NCBI GenBank assembly: GCA_017499595.2
Contig: CM039008.1
Span: 248,001-312,000, forward strand
Source of the DNA: Psilocybe cubensis
Taxonomy: Eukaryota
Length of the DNA: 64,000 nt
Direction: 5' to 3'
Each line of letters starts with the position of its first letter. Positions within the stretch are counted from its first letter, which is position 1. Below, piece by piece: positions 1 through 64,000 of this stretch. A model generated the notes under the pieces. The model saw only the letters and a program-made list of their open reading frames with translations. It was not told the origin of the DNA and did not search any database. Both the position numbers and the translations under genes were made by a program.

Positions 1-193
1 CGCCGACCTTGAATATAATCAGTATGTTTTGATTGTGGTGGGAATGTGTGTGATACGTACCGCCCATGCAACCGTGTGCGATATCAAATTCCATCGAGAA
101 TGTGAATAAACCGGTCTTTGAGAAAGACGCGTCACTGTATGATGATGATGTTATGAGATTTGAAGCCTGTCCCAAATGCCGTTGGAATATCAT
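1..193 (-). CDS. 5' end of an unidentified gene running off the left edge of the window
   Basis: ATG at 193 opens MIFQRHLGQASNLITSSSYSDASFSKTGLFTFSMEFDIAHGCMG, followed by a GTACGT donor near 60; TATAAA on the minus strand near 250. No family recognised. Confidence 0.35.
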   Translation of the reverse strand, partial: MIFQRHLGQASNLITSSSYSDASFSKTGLFTFSMEFDIAHGCMGGTYHTHSHHNQNILIIFKVG

Positions 194-1359
194 TGGGGGA
201 ATAATTCGCTAAGTTCAGAAGCTTCTTGAGGAATGGTGTACAGCTGGGTATTTATACATAACTGGATAATGTGTCTCATAGCAACGAAAAATCTATTCCA
301 GCCACTGCGAGTGGCGCAAAAAACTGCACTTTTGGGCAATAATGGCCACAAAGGGCCACCAGTGGCACATTTTCATTTCTTACTTACAAGGTGTAGAATA
401 ACCAGAGTTTGCATGGACCTGCTGTTTAAGGTATACTAGGTCAATGAATAGTTTGATCGAGCCACAATAATGGCCAGGATACCAGATCAGACAGACGATT
501 GGTGAGGTTTTCGCCATGGCATCAACGGTAACATATTTCATGGTTTCTGTTGTTATAATGACCTTTGTCTTCATTACGAAGTCGTCGACTCGGTCGACAA
601 ACGCCTTGCTCGATCCCCACAAATATGCGACGTTAGTCGCGTTAAGCGCTTTATATTGAAATCATGTCCACCGACAAGTGAAATGTCCAAGAGGCCGCAT
701 AATCCAATATCTTGGTACAACTCAAGATGTTCGCCCACGGAAAGACCCAGACAGGGTTAAACAAAAATCTTGGCAATTTCATTCAATGACGGATCAATCT
801 ATAATTAACTCTACGATAACCTCGGAATGCGCGCTTTAAAATACACAACGGAAGCAAGGCGAAGGCGAAGGTGATAACGATCATGATGAAGATCCCAATC
901 CGTCTCACAAGTGCCCACTCCACAAGTATTCTCATTGAACGGTATGGTAAACGTGTCTCTTCTGCATTCGTGTCTCGCATATCTCGTGACAATCCAAGGT
1001 ACTCATTTCACACAGACTTCCAGGATTACCTTCGGAGGCCGTACAAGCCGATGGTTCCCCTCGGTTCCACCCTGGCTTCCATGAATAAGATCCCCTTCTG
1101 AACACAAGTTTAAGTTAGGATCAGTATGCGGTCTGTCGTTCAAAATTGTGTTTGGTATAGCATGGGCTATGAAGAGAAATCCACTTCAGAACATAGCCGT
1201 CGATGTCCGTTTCGATGAGGAAAACCGTGAGTGGGGATGTTTAGACAGCTTAGAGCTGAAAGCAAATTGAGACAACGAGAAACATATAAAGGCGGGAGCC
1301 TGAACTACCCGTCATTCCAGGACATTCTCCAGCGAATACATTCATCCACACATCCATTG

Positions 1360-2308
1360 ATGGCTGCTCAAAGTGCGTAGACTTCTAGGAGATCCTACCA
1401 CTAACGTCACAGTAAAGTCGTCTAATCAAATCGCCCTCCAGACACCTTCAAGTTCGAACGTATCAACAAGGACGATGTCGCGCTGCTTGTCATCGATCAC
1501 CAAGTCGGGCTTTTCCAACTCACTCGCGACATCCAAGCAGATCAATTCCGAAACAATGTCCTCGCCCATGCCGAATTGGCCAAGGTTTTCAACCTCCCAA
1601 CTGTGCTCACCACCAGCGCGGAGACTGGTAAGTAGTACGCCACTTTCCATTCCCCGTCCAACTAATTTCGTAAAAAAACTGATAAATTAACCAATGCACA
1701 CAGGACCCAACGGCCCACTTCCCAAGGAAATCCTCGACATGCATCCTAATGCCCCGCTCATCAAGCGTAATGGTGAGGTCGATGCATGGGACAACGAGGA
1801 TTTCCGCAAGGCCGTGAAGGCCACAGGAAAGAAACAGGTTATTATCGCGGGTATTACCACTGATGTACGTAGTAAACTTCTTGCACTAACTTGCTTCATT
1901 GCCAACTATAAAACTCTGTAATGAATAGGTTTGCACTGCATTCCTTGCATTGTCCCTTCGCGCTGAGGGATACACCGTCTTTGCCAACGCGGAAGCATCT
2001 GGGGCGCTAAGTAAACGTATTGCAGACGACGCGAATGCCAGGATGAGAGCGGCCGGAGTCCATGTATTGTCCATGTTCGCTATCATGAGCGACCTCATGA
2101 GGGATTGGAGAAACACACCTGGGTCGACGCAGCTCCTCCCATTTCTCGATAAGTACGTCCCACTCCGTATCACTTTATAGAAGCCATTGGACTCTTATAC
2201 TGATGATCACGCAATTCTGACAGATATCTCGCGGTATATGGCTACCTCGCGCGAGGCCACGCAGCAGCCGTTGACAGGGGTACCATTCTTCCAGGAGAAT
2301 CTGAATGA
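1360..2308 (+). CDS. Isochorismatase-family (YcaC-like) cysteine hydrolase, multi-exon
   Basis: Spliced translation gives VALLVIDHQVGLF...VLTTSAETGPNGPLP...IIAGITTDVCTAFLALSLRAEGY...ASG, the typical YcaC motifs with catalytic D and C; TATA box near 1285. Confidence 0.88.
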
Positions 2309-2462
2309 GGTCGTCGATAGCCAAGCTGAACGAATATGTTGGATGTCAAAAATTTACGTCATCGAAAATACAATGGAATTACGTCGTTTTGGATTTAGGT
2401 TATAAATTAAAGATGTCAAATCATAACAAATGAAGGGATAAACACCAATGCCTTTAAATTGT

Positions 2463-5126
2463 TCAACCAGATTTAGTCTTCAAAGCCAAGAATAGCCTAT
2501 ACAAAATATCAGAATACGCAGAGATACACAAAGCATATTGATTAGACGTACGCTATTCTGTAGAGAATGACGATTGACACCAAAATTCCAATCCACTTGC
2601 GATCTGTAATGTGGCCGATGTCCAGGTAATTGAGAATATCCTGTCCGGAAACGGTGCAAGTGGAGGGAGTGGATGATGGGTATGAGCAGGCGCAAACACC
2701 GTCGACGATTGTGTCGCAGGTGAAAGTAAGTCCTCGAAGATCCGACTAAACAATGATATGAAGGCCAAGAAGAAGGAATATCGTATAATTACTTACATTT
2801 GTCATAAGCTCAAAAGCATATTTCTGATAATCCATGTAGTGGAAGCTGAAGAACCAGAATCTAGGTAGTGAACGAGCTTTGATGCTAAAAACATACGGTC
2901 AATTGGCTTAGCCGTGAAACAGATAAGAAGATGGATACTAACAAATAACCTCCGACACTCATCCAAAAGCCATTTACACTGTTTACCAAGTTAAGAATGA
3001 ACATGCGTATGGATATAAAGAAAGGAATACAATGAGCTGATTGCGAGTGCTGCAACGAATATTGGGATTAAAGATGCCACCACAAGAGCCTGACTTTCGG
3101 CAGCAAAAATGGCCAAAAAGAGATATATGACAAAACGGAAAAAGGGTGCAGCTCCAGGATGTAAACCCTACGAAAATCACGTCAGACCGAGTGGAGACCA
3201 AGCAAGAAGGATGATTTACAATCGCCCAATAGCAAATTACCGTAAAAATGACAGTAGACGCGAACAAGAATGGAATATTGACCAAGGTATTCGATAGTAG
3301 GAAAGGGAGTGTGGAGTATAGGCCATTTTTTGACTCGCGATAATAGACAGCACGCTCTTCCAAAACTAAATTTTCACGTTAAACAAATTCCGACAGATCA
3401 AACTGAACCAATGCTTACATGATGGGATACCAGCAACCGACATCTGTCAAAACATTAATTAGAAAATTCATTGGGAAGATATCAAACACTCACGAAGCCG
3501 AGGAAAGCTACGCTATAGAAATGGACGGACAAACGATCGTTGACGACCGAGTCTGAGTCCCCCAGCCTTATCCATATAGTACTATAGGTACACCTAATAT
3601 AAGCAGTGCGACAACCAGGCGAAGGTGGATACTCACGCAAGCATAAGGCCCATGCCACCATACATCCCAACTCGGACACCATACGCCAGCAAGTTACGCA
3701 GGTAGTTCAAAGCCGTCCTCTCAGAGAGAACGGCTGTGTTCCAGAAGAGAGTCTCTAGTGGTCCCGCTTTCCCATGAAGCTTCGAGTCATCTTCGATGGG
3801 CTGTCCTGATCCAGATGCAACCTTTTCAGGATCGGGTATACTAGAGGATGGCAGCGACAGATAGAATTCACGGAATTGGTCTACACTTTTAGAGCTTCCG
3901 GCGAAGTCACTGTTTAAGAAGTTCATGGCATGATCTGAAGGGGAGCTCTATGATAGGTATAAGTGGATGTTGAAAAGTCATTGGAAGAAGTGAGCTCTCA
4001 CAAAACGTCCAACTGGGTGGCCAAATTTCTCGAAGAATGAATCCAGTTCATCAACCCGTCCTAGATAGCACGTCTTGCCTGATGCGAGGAACATTACATT
4101 GGTAAATTGAGCCAAGGTTTCAAGTGACGGTTGGTGGATGGATGCAATGACGATCATCCCCTCTGCCTTCGAAAGCGTACTAATAGACGCCATCACTTCG
4201 CGTGCCGATGTGCTATCCAGCTAGAAGATGAAGAAGTTAAAAATAACCCGAATTGTAGTTCGGACAATTAGTACGTACTCCTGACGTAACCTCATCAAGG
4301 AATAATACGCGTCTAGATGTTTTGGTGGAGTGCTGATTAGCGTCTACGGTGACATGACAGTTTCAGTTGAAAGACATACGGAAAAGTCACCATCGCGCAA
4401 GCTGCAGTTACTCTTCTCTTTTGTCCACCAGAAATCCCGCGTGAAATAGGTGTGCCAATTCTTTGGTCGGCACATGAATTTAGCCCCAGAGCGCCCAGTA
4501 CGCGATTGACCCTTTCGTTCACTTGCTTGCGAGGCAGGAGTGGCAAGCTGTAGAGACACCGATAAGTAATAGTCCGGTTCGGAGAATGTAGACCGTACTG
4601 GAGCCGCAATGCATATGTGACAGATTCCCTGACAGTAAGTACCCCTAGCAATGCATCTTCTTGTTCAACGAAAGTCGAGATCTTGTGCATCGCTTTAGGG
4701 CCCAGCGGTTGTCCATTTAGGTATATCTGGTATTAGGCTAAACGAAGAGTAAAGCATTTCGAGCTGCAATTGTACTCACAGATCCACCTTCCATCATCGT
4801 CTTCCTAAAAGCCATTACATCGAGCAGTGTGCTTTTCCCTACCAGTATTTTAGATCAAGTTGGCAAGAGTGGTAAGATAATTTTACCTGCACCAGATGGT
4901 CCCTTCATTAGATGCATTTCTGTGTAGGTAAGATGATCATTTGAAGAAAGCATACCATGAGTGCCAGTAGTTCCCCTGCCCGGATGTTGACGGAGACATC
5001 CTCAATTAAATATTTTGAGCCGCTTTTCGTCTTGACAGAGAAGCTGAGGTGCTGGAAACTGAGGACGGAACTAGGTGAATTGACCACCTCCCCCAACGAG
5101 GACGATGAACAGGATATAGAGGCCAT
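2463..5126 (-). CDS. ABCG-type (White-like) half ABC transporter, many introns
   Basis: Walker A GPSGAGKSTLLD split across a micro-exon, signature ISGGQKRRVT, Walker B LFLDEVTSGLDS, SIHQP loop, then an ABC2 membrane domain (EERAVYYRESKNGLY); ends LFLALKTKSG*. Confidence 0.92.
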
Positions 5127-7249
5127 GACTTGCAGGTCAAGCAAGATGTAGTATATGTAGTGGTTGGGTATTAGTGCTGAAACGCATTCTAGCTTTATAA
5201 AGGCTGCCAAGAAACGAACGGGGGTGGGCGTGTTTGTGAAATAGAATTTTGAACTTGAGCGGTCTTCGGAGACACAAGCGAACCGGTTCTCTTCGTCTTA
5301 AAATAGATTCAATGGATCTGTTGAATTCGGTGCGATGCTTTTGAAGTCCGTTGGATAAGGGATGCTATGTTATCTCCTAGTTTTGTGTTGTTCCGGATAC
5401 TTAGTGGGGTAGGGATGTGTATGTAAGTGGGCCTATACGTATATCACACCACATCGTAATAAATCTGTTCTGAATGTATGTTAAGCGCGTGGCGGTAATG
5501 GTAGATTTACGAACGTACATCATTTTGACTTTGGCTGTATCGGGATTAACTGTATCTCTCTAGCTTGCTTGCCCTTCTCTTCCAAGTTGTGGATTCGGCA
5601 ACGTGCAGCATGCGGAAAATACAATCATACTCCTGAACCCTCACAGCACAAGCATGTGGTTCTACCTGCCTGGAGACTGATCGGTATGGCATAGGAATGT
5701 CAGAAAGTTCCGAACATGCAGGAGGAAAGGAAAAGACGAGTCAAGTTGATGGTTTGGTGGTTTGACAAGATAGGTTCCTGATGAATAATGGTCACGTTTT
5801 ACCTGAACAGAGTCATGTGACTAAATTACTAGTCGCGTCAACACGCGTCTGTTCCGATGTGCGGGGATCAATTGGTCATAGATGGTTAGATTTGCTACAA
5901 AAGTTTCAAAATTTATGGTTCAAAATTGCTTTGTTAGCGTTAATTATTTCTATATCCGGCACAAATCCTTGAGAATACTGAAAATGGATGAACATGACTG
6001 CGTTTTACGAGTATTGTCCAAGATTGTGCACGCGAAAGGCACGAAACCTTGTCACATTATAAAAACACCCTTACCCTGATCTTTGTGCCAATATACTTGG
6101 TTTATTAATGCCCATTGAGATTTGGCATGTTTCAACTTGTGGACCCATGTATGTCAACTTTGATTTTGATTATGATTTTGAATATGCTTTGAGGGTTAAA
6201 GATTTGAGCTATAGAATATGGGAACGTTCGGTGAGACGCGGTGACCCTTAGAGGTGTTTGGTACAAAAAACTTCGAAGTCTTCAAGATATGACAGTATGA
6301 AAGGGTGTACAACCTTTTCTGACAATATGTCCTTCAAATGAAGTGGTTCAGTTCCACCCAGCATACGATTCGAGCTAAAATCAGCACATCTATTCTATCC
6401 CTACATGGGCCATAGTGAGTATGATATTGACAGGACCTATTATTATCTTGCTCGGGGTCACGGACAACATTGCTAATGAATCATTATTTTAGGATACACG
6501 TGAGGTATGTCGAGGCTTGCTAATGGTGTCCTATTCGTGGAGCCCCGAGCTGGTTCTACAGTAATTAATAGCCAAATCAGACATAAAAATTGGCCAATGG
6601 GCTTATCTGGTGCAGCTCGCAATAGTTGGTTCACAGTAGTAGATTCAGTGCTGGCCAATCACTATGATTTGTCCTAAACATCGATGGCTGGCGTTTGGTC
6701 CCAGTATTTTCACCAAAGAGTTAATTTGCAAGGCAGCAAGAGCATCTCCATCATTTCTGAAGTCCGACGACATTCCAATGTTCGAATTAGATTTCGATAG
6801 GAGTCCGTTACAGTGGTCACTGGTGGAGGCCTTTGTTTTATGTGTAGGTATTAATGCCAACTTCGGGCAGGGCCAGAACAACCCCCTTGGACTTTTCAAG
6901 TCCAAGATCATCAAACCAAATGAGAGCACGGTGAAAGTTACCTCTGGTTGAGGTCAGTGATTATATGGGGGTGTTACAGTAAGCTGTGCATGATTTACAT
7001 CTACCAGAATACCACCCGATTTCGATCTCCCGGTCGCGTTCAAATAATATAGAAAGGTCGGAGGATTGAGTTGCTGGAGATTTAATACATAAAAGATAGC
7101 GTTTTTGGATTAAAGTTATGCATTTCCATTGGCAGATCTACACTAAAGGTCCAAACATCGAAACCATAAAATATGTCCATTGAAGTAGCGTTACAGACGG
7201 CAGTGTACAGAGAAGTACGCCCATCGCGCCTCATCATCACGGGTCATCA

Positions 7250-8583
7250 TCATACTTGTTCAACTTTCTTGGGAGTAGTGGGACTTTCTACCTCCTCCCA
7301 GTCATCTTCTATATTCCCTGTCGACCGCCCAAGACCACCCTGTTGTGCAACAGAGGCAGACAACACGCGCTCGTTCCTCACTGCCCATCGTTCACGGAGG
7401 ACAATGAGGCCGCGCATGACACTAAATATGACGATCTGAGCAACAGCGATACCGATGATGTACGCTGCAAGCTTCCCTCCCTGTTTCTTGGGGTCAAGGA
7501 AGGAGTACGCTGTGGATGTATGAGCGCTGGTTGCTATAATGAAAATGAAACGGGACGTACTATAGAAGCCTTGGGTGTCGTGGGTGATGTATGCAACGCC
7601 AAGGTAACATATCAGAAGCACAACTGTGATAGGAAGTGCTAGCCATGGCGGGGGCGGCGAATTGGTGAGAAAAATCTCTATAAGAGCGAAAGCCGTGTTG
7701 AACGCGTGGACAGAGAGATTAGACCATGCTGTACATTGGAGAAAAGAAAACCAATCAATATTTTCAACAGAGGAACATCCCAGGTATTGTTGTCTACGCA
7801 CAGGTGAACGTGTCTTCAAAGGTCGCTGGGCCAGAAAGTAGTGCCCAGTAGACAATCGTGACTAGGATAGCTGCAAAGTTAAGTAGGATGAGGTAATGCT
7901 ATTTAAAAGACTTAAGATGTGAACTTACGAAACGTGACGATGGTGGCATGCAACAAGACATGTAATGCCTGTAGAATTTTCGGCCATCGCTGGAGAGGAT
8001 ACCCCGCTCCAGTGCCTAACCTTCGCCATCGTAGCGCGTATGCGATAGTTTGTGTGGTCGATGCAAAGTAGTAAGCGCATAGTCCCGTGTATGTTAGGTA
8101 AGTGAAGTATGAGAAGTAACTGTCGGGTAAGATTAGCAAAATGTCGGTAAGAACATTGTACAGGGGAAAATAATAAGTTAAGATCAACGTGGAATTGTGA
8201 CTTAATCCTCAGAGCTGAGAGCCAGGGAGAAATATTTCCCCATGAGATCAACCACGTTTATTGCTTCATGCAAGTATGCACTTCGCTAAATGAAATCACC
8301 CTAAGCGGGATATAAATAGCAACTTTCTCCAGCGTTGAAGAACGGTGCAACACAACATTAAAAAACAACACAGCACCACGCACCTGCTCGCATCATGTAA
8401 CCTGACCGCATTCCATATTAGTGTGACCAGCAGAGTAACGAGCGTGTATAGCGAAATTATAGTCCGCAGCATAGCTAACGAGGTGGGATATCTGAGGAAA
8501 GGGGATGTGACGAATTTGTGGGAGGTGTCGAAGGTCTGGTCTGGTGGCATTCCCAGACGCGAGTAGATATTTAGTCGGACCAT
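7250..8583 (-). CDS. Conserved fungal multi-pass membrane protein (FAR-17a/AIG1/rolling-stone-like)
   Basis: Spliced exons with about 6 hydrophobic helices, motifs YFSYFTYLTY, SVHAFN and YSFLDP; family assignment is tentative. Confidence 0.65.
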
Positions 8584-9348
8584 ATTTCGTTAGTTACGGT
8601 GAGTGTAGTAGTAAGAAGAGGAAAGATAGCCCCCAGGAGGCGTAAAGCTATGTCATGGCGAGAAGCAATGTGAGTGTGAGTATTTTGCAAAGCGAAAGGA
8701 ATGTGAACACGCGAAAAAGAACGGCCGTGATCGCAGCGTCGGCGATCAGGTAGAGAAATGAAATGACATTATGGGGGGAAGTAGTTTGACAACGAACGTT
8801 TGCTCACCTTAACCTGAGGCTTAAAACCAAGAGGTAAAAAGAGGTTATCCAACAATGCCAACTTCTATAGTCCTCCTGAGTCCGATGCGCTATCAATAGC
8901 CGCTTTGTCTTCACTTTCGATCTTTGTGTCGTTCCGTAGCCTGTCAATAATAGAACACCTATTCAAAAACATATGAATGAATGAATGCCCTTCCACGGTC
9001 TGCTACCCAATAAAATAGAAAACGGAAGACAGTCATTTGGCGCATCCCAAGAAGACACGTATCAGCATTCACTGAGTGATCGTCTTATCGGACAATATAG
9101 CGCAATAGACGAGGAATGCGATACCGATACTGGCTATCAAACGGTCGGCTAAAAGGAGGGCTTCCACAACCCTGGGAGAAAGAAGCAACGCACCTGAGGC
9201 CTTAGAGGGATGCCGCTCCGACTTTTACAACTTAATACGTCTACCTGAAGGCGCGAAGCGTCCTAAATAACCAACGCAGTGACAGAGAATATGGGGACAG
9301 GGATGTCAATCCAAGAGAAGAACCGTCTTGGATGGAGCAAGACGTGGT

Positions 9349-10020
9349 TCAAGACGAAGAGCGCGGGGTCCGACAGAGGGATTGAATTTGAAAAACCAGT
9401 GAACCAAAAAGGGATCCCGCGAATGTAGATTTCAAGTCGTATCCGAGGCGGGTCGCCAGAGCTTGCCCGAAGGAGAATGCAGAATTCGCTGTAGCAGGTC
9501 TTTCGATGTCTATATGTGGCAATTAGAAATCATGTTCTGCTGCTTCCAGCACACAATGAGGCTCTCAAATACCGCTCACCAGTTCCAGATAGTACTCTAT
9601 GCCAGCACGCACGATTAAAGTCGGAACGTAGGCAGGCCGTGCTGCAGAAACGCCGCAAAACGAAACAAACTGTCCACATTGGTCAGTTCATAGACTAGAG
9701 AAATGCCAATGGTGTTGAATTACGTACCGTGGAGAATCTACAACAGCAATAAAAATGCACAAAGGAGCAGTCAGCCACCCAAATCACTACAGCGACGTCA
9801 ACAAGAGAGAAACGTAAAAGCAAGGGAGTGTGTGGCCAAGAAACAAAGCGTGCTGGCGTTGGTTGTAAGGTCGACGTGACCGTTAACCGAAGAGAAACCA
9901 AAAATGATGATGATGGTGATATACATAGAATCCCACATGTGCGCTCTGCGCCCGGCCTCGGTAGCCTTCGGTAGCGGAGACGACGATCGCGAGGGTTGCG
10001 GTCGTGATCAAGTTGGACAT
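9349..10020 (-). CDS. Candidate small spliced ORF (32-aa or about 118-aa isoform), function unknown
   Basis: ATG at 10020 after a pyrimidine-rich leader; three introns with GT donors, branch-like CTRAY/TGAC motifs and YAG acceptors; the frame stays open across a 10-nt micro-exon. Confidence 0.4.
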
Positions 10021-10842
10021 GCCGCGATAAGCGAGCGGGCGGGGCAAGACTCCCAAATTGAAATTGGACTCCACCAAGCTCGAAATCAAAACCCACCGAA
10101 AGGCTTCGAAGAAGCAAAGTAATAAGACCAAGTCTCGAATTTAAACTTGCCCAGTACTTGAGAAGCTAAAGAACGAACGAAGGGGGAATTGGGAGAGGAA
10201 AAAAGAAGACTTGACCACCACGGTCCAGCGTGGGTTTTAACAAATGGTTGGGGGAAATCCAATCAGTTGAACGGAAACGTATTCTGGCATATAAATCATA
10301 TCACCGATAACTCTACATTGATTCTTTGACGCTTGTCGGCGTGGTTATGGTTATGTGGGCAAATATAAATATATCCAACTACAATGTTGGTGTGATTTTG
10401 TTGCAGTTGTAACGGAGACTGTACATCAAGAGCTGCAGACATGCCGCCGCCATAGCCTGTCACAACCTCAGTCAATTTCACACTAGCCTGAGGACTGGAC
10501 ATGGCAAATCAAATTCAGTGACGACGACGATCAAAGGTGAACGAAAACTGTCTTTCATTTCCCATCATGGTATTTCGTTTTCTCCGTTCGTCGTTGTAAA
10601 CGGGTGCTAGAGAGAATGAAGCGCTTTGGATGGGCGGTAGAGTCAAATATTACACACACACTGTGAAACACAAATATTCATCATTGCATAACCCAATCCC
10701 ATGTGTGAAGGACAACGATGGGTAAAGTTAGCTCACACTAATTGGGTGTTCCCATCCTCCTGATCTCATTCCACAAAACCCGATCGGGTGCCGGCATCAC
10801 AGCCTCTACGACCCATAACATAGCCCCACATCCGACAATGAT

Positions 10843-11835
10843 TTAAAATTCAGAAACCTCAACCTTCTCAATACTGGTGCCTGTGACAGTTGACTCCTTC
10901 TGAACAGATGCGTTGGCCGCGCTGAGGTAGGTATCTAATAGCACACAAAGAGATAAAGATGGTTCGATCAGAAAACGAGGATGGATGGATGTAGTTTATA
11001 ACAAAGATGCAAGTGACGTACTCCAGAACAAACTAACCACACTGACTACCACCAATCTCAGATGCGGCGGGACGAGTGAAAAGTTGATAATCTGAGTCGG
11101 AATGTATACGCCCCAATTACGGATCAGAGTCGGTACGTAGGCCTTTTGAACCGCTACAGTGTCAGACTAACAAAGTTATCGAGTTTAGGAGTGGGCATAC
11201 AGCTTGGACCCTTGGTACCACTTCCTCTGGCTTGCCCTCTAGACAACTCATCGCTCCATAAAAGAACGCAACGGCGACTAGAAATATTGTCAGCTAAACT
11301 GGGGTATAGCAGGGGTCTAGCACATACCCGGGGTGAGAACAGCTTGATCAAGGAAAACCTAACGAGTTCCAAGGATTAGAAGATAGAGTACCAGAGGTTC
11401 AAGTCACGTACCCGATAAGCCAAAGCTCGCGTAGGACTCGCAAACTTTAGCTGGTTCAGGAGCTGATACCACTTTGTCATGGCTGGGCCAAAAATGGCAC
11501 CTCCGTAAAACGTGAGCCTCGCCGTTCTCGTCCACTATAATAAACTGTGAGCACCCATAATCACACTGCTCGTCGACAGGAGTACACACGTACATCATGG
11601 TCTCGTCCCTTCCGTTCCACTGCTTGCTGAGCAATCAAATCTCCTGCACCGAACAGTACACCGGCTGTAAGACATTGTGTGAGCATAGGCCTGCGGATGA
11701 GGGCGGCGCTGAAGAGGAAGTTGGGTTATGAATCATCATGAGCGACGAGTTTGGCTGGCCCATTGGTACGGTTACAGAATTAAAGTGTTGGTGTTGGAAC
11801 ACATACTTATAGGAACGAAGAATGTTGGCGGCCAT
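10843..11835 (-). CDS. SYM1: Mpv17/PMP22-family mitochondrial inner-membrane protein
   Basis: Spliced: MAANILRSYNAALIRRPMLTQCLTAGVLFGAGDLIAQQAVE...LDQAVLTP...YVPTLIRNWGVYIPTQIINFSLVPPHLRLVVVSVVSLFWNTYLS. Missed by the ORF track because of introns. Confidence 0.9.
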
Positions 11836-12060
11836 GGCGATTCTTCGAAGTGATAAAATGAGGAAGAGGTAGGTTTCAAACGGCTAGTCCTCCCCAACCG
11901 TGCTCGGCGCCAATTGTCAATGGGCGTCACACTGCACGTGTAAATCATTCGGCAATATATATATCCCGGCAGCACCAATTTTATCTCCGCTTTTATAAAT
12001 TTAACTCCGATACCTACTAGTAACCCTAGCCTCAGACAGGGTCTCAGTCGAAAGCACCGA

Positions 12061-12601
12061 GAGAATGCTAATTACACGATGGGATATTCAGAATATAGAA
12101 CTCCCACAAAGTAGGTGATCAAATGTTACAACATACTTCAAATTTATTGGGCCATCCGTCTTTTACATTCATTTGAAATATAATGCTGCCAAATATATAA
12201 AGCACCTTTGTATGTGGTCACTGGTAAGAAACTTGATATATTTGATAGCACATTATATTCCAAATGGATGGCCCCAATTGCAAGGGGCCCTCCCCGGAGC
12301 TTACCGAGAAGTCAACCCTACCCTTGAGGTCAAGGGAGTGGCTGTGTTCAAGGGTGAGGCAGAGCCTGACAAGTCACAAGCAAAATTGCCATTGTACATA
12401 ATTGTATTGTGCTTCCTGTCGACCTATGTGAAGATATTGTAAGGCGAGAAAGTACTTAAATGACGTCAACATTTGAGGTATAATTATTGTCCAATTGCCC
12501 ATTGGCCCCAATATAGTTCCAGTATGTTGCAACGTTTGATTACCTACTTCGTGGGAGCTCTATTTTCTGAATATCCCAACATGTAAACTAAACTTCTTCT
12601 C
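12061..12601. mobile_element. Degenerate MITE/foldback element
   Basis: About 90-bp imperfect inverted repeats: TGGGATATTCAGAATATAGAACTCCCACAAAGTAGGTGATCAAATGTTACAACATAC near 12078 pairs with GTATGTTGCAACGTTTGATTACCTACTTCGTGGGAGCTCTATTTTCTGAATATCCCA near 12522-12578. No clear TSD. Confidence 0.65.
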
Positions 12602-12769
12602 CAGTCATGGTCTAACTATTTATCACTGGTATGCGTTGATCAAATTTTTAATTCTTTTGCCATTGTATACAATGATTGCAAAAAAGGAATTATAGTTGAA
12701 TATTTAAATCACAAGTCGTCCAATGTCGAAGAGCTGGGGTAAAATTCTCCTATAGTATAATCTACAGGC

Positions 12770-15700
12770 TTAATTCCCCAAATGTACGAATGGGACCCAT
12801 CGTCGGTATCCTACCCCACTGAGACGTAACTGGAGCGTAGCGTTGTGAAGCGCTTGTGCGGATTGGGAAATATCAGGCATCAATGGATTCGCTTTGTCAT
12901 CCACTGATTCGAAGAGTTTTGCATAGAACGCATCAGCAACTGTAGGCCCGTCCTCGTCGGCTATTTTCCTATCATCAGAGGGAAAATAAGACACCGTTCG
13001 TCAGGAAGAATTGCCTGATAAGAAGCATACCACATAGTAGCAACGACGCTCCTGTACCCAGAGAACAACATGCACGCGCCAATACTCATAGATTCATCAG
13101 GTACTGCCATATCCCCCATGGCTGTTTCACATGCGCAGAGAAACGCAAGAGAACCGTTGGGGATAGATTGTTGCATGATCTTCACAATGCTCAACTTCCC
13201 GTCGTGAACAAAAAGTGAACTGTCCAGAGGACTTGATGGATCCTGTATTCCATGGCATGCAAAGTGAGCAATAGATGCTGTTTGTAGATGAGAACAGATT
13301 GTGTCGATGGTAGCACCTGGGCCACCCGTAGATCCAAGTTCAATAATGCAGTCAGACGGAGCCTGTTTCTTGATTTTATGGAGTTCGATGGAGGCGGACG
13401 GCAACTCTGGATCCAACACAGCCAAGAACTGAAAAGGTACCCCTTCCGATGTTGTATTCTTCTTCGTCACTGAGGATAAGAGTAGACCAACTGTAGGTAT
13501 GTATGATGACACCAAATAGTCAGAGGTACACTGTAATGAACCTTGATCTAGATTGTAACATCCCGCCGCATGGATAGGAAGAAAAGAGAAAGGTCCAGAT
13601 GGACACCATTTTACACGCTGGGGTGATTGTAATTTCTAAGGTTCAAGAAACCAACTCAGCGTGCGTCGATGGTACAAAATAATCTACAAAACCGACCTGG
13701 AAACCAAGAGCGTCTATTATAGGCTTGACAAGGTCATCCCATAGGGTGAGTAAGACGTATTCAAATAGACTGTCGGACGAAGGCCTTGTTCTACGCCGAC
13801 CGAATGCGCCTTTCGATCTTAATCTGTTCAGCGCAGGTGATTTTTCCAGCATATCATCGGTCCAGATTTCCTGGACAGAGATGAATTGGTCCACTTCTCC
13901 TCTTAGATCAGGGGTTGGACCGCACGCCAACCTTGTTATGGTCACCAGGCTAAGCAAGGTCTCTTCTGAAAGATTATCAAGGCATATATAGTGGACTGTC
14001 TGAGCAGTCATAACAAGACATGCGCTCACGTCTTGTCCCGGCACAAGGAATATAATGGGACAGTCACTTGCCGCTCGTCGGAGAGATTCTATTCGTGGGG
14101 ATTGAAGGAAATCTTCGAACCCGGGTATGTTTCGGACCTCGTTAATACCTTTAGACCATTCATCATCAAGCTTTCTGAACTGAGCTTCTTGTGCCTCGAG
14201 CGACATTTTGGATTTATTATCCATAGCGGGGTCTGCAGAAACCGAATTGCGATACGATGCATGCTCTAATTCTCCTGCAAGTTGCTGCAATCTCTGCGCA
14301 AGAACGGGTGATTTTTCCTGTAAGCGATCAAAGGACGTGCGTAGATGTAGGGCTTGTGCCCAAAAAATGGCTCGTCCTCCCTCCAAGAACTCGACCGCCT
14401 GGTTAAAATTTTCCACCTTGATGGCGCACCAAGCTGCCTTCGAAGCTAGACCCGACCTGGAGGTTTGAATTGTGTCTTGTCGCGAGTATATATCAAGGCT
14501 GAGGGAAGCCATTTGCGACAAGCTGCGCAAAGCAACCTCATATGCCTCCAGTGCGGAAGTGTGTCCCAGAGCGTCTGCATGATACGACCAAGTGTCAGCA
14601 ATATTGTGAGCAGTAAAAGCACTATGAGAGGCGTTCTGAGACGCTGCCTTGAAGGAAAGCATCGCTGAATCTAGATATACCACCTCTTCTGTACGTAGGT
14701 ACGCAAGTACCAGAAGGTTCGCCAGATCCATCAACGATACGTATCGATGATAATGAAAAGGTGGATAAAGTTCAAGTGCTTTTTTATGCAAGGATGCGGC
14801 TTCGATGAAGTGGTCTTTTTCACGTGAGGTTTTGAATAAGCAATGTAGTGCATGTCCAAGATTGCTTAGATACATGGGTTGAAGAGGGCTGGGCAAAGGA
14901 AGGAGATCCACCGCTTCTCGGTATCGTTGCACGGCCTCGATGAGGTACTCTTGTTCGTTATCCAATTTATACTGATCCAGGAGTGTGCCTGAGAGACTGT
15001 TGAGGATGGTGGCATTGTTGGAACGACCAGAATCAGAAAGGTTTAGGGCCTCCCTGCACAGGGAAATTGCTTCCTCGAGTCTACCCCGAGTCGCTTCCTT
15101 TGATTTCGTGTGGGTTTTCGCCCCGAGTGCGTTAGCGAGGTTAATGAGAGAATACCCCCTGCTGGGGTGAGAACCAGAATGGCGCTGTAAGGCTTCTCGG
15201 AGTAACGTTACCGCCTCTTCATAATCGTTCTCAAAGCCGGTTTGTTCATAACGCAGCAGAAGAGTCTGTGCAAGGTTATTGACAAATCGCGATCGCATTG
15301 GGTGTAACGGTGTAAATAGTTCAAAGGCTTCCCTATAAGTCAAAATGGCTTGGTCCATAGTGGCTCGATCACCAGTTTGGCGAGACAGAGCGTTAAGGGA
15401 GTTTGCGAGATTGGTCAGATATTCAGCACGTCTGGGGTCTCGAGAGGGCATACGCGCGAGGTTATCCTTGTGCAATGCTATAGATTGCTCGAGATCACCT
15501 CTTTCGCCGTTAAGTTCGAACCGATACACGAGCGCAGTCGCCAAGTTGTTAATGGCCATATGTTCATTTGAACCAGCGGTCCCCGTTGGTTGCGCTCGTT
15601 CCAAATCTACGGCTTCCTGATACATTGCGATGGAGCTGTGAAGGTCAGCCTCTTGACCACTTAGATCATACCTTGCCATGATGGCATTAGCAAGATTGAT

Positions 15701-16753
15701 CGTGTATATCGGTCGATCGGGATGTGATTGAGGCAATGAATTAAACACCTGTCTATGCATGTCAATGCACTCCCGTAGATCCTCTGGTAATCCCATGCAA
15801 TCGAATCGAGTCTTCAAGGCGTGCGCAAGGTTGTGAAGAGGTTCGTATTTCTCTTCTGCATCCCCTGCACACAAAATTGAGCGGCGGAATAGAGAGATAG
15901 CTTCATTGAGATGCCTTTGTTCGCTTGTTTCTCCATACAAGTCGACCAAAGCGTCAGCCAGGCAGCGAACAGCATTTGAGAGATCTGGATGAGAATCAGA
16001 CTCAGTCGTTATAAGATCAACGCTCATCCTGTATTGAGATATTGCCTCTTCGAGATTTTCTATGTCTCTCTCCACTTCGAATCGGCTTTCGAGCGCTCGT
16101 GCAAGCCTACGAAGAAATATATGGCGCCGGTCAGCTGGCAAATGTGACATTTCCAATACATCTCTCCGTAAAGCAATACATTCATCGATGTCTCGGAGCT
16201 GTTCTGTGTGTTTGAAACGAGTTTGAAGCTGGGCAGCAAGGTTGTCGAGGAAAATATGTTGGTTACTGTCATTTGTAGGTACAAGATTGCGCGCACCACG
16301 CCCAACTGCAATCGATTTATCGAGATCTTCCAGTAGTCCGTTTTTACGGAAGCGGTCCTCTAGGGCACAGGAAAGATTGAATAGACCTTGGCGGTGCAAA
16401 GTACTGCTTTGAGGTATCTTGGAAAGGGCGAAGCAGTAAAGCGAAATTGCTCTGTTTAAATCGTCCACATCTAGTGACGCTTCGGATCTCATGTGCTCCG
16501 TACAGGCAGCATGGAACAGCTGGAATTGTATCTCCTCGTCGGCTTCCATGTTTCTCTATGATCTGGGTGAGACGCTTTGGCATTTCAAAAGAGGGGCACA
16601 ACCAACAAGGAAGTTGTAGTATTCTGCGCCATCATCAGCGGTGAGAGGCTCAGAAACGGACGTTCCATCCAAAGAAAGCGAGGACATGTGCGCTCCAAGG
16701 TCGCCATCGATATCTGTGCCCATCGTTGTATCGGAAAGCGCAATAGGCTGCAT
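12770..16753 (-). CDS. TPR-repeat / CHAT-domain (caspase-like protease) protein
   Basis: About 14 repeats of the type LxNLAxxLxxRF...DLEEAIxLxREAL, then WCPSGPFSFLPIHAAG, AHFACHG (catalytic His), AFLCACETAMG (catalytic Cys), SVVATMW and WVPFVHLG. Start is 16753 or 16723. Confidence 0.92.
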
Positions 16754-17104
16754 AAGCAACCGTGGATGCAGGCAAGGTTCGCTCGAAAATAAGCTGCCGC
16801 AGAGCACTTGATAGTCGGAGGTAAGGTGGGTCCCTTAACGTCCAGGGCGGCTGTTAACCCAGCTTGTCAATGTCTATAACATACACTCCAATCCGTCGAA
16901 AGCAACTCACCGTATCACGTCATGGAATCCATGTTTAAGCCTACTATTCCCGTTAGGATGCATGAGCACGAGATTCGAGAGTCACTAGTCAAAGGGTCAA
17001 CCGGTCGCTGTTGAAGGCCGTTCCGACGTTGGCGAAGCCGCGAACCCGTGTCTGAATTTCAATATCCATTGCCGATCACGGCTTAGGGTTGCCATCACAC
17101 TTTT

Positions 17105-18437
17105 ATGGAAAGCGAGACTGTCAAGCCTCAAAAGCCGTTGCCAAACATTGACCGGATGAGTTTGCCGGTTATTTGTTTGATCCAGAGGCGCAACCTGACC
17201 CCGGAAACCCCCTTTGGGTACCGTCGTCTCAGCCACTGCCAAGCTCGACTCGGATGGTGGCATTCTGTTGGGCGCCTCAACCTCGACCTACTACATGTTC
17301 AGCAGGGATTTATTTTGAAAGACTGCCACTCATTCGGTAACACCAAGGATTACCCGTGGGCCAGGATTACCGTGTGAGCGTCAGTCGATCAAACTCATTG
17401 CCAGGTGTTTTCCTCAATCGAGTCTCGACTCACAGAGCGGATGGATGCGCTTGAGGGTCAATCATTGGCCCTTTGATCCCTTTCCCAAAATACAGCGTTC
17501 TGATTTATAGCAAGAAAATTACAGTATACAATCTTTGGTATACCTTAACAGTAGTTAGTGTACTCTAGTAGGTTTGCTTTGCTACTAATAATGTGAAGCG
17601 TATGGGAGTCAAATTTTGTATATGAAGAACAATAACATTTGATTAATGAGCATAGTAGACATTATAGCTCAGAGTGTCTCTTTTAACACACTCCACCTGT
17701 GCCCGCCTTCTCTATATTTAGGGGATCCAATTCAAACCATTATGTGTTGCACCTGTCCTGAAATGGCAAACTCATAAATGACTCTCTTGAACATTTCCTT
17801 CACCAAAGAGATTGTGCAATGGAGATAATATAACCTCAAAAAATAAATTTCATGTTAAAAAGTTACTTACAAATGGGTCATAACTTGTGGGTCGGTCAGC
17901 AAGTTCTCAGCGTCTATGTGCGTTGATGGTAGATCACAAGCTACAGTCGTTGTAGGGCCTTTATTATACATGATACTATCAATTTCCGCCATAATGTCTT
18001 GATATAAACTACTTTATAGGGTTTTATTACATCTATACAATTGCCAGACAGTGCTATCAAATGTTTTTGTGAATGGGAGTGAGCATTTTACGAGGTTAAC
18101 TTGTACATGTGTTGCGCGCGATTAAAAGTAGCCATTTTACTTGCATTTTACACCAAACCCCACGGGCGGGCCGCTCATGCTGCTGCAAGCAGCGCGGGAG
18201 CACTAAATCCCCCCTTTTTTGCATGGATGCTCTTATATATGCACCACGTAGCGGAGAAATTGTGTACATATAGTCTACTACTGTAGACAACCTGATCTTA
18301 TTAAATTCTAACTATGTCTTTTGGCGGCACTAGGTGCACGGAGTCTTTGCTCGCCGAGAGTTTGCCAAGCGTGCCCGGCTTGACAACCCGATGATGTTTG
18401 GCAACGGCTTTCGAGGCTTGACAGTCTCGCTTTCCAT
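17105..18437. mobile_element. Non-autonomous TIR DNA transposon (1333 bp, 8-bp TSD)
   Basis: 44-bp TIRs ATGGAAAGCGAGACTGTCAAGCCTC(A/G)AAAGCCGTTGCCAAACAT with one mismatch at 17105-17148 and 18394-18437; direct repeat ACACTTTT at 17097-17104 and 18438-18445. Confidence 0.8.
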
Positions 18438-18583
18438 ACACTTTTACGTAGTTTGCTTTTTTGGTCAACTTAACTACCGCTCGCCGACTCAACCAAGACT
18501 CAACGGAGAGTCGAAAACAAATATCTAACGGCATCCAGTTTGTACGATACAAAATCAATAAATTCAGACGGGATCTTGAAGCA

Positions 18584-21094
18584 TCATGATGAACTATCAT
18601 CCTTCTCTGAATCACCTTTTCCGTCCATTTGAGGATACCTGTCTTCCAATGTTCGTACAGGTCCCGTAAACCAGTAGAGCCCTCCATATGTTGGTAAGTA
18701 GAAATAAATGATAGATAGAAGCAAAGTTCCGCCTGTACACTCAAAAATTAGTGTTCGAATTCTTCATGCCAATGGTGACTCTCGCACCTAATACAACAGC
18801 CGTATAATTCATATTATTAGAGCTGGGACTGGGACTTGCTGGAAACATGAGAGCCAGCACCATGAACAACATGAATGTCACTGCTGTGATTGCTACCGGT
18901 AGTCCCTTTTAACGTTTAAATATCTTTAATTTCAAAAGTTAAAGTGTATTGGTTGAAGGAGAAAACGTACGGCTTTTCCCAGATTGAATGGACCCGGATG
19001 GAACTCTTGCCCTCCCATAAATCTTGCAAGAATTGGAATGGAATAGGCAACATATTGTCCTGCTACAACCAACGAAAAGACAGCGCCGATGGCGCTTGCC
19101 CCAGCAAAGGCCAATAGACCCAGGAGCAATGAGAGAGCAACTGAAAACCAGACACATTGCAATGGAGAATGTGTTCTGGAATTGACGTTGTATAGAAATG
19201 ACGAGAATGGAAGTCCGCCGTCCCTTGAAAAAGCAAAGATTTGCCGAGAGCACGTCGTTAACTAGAAGCATTTCAACTTCAGATTCCGGGGGTCTAGAGA
19301 AGAAAGTATTGTGCCGCGGCATACCATACTGCTTCCCATTGTGAATCTATATAACGTTGTCAGTACCTCATTTTGGTCGTAGACGAGTATAACGTACTGC
19401 ACAATCACGATGACGGCCCAGATTGCCAGGGTTCCTTTCTGACCGAAAGAGTTGAATAGAATCTTAAACATCATCATTAGTATCGATAACAGACATAAAT
19501 GCAGAAAGCATATACCGTTGCCATTGGCTGCCCGATAGGGCTACTTAAAATGTTACCCGTATCGGTACCCATCGTAAATGCAAGTGCAATATTTAATCCT
19601 AAAAAAATGTGACGTCTGAGTTGAACTTTTCGTTGAATGCAAAGACGTACCCCATCCAATAATCACGCTCGATGTCGCGGCGAGAATGATAGCGAAGGGA
19701 ATGGCGACATTGGCATTTTTAGCTTCTTCGCTGATATGTACAGTTGAGTCGAAACTACCTAATTAAACAGCATGAAGGGGAAATAACGTCAATATTGGTA
19801 GATGTATGGAAAGAATGAGGCTCACCGATTGCCCACAAAGGACTCAGGAAACTGAGAATAAACGCCCATCCATTGTTCCATCCGGAGACTGCGTGTGGTC
19901 AATTTCTGAAACTATCCGAAGAAGAAACGGAGTTCATACTATTATTGAACGAGCCAAACGCGTATCGCGCATGGTTTTTGAACTCGTCGGGTGTGGCAGA
20001 CGGCAAGGCAATGATGAGCCCCAGGCACAATCTAATTCAGAGGTAAGTTTCAGGCAAGAGTTGAATTAACATTGAGACTCAATAATCGAGTTTCGAACTC
20101 ACAGGATATTCAACACGATATAGGGCGTCTGTAACCTTGCGACGATAATTGGATTCAGACTACATATCACTCCGTGAGTGAGGAGTAACGCGCAGTATAC
20201 TCCACTAAATGAAAGTACGTCGTCACTCAACATATAGAGTGCATTATCATCTAATATTACTCACAACGTCTGTGCAGTAGTGGCTTGAAAGTTAAGCCCC
20301 GATCCAATGCTCGCAGCCGCCATAATCTGCACCGCACATCCCCAATCGACGGACGCTACACTTGCAATATTTCCTACAGTGTTGGAGTCTTCACATATTG
20401 TTCATGTTCGTTAGACTAAGGCTTATCAGACAGCGAGGTGATAACAGTTTTTACGCACATCCCACAATCCATGAAAGGAGGCATCGCCATCTAGGTGACG
20501 AGAACTTGAACGTCCAATAGTATAGTCCTCCGGATGTCGGTGCAGCCGAGCCTAGTTCGGCCATTGCAAGCGCGATGAAAGTAAGAAATATTCCACATAC
20601 GGCCCACTGTAGGTGGCCATTCCAAAATTAACCACAAGGAATTATGAAAGATAAGCAAATTCATAGTTGGAGATTATTGACGCGGAGTACTTACACCCCA
20701 TATCATTGCAGATGCACCTCCATAAGGTATCGAGTATACAAGCACGGAACTGTTTTCAAAGCATAACCCAATCAGCCATCCGCCGGAGCCATACATCACA
20801 TCGAATGTAGTTCAACGCACGCTAAAGACGGGACAAGCCCAATTATACTGAACCCAATCCCGAATAGTTCCACCGCACTGAAGTTGCGCCGAAATTCTAT
20901 GAAAAAGACAAACATCAATTCGGCGTCAGTGTCAAGCCAAGCTTCTTGTGAGTTCAACTCTTTTAAAGACCTTGTTTATACCCCAAGCGCGCCAGGACCT
21001 CTGCGTCTGTCGCTTTGCCTGTACCGTTGCTCCCATCACCATCAATACTCATAGTTGTCTGAACAGGCGACGTCTTCTCCTGCTCGTGTTCCAT
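18584..21094 (-). CDS. APC-superfamily amino-acid/GABA permease
   Basis: LARLGYKQ..FRRNFSAVELFGIGFSIIG, AMAELGSAAPTSGGLYYW, SFDSTVHISEEAKNA, MNYTAVVLGG and WFTGPVRT motifs across many short exons. Confidence 0.93.
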
Positions 21095-21629
21095 CGTGCA
21101 CGCAGAGTTGGAGGTGTTAACGGAAAGTGGTCGGAAGCAAGGAATCGATGTGGCGACTTTGAACTGTGGGAAGGAGTTATTCAATACCCGTATGTAAACG
21201 CGATCCAAGGCCGATAGTGAGCACATTACGTTCACGAATAAGGAATAACAAAACTAAAGATAGGGGTGTAGCCGATAGTCTGACATTCAGTGACATAATC
21301 TGGTTTATTTTTGTGACCTAACGTGTATCTTGAAAGCCGAAATTATAGTGGCATCGCACTCGGGCACCAGATTACCTGCCAGACGCCAAAGGTTTGTGCA
21401 GAATACGTTTCAGATGATTTTAGAGACAACTCTGCGGCTATCTACTTCTGAGTCTCCCGTTTTCAATGATTTGTTTTGAACGACTGTTTGTTCCGTCTGT
21501 TAGCTGTCTTCCCGATGGCCTCAGAATATTCCATTTTCAGAGTTTTCAACGAGAAACATATTCTTAAAACCAAATGCTATAGGGTATACTGGATACAACG
21601 ATGCGTGTCTAATAGTAGAGCACTCAGCT

Positions 21630-22134
21630 CTACCTGCTTTCTCCCGGAATGTAGAATCCACGACGACATCTGAATGATGCAATGTTGCGGAAGAATGGCG
21701 GGGGTACAGACAGGACATTACCCTGCAACACAATGAATTCACCATCACCCTGCGGTGCACTGTGTATTTACAAAAGTTCAACAGTAAGTTGTTTGTGTGC
21801 TGATATTGCCTCATGGAACGGACGTACTGGAAGAAAAGACAGTACCACCCATTGCTGACTTTGAGACTGGCAACATTGTACCACCATTCCTCCGGCAACG
21901 TGTTGATTCCTGGAAGGAGTGGGTTGGGGGTATACGCTTCTCCGTTGAAAGCAGGCTGGTCGTAGACGGTGACAGTAACAACGTCCTGATAAATGGTATA
22001 GTGAGATGGTAATTCAACATCAATATTTGAAAAGCAAGTCTTACACTAGATTCGACTGGCGATGCCTGGGCAGCCATACTGGCAATGGAAGCGACGGTCA
22101 TGCACAGACCGGTGAGCTGAGTGAAGAACCGCAT
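21630..22134 (-). CDS. Small secreted beta/gamma-crystallin-like protein, copy 1
   Basis: 3 exons: signal peptide MRFFTQLTGLCMTVASIASMAAQA; VTVYDQPAFNGEAY...LPEEWWYNVASLKVSNGWYCLFF; APQGDGEFIVLQGNVLSVPPPFFRNIASFRC. Confidence 0.72.
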
Positions 22135-22150
22135 TGTAGATGAAGACGAG

Positions 22151-22176
22151 GCTGAGTGCTGAGTGCTGAGTGCTGA
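22151..22176. repeat. 7-bp tandem repeat (GCTGAGT) x about 3.7 in the 5' leader of crystallin-like copy 1
   Basis: gctgagtgctgagtgctgagtgctga read directly. Confidence 0.75.
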
Positions 22177-23478
22177 TCTGAAGTTACGCTCAACGCTCGT
22201 GACCGCCCTTTTATGTGTCGGATGAACAAGTATAGGCACGTTTTGGGTATAGTCTTGAGGAGTGTTATTCGCGTCCAGATACATGAAAGTGTGTTCGGCA
22301 GTCGGCGCATACTTGGGCGGGGAATTTAGCATATTAACGCTCCATCATCGTTCGGGAAGAAGACCATTTACGAAACATGAGTATTTGACTACCTCTGCAT
22401 CTTTTATCTATCGTTTGTGATATTGTCCAGGCAAGTATACTGGGATCATAGTTGTCTCTATCAAATAGGTCACAATTTTTGAACTTTGTGAACAACTAAA
22501 GAATCAATAATTAAACTATTATGCGTTGATTTATAATCACACATTGCAAACCTCTGTGGGTATGCATACGCGTCCGTGGCTCCCGATATGTGGCACCTTC
22601 GAACTTATTGGGAAGCGAGAAGGCTCTTCGGTACCCTTTCTATTAATTCTAATGGTGACGTCAATGTCATGGAAAAAGACACCGGTGAACCGCGAGTTAA
22701 TTACAGTTGGCAGGAAGATTCTAGCTCAATGACAGAAGTTATATGACTATTAACTTATCAGACTATTTCAGAAGTTTCTATCATTTGAAAACACGCGAAA
22801 GGACTAATTACATTCTCTTTGGATTTCTTCGTTACTTGATAGAATAAATGTCTGACTGAGGGTAAAGATATTAATTCAATTTCAAAACACGGTACTATAG
22901 CACAATTACTTGGATCTTTGCACAGATGTTTTTATTTTCTATTTCATGACTTTAATCTGCTATTCATGCAAATAATGCATTGTAGAGAATGAGAAAACTT
23001 TCTTTTGGAACGGATGAAATGATCGTGAAAAAATTCAAAGTCCATTGATTGATTTGTCAGCTTTTTTAAGTTGACACTCCGATTGAAAAATATATTCCCA
23101 CGGTGACTTGTTGTCAACTTCTGTCGTCGCAATCTCGAACGATAGCCATTTCTTTTCCGTTGCTTCTTGTTACAGTCGCAGATGCATATTACCAAATCAA
23201 GACATGAGACACACTGGCCTTGGACCTTGGACCATCTGGACTGAGGGCCGATAACGATGAATTCGACACCGCTCACGCGTAATCGAGGAAGAGGGAAAGA
23301 AGATGATATTCGTTGTGGGAGGTCCCCGAAGTCTGTGAGCAGCTCATTTACTCTTCCCAGACTATACATACCGCTATCCTACTTCCCATTGTTTCGTTTG
23401 CTGCCCGTTCTTTACCCATTTCATCACAGGTTAACCCGCCCCCGTGTTCTCCTATCCACACCTCATACCCTCCTCGAT

Positions 23479-24102
23479 ATGTCACATCCCCAAACGGTTC
23501 TTGCATAGCTCCATAACCTTATAGCATATTTATGGCCTCACGTTTAGTCCCACGGCTTTTCAGTCTCGACTTCCTGCACATCCGCTCCGCTCCCTCAGCA
23601 ACAGTTTCTTCTCCCCGCGAACCCTTTTCAAAGTGCCAAAAGACACCGGAAGACGCACCTCAGCATAGAGAATTGTGGTGAGCTTTCTATCTCCTCCCAT
23701 GCGCCAACCCCTCTTTCTGTCGTCAACCCTGCCCAAAGTACAAGCCACAGTTCCCTCCAAACGACGACGACGACGACACCTACTCTCCGGCGCACCCAAG
23801 ATTCTCCGAACAACGGTACTTTACCGACATTTGGCGCTGCTAGATAAGAACTCACAGGCAACAGACACTCTCCCTTTACTTTTCTCTTGATTTATCTATG
23901 GTCCTGCTACTCCCAGCCTCCTCCCTCCATGGCCACATCACAGCCTCAGCCTCAAATCCAACTCCCCAAGGTTCACATTTGGTCTTGTATTTTCTTATGT
24001 ATGGTCTCACTTCTTAAACACCTATTTCAGTGGTCCCAAAGAGTTTACTATATCGTATACCTTCTACAAGTCGCACAAGGAACGAGAGACGGAAGTGGGT
24101 GA
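23479..24102 (+). CDS. Hypothetical Ser/Pro/Thr-rich protein or gene remnant
   Basis: An open frame MSHPQT|SHGFSVSTS...|...PQIQLPK|WSQRVYY can be built with three plausible introns; no family recognised. Confidence 0.25.
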
Positions 24103-24874
24103 AGAGGTACAATCTAGGTATAAATCAACTCAACTTGAAGCATATTTTCTTCGAGCTTAGAGAGCTTATTTGCAGCAACACGACAGCTCAGGCTTGTACC
24201 GGTGCGACTGGAGTCAGGGGGACGTTGATATGTTGGTTAATGTTATCGAATGAGCAGTCGTAGTCGACGTTGGACGGGACAATACATGAGTCATACTTCT
24301 AAATATGTATGTAATTCTTACTCAATGCTCTATTTAATTGTCAAAGACGATGGCGATGGATGTATGCCATGTCTAGATCTTCTCGCTTCTACTATATGTT
24401 CAGCTGATTCCGCATATACTATCCAGAATACATGCACAGTCATAATTGACTCAGCTCTCGAGGTCGACGCGCACCATGTCACCATCTCGTATACCTGTGC
24501 CGGGAAGGCCATTCAAATAAAGGGCGGTGCTATTCTTTTTTGGTGCACCTTACGAGAACCTGAGACGCGCGGAGGAGCCGGCACGGTCTCTGATTGTGCG
24601 AGTGCAGCTGAGGTGGAGGATCACGTTCGTACGAGTGTATGTTCAGCAATATCCAATGTGAGTAAATGTAGTAATCTGTCCATCCTGCGCAATACTAACA
24701 TCACATTGTTGTATCAAAAGCAATCATACGTCCCGGGGAATCTGACAATCCAAATATTTTGTGCATTTATTCTGGCAAGCAATACGCCTAACTTTCAAGA
24801 ATAGCTATATGCACTCTAGAGAATCATCGCCTGAGCAGAACTGCATGGGTTTCTTTCTCGCATAGCCACCTTTA

Positions 24875-25387
24875 TTAATTCGATTTGAATTGGGGGATAC
24901 ATCTATACGAAACGATGTGCTCTCTAAACGGCTCTGGCACGATTGGGACGTCTCCCTGAAGATAGACAAATTGCCCTTCACCGTCCGGTTTGCTGTATTT
25001 TTTATTCGTCCAATTCAGCTATGAGAAGAAATACCACTCCATAAATCTGACGACTCACTTGTAGAACGCGCAGAGCCAGCCCGAGCTGATCTCAACGCTG
25101 ACAACGCCTTCCTGGTACTCCTCCGGAAGGGTGTCGACGATGGGGTCAATGAAGCGTGCCCTATAAGCTCTTCCTTCGAAATTCGGTTCGTCATACATAA
25201 TAAGAATAGGATGTGTGCCCTAGCTTATGTGCCAATCGTGGTAGAGCACCACGAAGCGGGTTGGATGATGGAGGTAGGGTCTTACGGGAAGCCGGAGGCT
25301 GGTAGGTGATGCTTGGACCACTGTGGTGGTAAACAACAGCAATGCTAAGTAGGTGCATAGGCTGGTGAGATGGACAGTGGGGCGCAT
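24875..25387 (-). CDS. Small secreted beta/gamma-crystallin-like protein, copy 2
   Basis: 3 exons: signal MRPTVHLTSLCTYLALLLFTTTVVQA; LIMYDEPNFEGRAY...LPEEYQEGVVSVEISSGWLCAFY; KPDGEGQFVYLQGDVPIVPEPFREHIVSYRC. Clearly paralogous to copy 1. Confidence 0.75.
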
Positions 25388-27204
25388 TTGTCGATGTACC
25401 GGGTGTGTTGAGCTCAAGCCGCTTGGCTGCTGCGGGGACGACAGATAATCAATAATGACGGTATGATTGTTCGCTCTGCTGGATGTCGACCCCCGTTTTA
25501 TAGTTTGGGAGGACAATTACAGGTGCGCTTTGGGTATAGTCTAGCGGGCTAGCGGGTTTTGTCTTCGTTCATCATTCGGGAGTCAAAGGTGACAGGTGCA
25601 GCTATACGATTTTGGATTTCCCTGGGGCACAGCTATGCTTGCTCTTCGATAGCTCACCTCGCATCCCTCTCGACACGAACGGGATTCAGACATCCACTCA
25701 GAGATCCACAGATATAAGAGGATTCTGTATGACTGCTAATATTCACATGTCACATCAGGAACGCAAAGTTGTGTATTTATTTCGATTGCATAGTCGATGA
25801 GAAAATGCTCAAGCAGTAATTTCATCAAACTTCACTGTCCTTGTCTTGCTTTAAATCGAGAGATTCAGTGCCATTCTCACTCTACAGTCACCCAGTCAGC
25901 AAATCTTTGTCCCTCCAGACAGAGACAGACAAACAGAAGAAATCATACCGATATGACCTTTGACTTCTCCACAACCTCCGCCAATGTCTTCTTCCCAACA
26001 TCCTTCCAGATTCTCCACGCAGTGAACGTGTGGCCCTGCTGGAAGATCTCTTCGACTTCCTCCAACGACCGCCCGACGGTCTCGGGGAACATGAAGAAGA
26101 TGTGGATGAAGGCGGAAAAGTTGAATGTGCCGAAGATGAAGTAGGCCTTCCATGCGATGGTGTTAAGGCCAGGCGGGACAGCAAAGGCCAAAGCTGTGTT
26201 GACTGCCCAGTTAGAGGCCTATCATTGGCTATTCAGTTGACGATTTTGAGATTCAGAGGTTAGTACTCACCGTGGCTAATGACACTGCCTTACCTCGCAC
26301 CTTCAACGAGTACTGAGATCATTTTACACAGTAAGCGTCTCAGAGAAGTCAGATGATACTCGGTGAATTTACCAGTTCCGCTGGGTACGTCCACGATACG
26401 GGTCCAATAGCCAACGCATAGCTAAGCTTCTCGGTTAGAAGAGTGTAATCCGAGTCGGCTAATATAAATAGACATGGCACCTGCAGACGAAGAGGTATGA
26501 GCAGACGATAACAGCCTTTGTCGCTGCCTCGTTCCCCTGAATTATCCAGACTGTTTTTCCTGTCGAGTCGGGAGTAGACCAGTGTCCGAACCGTCCTTGA
26601 ATCCCACCAACAAGGAACATCCAGAAACCCATCAATAAAGACCCCCATAGGAGCATGGGACGACGACCCCATTTATCGATGTAGAGGATAGCAGGTGCTA
26701 GAGATGAAAGTCGCGATAAGCCAAAATTATCTGATATGAGAAAAATCAGACAACTCGTACTTGTGAGAGCGACGTTCAGTACGTATTGAATGGACTGTTG
26801 ACATATGGTATTGGGAATTGAAGGCTAGGTGTGAGAATAGGGCGCCGACGTACCATCAGGGATTCGGGGAAAATCAGATACCACATGTAATCTGGCGTCG
26901 ACACTTATTTGTCCTTGTATGATAATATATTGATGCTATATACATTATACCATCTTATAATGTCGCATATGTGGAATCCAAATGATACCACAATTGCACT
27001 GATGATATCAGAAATATATAACCTTATATACCGCTTATACCTATGCTGCCAGCCCGATATTATAATATGATACGGAATAATGTATATACCAGTATTACAT
27101 TCTCATATACCACATGTAGCTACTTAGGATTATTTAGTAATGCCTCGGGTGGTCGCTCGAGCCTTGTAGTAGAGTACATGTTCATATTGAAAGCTACAGA
27201 CACT

Positions 27205-30200
27205 TTACAAATCATCAAAACCAAGATCGTCGTTATCACCAGTGTCATTGTCAAAGTCCTCGTTTGCCGAAAGACTATCAATATCTTCATTATCGGACTC
27301 CGAGTCATCAGACATGTCATCGGGACACCTAGGTCCATCATCTTCTGCTGCCTCAAGTTCTTCTGCAATGTCGGAAGGCTCTTCCAATTGAATTCTTCCT
27401 GCGGCTTCTTGGTGACCGATTCCAATGCCGAGATATCGAGATAGCATATCACAATCAACAAAGCTGTAAAATTGTGGTCAACACAGTGCTACACCAAACA
27501 ATTAGAAACGTACATGTTGACATAATAGTTCATCCAGTCATCAGTTTCCTGGGGAGGTCTGGCCTGAGTTGGGCCTGTTGTGTGCAATAATTCATTGGTC
27601 CGCCCATCAACAAAGGATGGAAGTAGATGACATCCACGAACAACCAAAGAAGGGTCCAAAAATCCAAACGCAAATTCATCGTCTTCTACGACAAATCCGA
27701 TTTTGGGAAGACATGCTAGTTTTCGACCAGATTTGTACCCAGGTTCTACCCCCAACCAACGTACCCACAGAAATTCCACTCGCTTTGGGCTGCAATCGCG
27801 TGATTTTGGCCCCGTGTGCTGAACATCTGCATGAAAAACACCTATCACAGACGCATACCAGAAGGGATGGGCACCTGGTTCAGTTTCTGGAGATAGCACC
27901 ATAACAAACGGATGGCTTCGTGTGCTGATGGTGTCATATGCCCGTCGCATGTCATACGTAGTATAATACGTACGCATAGTATTAACTCGAAACATTGTAT
28001 TGTTGATAAATCGAAGATTATTACGATCTTCATCATCAAAAAGAGAATCTGTGTCGTCGCCGTCAAATGTTCTTCCAGTCAATCGGCCTAGTAGGTGATT
28101 CTTGAGGAGATGCAAAAAGTTCTATAAACAGCTATATGAGCTATTAAAGTGACTTGAACACAAACAATGACTTACCTTCTTTGCAGGATCAGTATCATTT
28201 TGCATAAAAGCAAAAATAGGGACTGGCGTATTTCGTGATTTTGAGATATAGTGCGTATCTTGAAGATGCCCAGATACTGCTGCTTCTGCCCTTTCAGCCA
28301 TACAATCCTGTTGATAGGGCATTGTACTCTGCAAGGCCATCATGCGACTGTACTTTTGAGCAATCTGCTTGTTGGCATCCTTTTTGTTTGTCAATTTGTA
28401 CAATGATTTTAGTAAACGATGGGCAACTTCGCTCTGCATGATTATATTAGACGGATTGGGTACAATGCTATTCAAAACATACCAGTTGAGTTGAATAAGA
28501 ATCAGTGGTTCCAAAATTTCGAATATGTCGGACATAATCCCCCAAAAAATGAAACTTTGGTGTGTTCAGATTGAATTTCATCGAACGTCGGCTCAAAGGT
28601 GCTTTGGCCGGTGCACCATTTTCCACAGTAGATGTCTGTTTCTGTGCTTGACGACGTTGGCGTGCGGCAGTTTCTCGAGGAAGCTCAAAAGTTTCAAAAT
28701 TAGTACAAGTTACATCTCAAAACTCGCGCATTAATTTGCCAAATTCAAACGTGAGCTCGTCAAGCAATTTTAAACTCCCTTCGGTATGTATTCGCATCTT
28801 GGCCAAACCGTGCCATTCGGCCGTAGGGTACAAGAGCTTTGCGATTTGTCGATCATGTGGATCTGGAAACAGTCCTTCAAATATAGGAATAGCACACTAT
28901 AGTAGGTATTAGCATGGAATATAGATGTGTAAAATTTAAGATTCTTACTTGCAAAAGGTCTTCAAAATCGCGTGCCGCCAATTTTTTCATTTCCGATGAA
29001 TTTTTAGCAAAGTTACGTATAGTACCATTGCCAAAGGTCAAGACCTGGCGGTACCTGTCATATTTTGTATATTAATTATTAGTATTCAGGCATAGTCTGC
29101 ACACGTACCGTCTGTCTAGCTCTGTTACAAGTTCATCGGAACCCCCTCTAGCAGCATATAGTAATCTAATCAGATGAGTAAATAAGCTTTTCCAGACCCC
29201 GATTTCAAACTCATGCAGCAAATCAACGGTTAGCATATCAGATGGGTTAAAATCAAGGCCCAAACGCGCAACAAAAGCATTCTGTGACAAGCATCATTTT
29301 TTAGTTTTTAATTATTAAGAAAATATACGTACTTCTGTTGGAACACCAGAAAACGGCTTGAGGAGGCGATCAACAACTTCCGATTTTATTGAATGCCCAA
29401 GACGATAAATGGCATCGCGGGCGAGTGCAACTTGCTCGACAATGTATCTACGAACTGTTCTATTGTCAGTTCGGAGATTCTTGTCGCGTTTCAATCCAAG
29501 CTGGTCTAGCTTGGACTTTGGCACAAGACAAGTTGGACAAGGGCATAGGCCCTTATCTCTAATTGTGACCAATAGAACCCTACAACCAAGGTCCAATCAG
29601 TAAAGAACATACGGCAGCAAATAAAACCACACTTTTCTGGATAATCAGCCGAGTATGTGAATATGCGTGGATAAAATCGTCTTTCAATGCCGTCATGGCA
29701 TTTAATAACTATTCCATAACGGTATGCATGCATAAAGTCATCGTCCAATATAATCTTCCAGACACCGTGGATTAATTCGCGTCGACAATGTGTGAGCAGT
29801 TGTTGGCTTTGTGATTTCCATTTGGGGTGATTTTCCGACGCAAAATCTTTAAACGAGTCTGGAAGCTGTCGGAAAAGTAAATATAAAATCATAAGTAGAG
29901 TTATGAAGCATACGCACCGAAGGAATATATGCTAGATGATGCAATGCACCAGAGCCGGGCTGAGCACAAATATATTTAGACAAATTTCCTGCCATCACAT
30001 ATATGGGCCATCCTTTGGCATTCCCGAAATTGGTGTAGTGAGTTGCATCAGAGGCAATTTGAAGAGCAGCCACAACCTTTTCACGTTTACAATTGGGGTC
30101 GTCAGGAGGTAATGCACCACGACGCTGAATTGCTTCATTTTTGGCAAGAAAGGCATCAGAATTATAGAGTTCGGAAAAGATGCGTTCAGATTTGTTGGTA

Positions 30201-31226
30201 TGAGGGGATTGATGCCAAAGCTCAAATGGAGCATAATGCATATGCTTGGCTAGAGGACCCGTAAACATTTCAGTGATAAGAGAGGTGAAGGAGCGATGGA
30301 GAAGGCCTGGAACAAGATAAGGAAGAGGTGGACAGTGTGGGATTCCAGACGGCACCCAAATTTGTACACAGGTTTCTCGGAAATGAGCTCCAAGCCCCAA
30401 TGTAGCAATTGCCTTGTCCATTCGAGCATGCTCACGTCTAGCATCAAAACCAATCAGGTCCTGGGCATCAAAATTGGGTGCAAGTAAAACCGTATCAACA
30501 AGCTCGTTGATCTGACCAATAGACTTTGATGTTTGGCCATTATTAGCCCATTGCAGAAGGAGACGTACGGTAGGCTGAAGGTTGGATATATATGATGTGA
30601 TCCCATCCAGAATCGAGGATGATAGCTGCTTGAAGGTAGCTGGTTTGGATGCCAGGTCGTCTAGAGAAAGAAAAGAGTCGGAATCGTGATGTGGGCGTCG
30701 AGGGTAGTAGCGCCAAACACCAAACACATTGATTACAGATGTGAATCGGTCAAGAACATATAGAGTAATCCAACGTATAGCAGACAGTGGTAATGGTGGT
30801 AAAGATGAAACAGGTTCGGGCAGAGTTTGATTGTTCCTACGCGGATTTCTGTGTCGGCATGATGGGCAGCCAGACCAGGAGGGCATAGAGATCTCGCTAT
30901 ATGATACCGGGCTTGGATCGTGTGTGGAGGGGGTTGGTGAAGCGGGACAGATATCATCCATGGCACTGCTTTCCTGTGCATAAAATGGGTTGGTGCACTG
31001 TATTCACAACAAAAGTCAGGCAAGTGCAAGTATGATAGAAAAGGCTCACAATATCTCTATGTCTTTCACTGATGTGCCCGTTTGCCCAATTTCTCTTTAC
31101 TTGGCGAGAAAGTGACAGGGCCCTCTCGTTCATCTCGAGTACATGCACACACTTTGCTGCATGCTTAGATATGCTAGTTTCCCGACTATACACTGCTTTG
31201 CAAAGTGTAGCTGGGCATTTGTACAT
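27205..31226 (-). pseudogene. Plavaka transposase, multi-exon, with one premature stop
   Basis: ELYNSDAFL, SDATHYTNFGNAKGWPIY..GNLSKY, HHLAYIPSLPD, YPRIFTYSADYPEK, CPCPTC, VDLLHEFEIGVWK, AARDFEDLLQC, KFHFLGDY, FLWVRW, FGFLDPSLVVRGCHL; N-terminal CxxxxC...HxxxC. In-frame TGA at 28717-28719. Confidence 0.88.
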
Positions 31227-31624
31227 CGGTGTTCTGTTCTGGCTGCTCGCCTGAGGAGGTTTAATGCTTGAAATACGAGCAAGAAGGTAGGAACGATTTG
31301 GAAAAATGTGATAACGCGCAGTTGAGACGCGGGTCGCGCGTCACCGTCATGTGACCAAAGATGGCTGGCTGCTGCCCACCTTTTCTTTTCTGTCGCCGCT
31401 CCTTTCAACACTTTCTCTTCATTCTCTCCAGTACGACCCGCTTCCAACGGCCGAACGAAGAAACATATCACGGATTTGATGAACGTTATTCGGCATATCG
31501 TGCAGACGGTTGTAAAACATGGAGGCCAGAAAGAGAGAGATGAGGTCGCATCAGAATTGAAGGGGTTCTGGAAGAGGCAGACAACGAAAGACGAAGAAGG
31601 AACACGGGTGAACGGATGGGCAAG

Positions 31625-33170
31625 TACCCAATCCCGCCGCATCTGAACCGCGACGATCCCTCGCGGTCGTTGATGATGTTTGCCCATGCAAAGCCGCTGG
31701 GCGCGTACATGGGCTTTGCTGGCTTAAGATCCATGCGGCAAATCTGTTCGGGTACGATAAGGCCCGGTTCGACGAGCGTGTTCAGGTGCACCAGGACGGG
31801 ACCGTACAGACCTGCCCAAAGAAATCAGCTGGCAAGCCGCATCCTACCTCGCCAAACAGCTTCTCTCCACCATCGGAGACACATTCAAAGGCGCGAAGGG
31901 GATCCAGGACTGGCCTACCCTGTGTATGCGGCTAATCTCGAAATCTGTGCCGGCGAGTCGGTTGGGTGTGGTGGTGGATGTGGTGGATGGGAAGAACGAG
32001 TCGGTTGGGTGTGGTGGTGGATGAGGTGGATAGGAAGAAGTATGCAACGCTTGGGAGGAAGGAGGTGAAGCGTGAGCAGATGACGAGTGTGATTTGGACG
32101 ACGTTGTTGGGGCTGCCGATTGTTCAGCCGTATAGGAAGATTTCGACTACGGCTTTCCCTCCCAACTTTATTCACAGTCTGGATGCAACACACATGTTGC
32201 TGACTGCTATCAAATGTAATGTACGTTCTCTGTATTCAGGTCTAATTTTTACTGTTTTACTGACATGCATGGTATAGGACCGCGGGCTCACGTTTGCGTC
32301 AATCCACGACTCGTACTGGACACACGCGTGTGATATTGATACCATGTCCGAAGCAATTCGAGAGACATTTATCAGTCTTCACCAGTCTGATATTCTGAAC
32401 AAGCTGCAACAGGCCACGCCGCCTCAGGCACAGTGGAGTGACTCCCCTCGCCACCGCCTTAAGATCCCCGCGGCGAATCTGTTCGGGTACGATAAGGCCG
32501 GTTCGACGAGCGTGTTCAGTGGGCTGAGGAGCACTTTGAGCAAATGCGGGAGGCGGCGAAGAACCCGCTCGATGTACGTATTTTTTTTTCTTCTCAACCC
32601 GCATTATTTTCTCATTTTTTGTTGATGATTAGGGTATGAGATGGTGGCAAAAGGCAGACGACCCATGGCAATTCCTCGCTGCGTGCATTGAGCTCACCAA
32701 GTAAGGCTCCAACCGTTTAGTTTCCATTTAAATTTTATTACAAACTAAACAGAAACGGTAATAAACAGTTTACAAACGTTTATAAACGTTTGTAAACAGT
32801 AAGCTCGAGGGTGGCTACAAGGGCAGGCATTCAACAACGCATCATTTGTCCTAATGCGGCCGATTTGCCAAGGAAGATAATAGTCGGCACCTAATTGGTA
32901 CAAAAATGGGACCAAAACAAGAGTGCAAAATGAGTTAGTTTGGTGTAAAGAATAAAAGATGAATCATTTGATGTAATACGCACCCAATATTATCCAAAAA
33001 AGAGATATACTTAAGCACAAAAATCTGTTACCGTTTGAACCGTTTATAAACGTTTGTAAACTGTTTAGCAAGGCTTGTAAACTAAACGAAACGGTAAATG
33101 GTATATACCGTTTACAAACGATAAACAAACGAAATGGTTGGAGCCTTATCACCAAGGCACACGATGCACC
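31625..33170 (+). pseudogene. RPO41: Captured fragments of the mitochondrial T7-type RNA polymerase gene (RPO41-like)
   Basis: [115 protein letters not shown]; frameshifts, deletions and retained introns. Confidence 0.88.
32702..33148. mobile_element. hAT-like MITE (447 bp)
   Basis: TIR TAAGGCTCCAACC(G/A)TTT at both ends; 8-bp TSD TCACCAAG at 32694-32701 and 33149-33156; internal AAACGTTT-rich subterminal repeats. Confidence 0.88.
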
Positions 33171-33699
33171 AGGGGACGTGTAATGGACGGCTTTATGTCG
33201 CAGTAAACGCAGGACCAAGACCCCTTTTACGTGCCAAGTGACGAGCGCACTCATCCGTATGCTATTGACTCGACTCGACAGTATACACCTCGGGTGCCAT
33301 CGCACACTTACATAGCTGGGCCGTCGACAATGTCTCTTGTGCCATCACGGATGTGTCTGAGTTGAGTAGTGCTTTGTCCTCGTCGTCCGTGACGAGTAGG
33401 GGCGGTCAATTGTGTGAGTCGCTTCATGTTTGCTTTTGTTACTGCTAGTGCGAAGCTGAATGACCAACTCCGACACCAGGTCCACCAGGTCCTCGTCCTT
33501 GCTGGATGCGCAGAAGTCTTGTAAGCGCAGCGCCGCCTCTGCTCACTAGGTGGTAGTACACAAACTGTTGTATTTGGTTGCGCTGGACGGTGGTGAGTAA
33601 TTTGCTTCTCAAATTTCCAAATTCAACATTGTCTCATTCCAAAGCGTGGTCAGGCTACATTCCCTACAAAGTCCACCACCAAAACCAAAAGAGACAAAG

Positions 33700-34379
33700 T
33701 TTCGAGGGACTCGCATTTCTACAAGGTGGGGAAGTGCCTGTGTCACAGCGGATAGGCGATTCGGACGTTGTAAGTGCTTCTTTATTATGTCTTTTCAACA
33801 CTTGTTTGTTTACTTGGTACGTATCCAGCTACACAGTGCAATCAATTATTGTTCTGTTGGCCTTGTGCCACCTTTGCTGCTGGCTCATCCACCACCTCAC
33901 AACTGCCACTGCCCTTGTTATTGATCTCGTTAAGTTGAGTGTTTGGTTTGTCGTGTCCGATGTCTGAATTAATTTGCGTACAGATCATTGTTGAGGCCTC
34001 AACTGCCCTGGCCGCCATTTTTCGCTGCGCCCGCTGTGTGATAAAATTTTGCCATTCGGCCTCCCGCTCAGCAGCAGCAGCGCGTTCTTTTGCCCTTTCC
34101 TCTGCAGTCTGCAGAGTATGCTTTAGCGGCAATAACAAAATTCTGCAGATCAAAGGCACGTACCTTTTTTATCTTGACTACTTTTGGTTCATACTGACAC
34201 CAGCATTCATCTGATTCCGATTCACATTCAGAATGGCTGCATTCAACCTCAGATTCTTCGGAGGAGCTGTCCGTGTCGACCCGAGCTGGTTGTGGTGCTG
34301 GCTTTTCCGGAGTATCAGCAATAAATGCTAATGGTATTCCGACTATTGTAGGTGGTGCTTCGTTGGTATTTTCTAGCAT
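33700..34379 (-). pseudogene. Degenerate hypothetical gene inside the transposon (acidic and coiled-coil segments)
   Basis: MLENTNEAPP...DSSSEESEVECSHSECESESDEC, then AEERAKERAAAAEREAEWQNFITQRAQRK in another frame; splice-like signals are present but downstream frames are interrupted. Confidence 0.3.
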
Positions 34380-34803
34380 AGTAGCTGAAGAGTTTATAGC
34401 TGTAGCTGTTGTAGAACTACAGAAGCAGTAGGTTTGAGTTAAAAGAACATTTCAGCCGCTGTTCTTTAAATTTCTGTTGAAAAAGGCATATAATTACATT
34501 ATAATGTGCATATCATGTGCTAGTGTGACAGTCACTGTTTGTTTCGTGTTTTCCAGGCCGTCATTCTCTTGTTCTCAACCACACACTTTCCAACTAGCAT
34601 TCTTCGCATTTGTCAATGCTGGCTCAGGAATATTCTAGCCAGGACATACACTGATCAGTGTTGGCAATGCAGGGCATGCACGTTCCTCAAAATGTAGCCA
34701 TTTGTACCCCTTTTCATCCGCTCGTTTTTTGATTTTGCCTCATTTTTCTGCCGTGCATGCTTTTCCCCCTCTAATAAGGCCAAGGTATGCATAACCTTTC
34801 TAT

Positions 34804-36745
34804 ATGTCTTCTTACTCGTACCAACCTGGTGGCGCATTTCATCCAGGTGCACAAGGATCTTCGTCCCATGGCCGTGTCACTGGCACACAAGAACAACCTA
34901 ATGTGGTGACTCAGCATGGCCATAATGCACCTACCTATCCAGTGGGATTTAATGGTGGGCCTCCGTATACACAGAATGAGCGCAATCATGCACTGGGTGG
35001 AGGTATGTTTGAAGTCACACTTCTCATATATCTTGATTTACTACTTAGATTTAGGTATGGCAACTTTGGATAACTCATTCTATCCAAGTCATTCCCAGCC
35101 TCAGATGCCAGCATCCACAACCGCTTCAACACCTGGCTATCAGGCACGATATGGCCATCACCTTGAACCCAATGCGTCATCTTCATCAATGTCATCCGAC
35201 ACCACTTCTCAGAATGAAATCTCAGCCCCTGACACTTCAACACTTCAGACACAGCTGGCCTTTTATAAGCGTCGGATTGAAGAGTATGAAATGGGCGATG
35301 AAGAGTGGTCCCGGAAGTCTAAAAAGGCAAAGACAAGGTGAATTTGTTGATAACCAAACTTTCTGTTGCAGTCATAGCATTCATCATTATAACTTTTAGG
35401 GAGAAGCCCCCCGAGCGATGCTTTTGAAAGGCTGTCAGCCTTTATGTGAGCGCACAAGAACTGTATCGAGACTGGAACAATGATTATTTAGAAAGGAATG
35501 GTATGGCTTTGGCAAAGTTTAGGGATGTTGACACCAAACGAAAGTATGTTTCTTTTTTGTTTATATTATTAATACTTATATTCTCTTTTGATTCTAGCTT
35601 CGATCGTAATGTTTCTAGCTTCAATAAGCTCTTAGAATACATTCCAAGGCTTCAAATGATGATAGACGGAGATGCTAGCAGCCAAGAGATAAGGGAATAT
35701 CTACACAAGGTATGTGATTATTTGATGAAATGTGAATGACTAAATGTCATTTTTCTACAGATTGATCAGGGTGGAAATGCAGCCCGCTCAGACGATTGCA
35801 ACCACATCAAGGAATTCCTTAGAGACTTCCTCAATGCCGAGCACCGCCCTGAGGTTTTGTTTACAAAAGAACGGACTGGACGTGGTGTGCAGAATGACAT
35901 AACCGGTAAATATCTTTGTCCGATTCATTACAACTGGGATGACCCCAGGTAAGTTGCTTATTTTTTTCTTGTACTCTATCTAAGATTATTGATTAGTGTT
36001 CGCACACGTATCCGTGCGGGTGATATTATGGATCCAAAATTCCCAATTTTTGTCAATTATTATCTTCGGTTTTTGTATCCTGATGGATATGAGCTGCCGC
36101 CTAATGGTAGAGTCAAGCATTTGTTTTTACGAAGTCTGATCTTGGTCAAGGTATGTACTCTACTTTTGTTTCTTTCTAATTCTTATATTAGTCTGTCTAG
36201 GTATGGTGCTATATTTTTACCTCACCAGGATCAGCCAAAGCCATTATCAAAAATCCTAATGGCGGACCTCCTATTCGAAATCGAGCCTACGCTCCATCAA
36301 CCAAATCGACTAAAACAAATGTTGCCCGCTTGATAGAAATGACCAGTGTTACAGCCCATAGCATTGCCTATACTGTTATCATGGTATGTTTACTTCTTTT
36401 GTCTTTCGCATTCACAGCATCTTAAGTTTCAATATAGACGGGCTTCAACCTTACGGATGCTTTGTTTTGGACCTCGAAATACAATAACTTCAACTTCCAT
36501 GCACTCTATGATTTCATCGTGGACTATTTCCGGGAATCAACACCAGAATCCGAGGATCTTCTGCGATGGTGGAATAGGTACGAGGTTCTATGATAATTTT
36601 CTATTTTAGCTTAATATATTCTATTAGCATGGTTTTTCCTAATGGTGTCGGCGCTGCTATTGACAGAACGGAAGCATCTACAAATGCTTCTTATTCACTT
36701 CTAGAAGCTTCTCGTGCTACCGCTTCAACTACTTTTTCAACTTAA
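34804..36745 (+). CDS. Multi-exon DUF6698-like protein carried by the transposon
   Basis: GNAARSDD, RGVQNDITGKYLCPIHYNWDDP, FLRSLILVKVWCYIFTSPGSA, NVARLIEMTSVTAHSIAY, LYDFIVDYF and LLRWWNSMVF match my recollection of this Agaricomycete TE-associated family. Confidence 0.7.
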
Positions 36746-36784
36746 TTCTTCTTATCTTGTAATCGACCAGTAGTTGCTCGCTCG

Positions 36785-37325
36785 CACGGCGGGCAAAAGT
36801 GCTGACTAGTCAGCCTGGGAGTTGGTCTGACCAGTCACGTGACCATATCGTGACGCGTTCCGTGACGAATCAACTGACCAGTCAGGAGAGGTCACACAAA
36901 TGTTGTCACGCTGGTTAGTATTGGTAAATGAGTTCAGTAACATAAGATTAAATGGGAATAAACCATTGTCTTCCGAAGCACTTTTACTGAGGAAAAGCAA
37001 TGAATGAATTGGATATTTCTTGTGTTTGGTTGAAATTTGGTCATTATTCAAACAAATGGACAATTAATAGATGTTGTACCAAAATTGTGTCGATGCATGC
37101 TAGATATCCTCACCAAGATTCATGAAAGAATCAAATAATGTAAGTCTGGGGCATAGAAAAGAGATCCTCTGTTCTACAATCAATGAGCGGAATTACAGAA
37201 ACTTAGCAGTGTGACAATAAATGTGTGACAGCTACATGACTAGTCAGGTGACTAGTCAGCACGCTGGTCAGGTGACTGATCAGACCAACTCCCAGGCTGA
37301 CTAGTCAGCACTTTTGCCCGCCGTG
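36785..37325. mobile_element. CACTA-like MITE (541 bp)
   Basis: TIR CACGGCGGGCAAAAGTGCTGACTAGTCAGCCTGGGAGTTGGTCTGA (46 bp perfect, about 61 bp with 2 mismatches); 3-bp TSD TCG. Confidence 0.9.
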
Positions 37326-39489
37326 TCGAAATGTCATTTTTTTAATCTGGTCATCTGATTTTTCAATCACGTGCTGTCTGTCAACCAACCAGTAAAACGC
37401 CAGATAACGGGCATCAGTTGTGGTAAGCTAGCTGAAGGTATAATGTAAATCTAGTGGTATATGTTATATATTCTAAGATATGGATACTATAATGAGGTAT
37501 AACTATATTCCTTCCTGTAGCATCATGTCAGAATTATATCAACATTATACCACAAAATACCATATGCCATCAAATTATCATTTTTTGCAGTTCAGTTTAA
37601 GGCATGGTATAATATTATACCACCCCGAGACCACATATACCACATTACCCCTACTTACAGTGCTTATATTGATCATATCATACTTTCCCCGAATCCCTGA
37701 TGACATCAGCGACCAGGATGGTCCGGGTTCCCGTTATCCCTGCACTTTTGAAGACATAGACAACGTAGTACCTGCATTGAATAGTTAATTCTGATACATA
37801 GTGGGAAGGGAAGAATCACGTACATCATCACGCTCATTCCAGAAAGTTGAGACCACATTCTCAGACTCATGCCAAGCATGACACGCCTGGGGTTATTTCC
37901 TTTAAAAAGATCCATGTATGACTTGGCGCCCTCCGCACGCTCGAGATAAACCTAGCAAAAGTTGTATTAGGAAGGAAGATGTATTTTAAAAGCTTCTCTG
38001 CCCTGACCTGCTGTCTGATTTCCTCGAACTCGAGGACCACAAGCTCGGCTTCCTTGTTTCCCTTACCTTGCAAGTCGGCAAGAACTTGCAGGGCTTCTTC
38101 TTTACTACAAATCCATCAGCTTGGAATTTACATTTTTACAGACATATAAAGACGTACTAACCATGATCACAAAGCCACCGAGGGCTTTTGGGGAATGCAG
38201 TCATCCCCAGGCTTAAAATTATCGCTGGAATCATCTGTAGACCCCATGGGAGCCGGAAAGAGGCGACTCCATGAATGTAAGAGCACCCAAATTGGACAAA
38301 ATATTGGATGAGCATCCCCCAGGTAATTGACCATTGCTGCAAGGATACGATGCGACCCCTAATGGAGGGTGCAGTAGTTTCGGACTGATAAATGGGAACC
38401 ACTGCACTGGAGAGGCCAACTGAGAAGCCTGATATAATGTGACCGACCACGAGCATGCCACGGTCCTTATAAATGGTGTATTTCTAGTCATTTTCAAACC
38501 TACAAAGCGAAAAAGATGATACGTACCACCAATGCACATTGAAGAATTGACCCAATAATCCAGAAGATACCTGCAAGAATGATTGTCTTTTTTCTTCCTA
38601 ACCTATCTGCCAGATGCATCACAGCAAGGGATCCGATAAATGATCCTGCTGGCATGGCGGCGACAATGCCTCCCTGAGCAGCTGGACTGGGCTAGTCATA
38701 GATAACATGTGGGTTAGTATGTATCTTAGAAATCCAACTACTCCAAAATCCAACTCACAAATTTAAACGTCTCGAGATATGAAGGATTCTTTTGTTCGTA
38801 TCTCGGAATCGATAATACGATCATAAATCTGGGTAAGACACCCTTACCGTGAGGACTCCGGACATTGATGTAATATCTAGCCCGGCCAAACTACCACCCA
38901 GACACGCAAAGGACCCCACAATGTACTATGAACTACTGTTTATTATGGGATAATAGACAGAAATCAAGTGTATTCGTACCGGATTGGAGGCGATTCTGGC
39001 ATTGTATGTGGTGAACGTCTCAAATAAAATCAAAAGTTAGTCCAGAAGAGAAAGTCAAGTGTATAGCCTGTGCTAACCCCCATAGTTGCGCCGTGTCTTG
39101 AAGACAAAATCTACCAAAGAAATATTGTGGTGAGATATCCACTTGTCCTCCATGGGTCCATAATTTATAGCCATCTTTCTTCGAACCGAGTGCAGGTATG
39201 TGTCTATTTCTGTTAGGCCGTTGAAGGCCGTTTGATCTCCGAAATTAAACTTAAAGGTCAGCAGATCGTATCACTGGTGAGAGGAAAGATGGATTAGACT
39301 GCGCAGATGTGTTTAAGGTTATTCTCGTTCTTCGAAAGCCATAAACATGAGAAACCTTGGTGTTCCATTTTCTTTGTGCATGTACTCGAGCAGGAGTGTG
39401 CCGTCTGGAGGCACAGAACCTCAGTGAAATGCATCAGAATCATTCTCTTCATGGAGAATGAGTATCAAAGACTCTCCCCAGCTGCGCCC

Positions 39490-39824
39490 CCAAGGAAGTT
39501 TTGGGAAATTCATAGAGGAGCAACCAAGCGCGACCAGCATACCAACAGCAAGGTTTCGAGTACAATATTGTCATACCGAAGCTGTTGATGGTGCAACAGA
39601 CGGGTTTAGTAGTGATATATATATACACCGCCAACGAGGGCGGTGACGTCCTGAACGACGATGCCCAAAAGACCGAAGATCTTGGAAAAGACATCACTGT
39701 TGGCGGTGCCGGTGCTGTTACAGCATTGAAGACCACCGGTGTTGCATTGGCTGGCGGGGGATCCTGTGGCGGCAGCAAGGGTAGTCCCAAGTGCGACGGA
39801 AGTAGCAAGGGTCTTGAATTGCAT
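39490..39824 (-). pseudogene. Class I hydrophobin with an internal deletion
   Basis: Signal peptide, QCNTGGLQCCNST...LLGIVVQDVTALVG, then out-of-frame KPVCCTINSF and LVALGCS; the C4-C5 segment is absent and a stop follows VGGVYIYHY. Confidence 0.78.
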
Positions 39825-40302
39825 GTTTGAGTATCATAACTGAGATGTGAGGATTGTTCGAGCTGATGAAAGACTAACGAACCCAGACGCCTCTTTGTAC
39901 TTTGGAAGAGGTCAGGTTCGCACTATGTTGTGTTGTTTTTTGTGTGGGCAGGGACACATGCAATTTCCTTTGGCGCTGAAGCGCTGATCTGTCGTACTTA
40001 ATTCGTTTATTATTGGACTCGGTTTATCTCGCAAAAGCTGAAAATTGCCATATAAAATGGGGCTCTTCTTTCTGTTGTGGAGTTCAAAGTAATGGGTTGA
40101 GAACGAAAATACCCCGTTTCACCGGCAGCGTACAAGGCCGATGAGGTAGTACGGGTAGTAAATAAACATATAGCATATGTAGTCAGTGTTTGCGTCATCC
40201 CACTGGTAACCTTCAGACAGCGTGTCAATGGACCAGAAATTGTTCTAGGACAATGTGATATATCTATTGTATATAATTGTAAAATTAAAGATGTAAGTAC
40301 AA

Positions 40303-41839
40303 TTACTGAGTGAAGAAGTAGTAGGTATACGTGAGCATCATTCCCTCTCTATCTGCACTGTTTTCAAACACTGCGTTCTTTATCGTGCTGAAGATCCACT
40401 CCTGGGAGTAGGGTGCAAACCCTGTTTGTCCTTCCTCCGTGTTGAGTTTGGGATGCGCCGTCATATTCATCGTATTGCGCAAATCACGATCTACGGCATC
40501 GATCTGGCCAGAAATTGACACAACGGCCGCTTGAGTGGGTACAGATTGTGTCCCAAGGATCTTTCCCTGATTCTCGGAACACGATTCGACCAAAATACGG
40601 ATATAAATGTCCGCTACAGACAACAGCGCCTCGTTTCTCTACAGAAAAAAAAATCAAAGGATATGATTATTTGGCCACAAATAATGCTGTTCGGTACTAA
40701 TTGGAGTAGATAGACTCACTTTTGTATTAACATTGTGGACTTCCCTGCCCTGAGACCTTTGCTCCTCTGTGGCAGACTCTACTCTGCGAACAGAATCATC
40801 GCCTGACTTCGATACCAATTCTTGCCTGTCTGACGGCCCAAAGACATTTTGAAATTTGAAGTTAGTCAATTTAGTTACGTGCTCTTCATTGACTTCTTCA
40901 AATCTGGTGATATAGCGATGGGAGTAGATATGACTATCGGTCTCGCAATCGAGGTCTTCATTGACCACTTGCAGCTCGAGCTCGGTAGGATCAAATGAAT
41001 CATAATCAATTTGACCGGTTAAGAGTCCGTGCATCTCGACGCCATTCTCCATCAAGCTAACCGTTAAGGCTGCGTCCTAATGTAAAGGTCGTCAACACGA
41101 TCTTGTTATAGTTGGCAAAAAATAGTCAATTTCATACCTCTCTTCTTAAAACCTCTAAGCGAAATTGATGACGGAGCGGGCGGTAGATATTTGGGAGTGT
41201 ATTTAGTTCTGGAAAACAATTTTTTGTCAGAAGATCAAATGGCTAATGGACATTCACTTTGTCTAATCATACCTTCTATAGTTACCAGCCCCGGTTTGTA
41301 CTTCAGATTCTTGGACATATTGGACAGATCCTCCAAAAGCCTTTTGCGCAAACCAAACTGCTCCAGAGTTCCCTTGTAATCGTTTATCCATTTGGAATTT
41401 CGATACTTGGAATATATTTTGGAGGGATGTGTGATGAGCAAATCATAAAATCGAGTAGATGCATCTGTAGATTGGTGGGTTGGCAAGAAGTGATCAAGAC
41501 AAGTGTAAATAAGCGACTCAAATCTTGCTATGATACTACTTAAAACTCGAACGTACCTTCAGCGATTTTAATGTGCTTGCAATGATCTACCGAGGGTAAA
41601 TTATCCAATGCCCCTTGGTCACCTCGAGAAATTGATGGGAAAGTGCCTATGAGTCGTGTCATTTCATTGACATGATTCAATACAGCCCCGATGATTTTTT
41701 CAATCTGTGTGTCGCTGGATTCGGATATCCTATGCCGCTTGATCCTTGACAAACAGGAGCCCCCAACAAAGAAGTGAAGATGAAGTCTTGGAGTTTTCTG
41801 GTTGGAAGTTGTTGCTTTCTCACTTGGTTGTCGATTCAT
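40303..41839 (-). CDS. Orphan hypothetical protein, 5 exons
   Basis: Frame stays open across four canonical introns (GTACGT, GTATGA, GTATGA, GTGAGT donors) from MNRQPSEK to YYFFTQ*. Confidence 0.6.
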
Positions 41840-41865
41840 GACAGAAACTGGGGGCGTCGCACTTC

Positions 41866-41901
41866 AACCACTGGCAGGTATTTAACCACTGGCAGGTATT
41901 T
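41866..41901. repeat. 18-bp direct tandem duplication in the 5' leader
   Basis: AACCACTGGCAGGTATTT x2. Confidence 0.8.
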
Positions 41902-42202
41902 GAGCCTGTGAATATATAAACGGGTGCATTCAAGTCTCGTCGCTTTCCCAGCTCTTATCTGATTGTTCATGGAATCGATAGACACCGACATTTTCCCTCA
42001 CCAATCAGTTCGTATTGATTATCGATGACCCATGCATCATTTGTCCACCCCATGACATGAACAGTGCATGATCCAGATTGATATTTGGCTTTCACAACTT
42101 CTTTGGACGCGTGTGGTCCTCGCCATTACGCGACTCGACAAATAGATCACATAGGATTGCTCAAAGCCATCTTTCATATACTGACTACAAGAATTTGAAT
42201 AC

Positions 42203-43770
42203 CTATATTTGGCGAGCCAAAATCGCATGAGATTCTACTAAAAAATCCAAAACTTGTTCGGGTTGAACGTTTTTATGAGCGAGATACTGGGAAGCACGAG
42301 GTGATTTAATGAAGAGATGGTCTAGCGCCATGCGAATCAGAGTTGGATTTGTGTTATGGGCAGCAAAGTTCACTTCATTTAGAGCTTCGTCCGGCAAGCA
42401 AAGGAAGTTTAACGTCCTGATATCAAGCTCCGGTTTCAATGAATAAATTAAGGCAGGGAGATCCGCTTGTGTCTGCGACATTTTGCTGACTTCTTCCCAA
42501 TTACCCTTTCCAAGCGATTTGGCAAGCTTCAGACGAGCGTCATCCTGAAGTAACCCGAAAGCCAGGGCCATCATAGATTCATAATTCTGTTATTACATTG
42601 TCAACATAGAAATTACAAAGTTACATAGAATTGACTCACTTGCGCTGTTTGCTTCTTAATCGCCTTATTTTCTTCTCCTTCATTCTGGGGTCTCTCTCTG
42701 TAAAGTTGATTCATCAATTTGGAGGCGTTTTGTACTTGTAAAAATGCTTTATGACGCTCGTTAGCCATGAGCTGCTCCATATTTTCAATTTCCTTTTGAT
42801 GTTTCGCAATCAGCGCGACCTTGTCCTGAGCCGCCGACGCCTGGGCGTTAGCCGCCTCGGCCTTGGCCTTAGCCGCCTCGGCCTTGGCCTTGGCCGCCTC
42901 GGTCATGGCGTTAGCCACCGATGCCTGGGTGTTAGCCGCCGACACCTCGACCTTAGCCAGCGAGATAGACAGCAGGGCGTTCTCACGCGCCAGCTGATCA
43001 AGCAAGGAGCCCTTCTCCAGCGAGGCCTGCTGTGATGCCTTCTCCTGAGCGAACGATGCCTTCTCCTGAGCCAACAATGCGTTCTGCTGAGCCAGCGAGG
43101 CCTCCTTCGTAGCCAGCGAGGCCTCCTTCGTAGCCAGCGAGACCTCCTTCGCAGCCAGCGAGGCCTGCTGCGACGCGTTCTGCTGAGCCAACAAGTCTTT
43201 CTCTTTGGCGAACTCGGCTTTCTGCTGAGCTAGAGCATCGAGCATAGCTTGGTCCCGAGCCAGCGCTTCGTTGATGAAAGCCATATTTTGCTTTGAAACT
43301 TGCAAAAACTTCTCTTCACGTTCCTTCCATTCGAGGTGAAGTGCGAGCTCCCTTTGTGCCCTTGTAAGCTTGAGTACTTCTAGCCTGGCTTTCAACCGTT
43401 TTAGTTCCTCTTTTTTTGCCCTACTGGCTTCGAGCCGTTGATCAGCTGTCAGTTTTTGGGCAGTCTTCTCATCCACAGACTGTTGAAGCAACAATATCAT
43501 TTAAACATGCGGTGAATGGTGAGGCGTGAAGGAAAAAACCTTTTGCAATCCGTCGGTAGCATCGTCGTATTTAGAAGACGAAGGTTTACCACCTCCAGGG
43601 TCAATCGAGGGTGTAAGATAGACGAATGAACGCAGATGAGCAAAACCTCTACCTTTATCATCACGGCTTTCGGTCAGCTTGTTTGCAGCTTTGGACAATT
43701 TATTGTCATACGTAGAGACATCTGAATTCATTGCAGAGGTACTTTCGGTAATACGTTTCTGGTGTTCCAT
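42203..43770 (-). CDS. Orphan coiled-coil protein with heptad tandem repeats, 3 exons
   Basis: MEHQKRIT...LQK|SVDEK...TAQ|NYESMMALAF...LARQI*; 21-bp repeats encode SLATKEA/SLAQQNA/SFAQEKA and AEAAKAK. Confidence 0.65.
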
Positions 43771-44019
43771 GAAAGAAAGAGGGACTCAAAGACTTTGAAT
43801 TTCAAAACCGGAGTCTGATCGACGAAGTCAACCCTGGGCCCGTTCGGTCATGTGACTTAATTTTTTTTTCCACACTTGCGGCGTTGAACGTCTTGCCGAC
43901 ATTGACTGCAACGTCGAGAATAGGCCAATTGACACCCCGATATCCACAAACCCTGGAGTTATAGCATCTGGGACACTTTCATGACTATACCTTCACATTG
44001 ACTCCATAATTTGTGACCA

Positions 44020-46816
44020 ATGTCGTCCATTATCTCCCAATGTGTACATTCTGCGCGGATTAGCTCCAGGTGCAGCTGTTTTGCAAGAGCAGGGGCGGGA
44101 GGAACGTCTTTCTTCCATAGTTCACCTGAACTGTACTATGGTATGTACTTATTTCTATCCTATTCTATTCGTTATATTCTTTTTGTTCGCGAATCTTGGT
44201 TTATAATTGCAGCACGTTCTGACAATTATTTTTTACGCCCACCTGTACATCCAGATTCTCGGAGTTCTTCTTCGTCTTCTAAAAGACAGAACAACGATTT
44301 TGGCCCCTCCGTCAGCAATATGGGCGGTGACCGCAAAGGAAAAGACCGACGCCGCAGCGGAGGCTCGATGATGCTGCCACCTCGTCCATCAGTCGGGGAC
44401 GGAGGCGGGAAGGGCAAGGGAGGTGCAAGCGCCAGTCGCAACCCCGGTCTGGCACCCGTCCAAACTGTTTCGGGACGTGTAGGTCGTGAGACGCGAACTT
44501 CAACCAAAAGCCAATTTGCACGAGACTCGGCACCACACGTAGGCCAGCAACCACGGAGCGAGCAATGGGGGAGGACGATACGGAAGTGGGACGAGGACGA
44601 GACGTCACAGCGAACATTTGGAAAGGGGAAAGGGAGGACCATTTCTATGGCTTCGTCTATCGCGCCAGGGAGGGTGTTCACCGCTGCTGACGCGGACGCT
44701 GGCGTAAACGCGTTCGACCTTGCCGCAGACGACAAATGGAAAACTGATTCTTCGCGCGGGACGTTATCCAGGAATCGCCGCTCTCGCGAATACGACGAAG
44801 AGGACATGGACGCGGAGCAGCCGGATTATCATGTGGGCTTGGAAAACGAAGAAGAGTTCTTCCATCCACCTGGGGAGGTGTCGAACGTGAAGGGTGCCAA
44901 AGCAACCTCTGCGTCGTCGTCAAAAAGTGTAGCAATCGCTACGCGGTTCACCTCGCCGCCTCTGATACCGGGCTTCATTAGTGCACTGGAGGAGATGTTT
45001 GGCAAGGACGCTAAGCCGACGCCTGTGCAAGGATTGAGTCTCTCGTGGGTCATGGATTGGGTTTCGAAACAGGCGAATGTGAAGGAGCTGCAAGTTGTCG
45101 GAGAGGCAGGTTCACAACCCTGGAAAGCCCCCACACCACCCGGTGGATGGCGGGAGTTCCTGCTCGCAGCCGAAACAGGCTCCGGGAAGTCCATCGCATA
45201 CCTACTCCCAATGCTCCAATCCCTCAAGCAATCTGAACCCTCATTCGTCCCCTACTCTCCCCCAAAGGGCGCCGAGTCCAAGAAGAAGGAGTACAGTCCG
45301 CGCGCGGTGGTTCTAGCGCCCACGCACGAGCTCTCGAGGCAGCTCGCTGGATTTGCCAAGGACCTATGTCACTTCCCCGATACCCGTCTCAAGGTGGTGA
45401 CAGTATCGCGTGCGAACGTCCCGAGTACCGTCGGCTCTGGTGTCTCTACGATGCCTATGGAGCAGTGGCGAGAGAGCAAACGAGGAGAAAGCGCACGCAA
45501 GATGACGATGATGCAAGGTGTAGTATTTGATACCCATGGCAAGCAGGTAGACGCGGTGTCTGAGGAAGGTGCGGGCGAAGGGAGACCTCGGGGACATATG
45601 GAACACGGTGCAGATGTTATTGTGGGCACGCCGATGAAGCTTCTTGAGATGGTGCGAGGACGTGGATGGGACAGGATCACAGAGCAGCACCAGCAACAGC
45701 TTGAGCTGCAGGACGCTGCTGCAAAACAATCTCAAGACGAAGACGGTGAGTCCGAGCAGAAGCAGTTGCGTAGAGGTCGTGACAGGATCCCACACTTTGG
45801 GACGTGGAGACCCAAGTCGGAGATGGGCCTCGAGAATGTAGAATGGGTCATTGTGGACGAAGCCGATGTTCTTTTCGGTGAGCTTTCATTATGTTTTAAA
45901 ATTTTGGATTTAGTCAAATTAATCAACAATTATGATACGCTCAGATCCTGATTTCCAAGAGACGACAAGGCTTTTCCTGGCAGATGTCAGTGCAGCACGC
46001 GGTTACCCTATCCCATTTTCTCCTCACCTCCTCCCACCTTCACCTTCCTCCCCGTCCACAGTATCCTCACTATCCACAACTCTCGCACCCGTCAAATACC
46101 CTTTCAATCTCCTCCTCACCTCCGCAACTATCCCAACTTCCCTCAACACATATCTGACTCAGGCACACCCCTCTCTCCTACGTCTCGCTTCGCCAAATCT
46201 ACATAAACTCCCAAAGACCCTACAGGTTGAGTATGTCGCGTGGTCTGGTGGGAACAAATTCGCCGATATCCTCAGACGGCTGAAAAGAGTATGGGCCGAA
46301 GATGCGTCTTCCGCCCACGTGCACGGGAAAGGACAGGATATGCTCAGCCAGGTTGTTATCTTCTGCAACCGCAGTTCCAAGGCAGAGGAGCTAGGCGAGT
46401 GGCTGGAGGACCAGAGCGGCAATGGGGGCGGTGTGAAAGGCGTCGTCGTCGTCACTGGCAAGGGAGGACGCCAGCGTGGAAATAATAAGCACTTGGAAAG
46501 CTTCCTACGTGCGAGGGGCAGGAAAGCAGCGAATCGATCTACATCCAACGAGTCTTCGTCCGGCTCCGCTCCCTCTGAAGCCTCCCCGAAAGTGCTTATC
46601 ACCACTTCCATTCTTTCTCGTGGCCTCGACTTCTCCCCGAATGTCAAGCATGTGTTCATCATCGATGCGCCCAGAAACATGGTCGACTTCGTGCACAGAG
46701 CCGGCCGAGCTGGGAGAGCAGGTATGAAAGGCCGTGTTGTGGTGTTCGGGAAGATGAAAGGCAGAGGCAGCAAGAAGGGTAAGGAGATCAGGGGCAGAGT
46801 CGCTGGATTGATGTAG
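44020..46816 (+). CDS. MRH4: Mitochondrial DEAD-box RNA helicase, MRH4-like
   Basis: PTPVQ, LAAETGSGKSIAY, LAPTHELSRQ, GTP, IVDEADVLF, SAT, IFCN, LSRGLDF and HRAGRAGRAG; presequence-like N-terminus. Confidence 0.85.
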
Positions 46817-47533
46817 GGCGTAGGGGGCTTGTTTTTGTGATCCAGCATGTCGGGCCGTGTGTGGAATTTCCTTCATCTACAGGTAAAATTATTCTAAGTT
46901 AATTTAATTGACACCCCACCGCTCAGATTGACCTTTCTGAAATCACTATTTCGCTTTGGATTGTCAAATATCTCTTGGTGCGTGCTTCTGCCCGGGGACA
47001 CTAAGTCAATGACGTTGTGACCACGTTCCACACCCAAACACCTAGTCAATGTCTTCCTAATTCGACAGCGAACATGTCCGTTGCGAACTTGTCGTTGTCG
47101 AAGTCTGTAATGTTATTCGGCACAAGTAGTACTGACAGATGACAAACCAGCAGATGTCCCATACTTGTGCACGGTCCTTCGAAAGGTTGAGATGACAAAG
47201 GTGATCTATCATAGAAAGTGTCAGCGCTTAGGACTCGTAAAGTTGTAACCTGCTATACACCTGACAACACAATAGCTGACCTAGTGTCACTGTACGCTGC
47301 ATTTTGCCCATCAGTATCGAAACATTATATAGTCTCCGCAGCCAAATGACGGCTAACTAAGAAGGCAGCACACAAAATATCCTAAGTGCTAGCCATCCAA
47401 GCACATAGAACTAGCGGTTCTTTGAAGCCTAGCCATTTTTTGTACAGATGTTTATTAGGCTATCTAACCGATATAAAGCCAAGACGGATGTTGTGAATCT
47501 CTCAAGCCACTGCATTTCCATCCTGCTTGTATC

Positions 47534-48031
47534 ATGCACTTGTTGAACCTCAAGCTCTCTACATTCCTCCGTGTTGTTGCGTTTTGTACGGCACTAACCC
47601 AAGCTCGCATGTCAGTCCGTGTAAGTTGGAATTTCTTTTCAGAAGGAGTTCGCCTTCAAGACCTGACGAAAATTGCAGAATACTATGGTGGAGCCGTCAG
47701 TTATCTTCTACGACGACGTCAACCAAATCGGTGCTTCCTATTCTCCAGCACAAATCATCCCGGGAGACTGTCAAACCCTGCCTGGTAACTGGTTGGACAG
47801 GGCACAAAGTGTCCTCATTGGACCGGGATACACCTGCAACTTCTACGTGTGCGTATTTAGTAGAAACTACAAGTTATTCAAATCTCATTTATGACTTCGA
47901 TGCATTTTAGCAATTCTGGATGTGAAGGAGTGGGCCAACAGCTTTCTGGAATTGTCGGTGTCCTTTCTATGTCGTCATGCCCTCCTCTTTACAACAGCAT
48001 TGAGTCCTTCTCTTGCAATAAGGCGGTCTGA
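47534..48031 (+). CDS. Small secreted beta/gamma-crystallin-like protein, copy 3 (more Cys-rich)
   Basis: Signal peptide; VIFYDDVNQIGASY...CQTLPGNWLDRAQSVLIGPGYTCNFYVNSGCEGVGQQLSG...YNSIESFSC; TATAAA near 47472; same 3-exon layout. Confidence 0.68.
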
Positions 48032-48338
48032 TTGTGCGTGAGATAAGAAAGTCGGAAGTAAATTAGATATTAAATATATATTTTTGTGTTTATGCTTATG
48101 CTCGACTCCTTTGTTGAACTGCGTTTATGTTCGTTGTGGTTGGGCATACATTTGTGAGACGAGTCAACTTATGCCCACGGCTTATGCCGGTTCGGAGTTT
48201 GAAATATTGATTGCCGACGGGTTTATCCAAAGTTTAATTTCAGGTACCTTAAACACCACTTCATCTTCCACAAATGAGAAGAACACCGCAAAGATGCAAT
48301 GCTAAATTCATGCTTTCGACTAAAACAGAATGAAGGGC

Positions 48339-49452
48339 TTAAAGCAGCATGAATCCACCTTCTACGTAAATTGGTTGACCAGTGATGTATCCGCATCTAT
48401 TGAAAACGAATCAGATCATCAGCGTGAAGAATACCAATCCGCGTATCTTACTTCATTAAGAAAATGTATGCCTCAGCAATCTTAGGCAAATTTTCCACCG
48501 ATGTCAAATTTATTTCTACGTTGGAAAATGCTATGCTTATGCTTACCTCACTAGGCTCTCCAGCACGCTTGAGGAGAATTTTCTCGTTGTACGCTTTCAC
48601 AATGCTATCTTTGTGTTCGCCGAACATTTTATCGAGAATCTTTGTCATAAATTATCAGTATTTTGATGGCCTCTTATAATCACAATTGATAAACCAACCT
48701 CTGTGTTAATCTGGGTAATGATCAACAAAATAAGTCAATACGTGTGTAGTTCGGACTGAGTGAAACGCTCAGAACTAACCATACCGGGGCATACGAGGTT
48801 TACACGAATAGGAGAAAATTCTAATGCCAGTCCCCTGGTCAAACCCTCCAATGCAGAGACTGCACCGCTGGCCAAATATCCCCCTGGGAAAGGCCTGTGT
48901 CCGGCTACCCCTATCAGTGTGTTCTTCATCAGCAACTGATCCCTCATAAATACAATGACAATGTACCTCCGGTAAGTATCAAGGACCCTCCTGGATTGAA
49001 TTTGACATTCCTCGCAAGAATGAATGGTCCCCAGAACCCGAGTGTAAAAATGGCTTTTGGTTAACAAGTTAGAACGAGTAATATCGCCGTAGGTGTTATA
49101 TTCTCCAACCTTGGCCTTCTTCCGCGGACTGAACGTTTGAATAAGGCAACCCTCCACCTTCTTCTCCCTTGGGAACCTCCCCACCCGTCCAGACAACATG
49201 GTCTACAAGACCTAACGCGGCTGCGAAGGCCTTGACTGCGCTGGAATCCTTTGCATCCAGGACCTCTCCACGGACCTCGCCAGGTAGGTTATAGGCTTTC
49301 AAACGTGAGACTGCGCCTTCTACACGGCCTTTATTGCTCGATGCAATAATCACAGTCGCTGCAAGGTACTGGAGGGAAGCAAGAGCAACACCAAAGCCGA
49401 TTCCGGACGAGCCGCCTACTACGACGATGGTCTTATTCTGGAGAGTTGACAT
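48339..49452 (-). CDS. Short-chain dehydrogenase/reductase
   Basis: VVVGGSSGIGFGVA, LTRGLALEFSPIRVNLVCPG and C-terminal YITGQPIYVEGG. Confidence 0.9.
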
Positions 49453-50912
49453 TTGTGTCTGTATATGATTCAGGCTGATGTGGTGTTAGGCTTGAGTGAT
49501 AACTCGATTCTGTAGGCACTTTTATACCACTGGAATGGCACAATTTATATTTTTATTCGTGTGGAAGTCGGTCAGCTCTATCCTCATATTACCCTCATAA
49601 TGAGCCGAGGAGTACGAAGGAGCTCGGCATGTGAAGCAAAGAATTCGTGGTTTGTCAAGTTCCCAATGACTTACCAAGCTCGTTCAAAGATTCTTTGGAG
49701 TCTGTAGTACTCGATTTAGAATTGTTGTCAGTAGGTCCTCGTAATAAGCGTTGAAACTTCCTGTAATGGTAATGGTGTGGGCCATTTATGGCATTTCTAA
49801 GTACAGAACGCCCCGCTGACGAGACACGTATTTTCTCAGTTGCTCCGCAACCGTACGATGAAGACGTGAGCACGCAAGTCAAGAGATAATGGGCGCCTAT
49901 TTATAGCGACATAACCACCGGAGAAGATTAAGTATCTAGATACATTGGGATCTTCCTGTCGCTTTGCAATTTGGCCATGTTCTTTGCAGGACCTCAGAGA
50001 GTGAAACATGAAAGATTTTGCTTGTCGATTCGATCTTTCTTATCAAAGAACCTCAATTATTCCTTATGCTCTGGCATAGACGCAAGGATTACTGTATCAC
50101 TTTGTAGACTGTAACTGCTATGGGCGTGTGTTTTATACATCCGAGATGACCGACATATGTCAACCATAAAATACATCTGAATCGATACTATTCTTCAAAC
50201 AGAAAATCCTTGTCCTTTCATGTCACCTCTGTGAGCTCCCTACGATTTCTCTTTTGCTTAATGTCATCTTTGCAGGTTTGCTACTACCATCGGAAACACT
50301 ATTCTTTTTGCTATTTTGAAATTTTGCGGTACATAAATTTTATAGTTTTTGCACTCTTGGACCATTATACAATACTCTTTACGCCTTTTCTGTTGCAAAA
50401 GAGAGCGTCCTAGTGAAATTCTGTCCTTTGACAATGTCATGTCCATCATGAGCGTGGGAGGATTTTGTGGAGGTCAGCTGACGAACGTCGGGCGCTGCGG
50501 TTGTTCCCGGGGCGCTAAGGTACCATCGCAGAACGGCTGCCTAACGTCGGCACAATTTCTCACCAGCGAACCGCGTCTTCCCCTGCACGCCAGCGCTCCT
50601 GTGAGTACCTAGTGCCTTACTTCTGAATATGACCAACTATATTGCGTCTCCTCAACAGCCTAGAAAGGCGGAAACATTCTGATTATTTGGAGAATGTCTC
50701 CCGCCCGTCCCGGAGACAGCCAACTATGTCGTCTATCCGATTACAGATATACCCCGAATCCAACTCGGCTGTGTAAACGGTGGGTGGGAATGGAACAGCG
50801 CAGCCACATGAGCTCTTTCCTGTTCATATATCTATAGCACCTATTGGATAACGCTCTCCAGCTCATTTTTGGCTCGTCGCTCCTGTTCTATCCCACCTTC
50901 CACTTCTACTGC

Positions 50913-52381
50913 ATGCCTCCTCCGCACATTCAGGTTGTTTGCACAGAGGACGAGGTTGTCGAGGCAGTCTCACCAATTTCCTTGACCATTACCCGGCGCC
51001 GGTCGCACACCATCGATTTTGGTCCAAATCTCACTATTCCCGGCCGAGTAAGCCCACAGATAAGTCGGTCTACACCCCAGTTGCGGCTCCAGCTCTCAAT
51101 CCCCGCGGCAGCTACACAAAAACTCGGACTTGACATCAATTCTTCGGTTTCTCAGGAAGAAACACCTCAGTCGGAATGTGGTCCAGAAACACCAGTGTCG
51201 ACAACGTCCCCTGGAGTGGCCAAGGTTGTCGATCTCACGAAGGACATAACCACGACCTCGGTTTATGCCGTAGCTCACGGCGGCCTATCAGATATATATA
51301 CCGGGAACTGGCACCGCACTTCTTCAGATACAGGAGAAACTGAAGTGATAGCAGTGCGTTTATTGTATCTCGAAAAATCACGGCGGCCAACATACTCTTA
51401 GGTAGCAATCAAGGTATTGCGTATCTTGGCCAGGAAGGATCACGATGGGGCAAACGCCAGAAAGGTCTGTCAGCTACCTAGTCATTGGTCACTCGCTGAC
51501 CTTTCCCTCCCATGGACAGAAATTAAACAAAGAGGTGTATGTGTGGCATCGCCTAGAACATCCCAATATTGTTAAACTATTTGGTACCTCATACCATATG
51601 TCGGGAAGACCAGCCATGATTATGCAGTGGTACAAAAATGGCAGCGCAGCAGAGTATTTGGAGAAAATCAACCCTGAAGCTGATCGGTTGCGACTAGTGA
51701 GTGGCTAAAACTTGGAGAGTTGCGTTATTGGCTCACCTAGCTTATCTCAGATCCTGGACGTTGCCAGAGGGCTGGCATATTTGCATACTCACAGTCCCGC
51801 CATTGTGCACGCTGACCTGAAAGCTGTACGGTCACCTTGTGTTCACACAATATAACCTGCCTAACGATCATGCTTCTCCAGAATAATATTCTGATTACAG
51901 ACGAAGGACGCGCTGCAATTTGTGACTTCGGTCTTTCTGAAGTAGTGGAGGATCTCAATAGACCCACGGGCTACACATTATCGACCCCCAATGTTGGTCC
52001 ACTGAGGTGGAGGGCACCCGAATTTTTAGAGAACGACGGTCCTGCCGTTTTCACATCCGATGTATGGTCATTCGGATGTACCGCACTTGAGGTTTGTGTT
52101 GTACATTTATATTCCACAAGCCACAGAGACTGACCACTGACGCCTCCGTTTACCAGCTACTTACCGATGCAATGCCGTACAAACATTGTAAAGGGGATTA
52201 TCAAGTGATCAAAAGCATGCAAGAAGGTGTGAAACCGTGTCTTGCTGATGATCCTCACTTCCAGAAACTGGATGAAAGGGTTAAGAATCTGTTGGACGAT
52301 TGCTGGTCATTCAATCCTTCAGAACGACCGTGTATGACCCATGTACAGGCACAGTTGGAAGCTATATATTCTCTCTCTTGA
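50913..52381 (+). CDS. Protein kinase (tyrosine-kinase-like group)
   Basis: AHGGLSDIY, VAIKVL, EVYVWHRLEHPNIV, IVHADLK, NILI, ICDFGLS, RWRAPE, SDVWSFG and CW..PSERP. Confidence 0.9.
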
Positions 52382-52600
52382 ACAATTTGTTTTATCCAGT
52401 TTTGCACTTGTTTTCGTTCTTCTCTAGCTTATAATAGGTTTCAAGACTCTTAATCCCTTCGTTTACCCGCCAACCTACTCCTCCAATCTATCCCCCAAAC
52501 AAACAATTGCTCTCGTTCAATTTTCATCTATTTTATATCCTCCTAATAACACATGTATGTAGAACCTTGCAAACAAATAAACAAGCAAGAAATAAAGTGC

Positions 52601-55270
52601 TTATAGCGACCAGTAGTCACTAAAAATCGATTCCAGTTCCCAAGGTGTTGCACCGTCCTCTAAGATCCCTTTGTTTTGTGCAAGATTTGAAGGTATTCCT
52701 GCAGCATTGAGAATATCTACGCCGTCGTCGCGAGTGAACCGGGCGGTAGTCCAAGTAGCGCTGATTTGATCGACACTTTCACAAGGATTATGATTAACGC
52801 CGAGCAGATTACATTCAGAAAAAAGCTTACTCCTTGGAGAGACTGTCAATTTGCCTTCCTCCGTATTTGACAGCCGCGTTGTTGAGCCAACCCAAAAAGA
52901 AACGGATATTCTCTATATGTGGGGTGTTACCAGTCAAATCCGCAATGAATCTACATATACTGACGGTTAGTCTTTTCCGCTCCGAGGAACTGGAAATGTC
53001 TGCCGTATCCTTTTCGCTCCTTGTATACCTCGTTATACCTTACGCCACAGCTCAGATGTCAAAGGTAGATCTGCCTTCCCCGCCCAAACCTTAGCTACGG
53101 CTAAAGAAGTAAATTCGGCGTAAGTGAACGATTGCATTCCGTGGTTAGCTAGATTACGAAACACAATTAAAAACTGTGGTTGTTTTTAGATCGTAACATA
53201 TCCGTACCGTTGACAAACGTGAGGGTCGGGTCTGGGATATAGAATACATCCAGGTATAACGATCGCAAATGAGTTCCGTCCGTCACAATTGGTTGAACAG
53301 CGCCGTAAGAGACGTCCTCGCTCATGTCAATTCCTGAATTGCGGAATTGGGGTAAGAAGGGATAGTTGTAGCGATATCCCGTCGTAAAAATGATTTGATC
53401 AATTCCAGTGATAATCTACGGGAAATGTCATCATTCTGTGAATTTAAGGCATGTATAAAAATGCTCACGGTGCCGTTCATGAGCTCAACTTGTCCTTGGG
53501 AAAATTCCGACGCTGGAGGGTGGAATCGTTTTATTTCTCCTACTAGAGTCACATTTTTAGGAAGGCGGCGTAAGAATACTTCAAGCTGCCGGATAAATAG
53601 AGGGGCTTGACGGGATATTCAATGGAAAAGCTATCAATAGGGTAATAATGCACACCGTTCTGGGGCTAAGAGTTTTGTAATCAGAAAAGAAGATCGTTCG
53701 ACGGATAGGTGGAGCATGTGCCCACCCTGATAGACTGATATATTGTCTTAACGTTCGTGATCAAGTCCCGTGAAATCTCTCCTCCGCTAGACTGTCAGGC
53801 GTGGAATACAACTGGTAGCAGATAACAGAGTTCTACATACTGCAGCTCCGATAACCAGGACAGTTTTATTCGCCATAGATTCAGGGCGACGGTATTGACA
53901 CGAATGGATGATATGGCCAGGAAAGCGGTCATTCCAATCCTTAATTCCAGAAATATTTGGCACGTTGGGAGCGTTGTATCGTCCAGTAGCAACGACCACA
54001 GCATCAAAGGTCTTGGATAAATGACATGACATGTAAGGTGTGATTTTTCTCAGTCAAGTTGAAAAGTTTTTTTTTTTTTTTTTTTTTTTGTGTTATAGCC
54101 TCTGAGGGGTGGGCCTCTCCCTCGGCTTCGTACTATCTAGCTACCTACCCGCCCCTCGGCGGTTTTCCCTTCCTCAACGCGACTGTGCACCACAGAGGGC
54201 CCTCGCGTCCCCCTTCAAGGTCCAGCTTTCCCAGGCTGTTTTGTCGCCATCTCAGGTTTTATAGCAGGTTCTTTTCCTTCCCCTCGTCTCGTGCTGTTGC
54301 CCTTCTTATGTGAGTATTTGTGTTGTTCCTCTTCCTCCTTGAACTCTCATTCCTCTTCTTCTAACCCTTTGTTTAGCAGGTCTTCTTTGTATGGTTTCAG
54401 TCGCCTCGTCCTCGGTATGTATCGCAGCAGCGCTTTCGCGTTTTCTTGTTTTGTCGTTAATTCTTCGAGGTCGTAGCACTGTTCGCCGATTTCTTCCCAT
54501 AGTTGTAGTCGTTCGTGTCGATATCCCCTGCATTCGAATACGAAATGTTCTACTGTTTCGACTGCTCTTACCCCGTCCCGTCGTTCCCTGCATTTGGGAC
54601 ATGTCTTGCCTTGCTCCAAGCTGAATTTGCTGATATGGCTGTTGAGCGGGATGTGTCCCAATCTCACCTGGATAAGTACGCTGGCTTGCGACCTATTTAA
54701 CTTCTTCAGTGTCTTTCTGAACTTGTTGAATGGGAATTCCGAGTCTATTCCCTCGAATTTCTTCTTCCTGTGCGAAGCGTTCCATCGTGCCTTCCAGATT
54801 TCGAGTAATTCGTCGTGGTAAGCTTGTTTTTCGGCTGATGCGCTTTTCATTATGGTCTTTGTGAGTTGGGTTGGGAGTTCCTCTGGTGGTGAGCTGTCCC
54901 CTTCCGCCGCTCTTTTTGCTTCCTCGTCCGCTCTCTCGTTGCCTAGGACGTCTGAGTGACTCGATATCCAATGTATAGTTATTTTACCCTGCAAATTTTG
55001 GAAGGCTTCGTCAATGCTCCTCATCAGGTGCTGTCCTGACTTAGCTTTGGGTCGCTTCAGGTTCTTCAGAAGTCCCTGGTTGTCGCTGAATATATCGACG
55101 GTGTCTTCAGCTGAGGGTGATTCGTTTTGGATGAGCCTGGAGGCGTTGAAAAGTTTTATTCACCTCCTTCGTCCACGTTGCTTTAACCTCTTCTTGCCCG
55201 ATAGGAATGAGCTCTTTCAGTGTAAGTGTCCAGCCCTGTTCTTTTCCCTCATCATTATGATGCTTTTCAG
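52601..55270 (-). pseudogene. 5'-truncated tandem duplicate of the FMO gene, with a LINE in one intron
   Basis: Exon-by-exon similarity to 55399-56970 (GWTLTLKEL, FDAVVVATGRYNAP, PIVTDGTHLRSLYLD). Similarity ends near 55270, so the signal peptide and first GxGxxG motif are missing. Confidence 0.8.
54071..55144 (-). mobile_element. 5'-truncated non-LTR retrotransposon (Tad1-like LINE, RNase H plus CCHC)
   Basis: IFSDNQ...HWISSHSDVLGNERADEEAKRAA (RNase H), QVRLGHIPLNSH, CPKC...ETVEHFVFEC; 23-nt poly(A) at 54067-54089; TSD GTTGAAAAGTTTT at 54058-54070 and 55145-55157. Confidence 0.92.
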
Positions 55271-55398
55271 TCACAACCGACACACGAGCTCAGTTGCTCA
55301 CGGAAATGATGACTTTTGGTTAAATATCTTGACGACACAAATATACACAATTCTCCTACAAACAAAAAAATACGATCAAGAAATCAAACGTTTAATGC

Positions 55399-57770
55399 CT
55401 ACCAATAGTCGTTAAACACAGAATCCTGTGCCCAGGCCTCTGTCCCATCCAAAAATAATCCCTTGTTCTTTTCGTCATTTGACAGAAGACCAGCAGAGTT
55501 CACAACGGAAACGCCATCTCCAGAAGCGAAACGAGCCTTCGTCCACGCAGCACTGACTTGTTCGACGCTTCGGGAGGTCATGTTAGAGCCAAGCATGATT
55601 ATATTCGGAAAAGAAACTTACTCTTTCGAGAGACTGTCAATCTGCCTTCCGCCATATTTGACCGCTGCGTCATTCAGCCATCCCAGCAAGAAACGGAGGT
55701 TTTCTGTATGCGATGAGTTGTCTGTCAGATCAGTGACACAAAGGAAATTTCGAAAGTTCTGACGTTTGGTCTTTTCCGCTCCAAGGAACTGGAAATGTCT
55801 TCCATACCCCTTTCGCTCCTTGTATAGCTCGTCGTATCTACGCCACAGCTCAGAGGTAGAGGGGAAATCGGCCTTTCCTGCCCAAATCTTTGCGGCAGCT
55901 AGAGAAATAAACTCGGCGTATGTGAACGATTGCATCCCGTAGTTGGCTACATTGCGAGATTGAATTCAGATCGACAGTATCTTTAGACAGCGGCATATGC
56001 ATACCGTTCACAAACGCGAGTGTCGGGTCTGGGATATAGAAAGCATCCAGATATAACGACCGCAAATGAGTTCCGTCTGTTACAATTGGTTGAACATCTC
56101 CTGCAGGTGCAGTGTCGTTTATGCCAAGCCCCGAGTTGTGGAACTGGGGCAAGAAGGGATAGGTGTATCTATATCCCGTCGCGAAGATGATTTTGTCAAT
56201 GCCAGTGATGATCTACAGGAAACACCCGTGTCATCTTAGGTATACGAGTGATGCTCCAATAATACTCACGGTGCCATTTACAAGCTCGACCTTTCCTTGG
56301 GAAAACTCGGATGCAGGGGGATGGAAGCGTTTTATCTCGCCAACCAGAGTCACATTTCGGGGAAGACGGCGCAAAAATGTCGCAAGTGGCCAAGTGGGAA
56401 CAGGGGCTAGGCGGGTGGTTAGATTAAAATAACATCAACAGAAGCTTCTGCGCACTGTTTTGTGGCTAAGAGAGTCAGGAAGAGTCAGTCCAAGACATTC
56501 AGACTCGAGTATAGCATGTGCTTACCCTGATAGACTGATATATTTTCTTGACGTTCGTAATTATGTCTCGTGAGATCTCCCCACCACTGGTCTGTCGTGT
56601 GATTGAGAACTATTGGTCATTCATAATAGAGTTACACATACAGCAGCTCCGATAACGAGGACAGTTTTATTTGTCAGTGAATCAGGGCGACGGTATTGAC
56701 GCGAGTGAATGATATGACCAGGGAATCGATCGTTCCACTCCTTGATTCCAGAAATGTTTGGCACATTGGGGGCGTTGTATCGTCCAGTAGCAACGATCAC
56801 CGCGTCAAAGGTCTAAAAAATAGTAAGATGTTATTCACCTCAGTTGACCTGGAACGTTGTGCTCACCTCCTTCGTCCAAGTTGCTTTAGCAACATTCTGG
56901 CCGACAGGAACGAGTTCCTTCAATGTAAGTGTCCAACCTTGTTCTTCCCCGTCTTCATTGTGGTGTTTTTCGATGAGCTCGATGCGAGTATTATACGAGA
57001 CATTGGGGTTCCCATCATTGTTATTGACCCCATGCCACGATGCAAAGGCACGCAGATATCTTTGCAGCTTTGAATTATGCAGTGCTAAGCCGGCGGATAT
57101 CAGTTACCAACAGCCATGAACCAGTCGGAACTCATACCCCAAGGTGTACCAGATGGCCACGGCGTCTCTCTAATCTGTTGAACTGGCTACAGCCATACGA
57201 TCATTTCAGTACGGTTTGACACGGCAGATAGGAACCACTCACAGCAGGCGCGTTCGACGTTAACGACTCCCAGATAGGTTTTGGAGCACGGTGCGACCTT
57301 CTGGCAAGCGCGACCTCCTCCCTTCCATGATAGTTTCTCACATACGGCAGCTTCGCGCCCTTGGGTGGGAGGTCGGGCGCAAAGTCCCTGATGACTAGAT
57401 CTCCACTTGGGATTGGTGTGTCCACCGGGATTTCGTCCGTGTAATGCCAGTTCCCGCCAGGCGAGTCGTCCCGCTCGTAGACGTGCACATCAAATCCAGC
57501 CTGAGATAATTCGCGGTACGCAATCAAACCTCTGGGGACAAAGAATTGGATTCAGCAATTGCAAAATCAGGATGAGTGAGAATGTATTCCGAGAACCACT
57601 CACCCAACGCCCGCACCTATGACTGCCACCCGTTTAATGGGATACTTGAACTGATAATAGTCAGAAGATCCCTTCGCTTCATTCGAGAAAGGAATTTGTG
57701 TTTCAGAGAATGAAGCGATAACAGGTGCAGCCGCAACTGCAAACACGAAACCGATGGAAAAAGACTTCAT
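55399..57770 (-). CDS. Flavin-containing monooxygenase (FMO-like) with a signal peptide
   Basis: MKSFSIGFVFAVAAAPVIA signal; RVAVIGAGVGGL, YERDDSPGGNW, ATGRYNAP, HSRQYR, VLVIGAA and FATGY. Confidence 0.9.
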
Positions 57771-57807
57771 CGTGAATCAACAGAGCGGTTTTTTCAAGGG
57801 AAAGGCA

Positions 57808-57867
57808 CCACCGAGACATTTCGAGTATATAAGCGATCCACCGAGACATTTCGAGTATATAAGCGAT
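57808..57867. repeat. 30-bp perfect tandem duplication covering the putative FMO TATA box
   Basis: CCACCGAGACATTTCGAGTATATAAGCGAT x2, 38-97 bp upstream of the FMO ATG. Confidence 0.85.
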
Positions 57868-58932
57868 CCACACATCCCCGCGCAATGTACAGGGATGCAA
57901 TCTGATAGATGCTATGTTGCGCACTCCAAGAGAAATATGGCGCAACAAGGCTCTCGGCTCGTGCTGTGATAGAAGGGTCAATTAATTCAACATACGTTCT
58001 CACGGCAGCCTGCTGACTTTGCAATCTTTGTTTGGGAGACCGAAATCGACTCTTGTCGCCATTATTGAGCTGCATTTGCACTTGGAAAGATACGAAAAAG
58101 ACCGGGCATAGGTTGAATGTGTAAGGCTGAAACTTGGGTGTCAATTTTGACAGACCTGTATTACGCAGTTCTTATGCAAAGTGCGTCCTGCGTTTGAATT
58201 TGCAGCACATTAACAGGACCGATATCATGAACTGTTGCGGTAAATGATAAATGACTGTAGGTGGCGCGCTGAAAATGAACACTCCATTTCAATCGTAGCA
58301 CAAGCGATAAAACCAACTTGAAGAGCCACTGCGGAAAACCGGAACAGTCAAAGCGAAGTTGAAAATACTAAAAAATTAGCAATACTCACCGAACAACCAT
58401 ACGATTACAAACTGGAAAGGCAAGAGAATTCAGCATCAGGCAGAAGAATGAGAGATGAGAGAGAAAAAGAGAGCTTCAAAGCCGATATATGTACATAAAA
58501 CAAGGTACAGAGATCACCGGATATACTTAATGTAAGAAGACAATGTACGCTACGAATGAGGTCGCAGAAAGATAAAAAAAAGAGGTTGATGATTGTGAGA
58601 GAAAAACCAACAAAAAATGCAAGCGAAGAAACTTGAAAAAGAAAGACAACAGAAAGAAGAAAAAGAAAAGTGTGGGATAATTGTAGTTGGGGTGTTGTGC
58701 TTACAAAACGCGACTGAACAAGCCATTAGTCAAGTCACAAAGAAGTTGAGGGGTATCAAGCAACACAACAAAATCCACAATCCACAACCACAAGTGCATC
58801 ACAACACATTACCTCGACCATCGGCCAGGGAGATAGGCAATGAAGGAGAAGCACGAAAAGATATCGGACGATCGGACGAATAGCCTGAGGTTCCGTCCTG
58901 TCATGGTCCCGGCTAGCCATCCGTACTCACTC

Positions 58933-61900
58933 TCAATCCGTCAAGATACCCTTGACGCCCCCACTTTGCGTCCTACCGCCGTCTCTCGCACGCGCAGTGT
59001 GCATGCGCTTCCCACCTTTCGTGGACACGTTCCTTGAGCGATCATTGGGGTACTGGTGGTGGTCAGGGTAGGAAGACGATGATGCAGAAGCGGAAGACAT
59101 GGCCGGATCGTGATCATGTTCATGATCCGCGTTCGTCACGGGGAACGGATAGTGTTCCTGCTGCTGCTGCTGGGGGTAAGGGTACGAGGATGGTTGGTGA
59201 TGAGGAATACGAACAGACGGCACAGGCACAGGTACCTGTTTTCCCGTCTTTGTCTTCTTTGTCTTCGTCTTCTCCGACTTGCCTCCCGACGACGACGACG
59301 ACGACTTACCCTTGGCAAGCGGAGGCACGTTCGACGAGGACGGTGGGGACGGCGAGGGCTCCTTCGCCTTCGCCTTGTCTTTGGTCGACGCTGGAGTAAC
59401 AGGTGCAGGCACGCGTATCGACGGCGGGCCCGTCGGCGTAGGCAACGACGGGTCTATCCAGTCATCTTCGATGTCGTCGCCTTCCACTTCCTCTGCTTCT
59501 TCCTCGCCATCGCGCGGTTCATCTACCCCTTCCTCCTCTTCGTCTTCTTCGCGGAACGAAGTAGCACCCGCGCCCTCAGGGCGGAATACAATTTCGTCGT
59601 CATCCTCTGCCCTCTCCCTTCCAGGACCATTATCTGATTTACCCTTGCCTTTCAGCCTCGCAGGTCTCTCGATGTTGATAATGTCAAAGCGCGAGTTCGG
59701 ACCAGGAGTAACAGGGTCCACCGGGTCTTCTTCAGTATCAATCTCCTCACCTTCCGCATCGCCAGCTGTGCGCCGACGGTCGCGTGCCGATGAATAGGTA
59801 TCGAAGAACCTCTCGCTCGAGTCGCTCTCACTCTCCTTGCCACGCAGAATTTCCACGCCATCTTCTTCCTCATCTTCGTTGATGTCATTGTCGTCGTGGA
59901 CGTCATCGTTATCGTTGTCGTCCAAGAGGTCGACATCGTCCGGCTCGGAGATGGACTCCAAGCCCATATTATCATCCGAGTCAGAGGGCCAGGTCGGGGG
60001 TTCGTCTTGTAACGAGAATATCGTTCTCGGAAGCTGCAACAAATCATCAGTACCAGTCGGAATAAATCACAAAAAGCGCGATGAAGTCTGATTAAAAAAG
60101 GAAGTAAGAACTCACCTCTGCAACCCTCCTCTTGAAATCCCACCACTCTGCCTCATCGCGACACAAGAACCCAATCAACATGCTTGGATCCAGACCACTC
60201 ATCGGCATCTTGCGCACTCGCTCGCAATGGAACGTCTTCAGCTCAGCAGCACTATACGACAAACAATAATGCTGCTGCACACGGTCCAACCCACCTCCAA
60301 CATTATTCCCCAAGCCGGCGCCTTCGCCTGTGGACGTCGAGGCAGAGGTGGACGCAGAGACGGACTGGCTTCGACTCGCTGTACCAGCTGCAAAGCTTCT
60401 GTGATGCTGCTGATGCTCCGCGTTGCCCATCGCCGGTGATGACGGCTGACTCACGCCTGCACTGGCACTCGCAGACCTCCATCTTCCATGCTGACTGTGT
60501 TGCTGATACGAAGGCGGTGGGCTGCGCTCTCTGTACTGTCCCTGTTGCTGATGACCAGTATTCGAATACGAGTATGAATGCGAATCGGTATAGACCGAAG
60601 ACGATCCCTCCGATTCCACCGTACCCGTATCTGCAGACGACGACGAGAATTGGTGCTGCAAAGGGGACGGGGACACTGGCGCGTGGTATGAAAAGTTAGA
60701 CGAGCCCGTGCGCACAGAGGAAGGAGATGCGGGTGTGGGCGTTCGGTATGGCGTCTGCTGCTGTTGTGGCTGGGGCTGGTATGTCGGGTGCGAGGAGCTG
60801 CTGGGGGTTGATGACCTCTTTGTCTTGGTGTTCGACGTGCTGGCATCGCGATCCGAGTCGGGCGTCGGCTGTCGATCAATATGCTGGGTATCTGGTGGTG
60901 GAGGTGGGCGCAGTGGAATGGCAGGCCGTGGATTATGTGGGTCGAGATAAAACAGGTTGTCCGCCTGCGATCCTACAAAATAGTATGACGAACTCGGACG
61001 GCCGCCTGCAATACCCACAGATTGCGGGAAAGTGTACAACATCTAACCCAAAGATCAATTTCGACTTTCCCTATAACATGGGACAGCAAACGCACCTTGA
61101 TACTCTCATAATAAATTGGATTAACACCCTCAATGCCCAACCTTATTCCCAACAAGAGTAGCACCGGCCTCTCACCCCACGTCGTCGCATGCCTCCTTCG
61201 CGGCGTCCGTGAATTTCCTCTCCCAGCTTCCCCTTCCACGCCACCGAAATGCGACGCCGCAAACACCTGCGTCTGGTACAGAGTCCCGTCTGTCGCAACA
61301 GCAACTGCCAGACCACACTCCGGGAAACTAGCAACAAGCTGCTTGATTGCACCCGCAGCGACACTGGGCCCGAACCACTGTCCAACGTCGGTGCCAAGCT
61401 CTTTACCTGCGAGCGCCATGCGGTGCACGCTGAAGGGCGCAAGCGGGGAGGGAGTATCAAGGAACCAGGTAAGGATCTGCACATAGGTTGCGTAGTCAGC
61501 AGTGAGAACTGGATGTGGTGGTCTGCGCCAGTCTGAGGAAAACAATGCCGTTAGATGTGCTAACGATTGAACCAAAAAAAAAAAAACCACTCACCTCTGC
61601 CAAGATGCACAACAACCAGCGCATTCGCAAGCACACTCTGCCCCGTGCGGAGCATGCAACCCCAACCCGAGTCGCTGCTCCACGTCTTCTCGCCACCACC
61701 CGTGACCCAGTTCCACGGGCGGGAGCGGAACGCGGTCGTCGCTGGACTATTCGCTGCGGACCCGCCTGCTCCTTGTCCACCGTTCCCGCTCCCATTACCA
61801 CCTCCTCCGGAACCTAAACTGAAACTCTGTGTACTAGCACCTCCGTGGTACCCAGCAGTAGCATGCAGAGGTGGCGGTGAACAGAGCGGCAGGTCACCCA

Positions 61901-63290
61901 GCCGTCCATCGCGGATCGCAACCCCGAAATGGGAGCGGTACGTCAACCAAATACGGGATGTAAAGTCGATGTAAAACGCAGGCGGCCAGTTCGCCGAAGG
62001 GTCTTTGGATGGGTTGCTGCTCCCGTGTTTTCCAGACGTGGAGTGGGATAACGAGAGATCTGGGGCATGAGAGTGTGAAGAATGGATGGACGACGTCGAG
62101 GAACGGAAGGACGCAGGCGTACCACTCCTTCTCTCTTTATCTTTATCCTTACCATGTTTCCCTTCTTTTGTCTTGCCGTGCCCAGACCCCTCCCTACCGC
62201 TGGCATACCCGCTCGCAATACCCTGTCCCTGTACTTCCACTGGCGGCTCCTCCCAACCGCGGTGTTGCACCCCCAGCAGCCAAATTGGCTCTGCGCACCG
62301 ATCCGGCACCGCATCACTGTCCAACAAATACCGCATCGCCTTGTCGAGGTGACCCTTGCCATGCTTGGCGGCAGTAAGCAGCGCAGCGGCGCCGCTCCTC
62401 CTCGGAGAATTCATGCTTGTACTACTGGGAGAATTGGCGGTGGAGGAAAGGGGTGTGGAGTGATATGATGAATGTGACGACTGTGAAGCGTGATGGTGCT
62501 GCGCGAGCAGAGTCGGCAAAGATAGATCAGTCGTAGAGGACGCCGACGCGCTCGTTGTGAGCTGTTGGAACCACCCCGACAGCCGTGTCGGGAGGATATC
62601 CCCTATACGCGAGTGCCCTGCCCCTCCCGATCCCGACGTGGAGGCATAGAGCGCAGGTGCACTAGCAGGATACGACCCATCGCCAGCCGCAGGCCGCTCA
62701 GAGCGCGTGCGCGGTCGTGGAATGGGTATGTTCACTGGCATCTGTGCAGGCATAAACGGGGACTCGCGCTCAGGCTCGACGATGACCGGCGGCTCATCCA
62801 TATCCATGTCCATCGATGCGTTCCTGCTATTGCTGGCGTTGATTTCGGGAGACAATGATGCCCTCCTTTCTTTTTCTCTTTCCCTCTCCTTTTCCTTATC
62901 CCGCCCGATAACCAAAAATTTGCTCGACTTGCGCGGTTTCGCTGGAGTCGGAGGGACTCCTCCCTTTCCGTGCACCTGCTCCTGGTACGAATATGGCTCA
63001 GGCGAAGCCGACCCCCCGCTCATTCCGCTCCCTCCACTACCACTGGCACTGGCACTCATACCCCCACTCCCACTCCCACTGCCTCCTATGCTCCCACTCG
63101 TACTGACTGGACTGCCACCTACAAACCCATCCGTCACACTCCGACTCCTATCCCGATTCGCTTTCGTCTGCAAAAACTTGGGGAGCTTCGATGGCGCGTG
63201 GGCGGGCGTAGGTGGAGTGGCAGCAGAAGGGGACGGAGAGGGGGTGTTGGTCTGTCTGAAATTGGATGACGTCGAGTTCTTGGAAGACAT
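58933..63290 (-). CDS. ATG4: Autophagy cysteine protease (peptidase C54)
   Basis: [31 protein letters not shown] (catalytic Cys), [30 protein letters not shown] and LDPSMLIGF; long low-complexity N- and C-terminal extensions. Confidence 0.95.
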
Positions 63291-64000
63291 GTCGTGATTG
63301 TAGGCGTGTAGGTGTACGATATCGTGGATGTATGTGCCAATAAAGGTGCAGGAGACTAGACTAGACGTGAAATATAATCGTGATGTCGATGACGGTGCTG
63401 TGTAGGTGTGGTTAGGAGTCGTCGTCGGATGAGTCGGAATGAAGCTAGGAGTCGTAACCACGACAAAGAAAATAGAGGGTAATCATATCGATTAGTGCCC
63501 ATCTCAATCCAGTGCAAAGTACGACAGTCAAAAAAGAAAAGGCGGAATAGGGGAGAGAAAAAGAGAAAAAAGAACACTCACTCCTATGTCGTGTCGTTAA
63601 AACCGTAAGCTGAAAAAGTACACGCAATACACCACTGTACAGAATCTATGCACCGCACTTCCTGGTGGGTAAGTGACTCAAAATACTGATAATGAAAATG
63701 GTGATTCGTGGCAAGTCAGATCGAAGTGTTTGATGATGATGTTGATGTGATGCCGCCGATAATTGATGATGTCGTATCGATATTGAATTTAGACGTTATA
63801 TCGACAGTGCGCAAACAGAAAGACCCAGTGGGTGTTGAGGGTTGGGGTTGGTTAAAGATTAGGTTAAACACGGTGCACGGCACTTGATGAAGCAAATGTA
63901 TGTTAGTGTGTCGTCGTTCCTCGCAAAGAAATAAAAAAAAAGCAAAAAAGAAGAAAAGAAAATATTCCAAGGAATGCAAAAAAGAAGAGGAGGATTAAGT

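Follow-up and report, generated by a model that had tools for sequence, protein, structure and literature searches.

What is the 10.8-kb segment that lies between two inverted repeats in this 64,000-nucleotide stretch of the Psilocybe cubensis genome (the window), and what does the second of its two divergent genes do for it? To our knowledge, the biology of Plavaka elements beyond their transposase is almost uncharted. Yet Plavaka and its relatives contribute substantially to the DNA transposons of mushroom genomes; in Marasmius oreades, Plavaka and KDZ together account for roughly half of them (PMC8290104). Our reading, to which we give a probability of roughly three in four, is that this segment represents a single cut-and-paste element of the PlavakaB lineage in P. 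cubensis, with the layout and the account of a DUF6698 gene developed below. Coordinates are collected in Table 1.

Table 1. Features of the element, its nested insertions and the interrupted host gene, in window coordinates.
Feature	Position	Strand	Details or basis
Host MFS sugar-transporter gene, 3' part	25943..26853	-	Sugar_tr profile 296-452
TSD, left copy, AC	26852..26853	.	sequence; 2 letters common to both sides at the empty-site joint
Whole PlavakaB-type element	26854..37702	.	10,849 bp; TIRs and empty-site joint
Left TIR	26854..26872	+	19 bp exact, starts CATCA
Left subterminal zone	26878..27113	.	ATACCAC x3
Plavaka transposase gene, multi-exon	27205..30961	-	Pfam PF18759, tblastn mapping, locus tags
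Premature TGA, transposase	28717..28719	-	position of Arg661 in P0002
Copy-specific centre (cargo)	31384..33869	.	contigs of other copies cease matching at 31383 and 33870
Mitochondrial-type single-subunit RNA polymerase gene fragment	31936..32625	+	PF00940
Nested MITE, 447 bp	32702..33148	.	22-nt TIR; 8-bp TSD TCACCAAG at 32694-32701 and 33149-33156
DUF6698 gene	34804..36745	+	9 exons, 8 introns, 506 codons
Premature TGA, DUF6698 gene	35425..35427	+	codon 170; Arg in P0001
Nested MITE, 541 bp	36785..37325	.	61-nt TIRs (97%), termini CAC..GTG, 3-bp TSD TCG
Right subterminal zone	37454..37643	.	ATACCAC x4, 1 of them inverted
Right TIR	37684..37702	-	exact copy of left TIR, finishes TGATG
TSD, right copy, AC	37703..37704	.	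sequence and empty-site joint
Host sugar-transporter gene, 5' part	37705..38691	-	Sugar_tr profile 47-201

The original prediction delimited the segment by 19-bp terminal inverted repeats (TIRs) and a 2-bp target site duplication (TSD), and both are borne out. The TIR, CATCAGGGATTCGGGGAAA, has exactly 2 exact matches in the 64-kb window, one on each strand at the two ends, against a chance expectation of 0.02 and with 0 of 100 shuffles reaching 2; the inverted repeat can be extended to 27 nt (89%). Within the element, the heptamer ATACCAC is confined to the subterminal zones, with none of its 7 copies farther than about 260 bp from an end and 0 across the 9.5-kb interior. The dinucleotide AC stands on both sides, a match expected by chance in 1 of 16 cases, so that it is the empty site that establishes the TSD. 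Four public sequence runs from a list of 14, as contigs or raw reads, were compared with the stretch (X1, X7, X8 and X11). The precise empty allele, joining 26851 to 37703, is present in other strains as had been proposed for a check: in 1 contig of X7 and 1 contig of X8, both reaching 255 letters or more past the joint in either direction, and in 24 raw reads of X11 (20 starts). This joint omits 10,851 bases, equal to the element plus one AC, and 2 letters fit either side. The filled left junction is bridged in X1 by one contig that extends 42 letters, and at the right junction of X1, 29 element letters are covered, below the 31 required for bridging. The 10.8-kb segment is one mobile element that entered the locus whole, as 10,849 bp. 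The insertion is recent, and other strains still have the site empty.

The flanks hold the two parts of an MFS sugar-transporter gene, an insertion inside a host gene that is absent from the earlier description of the locus. By translation alone, the exon of the 5' part appears to stop at 37705, directly at the insertion, and the element seems to have targeted the GT splice donor of a transporter intron; hence the sugar-transporter gene is probably disabled by the insertion.

The leftward gene had been called a Plavaka transposase, and Pfam agrees. PF18759 matches minus-strand open reading frames within 29506-31003 at E = 2.5e-13 and 8.5e-9, scoring 50.4 and 35.5 bits against a gathering cut-off of 26.3. 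A full-length relative, the 1090-aa P. cubensis Plavaka protein P0002, scores 113 bits and is colinear with the window from 30961 to 27208 by tblastn. The named P. cubensis reference annotates the transposase as two models, of 660 aa and 376 aa, and the 660-aa model (P0210) terminates exactly at the premature TGA. Across 34 transposase sequences, C440 and C443 of a CxxC motif are nearly invariant, reading CPCPTC in the window translation; D305, D406 and E532 are conserved, with the triad assigned by eye, and we did not find the H(3-4)H motif. PlavakaB as published has termini 5'-CATCA..TGATG-3' with a TSD of 2 or 3 bp (PMC12730594). The window element shares with this lineage, placed in the CMCT clade by the same paper, the PF18759 domain, the CATCA..TGATG termini, a 2-bp TSD, an Agaricales host and the CxxC motif, and by its termini and TSD it fits a new member of the known PlavakaB lineage. 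The premise that Plavaka elements are known mostly from the transposase domain is outdated, complete elements with TIRs and TSDs being already in print (PMC12730594; PMC8290104).

The rightward multi-exon gene is likewise as described from the sequence at the outset. PF20414 (DUF6698) matches at 35740-35952 and 36201-36425, and the 506-aa P. cubensis protein P0001 maps across the whole gene through 8 GT..AG introns, with 487 of 506 residues identical. Each of the two element genes is interrupted by a single TGA at a codon that encodes Arg in relatives, which would leave this copy unable to move itself. The premature TGAs are an addition to the earlier description, which had passed over both.

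The main point of interest is whether the DUF6698 gene belongs with the transposase or merely sits beside it here. Within P. cubensis, where sister copies were inferred from read and contig depth and from locus tags, all 5 tagged DUF6698 genes, the window's included, are separated by 3 locus tags from a Plavaka gene, and both genes of each pair are on a contig of equal length. The five loci belong to two diverged families (54% and 37% identity); the four besides the window bear the tags 0006149-52, 0007528-31, 0011700-03 and 0000147-50. In one sister copy, X7 record 11, an identical right arm runs from 33870 to the same TIR and is set in another flank, and it follows that the DUF6698 gene is a part of this element family. 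Counting the other way, X7 has the DUF6698 arm at 95% identity or more, and transposase sequence at that identity is almost absent.

A scan of environmental contigs, with a profile built from a 9-sequence alignment, gave 79 DUF6698 loci in 57 clusters. Among loci with at least 3.5 kb of sequence on the side in question, Plavaka is found upstream in 17 of 28 and downstream in 1 of 10 (Fisher p = 0.009), or by cluster in 15 of 24 versus 1 of 10. The upstream pairs are on opposite strands in 16 of 17 cases (binomial p = 0.0003), and the spacing between the divergent genes is 190-2800 bp in 16 of the 17. At the other 11 loci of the 28 (by cluster, 9 of 24), no Plavaka lies within 3.5-9.8 kb upstream. 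Four loci (L006-L008 and L025) have a FunK1-type kinase as their divergent upstream neighbour in place of Plavaka, and at L024 a FunK1 kinase sits between Plavaka and DUF6698. The tags D9615_002822 and D9615_008829 of T. constricta are not adjacent, in a set of sparse representatives.

Four other CATCA-bounded units hold both genes. In L039 the contig is the element; L062 and L061 have TSDs of GA and TT, and L066, 1 of the 3 testable environmental units, has no matching TSD and a different gene order. The termini of the both-gene units are related, on the pattern CATCA-N5-T(T/C)G..GGAAA, and subterminal 7-mers in these four are at most weakly end-enriched. Transposases of paired units share only 37-78% identity. 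Co-divergence of the two proteins gives a Pearson coefficient of 0.59 and a Spearman of 0.28 over 78 pairs of 13 units, with 68 of 2000 permutations reaching the observed value, a weak Mantel signal that rests on rough projected alignments. The pairing of transposase and DUF6698 is general in mushroom-forming fungi, though not universal. These are the places where an independent insertion or a want of linkage to Plavaka could have come to light, and linkage is what the 5 tagged loci, 17 of the 28 informative environmental ones and the four CATCA units exhibit. Of the two-component reading offered originally, the recurrence of the pairing in the element family is thus upheld; the identification of the second component with TnpA, taken up below, lacks support.

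Between the two genes, the host-derived cargo that had been proposed is present in a centre unshared by sister copies, as marked by loose contig ends at 31383 and 33870 in X1 and again in X7 record 11. The RNA polymerase fragment corresponds approximately to residues 1000-1134 of yeast mitochondrial Rpo41. It consists of two exon pieces with an intron-like stretch, and part of its interior is deleted. A piece of 63 nt is out of place and stands twice, at 31723-31785 and 32458-32519. The interval 31544-31741 was tried as a further Rpo41 piece and rejected, the PDB sequence search returning only spurious protein A repeats; Pfam found nothing on 31544-32065. Two nested MITEs, which the earlier description of the locus does not list, are present as well. 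The 447-bp one, in the centre, is hAT-like and high-copy, with a joint from 32693 to 33149 that has 8 letters in common and a depth 5- to 9-fold higher. The 541-bp one, in the right arm, is CACTA-like and also high-copy, with joints from 36781 to 37326 in X1 and X11 and a higher depth.

The name 'Pack-Plavaka' had been suggested for this arrangement. Pack-MULE and Pack-CACTA elements are non-autonomous and have no transposase gene. They do carry host gene fragments between their TIRs in rearranged pieces, as here, but this copy keeps both genes, disabled by point mutations only. The label is a misfit because the transposase gene missing from Pack elements is present here, full-length and broken by one nonsense codon.

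The pieces can be assembled as follows. The element inserted as a 10,849-bp unit and duplicated a 2-bp AC target; the transposase presumably binds the ends at CATCA, perhaps also at the subterminal ATACCAC repeats, and cuts with a 2-bp stagger. The standard layout of the lineage pairs a DDE transposase gene with a DUF6698 gene, the two diverging across a short shared intergenic region, and in this copy the central region has been enlarged to 3.8 kb by rearranged mitochondrial RNA polymerase pieces and the hAT-like MITE. The copy could now move only if intact sister copies supplied the proteins.

As to what the DUF6698 protein is, the family is large, with 675 representatives at E ≤ 0.001 spanning several hundred 50%-identity clusters, and a literature search found no mention of 'DUF6698' or 'PF20414'. 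A Pfam scan of P0001 returns PF20414 only, with no TnpA-type, dioxygenase or Myb/SANT family. Structure prediction for this gene product, a check put forward with the original prediction, gives confident models that are almost wholly helical by DSSP, the core, about residues 240-475 of the 506, reaching a pLDDT of 88.6 when folded alone. Neither the full model nor the core has a Foldseek match to the PDB at E ≤ 0.001, a BFVD search with the model found no match, and the wide VIA search matched no solved fold, with a best Z of 4.1 (3.2 for the core alone). P0001 has a basic cluster resembling a nuclear localization signal after its long helix, and a basic cluster is found in 58 of 82 family members. 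There is no nearly invariant His among 82 or 89 aligned members, and no enzyme-like motif or fold was recognised. A complex prediction of transposase 1-640 with DUF6698 160-506 scored 0.00, run without controls and speaking neither for nor against binding. On balance we favor the view that this protein serves as an accessory factor, helical, nuclear and encoded by the element, which would be kept for aiding propagation of the element.

Accessory genes have been described in other Plavaka elements. The one in print for PlavakaB, known from Agaricus bisporus and Gymnopus confluens, encodes a TET/JBP dioxygenase of the PE type (PMC12730594), whereas here it is the all-helical and unrelated DUF6698; no DUF6698-type second gene is mentioned in the main text of that publication, and bioRxiv 10.1101/2025.02.11.637652 gives TET/JBP as the only accessory gene known in basidiomycete Plavaka. 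The dioxygenase fold of the TET-positive elements is a beta-rich double-stranded helix with an HxE..H motif, and DUF6698 has neither. We considered DUF6698 as a distant member of the PE-type TET/JBP family of PMC12730594, and the all-helical model rules this out. Giant Plavaka elements of red algae, 17-19 kb long, carry the accessory genes PAG1-3 (bioRxiv 10.1101/2025.02.11.637652). They likewise keep conserved accessory genes beside the transposase, and PAG1 is, in that preprint, also of no known function, but they have three such genes in different hosts where the 10.8-kb element here has one.

One alternative to an accessory factor is that DUF6698 is a long-term passenger outside transposition, acting on the host side, for instance in anti-silencing or kinase signalling, and able to live outside Plavaka. 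The 9 of 24 informative clusters without upstream Plavaka would agree with this, as would the FunK1 pairings, the L024 arrangement and the fusion of some relatives to other domains by Pfam (an alpha-kinase fragment in P0193, a MYND finger in P0098). The published accessory genes, TET/JBP of fungi and PAG2 and PAG3 of red algae, modify chromatin or DNA and are not cofactors of transposition, which also points this way (PMC12730594; bioRxiv 10.1101/2025.02.11.637652). Against a passenger stand the fixed divergent position and short spacing, maintained as for a core component across transposases as distant as those of the paired units, and the want of any recognised enzyme-like motif or fold. We regard the passenger as a possible but doubtful explanation.

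Somewhat less favored is the proposal made for this locus originally, that DUF6698 is the functional counterpart of maize TnpA, binding subterminal repeats, joining the ends and being required along with the transposase. The conserved position of DUF6698 beside the transposase in many elements is what such a protein would have, and so are the restriction of ATACCAC to the subterminal zones and the basic clusters. Several weak VIA rows over residues 170-239 are helix-turn-helix DNA-binding domains (DnaA domain IV at Z = 4.1, 3.6 and 3.5; sigma region 4 at Z = 3.4), although these are far under the tool's meaningful level and too weak for use. Opposed to the proposal are the Pfam result of DUF6698 and nothing else, a near-neutral pI (6.8 for the protein and 7.8 for the Pfam domain, thus not basic), the low best Z of a confidently folded core, and the at most weak end-enrichment of 7-mers in the four other TIR-bounded units. 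A confident all-helical model without a solved-fold match makes a TnpA-like role possible rather than probable. The comparison with maize En/Spm (CACTA) runs in both directions. The two share the broad transposase clade, two element proteins, short subterminal repeats and possible host fragments, but En/Spm has CACTA termini and a 3-bp TSD in place of CATCA and 2 bp, and its second protein arises by alternative splicing, whereas DUF6698 has its own exons in a separate divergent gene on the opposite strand and is no splice variant of the transposase transcript. With no TnpA Pfam family, no DNA-binding fold match, a near-neutral protein and a separate gene, the equation with TnpA is not supported as it was put. 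PIF/Harbinger elements encode a transposase and a Myb-like DNA-binding protein, the second protein being needed in trans, and have a 3-bp TSD. Having also two separate genes in one TIR-bounded unit, they are architecturally the nearest analogue, but their transposase superfamily is unrelated and their second protein has a recognisable Myb/SANT domain, which DUF6698 does not.

That the DUF6698 gene or right arm came by an independent insertion or rearrangement, making the 10.8-kb unit a chance composite, has in its favor the mosaic look of the region, whose centre is copy-specific and which contains two nested MITEs, but it is highly improbable given an empty allele from which precisely the stretch between the outer TIR ends and one copy of the TSD are missing, the absence of a second TIR pair or TSD around the DUF6698 gene, a sister copy with the same arm running from 33870 to the same terminus, and the pairing at 4 other P. 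cubensis loci and in the four other TIR-bounded units.

Returning to DUF6698 as an accessory factor, the leading specific guess, by analogy with TnpA or the Harbinger Myb-like protein, is that it may bind the ends or recruit the transposase, which we hold to be unlikely in either form, and the second guess, rated a little lower still, is that it protects the element from silencing. A wider joint reading, which we put forward only tentatively, would make DUF6698 an unrecognised, novel-fold second component of PlavakaB, required for mobility or survival across mushroom-forming fungi, and the intergenic region a site of gene capture. FunK1-type kinases are expanded in Agaricomycetes. If the joint reading is true, host sequences are picked up and spread, from fragments such as the RNA polymerase to whole genes such as the FunK1 of L024, and the elements may feed the expansion of these kinases.

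The conserved partner gene, with its large family, confident model and no solved fold, is a handle on how Plavaka elements work, and the Pfam family DUF6698 gains a genomic context. For P. cubensis itself, a fungus in wide cultivation, the insertion differs between strains and can serve directly as a natural marker; lying in a sugar-transporter gene, it may also underlie a difference between strains.

The ends of the element, a 10,849-bp PlavakaB-type transposon at 26854-37702, are marked by the 19-base sequence CATCAGGGATTCGGGGAAA, which has exactly two occurrences within the 64-kb window, where 0.02 would be expected by chance and none of 100 shuffles reached two. The inverted match of the ends extends to 27 nt at 89% identity, and AC directly flanks the element at both ends. 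Since a 2-base match is little proof alone, the empty site was sought by comparing four of the fourteen public sequencing runs listed for 22000-31999 (X1, X7, X8 and X11, the last as raw reads) with window positions 22000-41999. X7 and X8 each yield one contig (3596 and 4021 letters) that runs from 24909 to 26851 and then continues at 37703, skipping 10,851 bases with two letters compatible with either side, and the same 26851 to 37703 joint is present in 24 raw reads of X11 with 20 different starts. X1 has the filled left junction, in a contig that crosses over from the flank and covers the first 42 letters of the element; at its right end a contig holds just 29 element letters, which is below the bridging count. 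The insertion is therefore present in one of the four runs compared and absent in three. The skipped 10,851 bases correspond to one AC together with the 10,849-bp element. This confirms the boundaries, the 2-bp target site duplication (TSD) and mobility as a single unit: the whole segment moved as one unit, with a 2-bp duplication. The terminal inverted repeats (TIRs) and TSD of the original prediction are thus borne out, and other strains do carry the empty site. Within the element, all 7 copies of the motif ATACCAC lie no more than about 260 bp from an end, with none in the 9.5-kb interior.

The insertion falls in a sugar-transporter gene, with PF00083 matching minus-strand ORFs on either side. 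When the flanks are joined in silico, an open exon frame runs to 37705 and is followed directly by GTACGT. Judging by its translation and a motif typical of transporters, the duplicated AC would be the GT of this putative GTACGT splice donor, and empty-site strains would keep the transporter gene whole. Elsewhere in the window, a long minus-strand ORF with TPR_10/TPR-S repeats adjoins a CHAT protease-like domain ORF (12964-16555), a layout similar to that of NLR-like or caspase-like immune genes in fungi. There is also a DEAD/Helicase_C gene (44017-46813, plus), a weak RNase H fragment slightly below the Pfam cut-off that is possibly a retroelement remnant (54350-55159, minus), and an ATG4-type Peptidase_C54 gene whose N-terminal ORF is unusually long (60095-63482, minus).

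Features of the element, its insertion site and the environmental loci (L numbers, metagenome contigs)
Feature	Position	Strand	Details
PF00083, profile 296-452	25943-26824	-	left of element
PF00083, profile 47-201	38157-38691	-	right of element
Interrupted MFS sugar-transporter gene	25943-26853 + 37705-38691	-	PF00083
Left TIR	26854-26872	+	exact 19-base match
Right TIR	37684-37702	-	exact 19-base match
Premature TGA, transposase exon	28717-28719	-	Arg661 in P0002
Premature TGA, DUF6698, codon 170	35425-35427	+	Arg in P0001
RNA polymerase fragment	31936-32625		PF00940; yeast mitochondrial RNA polymerase residues about 1000-1134
Nested MITE 1, 447 bp	32702-33148		22-nt TIRs, 8-bp TSD TCACCAAG
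Nested MITE 2, 541 bp	36785-37325		61-nt TIRs, CAC..GTG termini, 3-bp TSD TCG
FunK1-type kinase gene (PF17667)	L024:6852-8171		divergent upstream of DUF6698
FunK1-type kinase gene (PF17667)	L025:3764-5071		divergent upstream of DUF6698
FunK1-type kinase gene (PF17667)	L008:3953-5395		divergent upstream of DUF6698
Unit L039			both genes; contig starts and stops exactly at termini
Unit L062			both genes between CATCA..TGATG; TSD GA
Unit L061			both genes between CATCA..TGATG; TSD TT
Unit L066			22-nt TIR without matching TSD; genes in tandem order

Both predicted genes were recovered, the leftward Plavaka transposase and the rightward multi-exon DUF6698-like gene. PF18759, the Plavaka transposase family, matches minus-strand ORFs within 29506-31003, and a word-indexed search gave 53 full-length relatives, every one with PF18759. 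The nearest is P0002, a 1090-aa P. cubensis transposase at 94% identity, colinear with the window from 30961 to 27208 in six segments with short introns between. The reference P. cubensis annotates this transposase as two models, and the 660-aa one stops precisely at the premature TGA. PF20414 (DUF6698) matches the plus strand at 35740-35952 and 36201-36425, and P0001, a 506-aa P. cubensis protein, maps onto 34804-36745 of that strand. Eight GT..AG introns, each 48-62 nt long, interrupt the window frame of 506 codons, which shares 487 of 506 residues with P0001; the second TGA is among the 19 differences, and the reference model at this locus, with 493 aa, bypasses it. Cluster look-ups and mapping place the window at locus tags JR316_0011261 to JR316_0011265. 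Each TGA looks like one that C-to-T mutation of a CGA codon would produce. X7 and X11 also contain a sister copy from which 49 bp (36088-36136) of DUF6698 exon 6 are missing; it must be frameshifted, so that DUF6698 decay is not confined to the window copy.

Sister-copy contigs cease matching at 31383 and 33870 (loose ends in X1, and a contig in X7), so 31384-33869 is specific to the window copy. The host-derived cargo that had been proposed here stands at the level of gene family, PF00940 of mitochondrial RNA polymerase, but it is scrambled and non-coding. The match contains a gap of ~35 residues and an intron-like stretch with a stop, and a 63-nt piece, whose translation weakly resembles Rpo41 775-789, is present twice (31723-31785 and 32458-32519). 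In insertion-free runs, a contig at single-copy depth matches a small part of 31338-32671, which would fit a parent locus of the cargo elsewhere in the genome. There is also a 43-bp tandem duplication of 95% identity at 31954-32039, for which 23 X11 reads have a single unit (joint 31953 to 31997). The 447-bp nested MITE looks hAT-like, and in each of the four runs its depth exceeds that of the flanks 5- to 9-fold, which indicates a high-copy family; the 541-bp MITE looks EnSpm/CACTA-like and is likewise high copy. Each is cleanly absent from sister copies, by joints in reads and contigs.

Four lines of evidence place the DUF6698 gene in the element family. A contig of the insertion-free run X7 carries the right arm, beginning at 33870 and including the DUF6698 gene, as far as the terminus shared with the window copy at 37702/3, and continues into 253 letters of another flank. 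In the reference P. cubensis, where two DUF6698 clusters were looked up, all five tagged DUF6698 genes, one of them that of the window, have a Plavaka gene of the corresponding cluster at a distance of three locus tags, the members of each pair being on a contig of equal length (0011265 with 0011262, 0006152 with 0006149, 0007531 with 0007528, 0011700 with 0011703, and 0000147 with 0000150). The two families have 54% transposase identity and 37% DUF6698 identity. Metagenome contigs scanned with a 9-sequence DUF6698 alignment gave 79 loci (57 clusters at 90% nucleotide identity), and a search of these with 53 Plavaka proteins found a match of at least 60 bits at 21. At 28 loci the contig extends 3.5 kb or more upstream of the DUF6698 match, and 17 of these have Plavaka upstream; the other 51 loci are not in this count, and three of them have a Plavaka match where the contig ends upstream. 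Of the 10 loci whose contig extends 3.5 kb or more downstream, 1 has Plavaka on that side (Fisher p = 0.009; by cluster, 15/24 versus 1/10). The upstream Plavaka is on the opposite strand in 16 of 17 (p = 0.0003), and the spacing between matches is 190-2800 bp in all of the 17 except one. Four environmental contigs hold both genes inside CATCA..TGATG termini, so that the pairing in one TIR-bounded unit is found elsewhere as well; these termini are similar to one another and to those of the window (CATCA-N5-T(T/C)G..GGAAA). Across 13 units, the pairwise identities of the two proteins correlate with a Pearson coefficient of 0.59 and a Spearman coefficient of 0.28, the observed value being reached in 68 of 2000 permutations, which is a modest signal from rough alignments.

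The proposed co-occurrence holds at those 17 informative loci and fails at 11 of the 28 (9 of 24 clusters), where the 53 queries found no Plavaka upstream. A FunK1-type kinase takes the divergent upstream position at L006-L008 and L025. At L024, such a kinase is flanked by the DUF6698 gene on one side and a distant Plavaka gene on the other, as though it were cargo, so the central region also bears whole genes in some units. Three database proteins (P0098, P0193 and P0200) are annotated with DUF6698 and a MYND finger, an alpha-kinase fragment or a zinc-finger-like N-terminus, which may represent true fusions or else gene models that were merged. In X7 the DUF6698 arm is present, yet transposase sequence of at least 95% identity is nearly absent. 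These cases together indicate that DUF6698 genes also exist outside recognizable autonomous elements, perhaps as remnants, as non-autonomous derivatives or as domesticated copies.

The DUF6698 family is large, a search among 1.84 billion giving 675 representatives at E ≤ 0.001; of 20 proteins looked up, the 14 named DUF6698 proteins all come from mushroom-forming fungi. In the AlphaFold model of P0001, residues 1-125 are disordered, then come a long helix and a basic cluster, and the body is helical and modelled with confidence; the core of a short natural member folded alone has a pLDDT of 88.6 and a pTM of 0.83. Foldseek finds no solved structure at E ≤ 0.001 for the P0001 model or the core, VIA finds no solved-structure match among 48,161 chains (best Z 4.1 and 3.2), and BFVD has no match to the DUF6698 model. 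A distant PE-type TET/JBP dioxygenase is ruled out, because the models are nearly all helix and aligned members have no conserved His. The protein is near neutral (pI 6.8), and a basic cluster is present in 58 of 82 members. A role like that of TnpA, as originally suggested, or like that of the Harbinger Myb-like protein is a guess, one that would fit the layout and the subterminal repeats.

In the available text of Kojima (PMC12730594), PlavakaB is defined by CATCA..TGATG termini and 2-3 bp duplications, and the window element has both. Other PlavakaB elements described there have the distant PE-type TET/JBP dioxygenase, and the window element has the helical DUF6698 instead. Plavaka TIRs were characterized earlier by Hiltunen et al. 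(PMC8290104), so the statement that Plavaka is mostly described from the transposase domain alone does not stand, as far as the text of these two papers goes. A red-alga preprint, in its available portion, lists three Plavaka accessory genes and gives TET/JBP as the only one known for basidiomycete Plavaka (10.1101/2025.02.11.637652). A literature search found no paper on DUF6698 or PF20414, and the PMC12730594 supplements on TET-negative families may already show a second ORF. The element belongs to a known lineage and is ordinary within it, with well-defined limits and recent activity, and the window copy is now disabled by one stop codon per gene. What is modestly new is that PlavakaB transposases are regularly partnered by a DUF6698 gene, whose product has no known fold.

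Follow-up and report, generated by a model that had tools for sequence, protein, structure and literature searches.

A PlavakaB-type DNA transposon in the genome of Psilocybe cubensis carries a patchwork of host DNA, about 2.5 kb long, that includes scrambled pieces of RPO41, the gene for the mitochondrial T7-type RNA polymerase. We consider it probable that this patchwork, which appears to be inert, was produced by template-hopping repair synthesis, was later transported to its present site by the element, and has since decayed. The window analyzed here comprises 64,000 nucleotides (contig CM039008.1, positions 248,001 to 312,000 of the forward strand), and all positions below refer to it. 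Four public runs, including X1, X5, X10 and X12, were aligned on positions 26000-38500 at 80% likeness. The parental genes are represented by the P. cubensis proteins P0002 (the polymerase) and P0174 (PUF6) together with contigs and reads from these runs.

The RPO41-derived sequence occupies positions 31599-33187 in approximately ten patches. All five ORF pieces tested from 31612-32639 matched the Pfam family RNA_pol (PF00940), four of them above the curated cut-off (E-values of 5.2e-07, 5.7e-08, 9.6e-20 and 7e-20) and the fifth below threshold (16.8 bits versus 22). The PDB sequence matches of the piece 31936-32277 were mitochondrial RNA polymerases in 11 of 11 cases, the top match being yeast Rpo41 (6ymv_A, E-value 8.3e-14). 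A tblastn search with P0002, the full-length P. cubensis enzyme of 1339 residues, revealed no RPO41 similarity elsewhere in the 64-kb window. Pfam, the PDB and tblastn therefore agree with the original prediction that RPO41-like segments are present in the element. That prediction had placed them at 31625-33170; the RPO41 origin of this span holds, while its extent proved to be slightly too narrow.

The patches were mapped by tblastn of P0002 against the window and by direct reading of the sequence, and all lie on the forward strand. For the parent we used a spliced contig of 3165 nt (run X12, record 8) that represents the parental RPO41 transcript and aligns to the patches in the order of the parent. 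In four aligned pieces, 36 of 578 aligned letters differ between the patches and this transcript, with 8 gap letters in addition, corresponding to approximately 94% identity. The first patch encodes residues 663-670 (NTGERMGK) and lies at 31599-31624; tblastn recovers 31601-31624 and the parental contig aligns from 31599, upstream of which its letters differ from the window and encode the parental upstream residues. Residues 746-800 follow at 31625-31785 with one frameshift, and relative to this patch the parent carries an insertion of 6 nt at 31649 and two deletions of 1 nt each. Direct reading places a micro-patch for residues 857-862 (VHQDGT, presumably the start of motif A) at 31786-31803. 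The next patch, residues 953-1054, spans 31797-32146, with the parental alignment starting at 31797. In this region tblastn returned two pieces of P0002, residues 953-1008 at 31797-31964 and residues 1005-1151 at 31996-32412, the latter with a gap of 27 residues. Residues 1082-1106 occupy 32147-32220, as seen by tblastn and in the PDB matches, with extra parental letters at 32146/32147. After an intron, residues 1107-1151 at 32278-32411 (Pfam and tblastn) include FASIHDSYWTH, which we take to be motif C of T7-type polymerases. The parent goes on past 32411 with letters encoding EFLTRYAM.

A filler of 46 nt (32412-32457, delimited by reading the sequence) follows on the forward strand and has no match to P0002 or to the P. 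cubensis PUF6 protein P0174 by tblastn. Beyond it lies a second series, which begins with a backward jump to residues 780-818 (32458-32573, one frameshift), continues after an intron with residues 819-841 (32633-32701), and resumes beyond a nested miniature element at 33157-33162 (AH), so that residues 819-843 are represented in all. The final patch, approximately residues 857-866 (HQ-GTCNG), is shifted by one base at 33158-33187; it was placed by translation and is short and the weakest of the set. The first series thus reads 663-670, 746-800, 857-862, 953-1054, 1082-1106, intron and 1107-1151, and the second 780-818, intron, 819-843 and approximately 857-866. Residues 671-745, 801-856, 863-952 and 1055-1081 are absent from the first series; the block 863-952 is the one that we assume holds motif B. 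The permuted order that had been proposed, with an earlier portion of the gene placed after the C-terminal portion, is borne out by the tblastn restart at residue 780. The proposed deletion between QPYRK and AFPPNF likewise corresponds to the 27 codons missing at 1055-1081.

Two retained parental introns lie on the forward strand between these patches. The window has GTACGT...AG at both, and their borders, 32221-32277 (57 nt) and 32574-32632 (59 nt), were placed by the GT-AG rule. The spliced parental contig passes over 57 nt at 32223/32281 and over 63 nt at 32574/32638. Since both are true introns of the parent, the patches were copied from DNA or from unspliced sequence, in agreement with the suggestion that capture took place at the DNA level.

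Two duplications are embedded in the patches. The segment encoding LKI..DERVQ does occur twice, as originally noted: 63 nt at 31723-31785, the end of the 746-800 patch, recur at 32458-32519, where they form the first 62 nt of the second series. The copies are 93.65% identical over 63 positions, differing by 3 substitutions and 1 indel, and at codon 800 both encode Gln instead of the parental Glu. The parent continues directly across this point, as seen from a parental joint 31763->32498. The second duplication, a tandem one of 43 nt (31954-31996 and 31997-32039), lies within the 31797-32146 patch, and its copies are 95% alike (2 differences in 43). It is lacking in the parent, as shown by a joint 31953->31997 that skips 43 nt in parental contigs and reads.

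The polymerase patches form part of a larger host-gene mosaic of approximately 2.5 kb at 31384-33869 (forward strand), located between the upstream region of the transposase gene and the second gene of the element. The mosaic is specific to this copy: contigs of related elements in X5 match 28293-31383 (158 other letters, 95%) and 33870-36005 (60 other letters, 97%) and carry unlike sequence in between. Three collinear patches from host PUF6 (Pumilio family member 6) lie at 31461-31598 on the forward strand, corresponding to residues 138-148, 162-185 and approximately 281-294 of P0174 (P. cubensis PUF6 according to its source; E-value 4e-7, tblastn pieces 31461-31574 and 31556-31609). Between them 13 and approximately 95 codons are absent, and the last abuts RPO41 codon 663 directly. 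The PUF6 region is covered by a single-copy contig in X1, X5 and X12, with a joint at 31493/31496. On the other side of the polymerase patches, 33188-33351 (forward strand) matches a third transcript (X12 record 9, 2804 nt), from which it differs by 10 letters and 24 gap letters. No Pfam family was found for the ORFs of 31130-31723, 31326-31646 and 33207-33967. The 8-nt word CCACCTTT is present at both borders of the mosaic.

We considered whether the mosaic is itself a mobile element. A nested Pack-type carrier was rejected, as the mosaic ends form no inverted repeat (best local score 20, with scores up to 28 in 200 shuffles). Helitrons have 5'-TC and 3'-CTRR ends, insert between A and T, and lack inverted repeats. 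A Helitron-borne capture was also rejected: the borders of the mosaic fit these features at no offset, and the carrier has terminal inverted repeats and a target site duplication. Because its own ends show neither an inverted repeat nor Helitron-like features, the mosaic is, as judged from its sequence, cargo rather than a nested element.

The carrier is a 10,849-bp element at 26854-37702, delimited by its inverted ends, target site duplication (TSD), transposase and an empty-site joint. A pattern search located exact 19-nt terminal inverted repeats at 26854-26872 (forward strand) and 37684-37702 (reverse strand). The pattern has two matches in the window against 0.02 expected, a number reached in 0 of 100 shuffles. 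The termini read CATCA..TGATG and are flanked by the 2-bp TSD AC at 26852-26853, placed from the empty-site joint where two letters fit either side, and at 37703-37704, placed from the joint and by reading. The joint, 26851->37703, skips 10851 letters; a single contig of X5 supports it, as do 12+12 reads of X10 that begin at 20 points. This empty site holds one AC, as opposed to the two that flank the element in the window. The insertion is polymorphic, some strains carrying the element and others lacking it, and the patches therefore lie inside a transposon, as originally predicted. Run X10 contains the mosaic as well as the empty site, and within the element its depth does not come to a clean half. 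In principle, the empty allele could be the product of precise excision. X1 contigs match the flanks without a difference and break approximately 30 nt inside both ends, which indicates that the element family is multicopy.

A Plavaka transposase gene with introns occupies 27208-30961 on the reverse strand (PF18759, E-values 2.5e-13 and 8.5e-09). In tblastn it is collinear with the full P. cubensis Plavaka protein P0121 (1090 residues), with 93.7% identity in the first exon. An in-exon stop codon, TGA, is located at 28717-28719 where P0121 has Arg661, so the intact transposase of an autonomous copy is lacking. Because of this stop the copy is probably non-autonomous and dependent on other copies for movement. 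Part of the second gene of the element, DUF6698, lies at 35740-35952 on the forward strand (PF20414, E-value 1.4e-11), in a region shared with the related copy in X5. According to the text of the report that describes them, PlavakaB elements of Agaricomycetes (CMCT clade) have the termini 5'-CATCA..TGATG-3' and a TSD of 2-3 bp (PMC12730594). In its Plavaka-type transposase, its termini and its TSD the present element matches PlavakaB.

Two MITEs, identified by inverted-repeat detection and reading, are nested in the element. The first, a multicopy MITE of 447 bp with inverted ends at 32702-33148, interrupts the second RPO41 series and is flanked by an 8-bp target duplication, its copies at 32694-32701 and 33149-33156 being identical. 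This 8-bp duplication suggests that the MITE belongs to the hAT superfamily. In X10 its depth is 217+214 compared with 22+19 in the flank, an approximately ten-fold excess in raw reads, and loose read ends fall exactly at 32702 and 33148 (332 and 369 reads). This hAT-like MITE would have landed in the mosaic after the patchwork had formed. The second MITE, of 541 bp at 36785-37325, has inverted ends of 61 nt, terminates in CAC..GTG and shows duplication of the 3 bp TCG; in its termini and duplication it is CACTA/EnSpm-like. It is absent in other copies, as seen from joints 36781->37326 and 36778->37326, and its X10 depth is approximately 450.

Taken as a sequence of events, the mosaic may have arisen as follows. 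Within the element, DNA synthesis filling a break or an excision gap would have strayed from its proper template and copied stretches of 18 to approximately 350 nt from ectopic genes, hopping from one to the next, sometimes at a few shared bases. The 43-nt tandem duplication and the 46-nt filler would have been added in the same repair episode. The element would then have brought the patchwork to its present site, probably mobilized in trans since a stop codon now interrupts its own transposase gene, and the patchwork would have decayed neutrally from then on, encoding no working polymerase. We infer repeated template switching within one repair episode, an interpretation that gains support from the PUF6 patches, from the 46-nt filler, and from CGGGACC, 7 nt by which the VHQDGT micro-patch may overlap the next patch, at the only junction that can be assessed, and that from one side only. 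The 63-nt copies, the tandem copies and the patches compared with their parent all show approximately 5-6% divergence, suggesting that the rearrangements are about as old as the capture itself.

An unlikely but serious alternative is that a single contiguous stretch of RPO41 was captured and then underwent partial tandem duplication and several internal deletions. The order of the patches is compatible with such a history, as a-b-d-e-f followed by b-c-d is what deletions would leave of a duplicated a-b-c-d-e-f, and the 63-nt patch and the VHQDGT patch occur in both series. The 43-nt tandem duplication shows that local duplication occurred here. The Gln800 state common to both 63-nt copies would fit one capture with internal duplication at least as well as two copying passes. 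A single capture, however, needs at least 6 independent deletions of 39 to approximately 270 nt within 2 kb by the time of approximately 6% divergence, and an equally fine patchwork is seen in the PUF6 part. The differences between the repeat copies and between the tandem copies also place all of the rearrangements at about the age of the capture.

It is less likely still that the mosaic formed in place, as filler of a break repaired after the element had inserted, and never transposed. Only one mosaic locus is seen, the depth of the fragment form in X1 is about single-copy (52.1 minus 23.5 at 31649), and the transposase gene of this copy has a stop codon, all of which would agree with formation in place. 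Against this, divergence from the parent reaches approximately 6% in the patches but amounts to only 4 letters in 852 between the flanks and the empty allele, a disparity that points to a capture older than the insertion at this site. The empty site is also clean, with its single AC, as expected of a site that was never occupied. From the two divergence values we infer that the element carried the mosaic here after capture. The runs aligned showed no further copy of the element with the mosaic, so transport is argued from divergence arithmetic alone.

The source of the patches was examined at the protein level: among 305 residues aligned with P0002, 19 are different. A crude outgroup rule assigns 14 of these differences to the fragments as derived and 4 to the parent, and leaves 1 ambiguous; the fragment-derived changes fall mostly at sites invariant in eight outgroups. 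Many residue states are common to the fragments and P0002 as against P. cyanescens. On this evidence the donor is the P. cubensis lineage's own RPO41, and not a plasmid or phage polymerase. The two forms can also be told apart at the 6-nt difference at 31649, where X5 has the parental form alone (24.3 of 24.3 depth) and X1 has both (parental form 23.5 of 52.1 depth). RIP-like hypermutation was rejected as the cause of the approximately 6% divergence, since only 5 of the 14 changes inferred are of the C>T or G>A type, as reconstructed from the nearest codon and not from parental DNA; the divergence of the patches looks like ordinary neutral decay.

The original prediction had named a foreign donor as the alternative to be checked, and we regard it as highly improbable that the patches came from the RPO41 of another species, or from a plasmid or phage polymerase, through horizontal transfer of the element. 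A few residues, for example Ser762 and Asp1107, do agree with P. cyanescens against P. cubensis. The P. cubensis protein is nevertheless by far the best full-length match (120 bits and 67% identity including the deletion, compared with 100 bits and 55% for P. cyanescens, over the query region), and 14 of the 19 differences are specific to the fragments, mostly at conserved sites. The introns, in addition, coincide with those spliced from the host transcript, and the PDB matches described above are all to mitochondrial enzymes.

The coverage of RPO41 amounts to approximately a fifth of the protein (residues 663-670, part of 746-862, 953-1054 and 1082-1151 of 1339). The patches contain at least 3 frameshifts and lack residues 863-952 and the whole N-terminal two thirds, and so do not make up a functional polymerase; they are likely inert, and function is unlikely. 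The UniRef entry P0001, a P. cubensis 'DNA-directed RNA polymerase' of 299 residues that ranked first in the protein search, ahead of P0002, is the gene model of this locus: 3 of its 4 aligned pieces match the window with 100% identity, and the fourth, which reads through the first intron, with 82%. Least probable of all is that the locus is an assembly chimera, or else a working short polymerase-like gene as this public model might suggest, given that 0.76-0.79 of sampled words are present in four runs of one study and 21 of 22 raw reads at 31649 from another study have the window's form, and that the model joins out-of-frame stretches and misses the residues listed above. The public 'DNA-directed RNA polymerase' P0001 is thus a transposon-borne pseudogene. 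None of the runs listed as containing the stretch is an RNA run; one RNA-like run that was aligned contains the parental spliced forms alone, which has no bearing on transcription of the mosaic.

That plant CACTA, MULE and Helitron elements capture gene fragments is textbook knowledge. For that reason the phenomenon is a known one and its general significance here is modest; what the element offers is a clear case in the recently described Plavaka family, complete structures of which were, to our knowledge, described only in 2025. The element resembles PlavakaB as presented in the text of its description in having a Plavaka transposase, CATCA..TGATG termini and a 2-bp TSD, in being large, and in carrying a second gene next to that for the transposase (PMC12730594). 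The families in that text are described for a TET/JBP dioxygenase gene that they carry or lack (PMC12730594); among the matches obtained for this copy no TET/JBP gene came up, and a host-gene mosaic is present instead. The same text, its supplementary family sequences aside, holds no mention that we found of a host-gene-fragment mosaic in PlavakaB (PMC12730594).

Outside this family, a close likeness is to Pack-CACTA and Pack-TYPE elements and to soybean Tgm-Express, which, in the parts of the reports drawn on here, are CACTA-related elements with merged fragments of several unrelated host genes, introns included (PMC6379663; PMC1947982; PMC8903248). Pack-TYPE elements are described from plants as short and non-autonomous, without a transposase gene (PMC6379663). 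The fungal element shares the host fragments with them but, unlike them, retains a full-length, stop-bearing transposase gene. A model from Arabidopsis, as outlined there, has DNA captured between two neighboring insertions (PMC6379663), which does not explain a fine patchwork from separate genes. Our interpretation corresponds to a gap-filling model that has been discussed for derivatives of the Ac, Mutator and P elements with deletions (cited in PMC6379663) and for Pack-TIR elements of animals (PMC8277862). In the animal elements, for which gap filling with template switching and FoSTeST are described, host sequence lies within a TIR element, breakpoints show few-bp microhomology, and short de novo insertions and mostly single-copy products are seen (PMC8277862). 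Many more switches per insert are seen here than in the cases described there, with at least 12 patches, 3 loci and a backward jump. Among fungi, the transduplication of histone H3 by hAT elements in Dothideomycetes is similar in that a housekeeping gene was copied into a DNA transposon (PMC6710886; PMC3538342). As those reports describe them, the histone cases involve the whole coding sequence, which was amplified into tens or hundreds of copies and was frequently a target of RIP, in contrast to the scrambled, apparently single-copy fragments without RIP-like bias found here. A limited literature search, exclusive of the supplements of PMC12730594, returned no account of Plavaka elements capturing host gene fragments, or of such capture in mushroom-forming fungi.

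It had further been proposed that the element could affect an essential host gene in trans. We think it very doubtful that small RNAs or 5mC directed against the transposon and extending over 31461-33187 also dampen RPO41 and PUF6 in strains that carry the insertion; if they did, natural strains of P. cubensis would differ in their capacity for mitochondrial transcription. The presence of the insertion in some strains and its absence from others provide a natural pair in which both template-switch repair and the trans-silencing of an essential gene can be tested.

The mosaic of host-gene fragments inside the PlavakaB element, a DNA transposon, has been given a public protein model. This model, the 299-aa P. 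cubensis UniRef entry P0001, bears the name "DNA-directed RNA polymerase", but it was drawn over the pseudogene mosaic at window positions 31616-32701. The entry is best regarded as an artefact of annotation. An identical 8-nt word, CCACCTTT, lies at both borders of the mosaic (31376-31383 and 33868-33875); it could be a repair microhomology, an 8-bp duplication, or a chance occurrence. Among the contigs of the public sequencing run X1 aligned to this region, two match from position 32451 on, with approximately 59 unlike letters preceding the match. These records may represent another arrangement or copy, in the X1 strain, of the patch corresponding to aa 780-818 of the mitochondrial RNA polymerase gene RPO41.

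Two multicopy MITEs are nested in the PlavakaB element, and both are in strong excess in the raw reads. The first, at 32702-33148, is hAT-like and has an 8-bp duplication. The second, at 36785-37325, is of a different, CACTA-like type; its ends are CAC..GTG and its duplication is 3 bp long. Over 35740-35952 on the plus strand, the second gene of the element matches DUF6698 (E 1.4e-11), a family of unknown function that is clearly transposon-borne here.

Elsewhere in the window are ordinary host genes encoding a CHAT plus TPR (NLR-like) protein (12961-16555, minus strand), a DEAD/Helicase_C helicase (44017-46816, plus strand), and an ATG4-like peptidase C54 (60092-63482, minus strand). At the insertion site itself, an MFS sugar-transporter gene on the minus strand is split by the PlavakaB element into segments at 25943-26824 and 37706-38691. 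In a Pfam search, the right-hand segment matched Sugar_tr positions 47-201 and the left-hand segment positions 296-452. The minus strand carries a GTACGT word at the insertion point, and this word may be a splice donor. A sugar-transporter paralogue, approximately 82% alike, is located elsewhere and is expressed (records 2, 7, and 11 of those aligned to the window). As the PlavakaB element lies within the MFS sugar-transporter gene, strains bearing the insertion have an interrupted allele.
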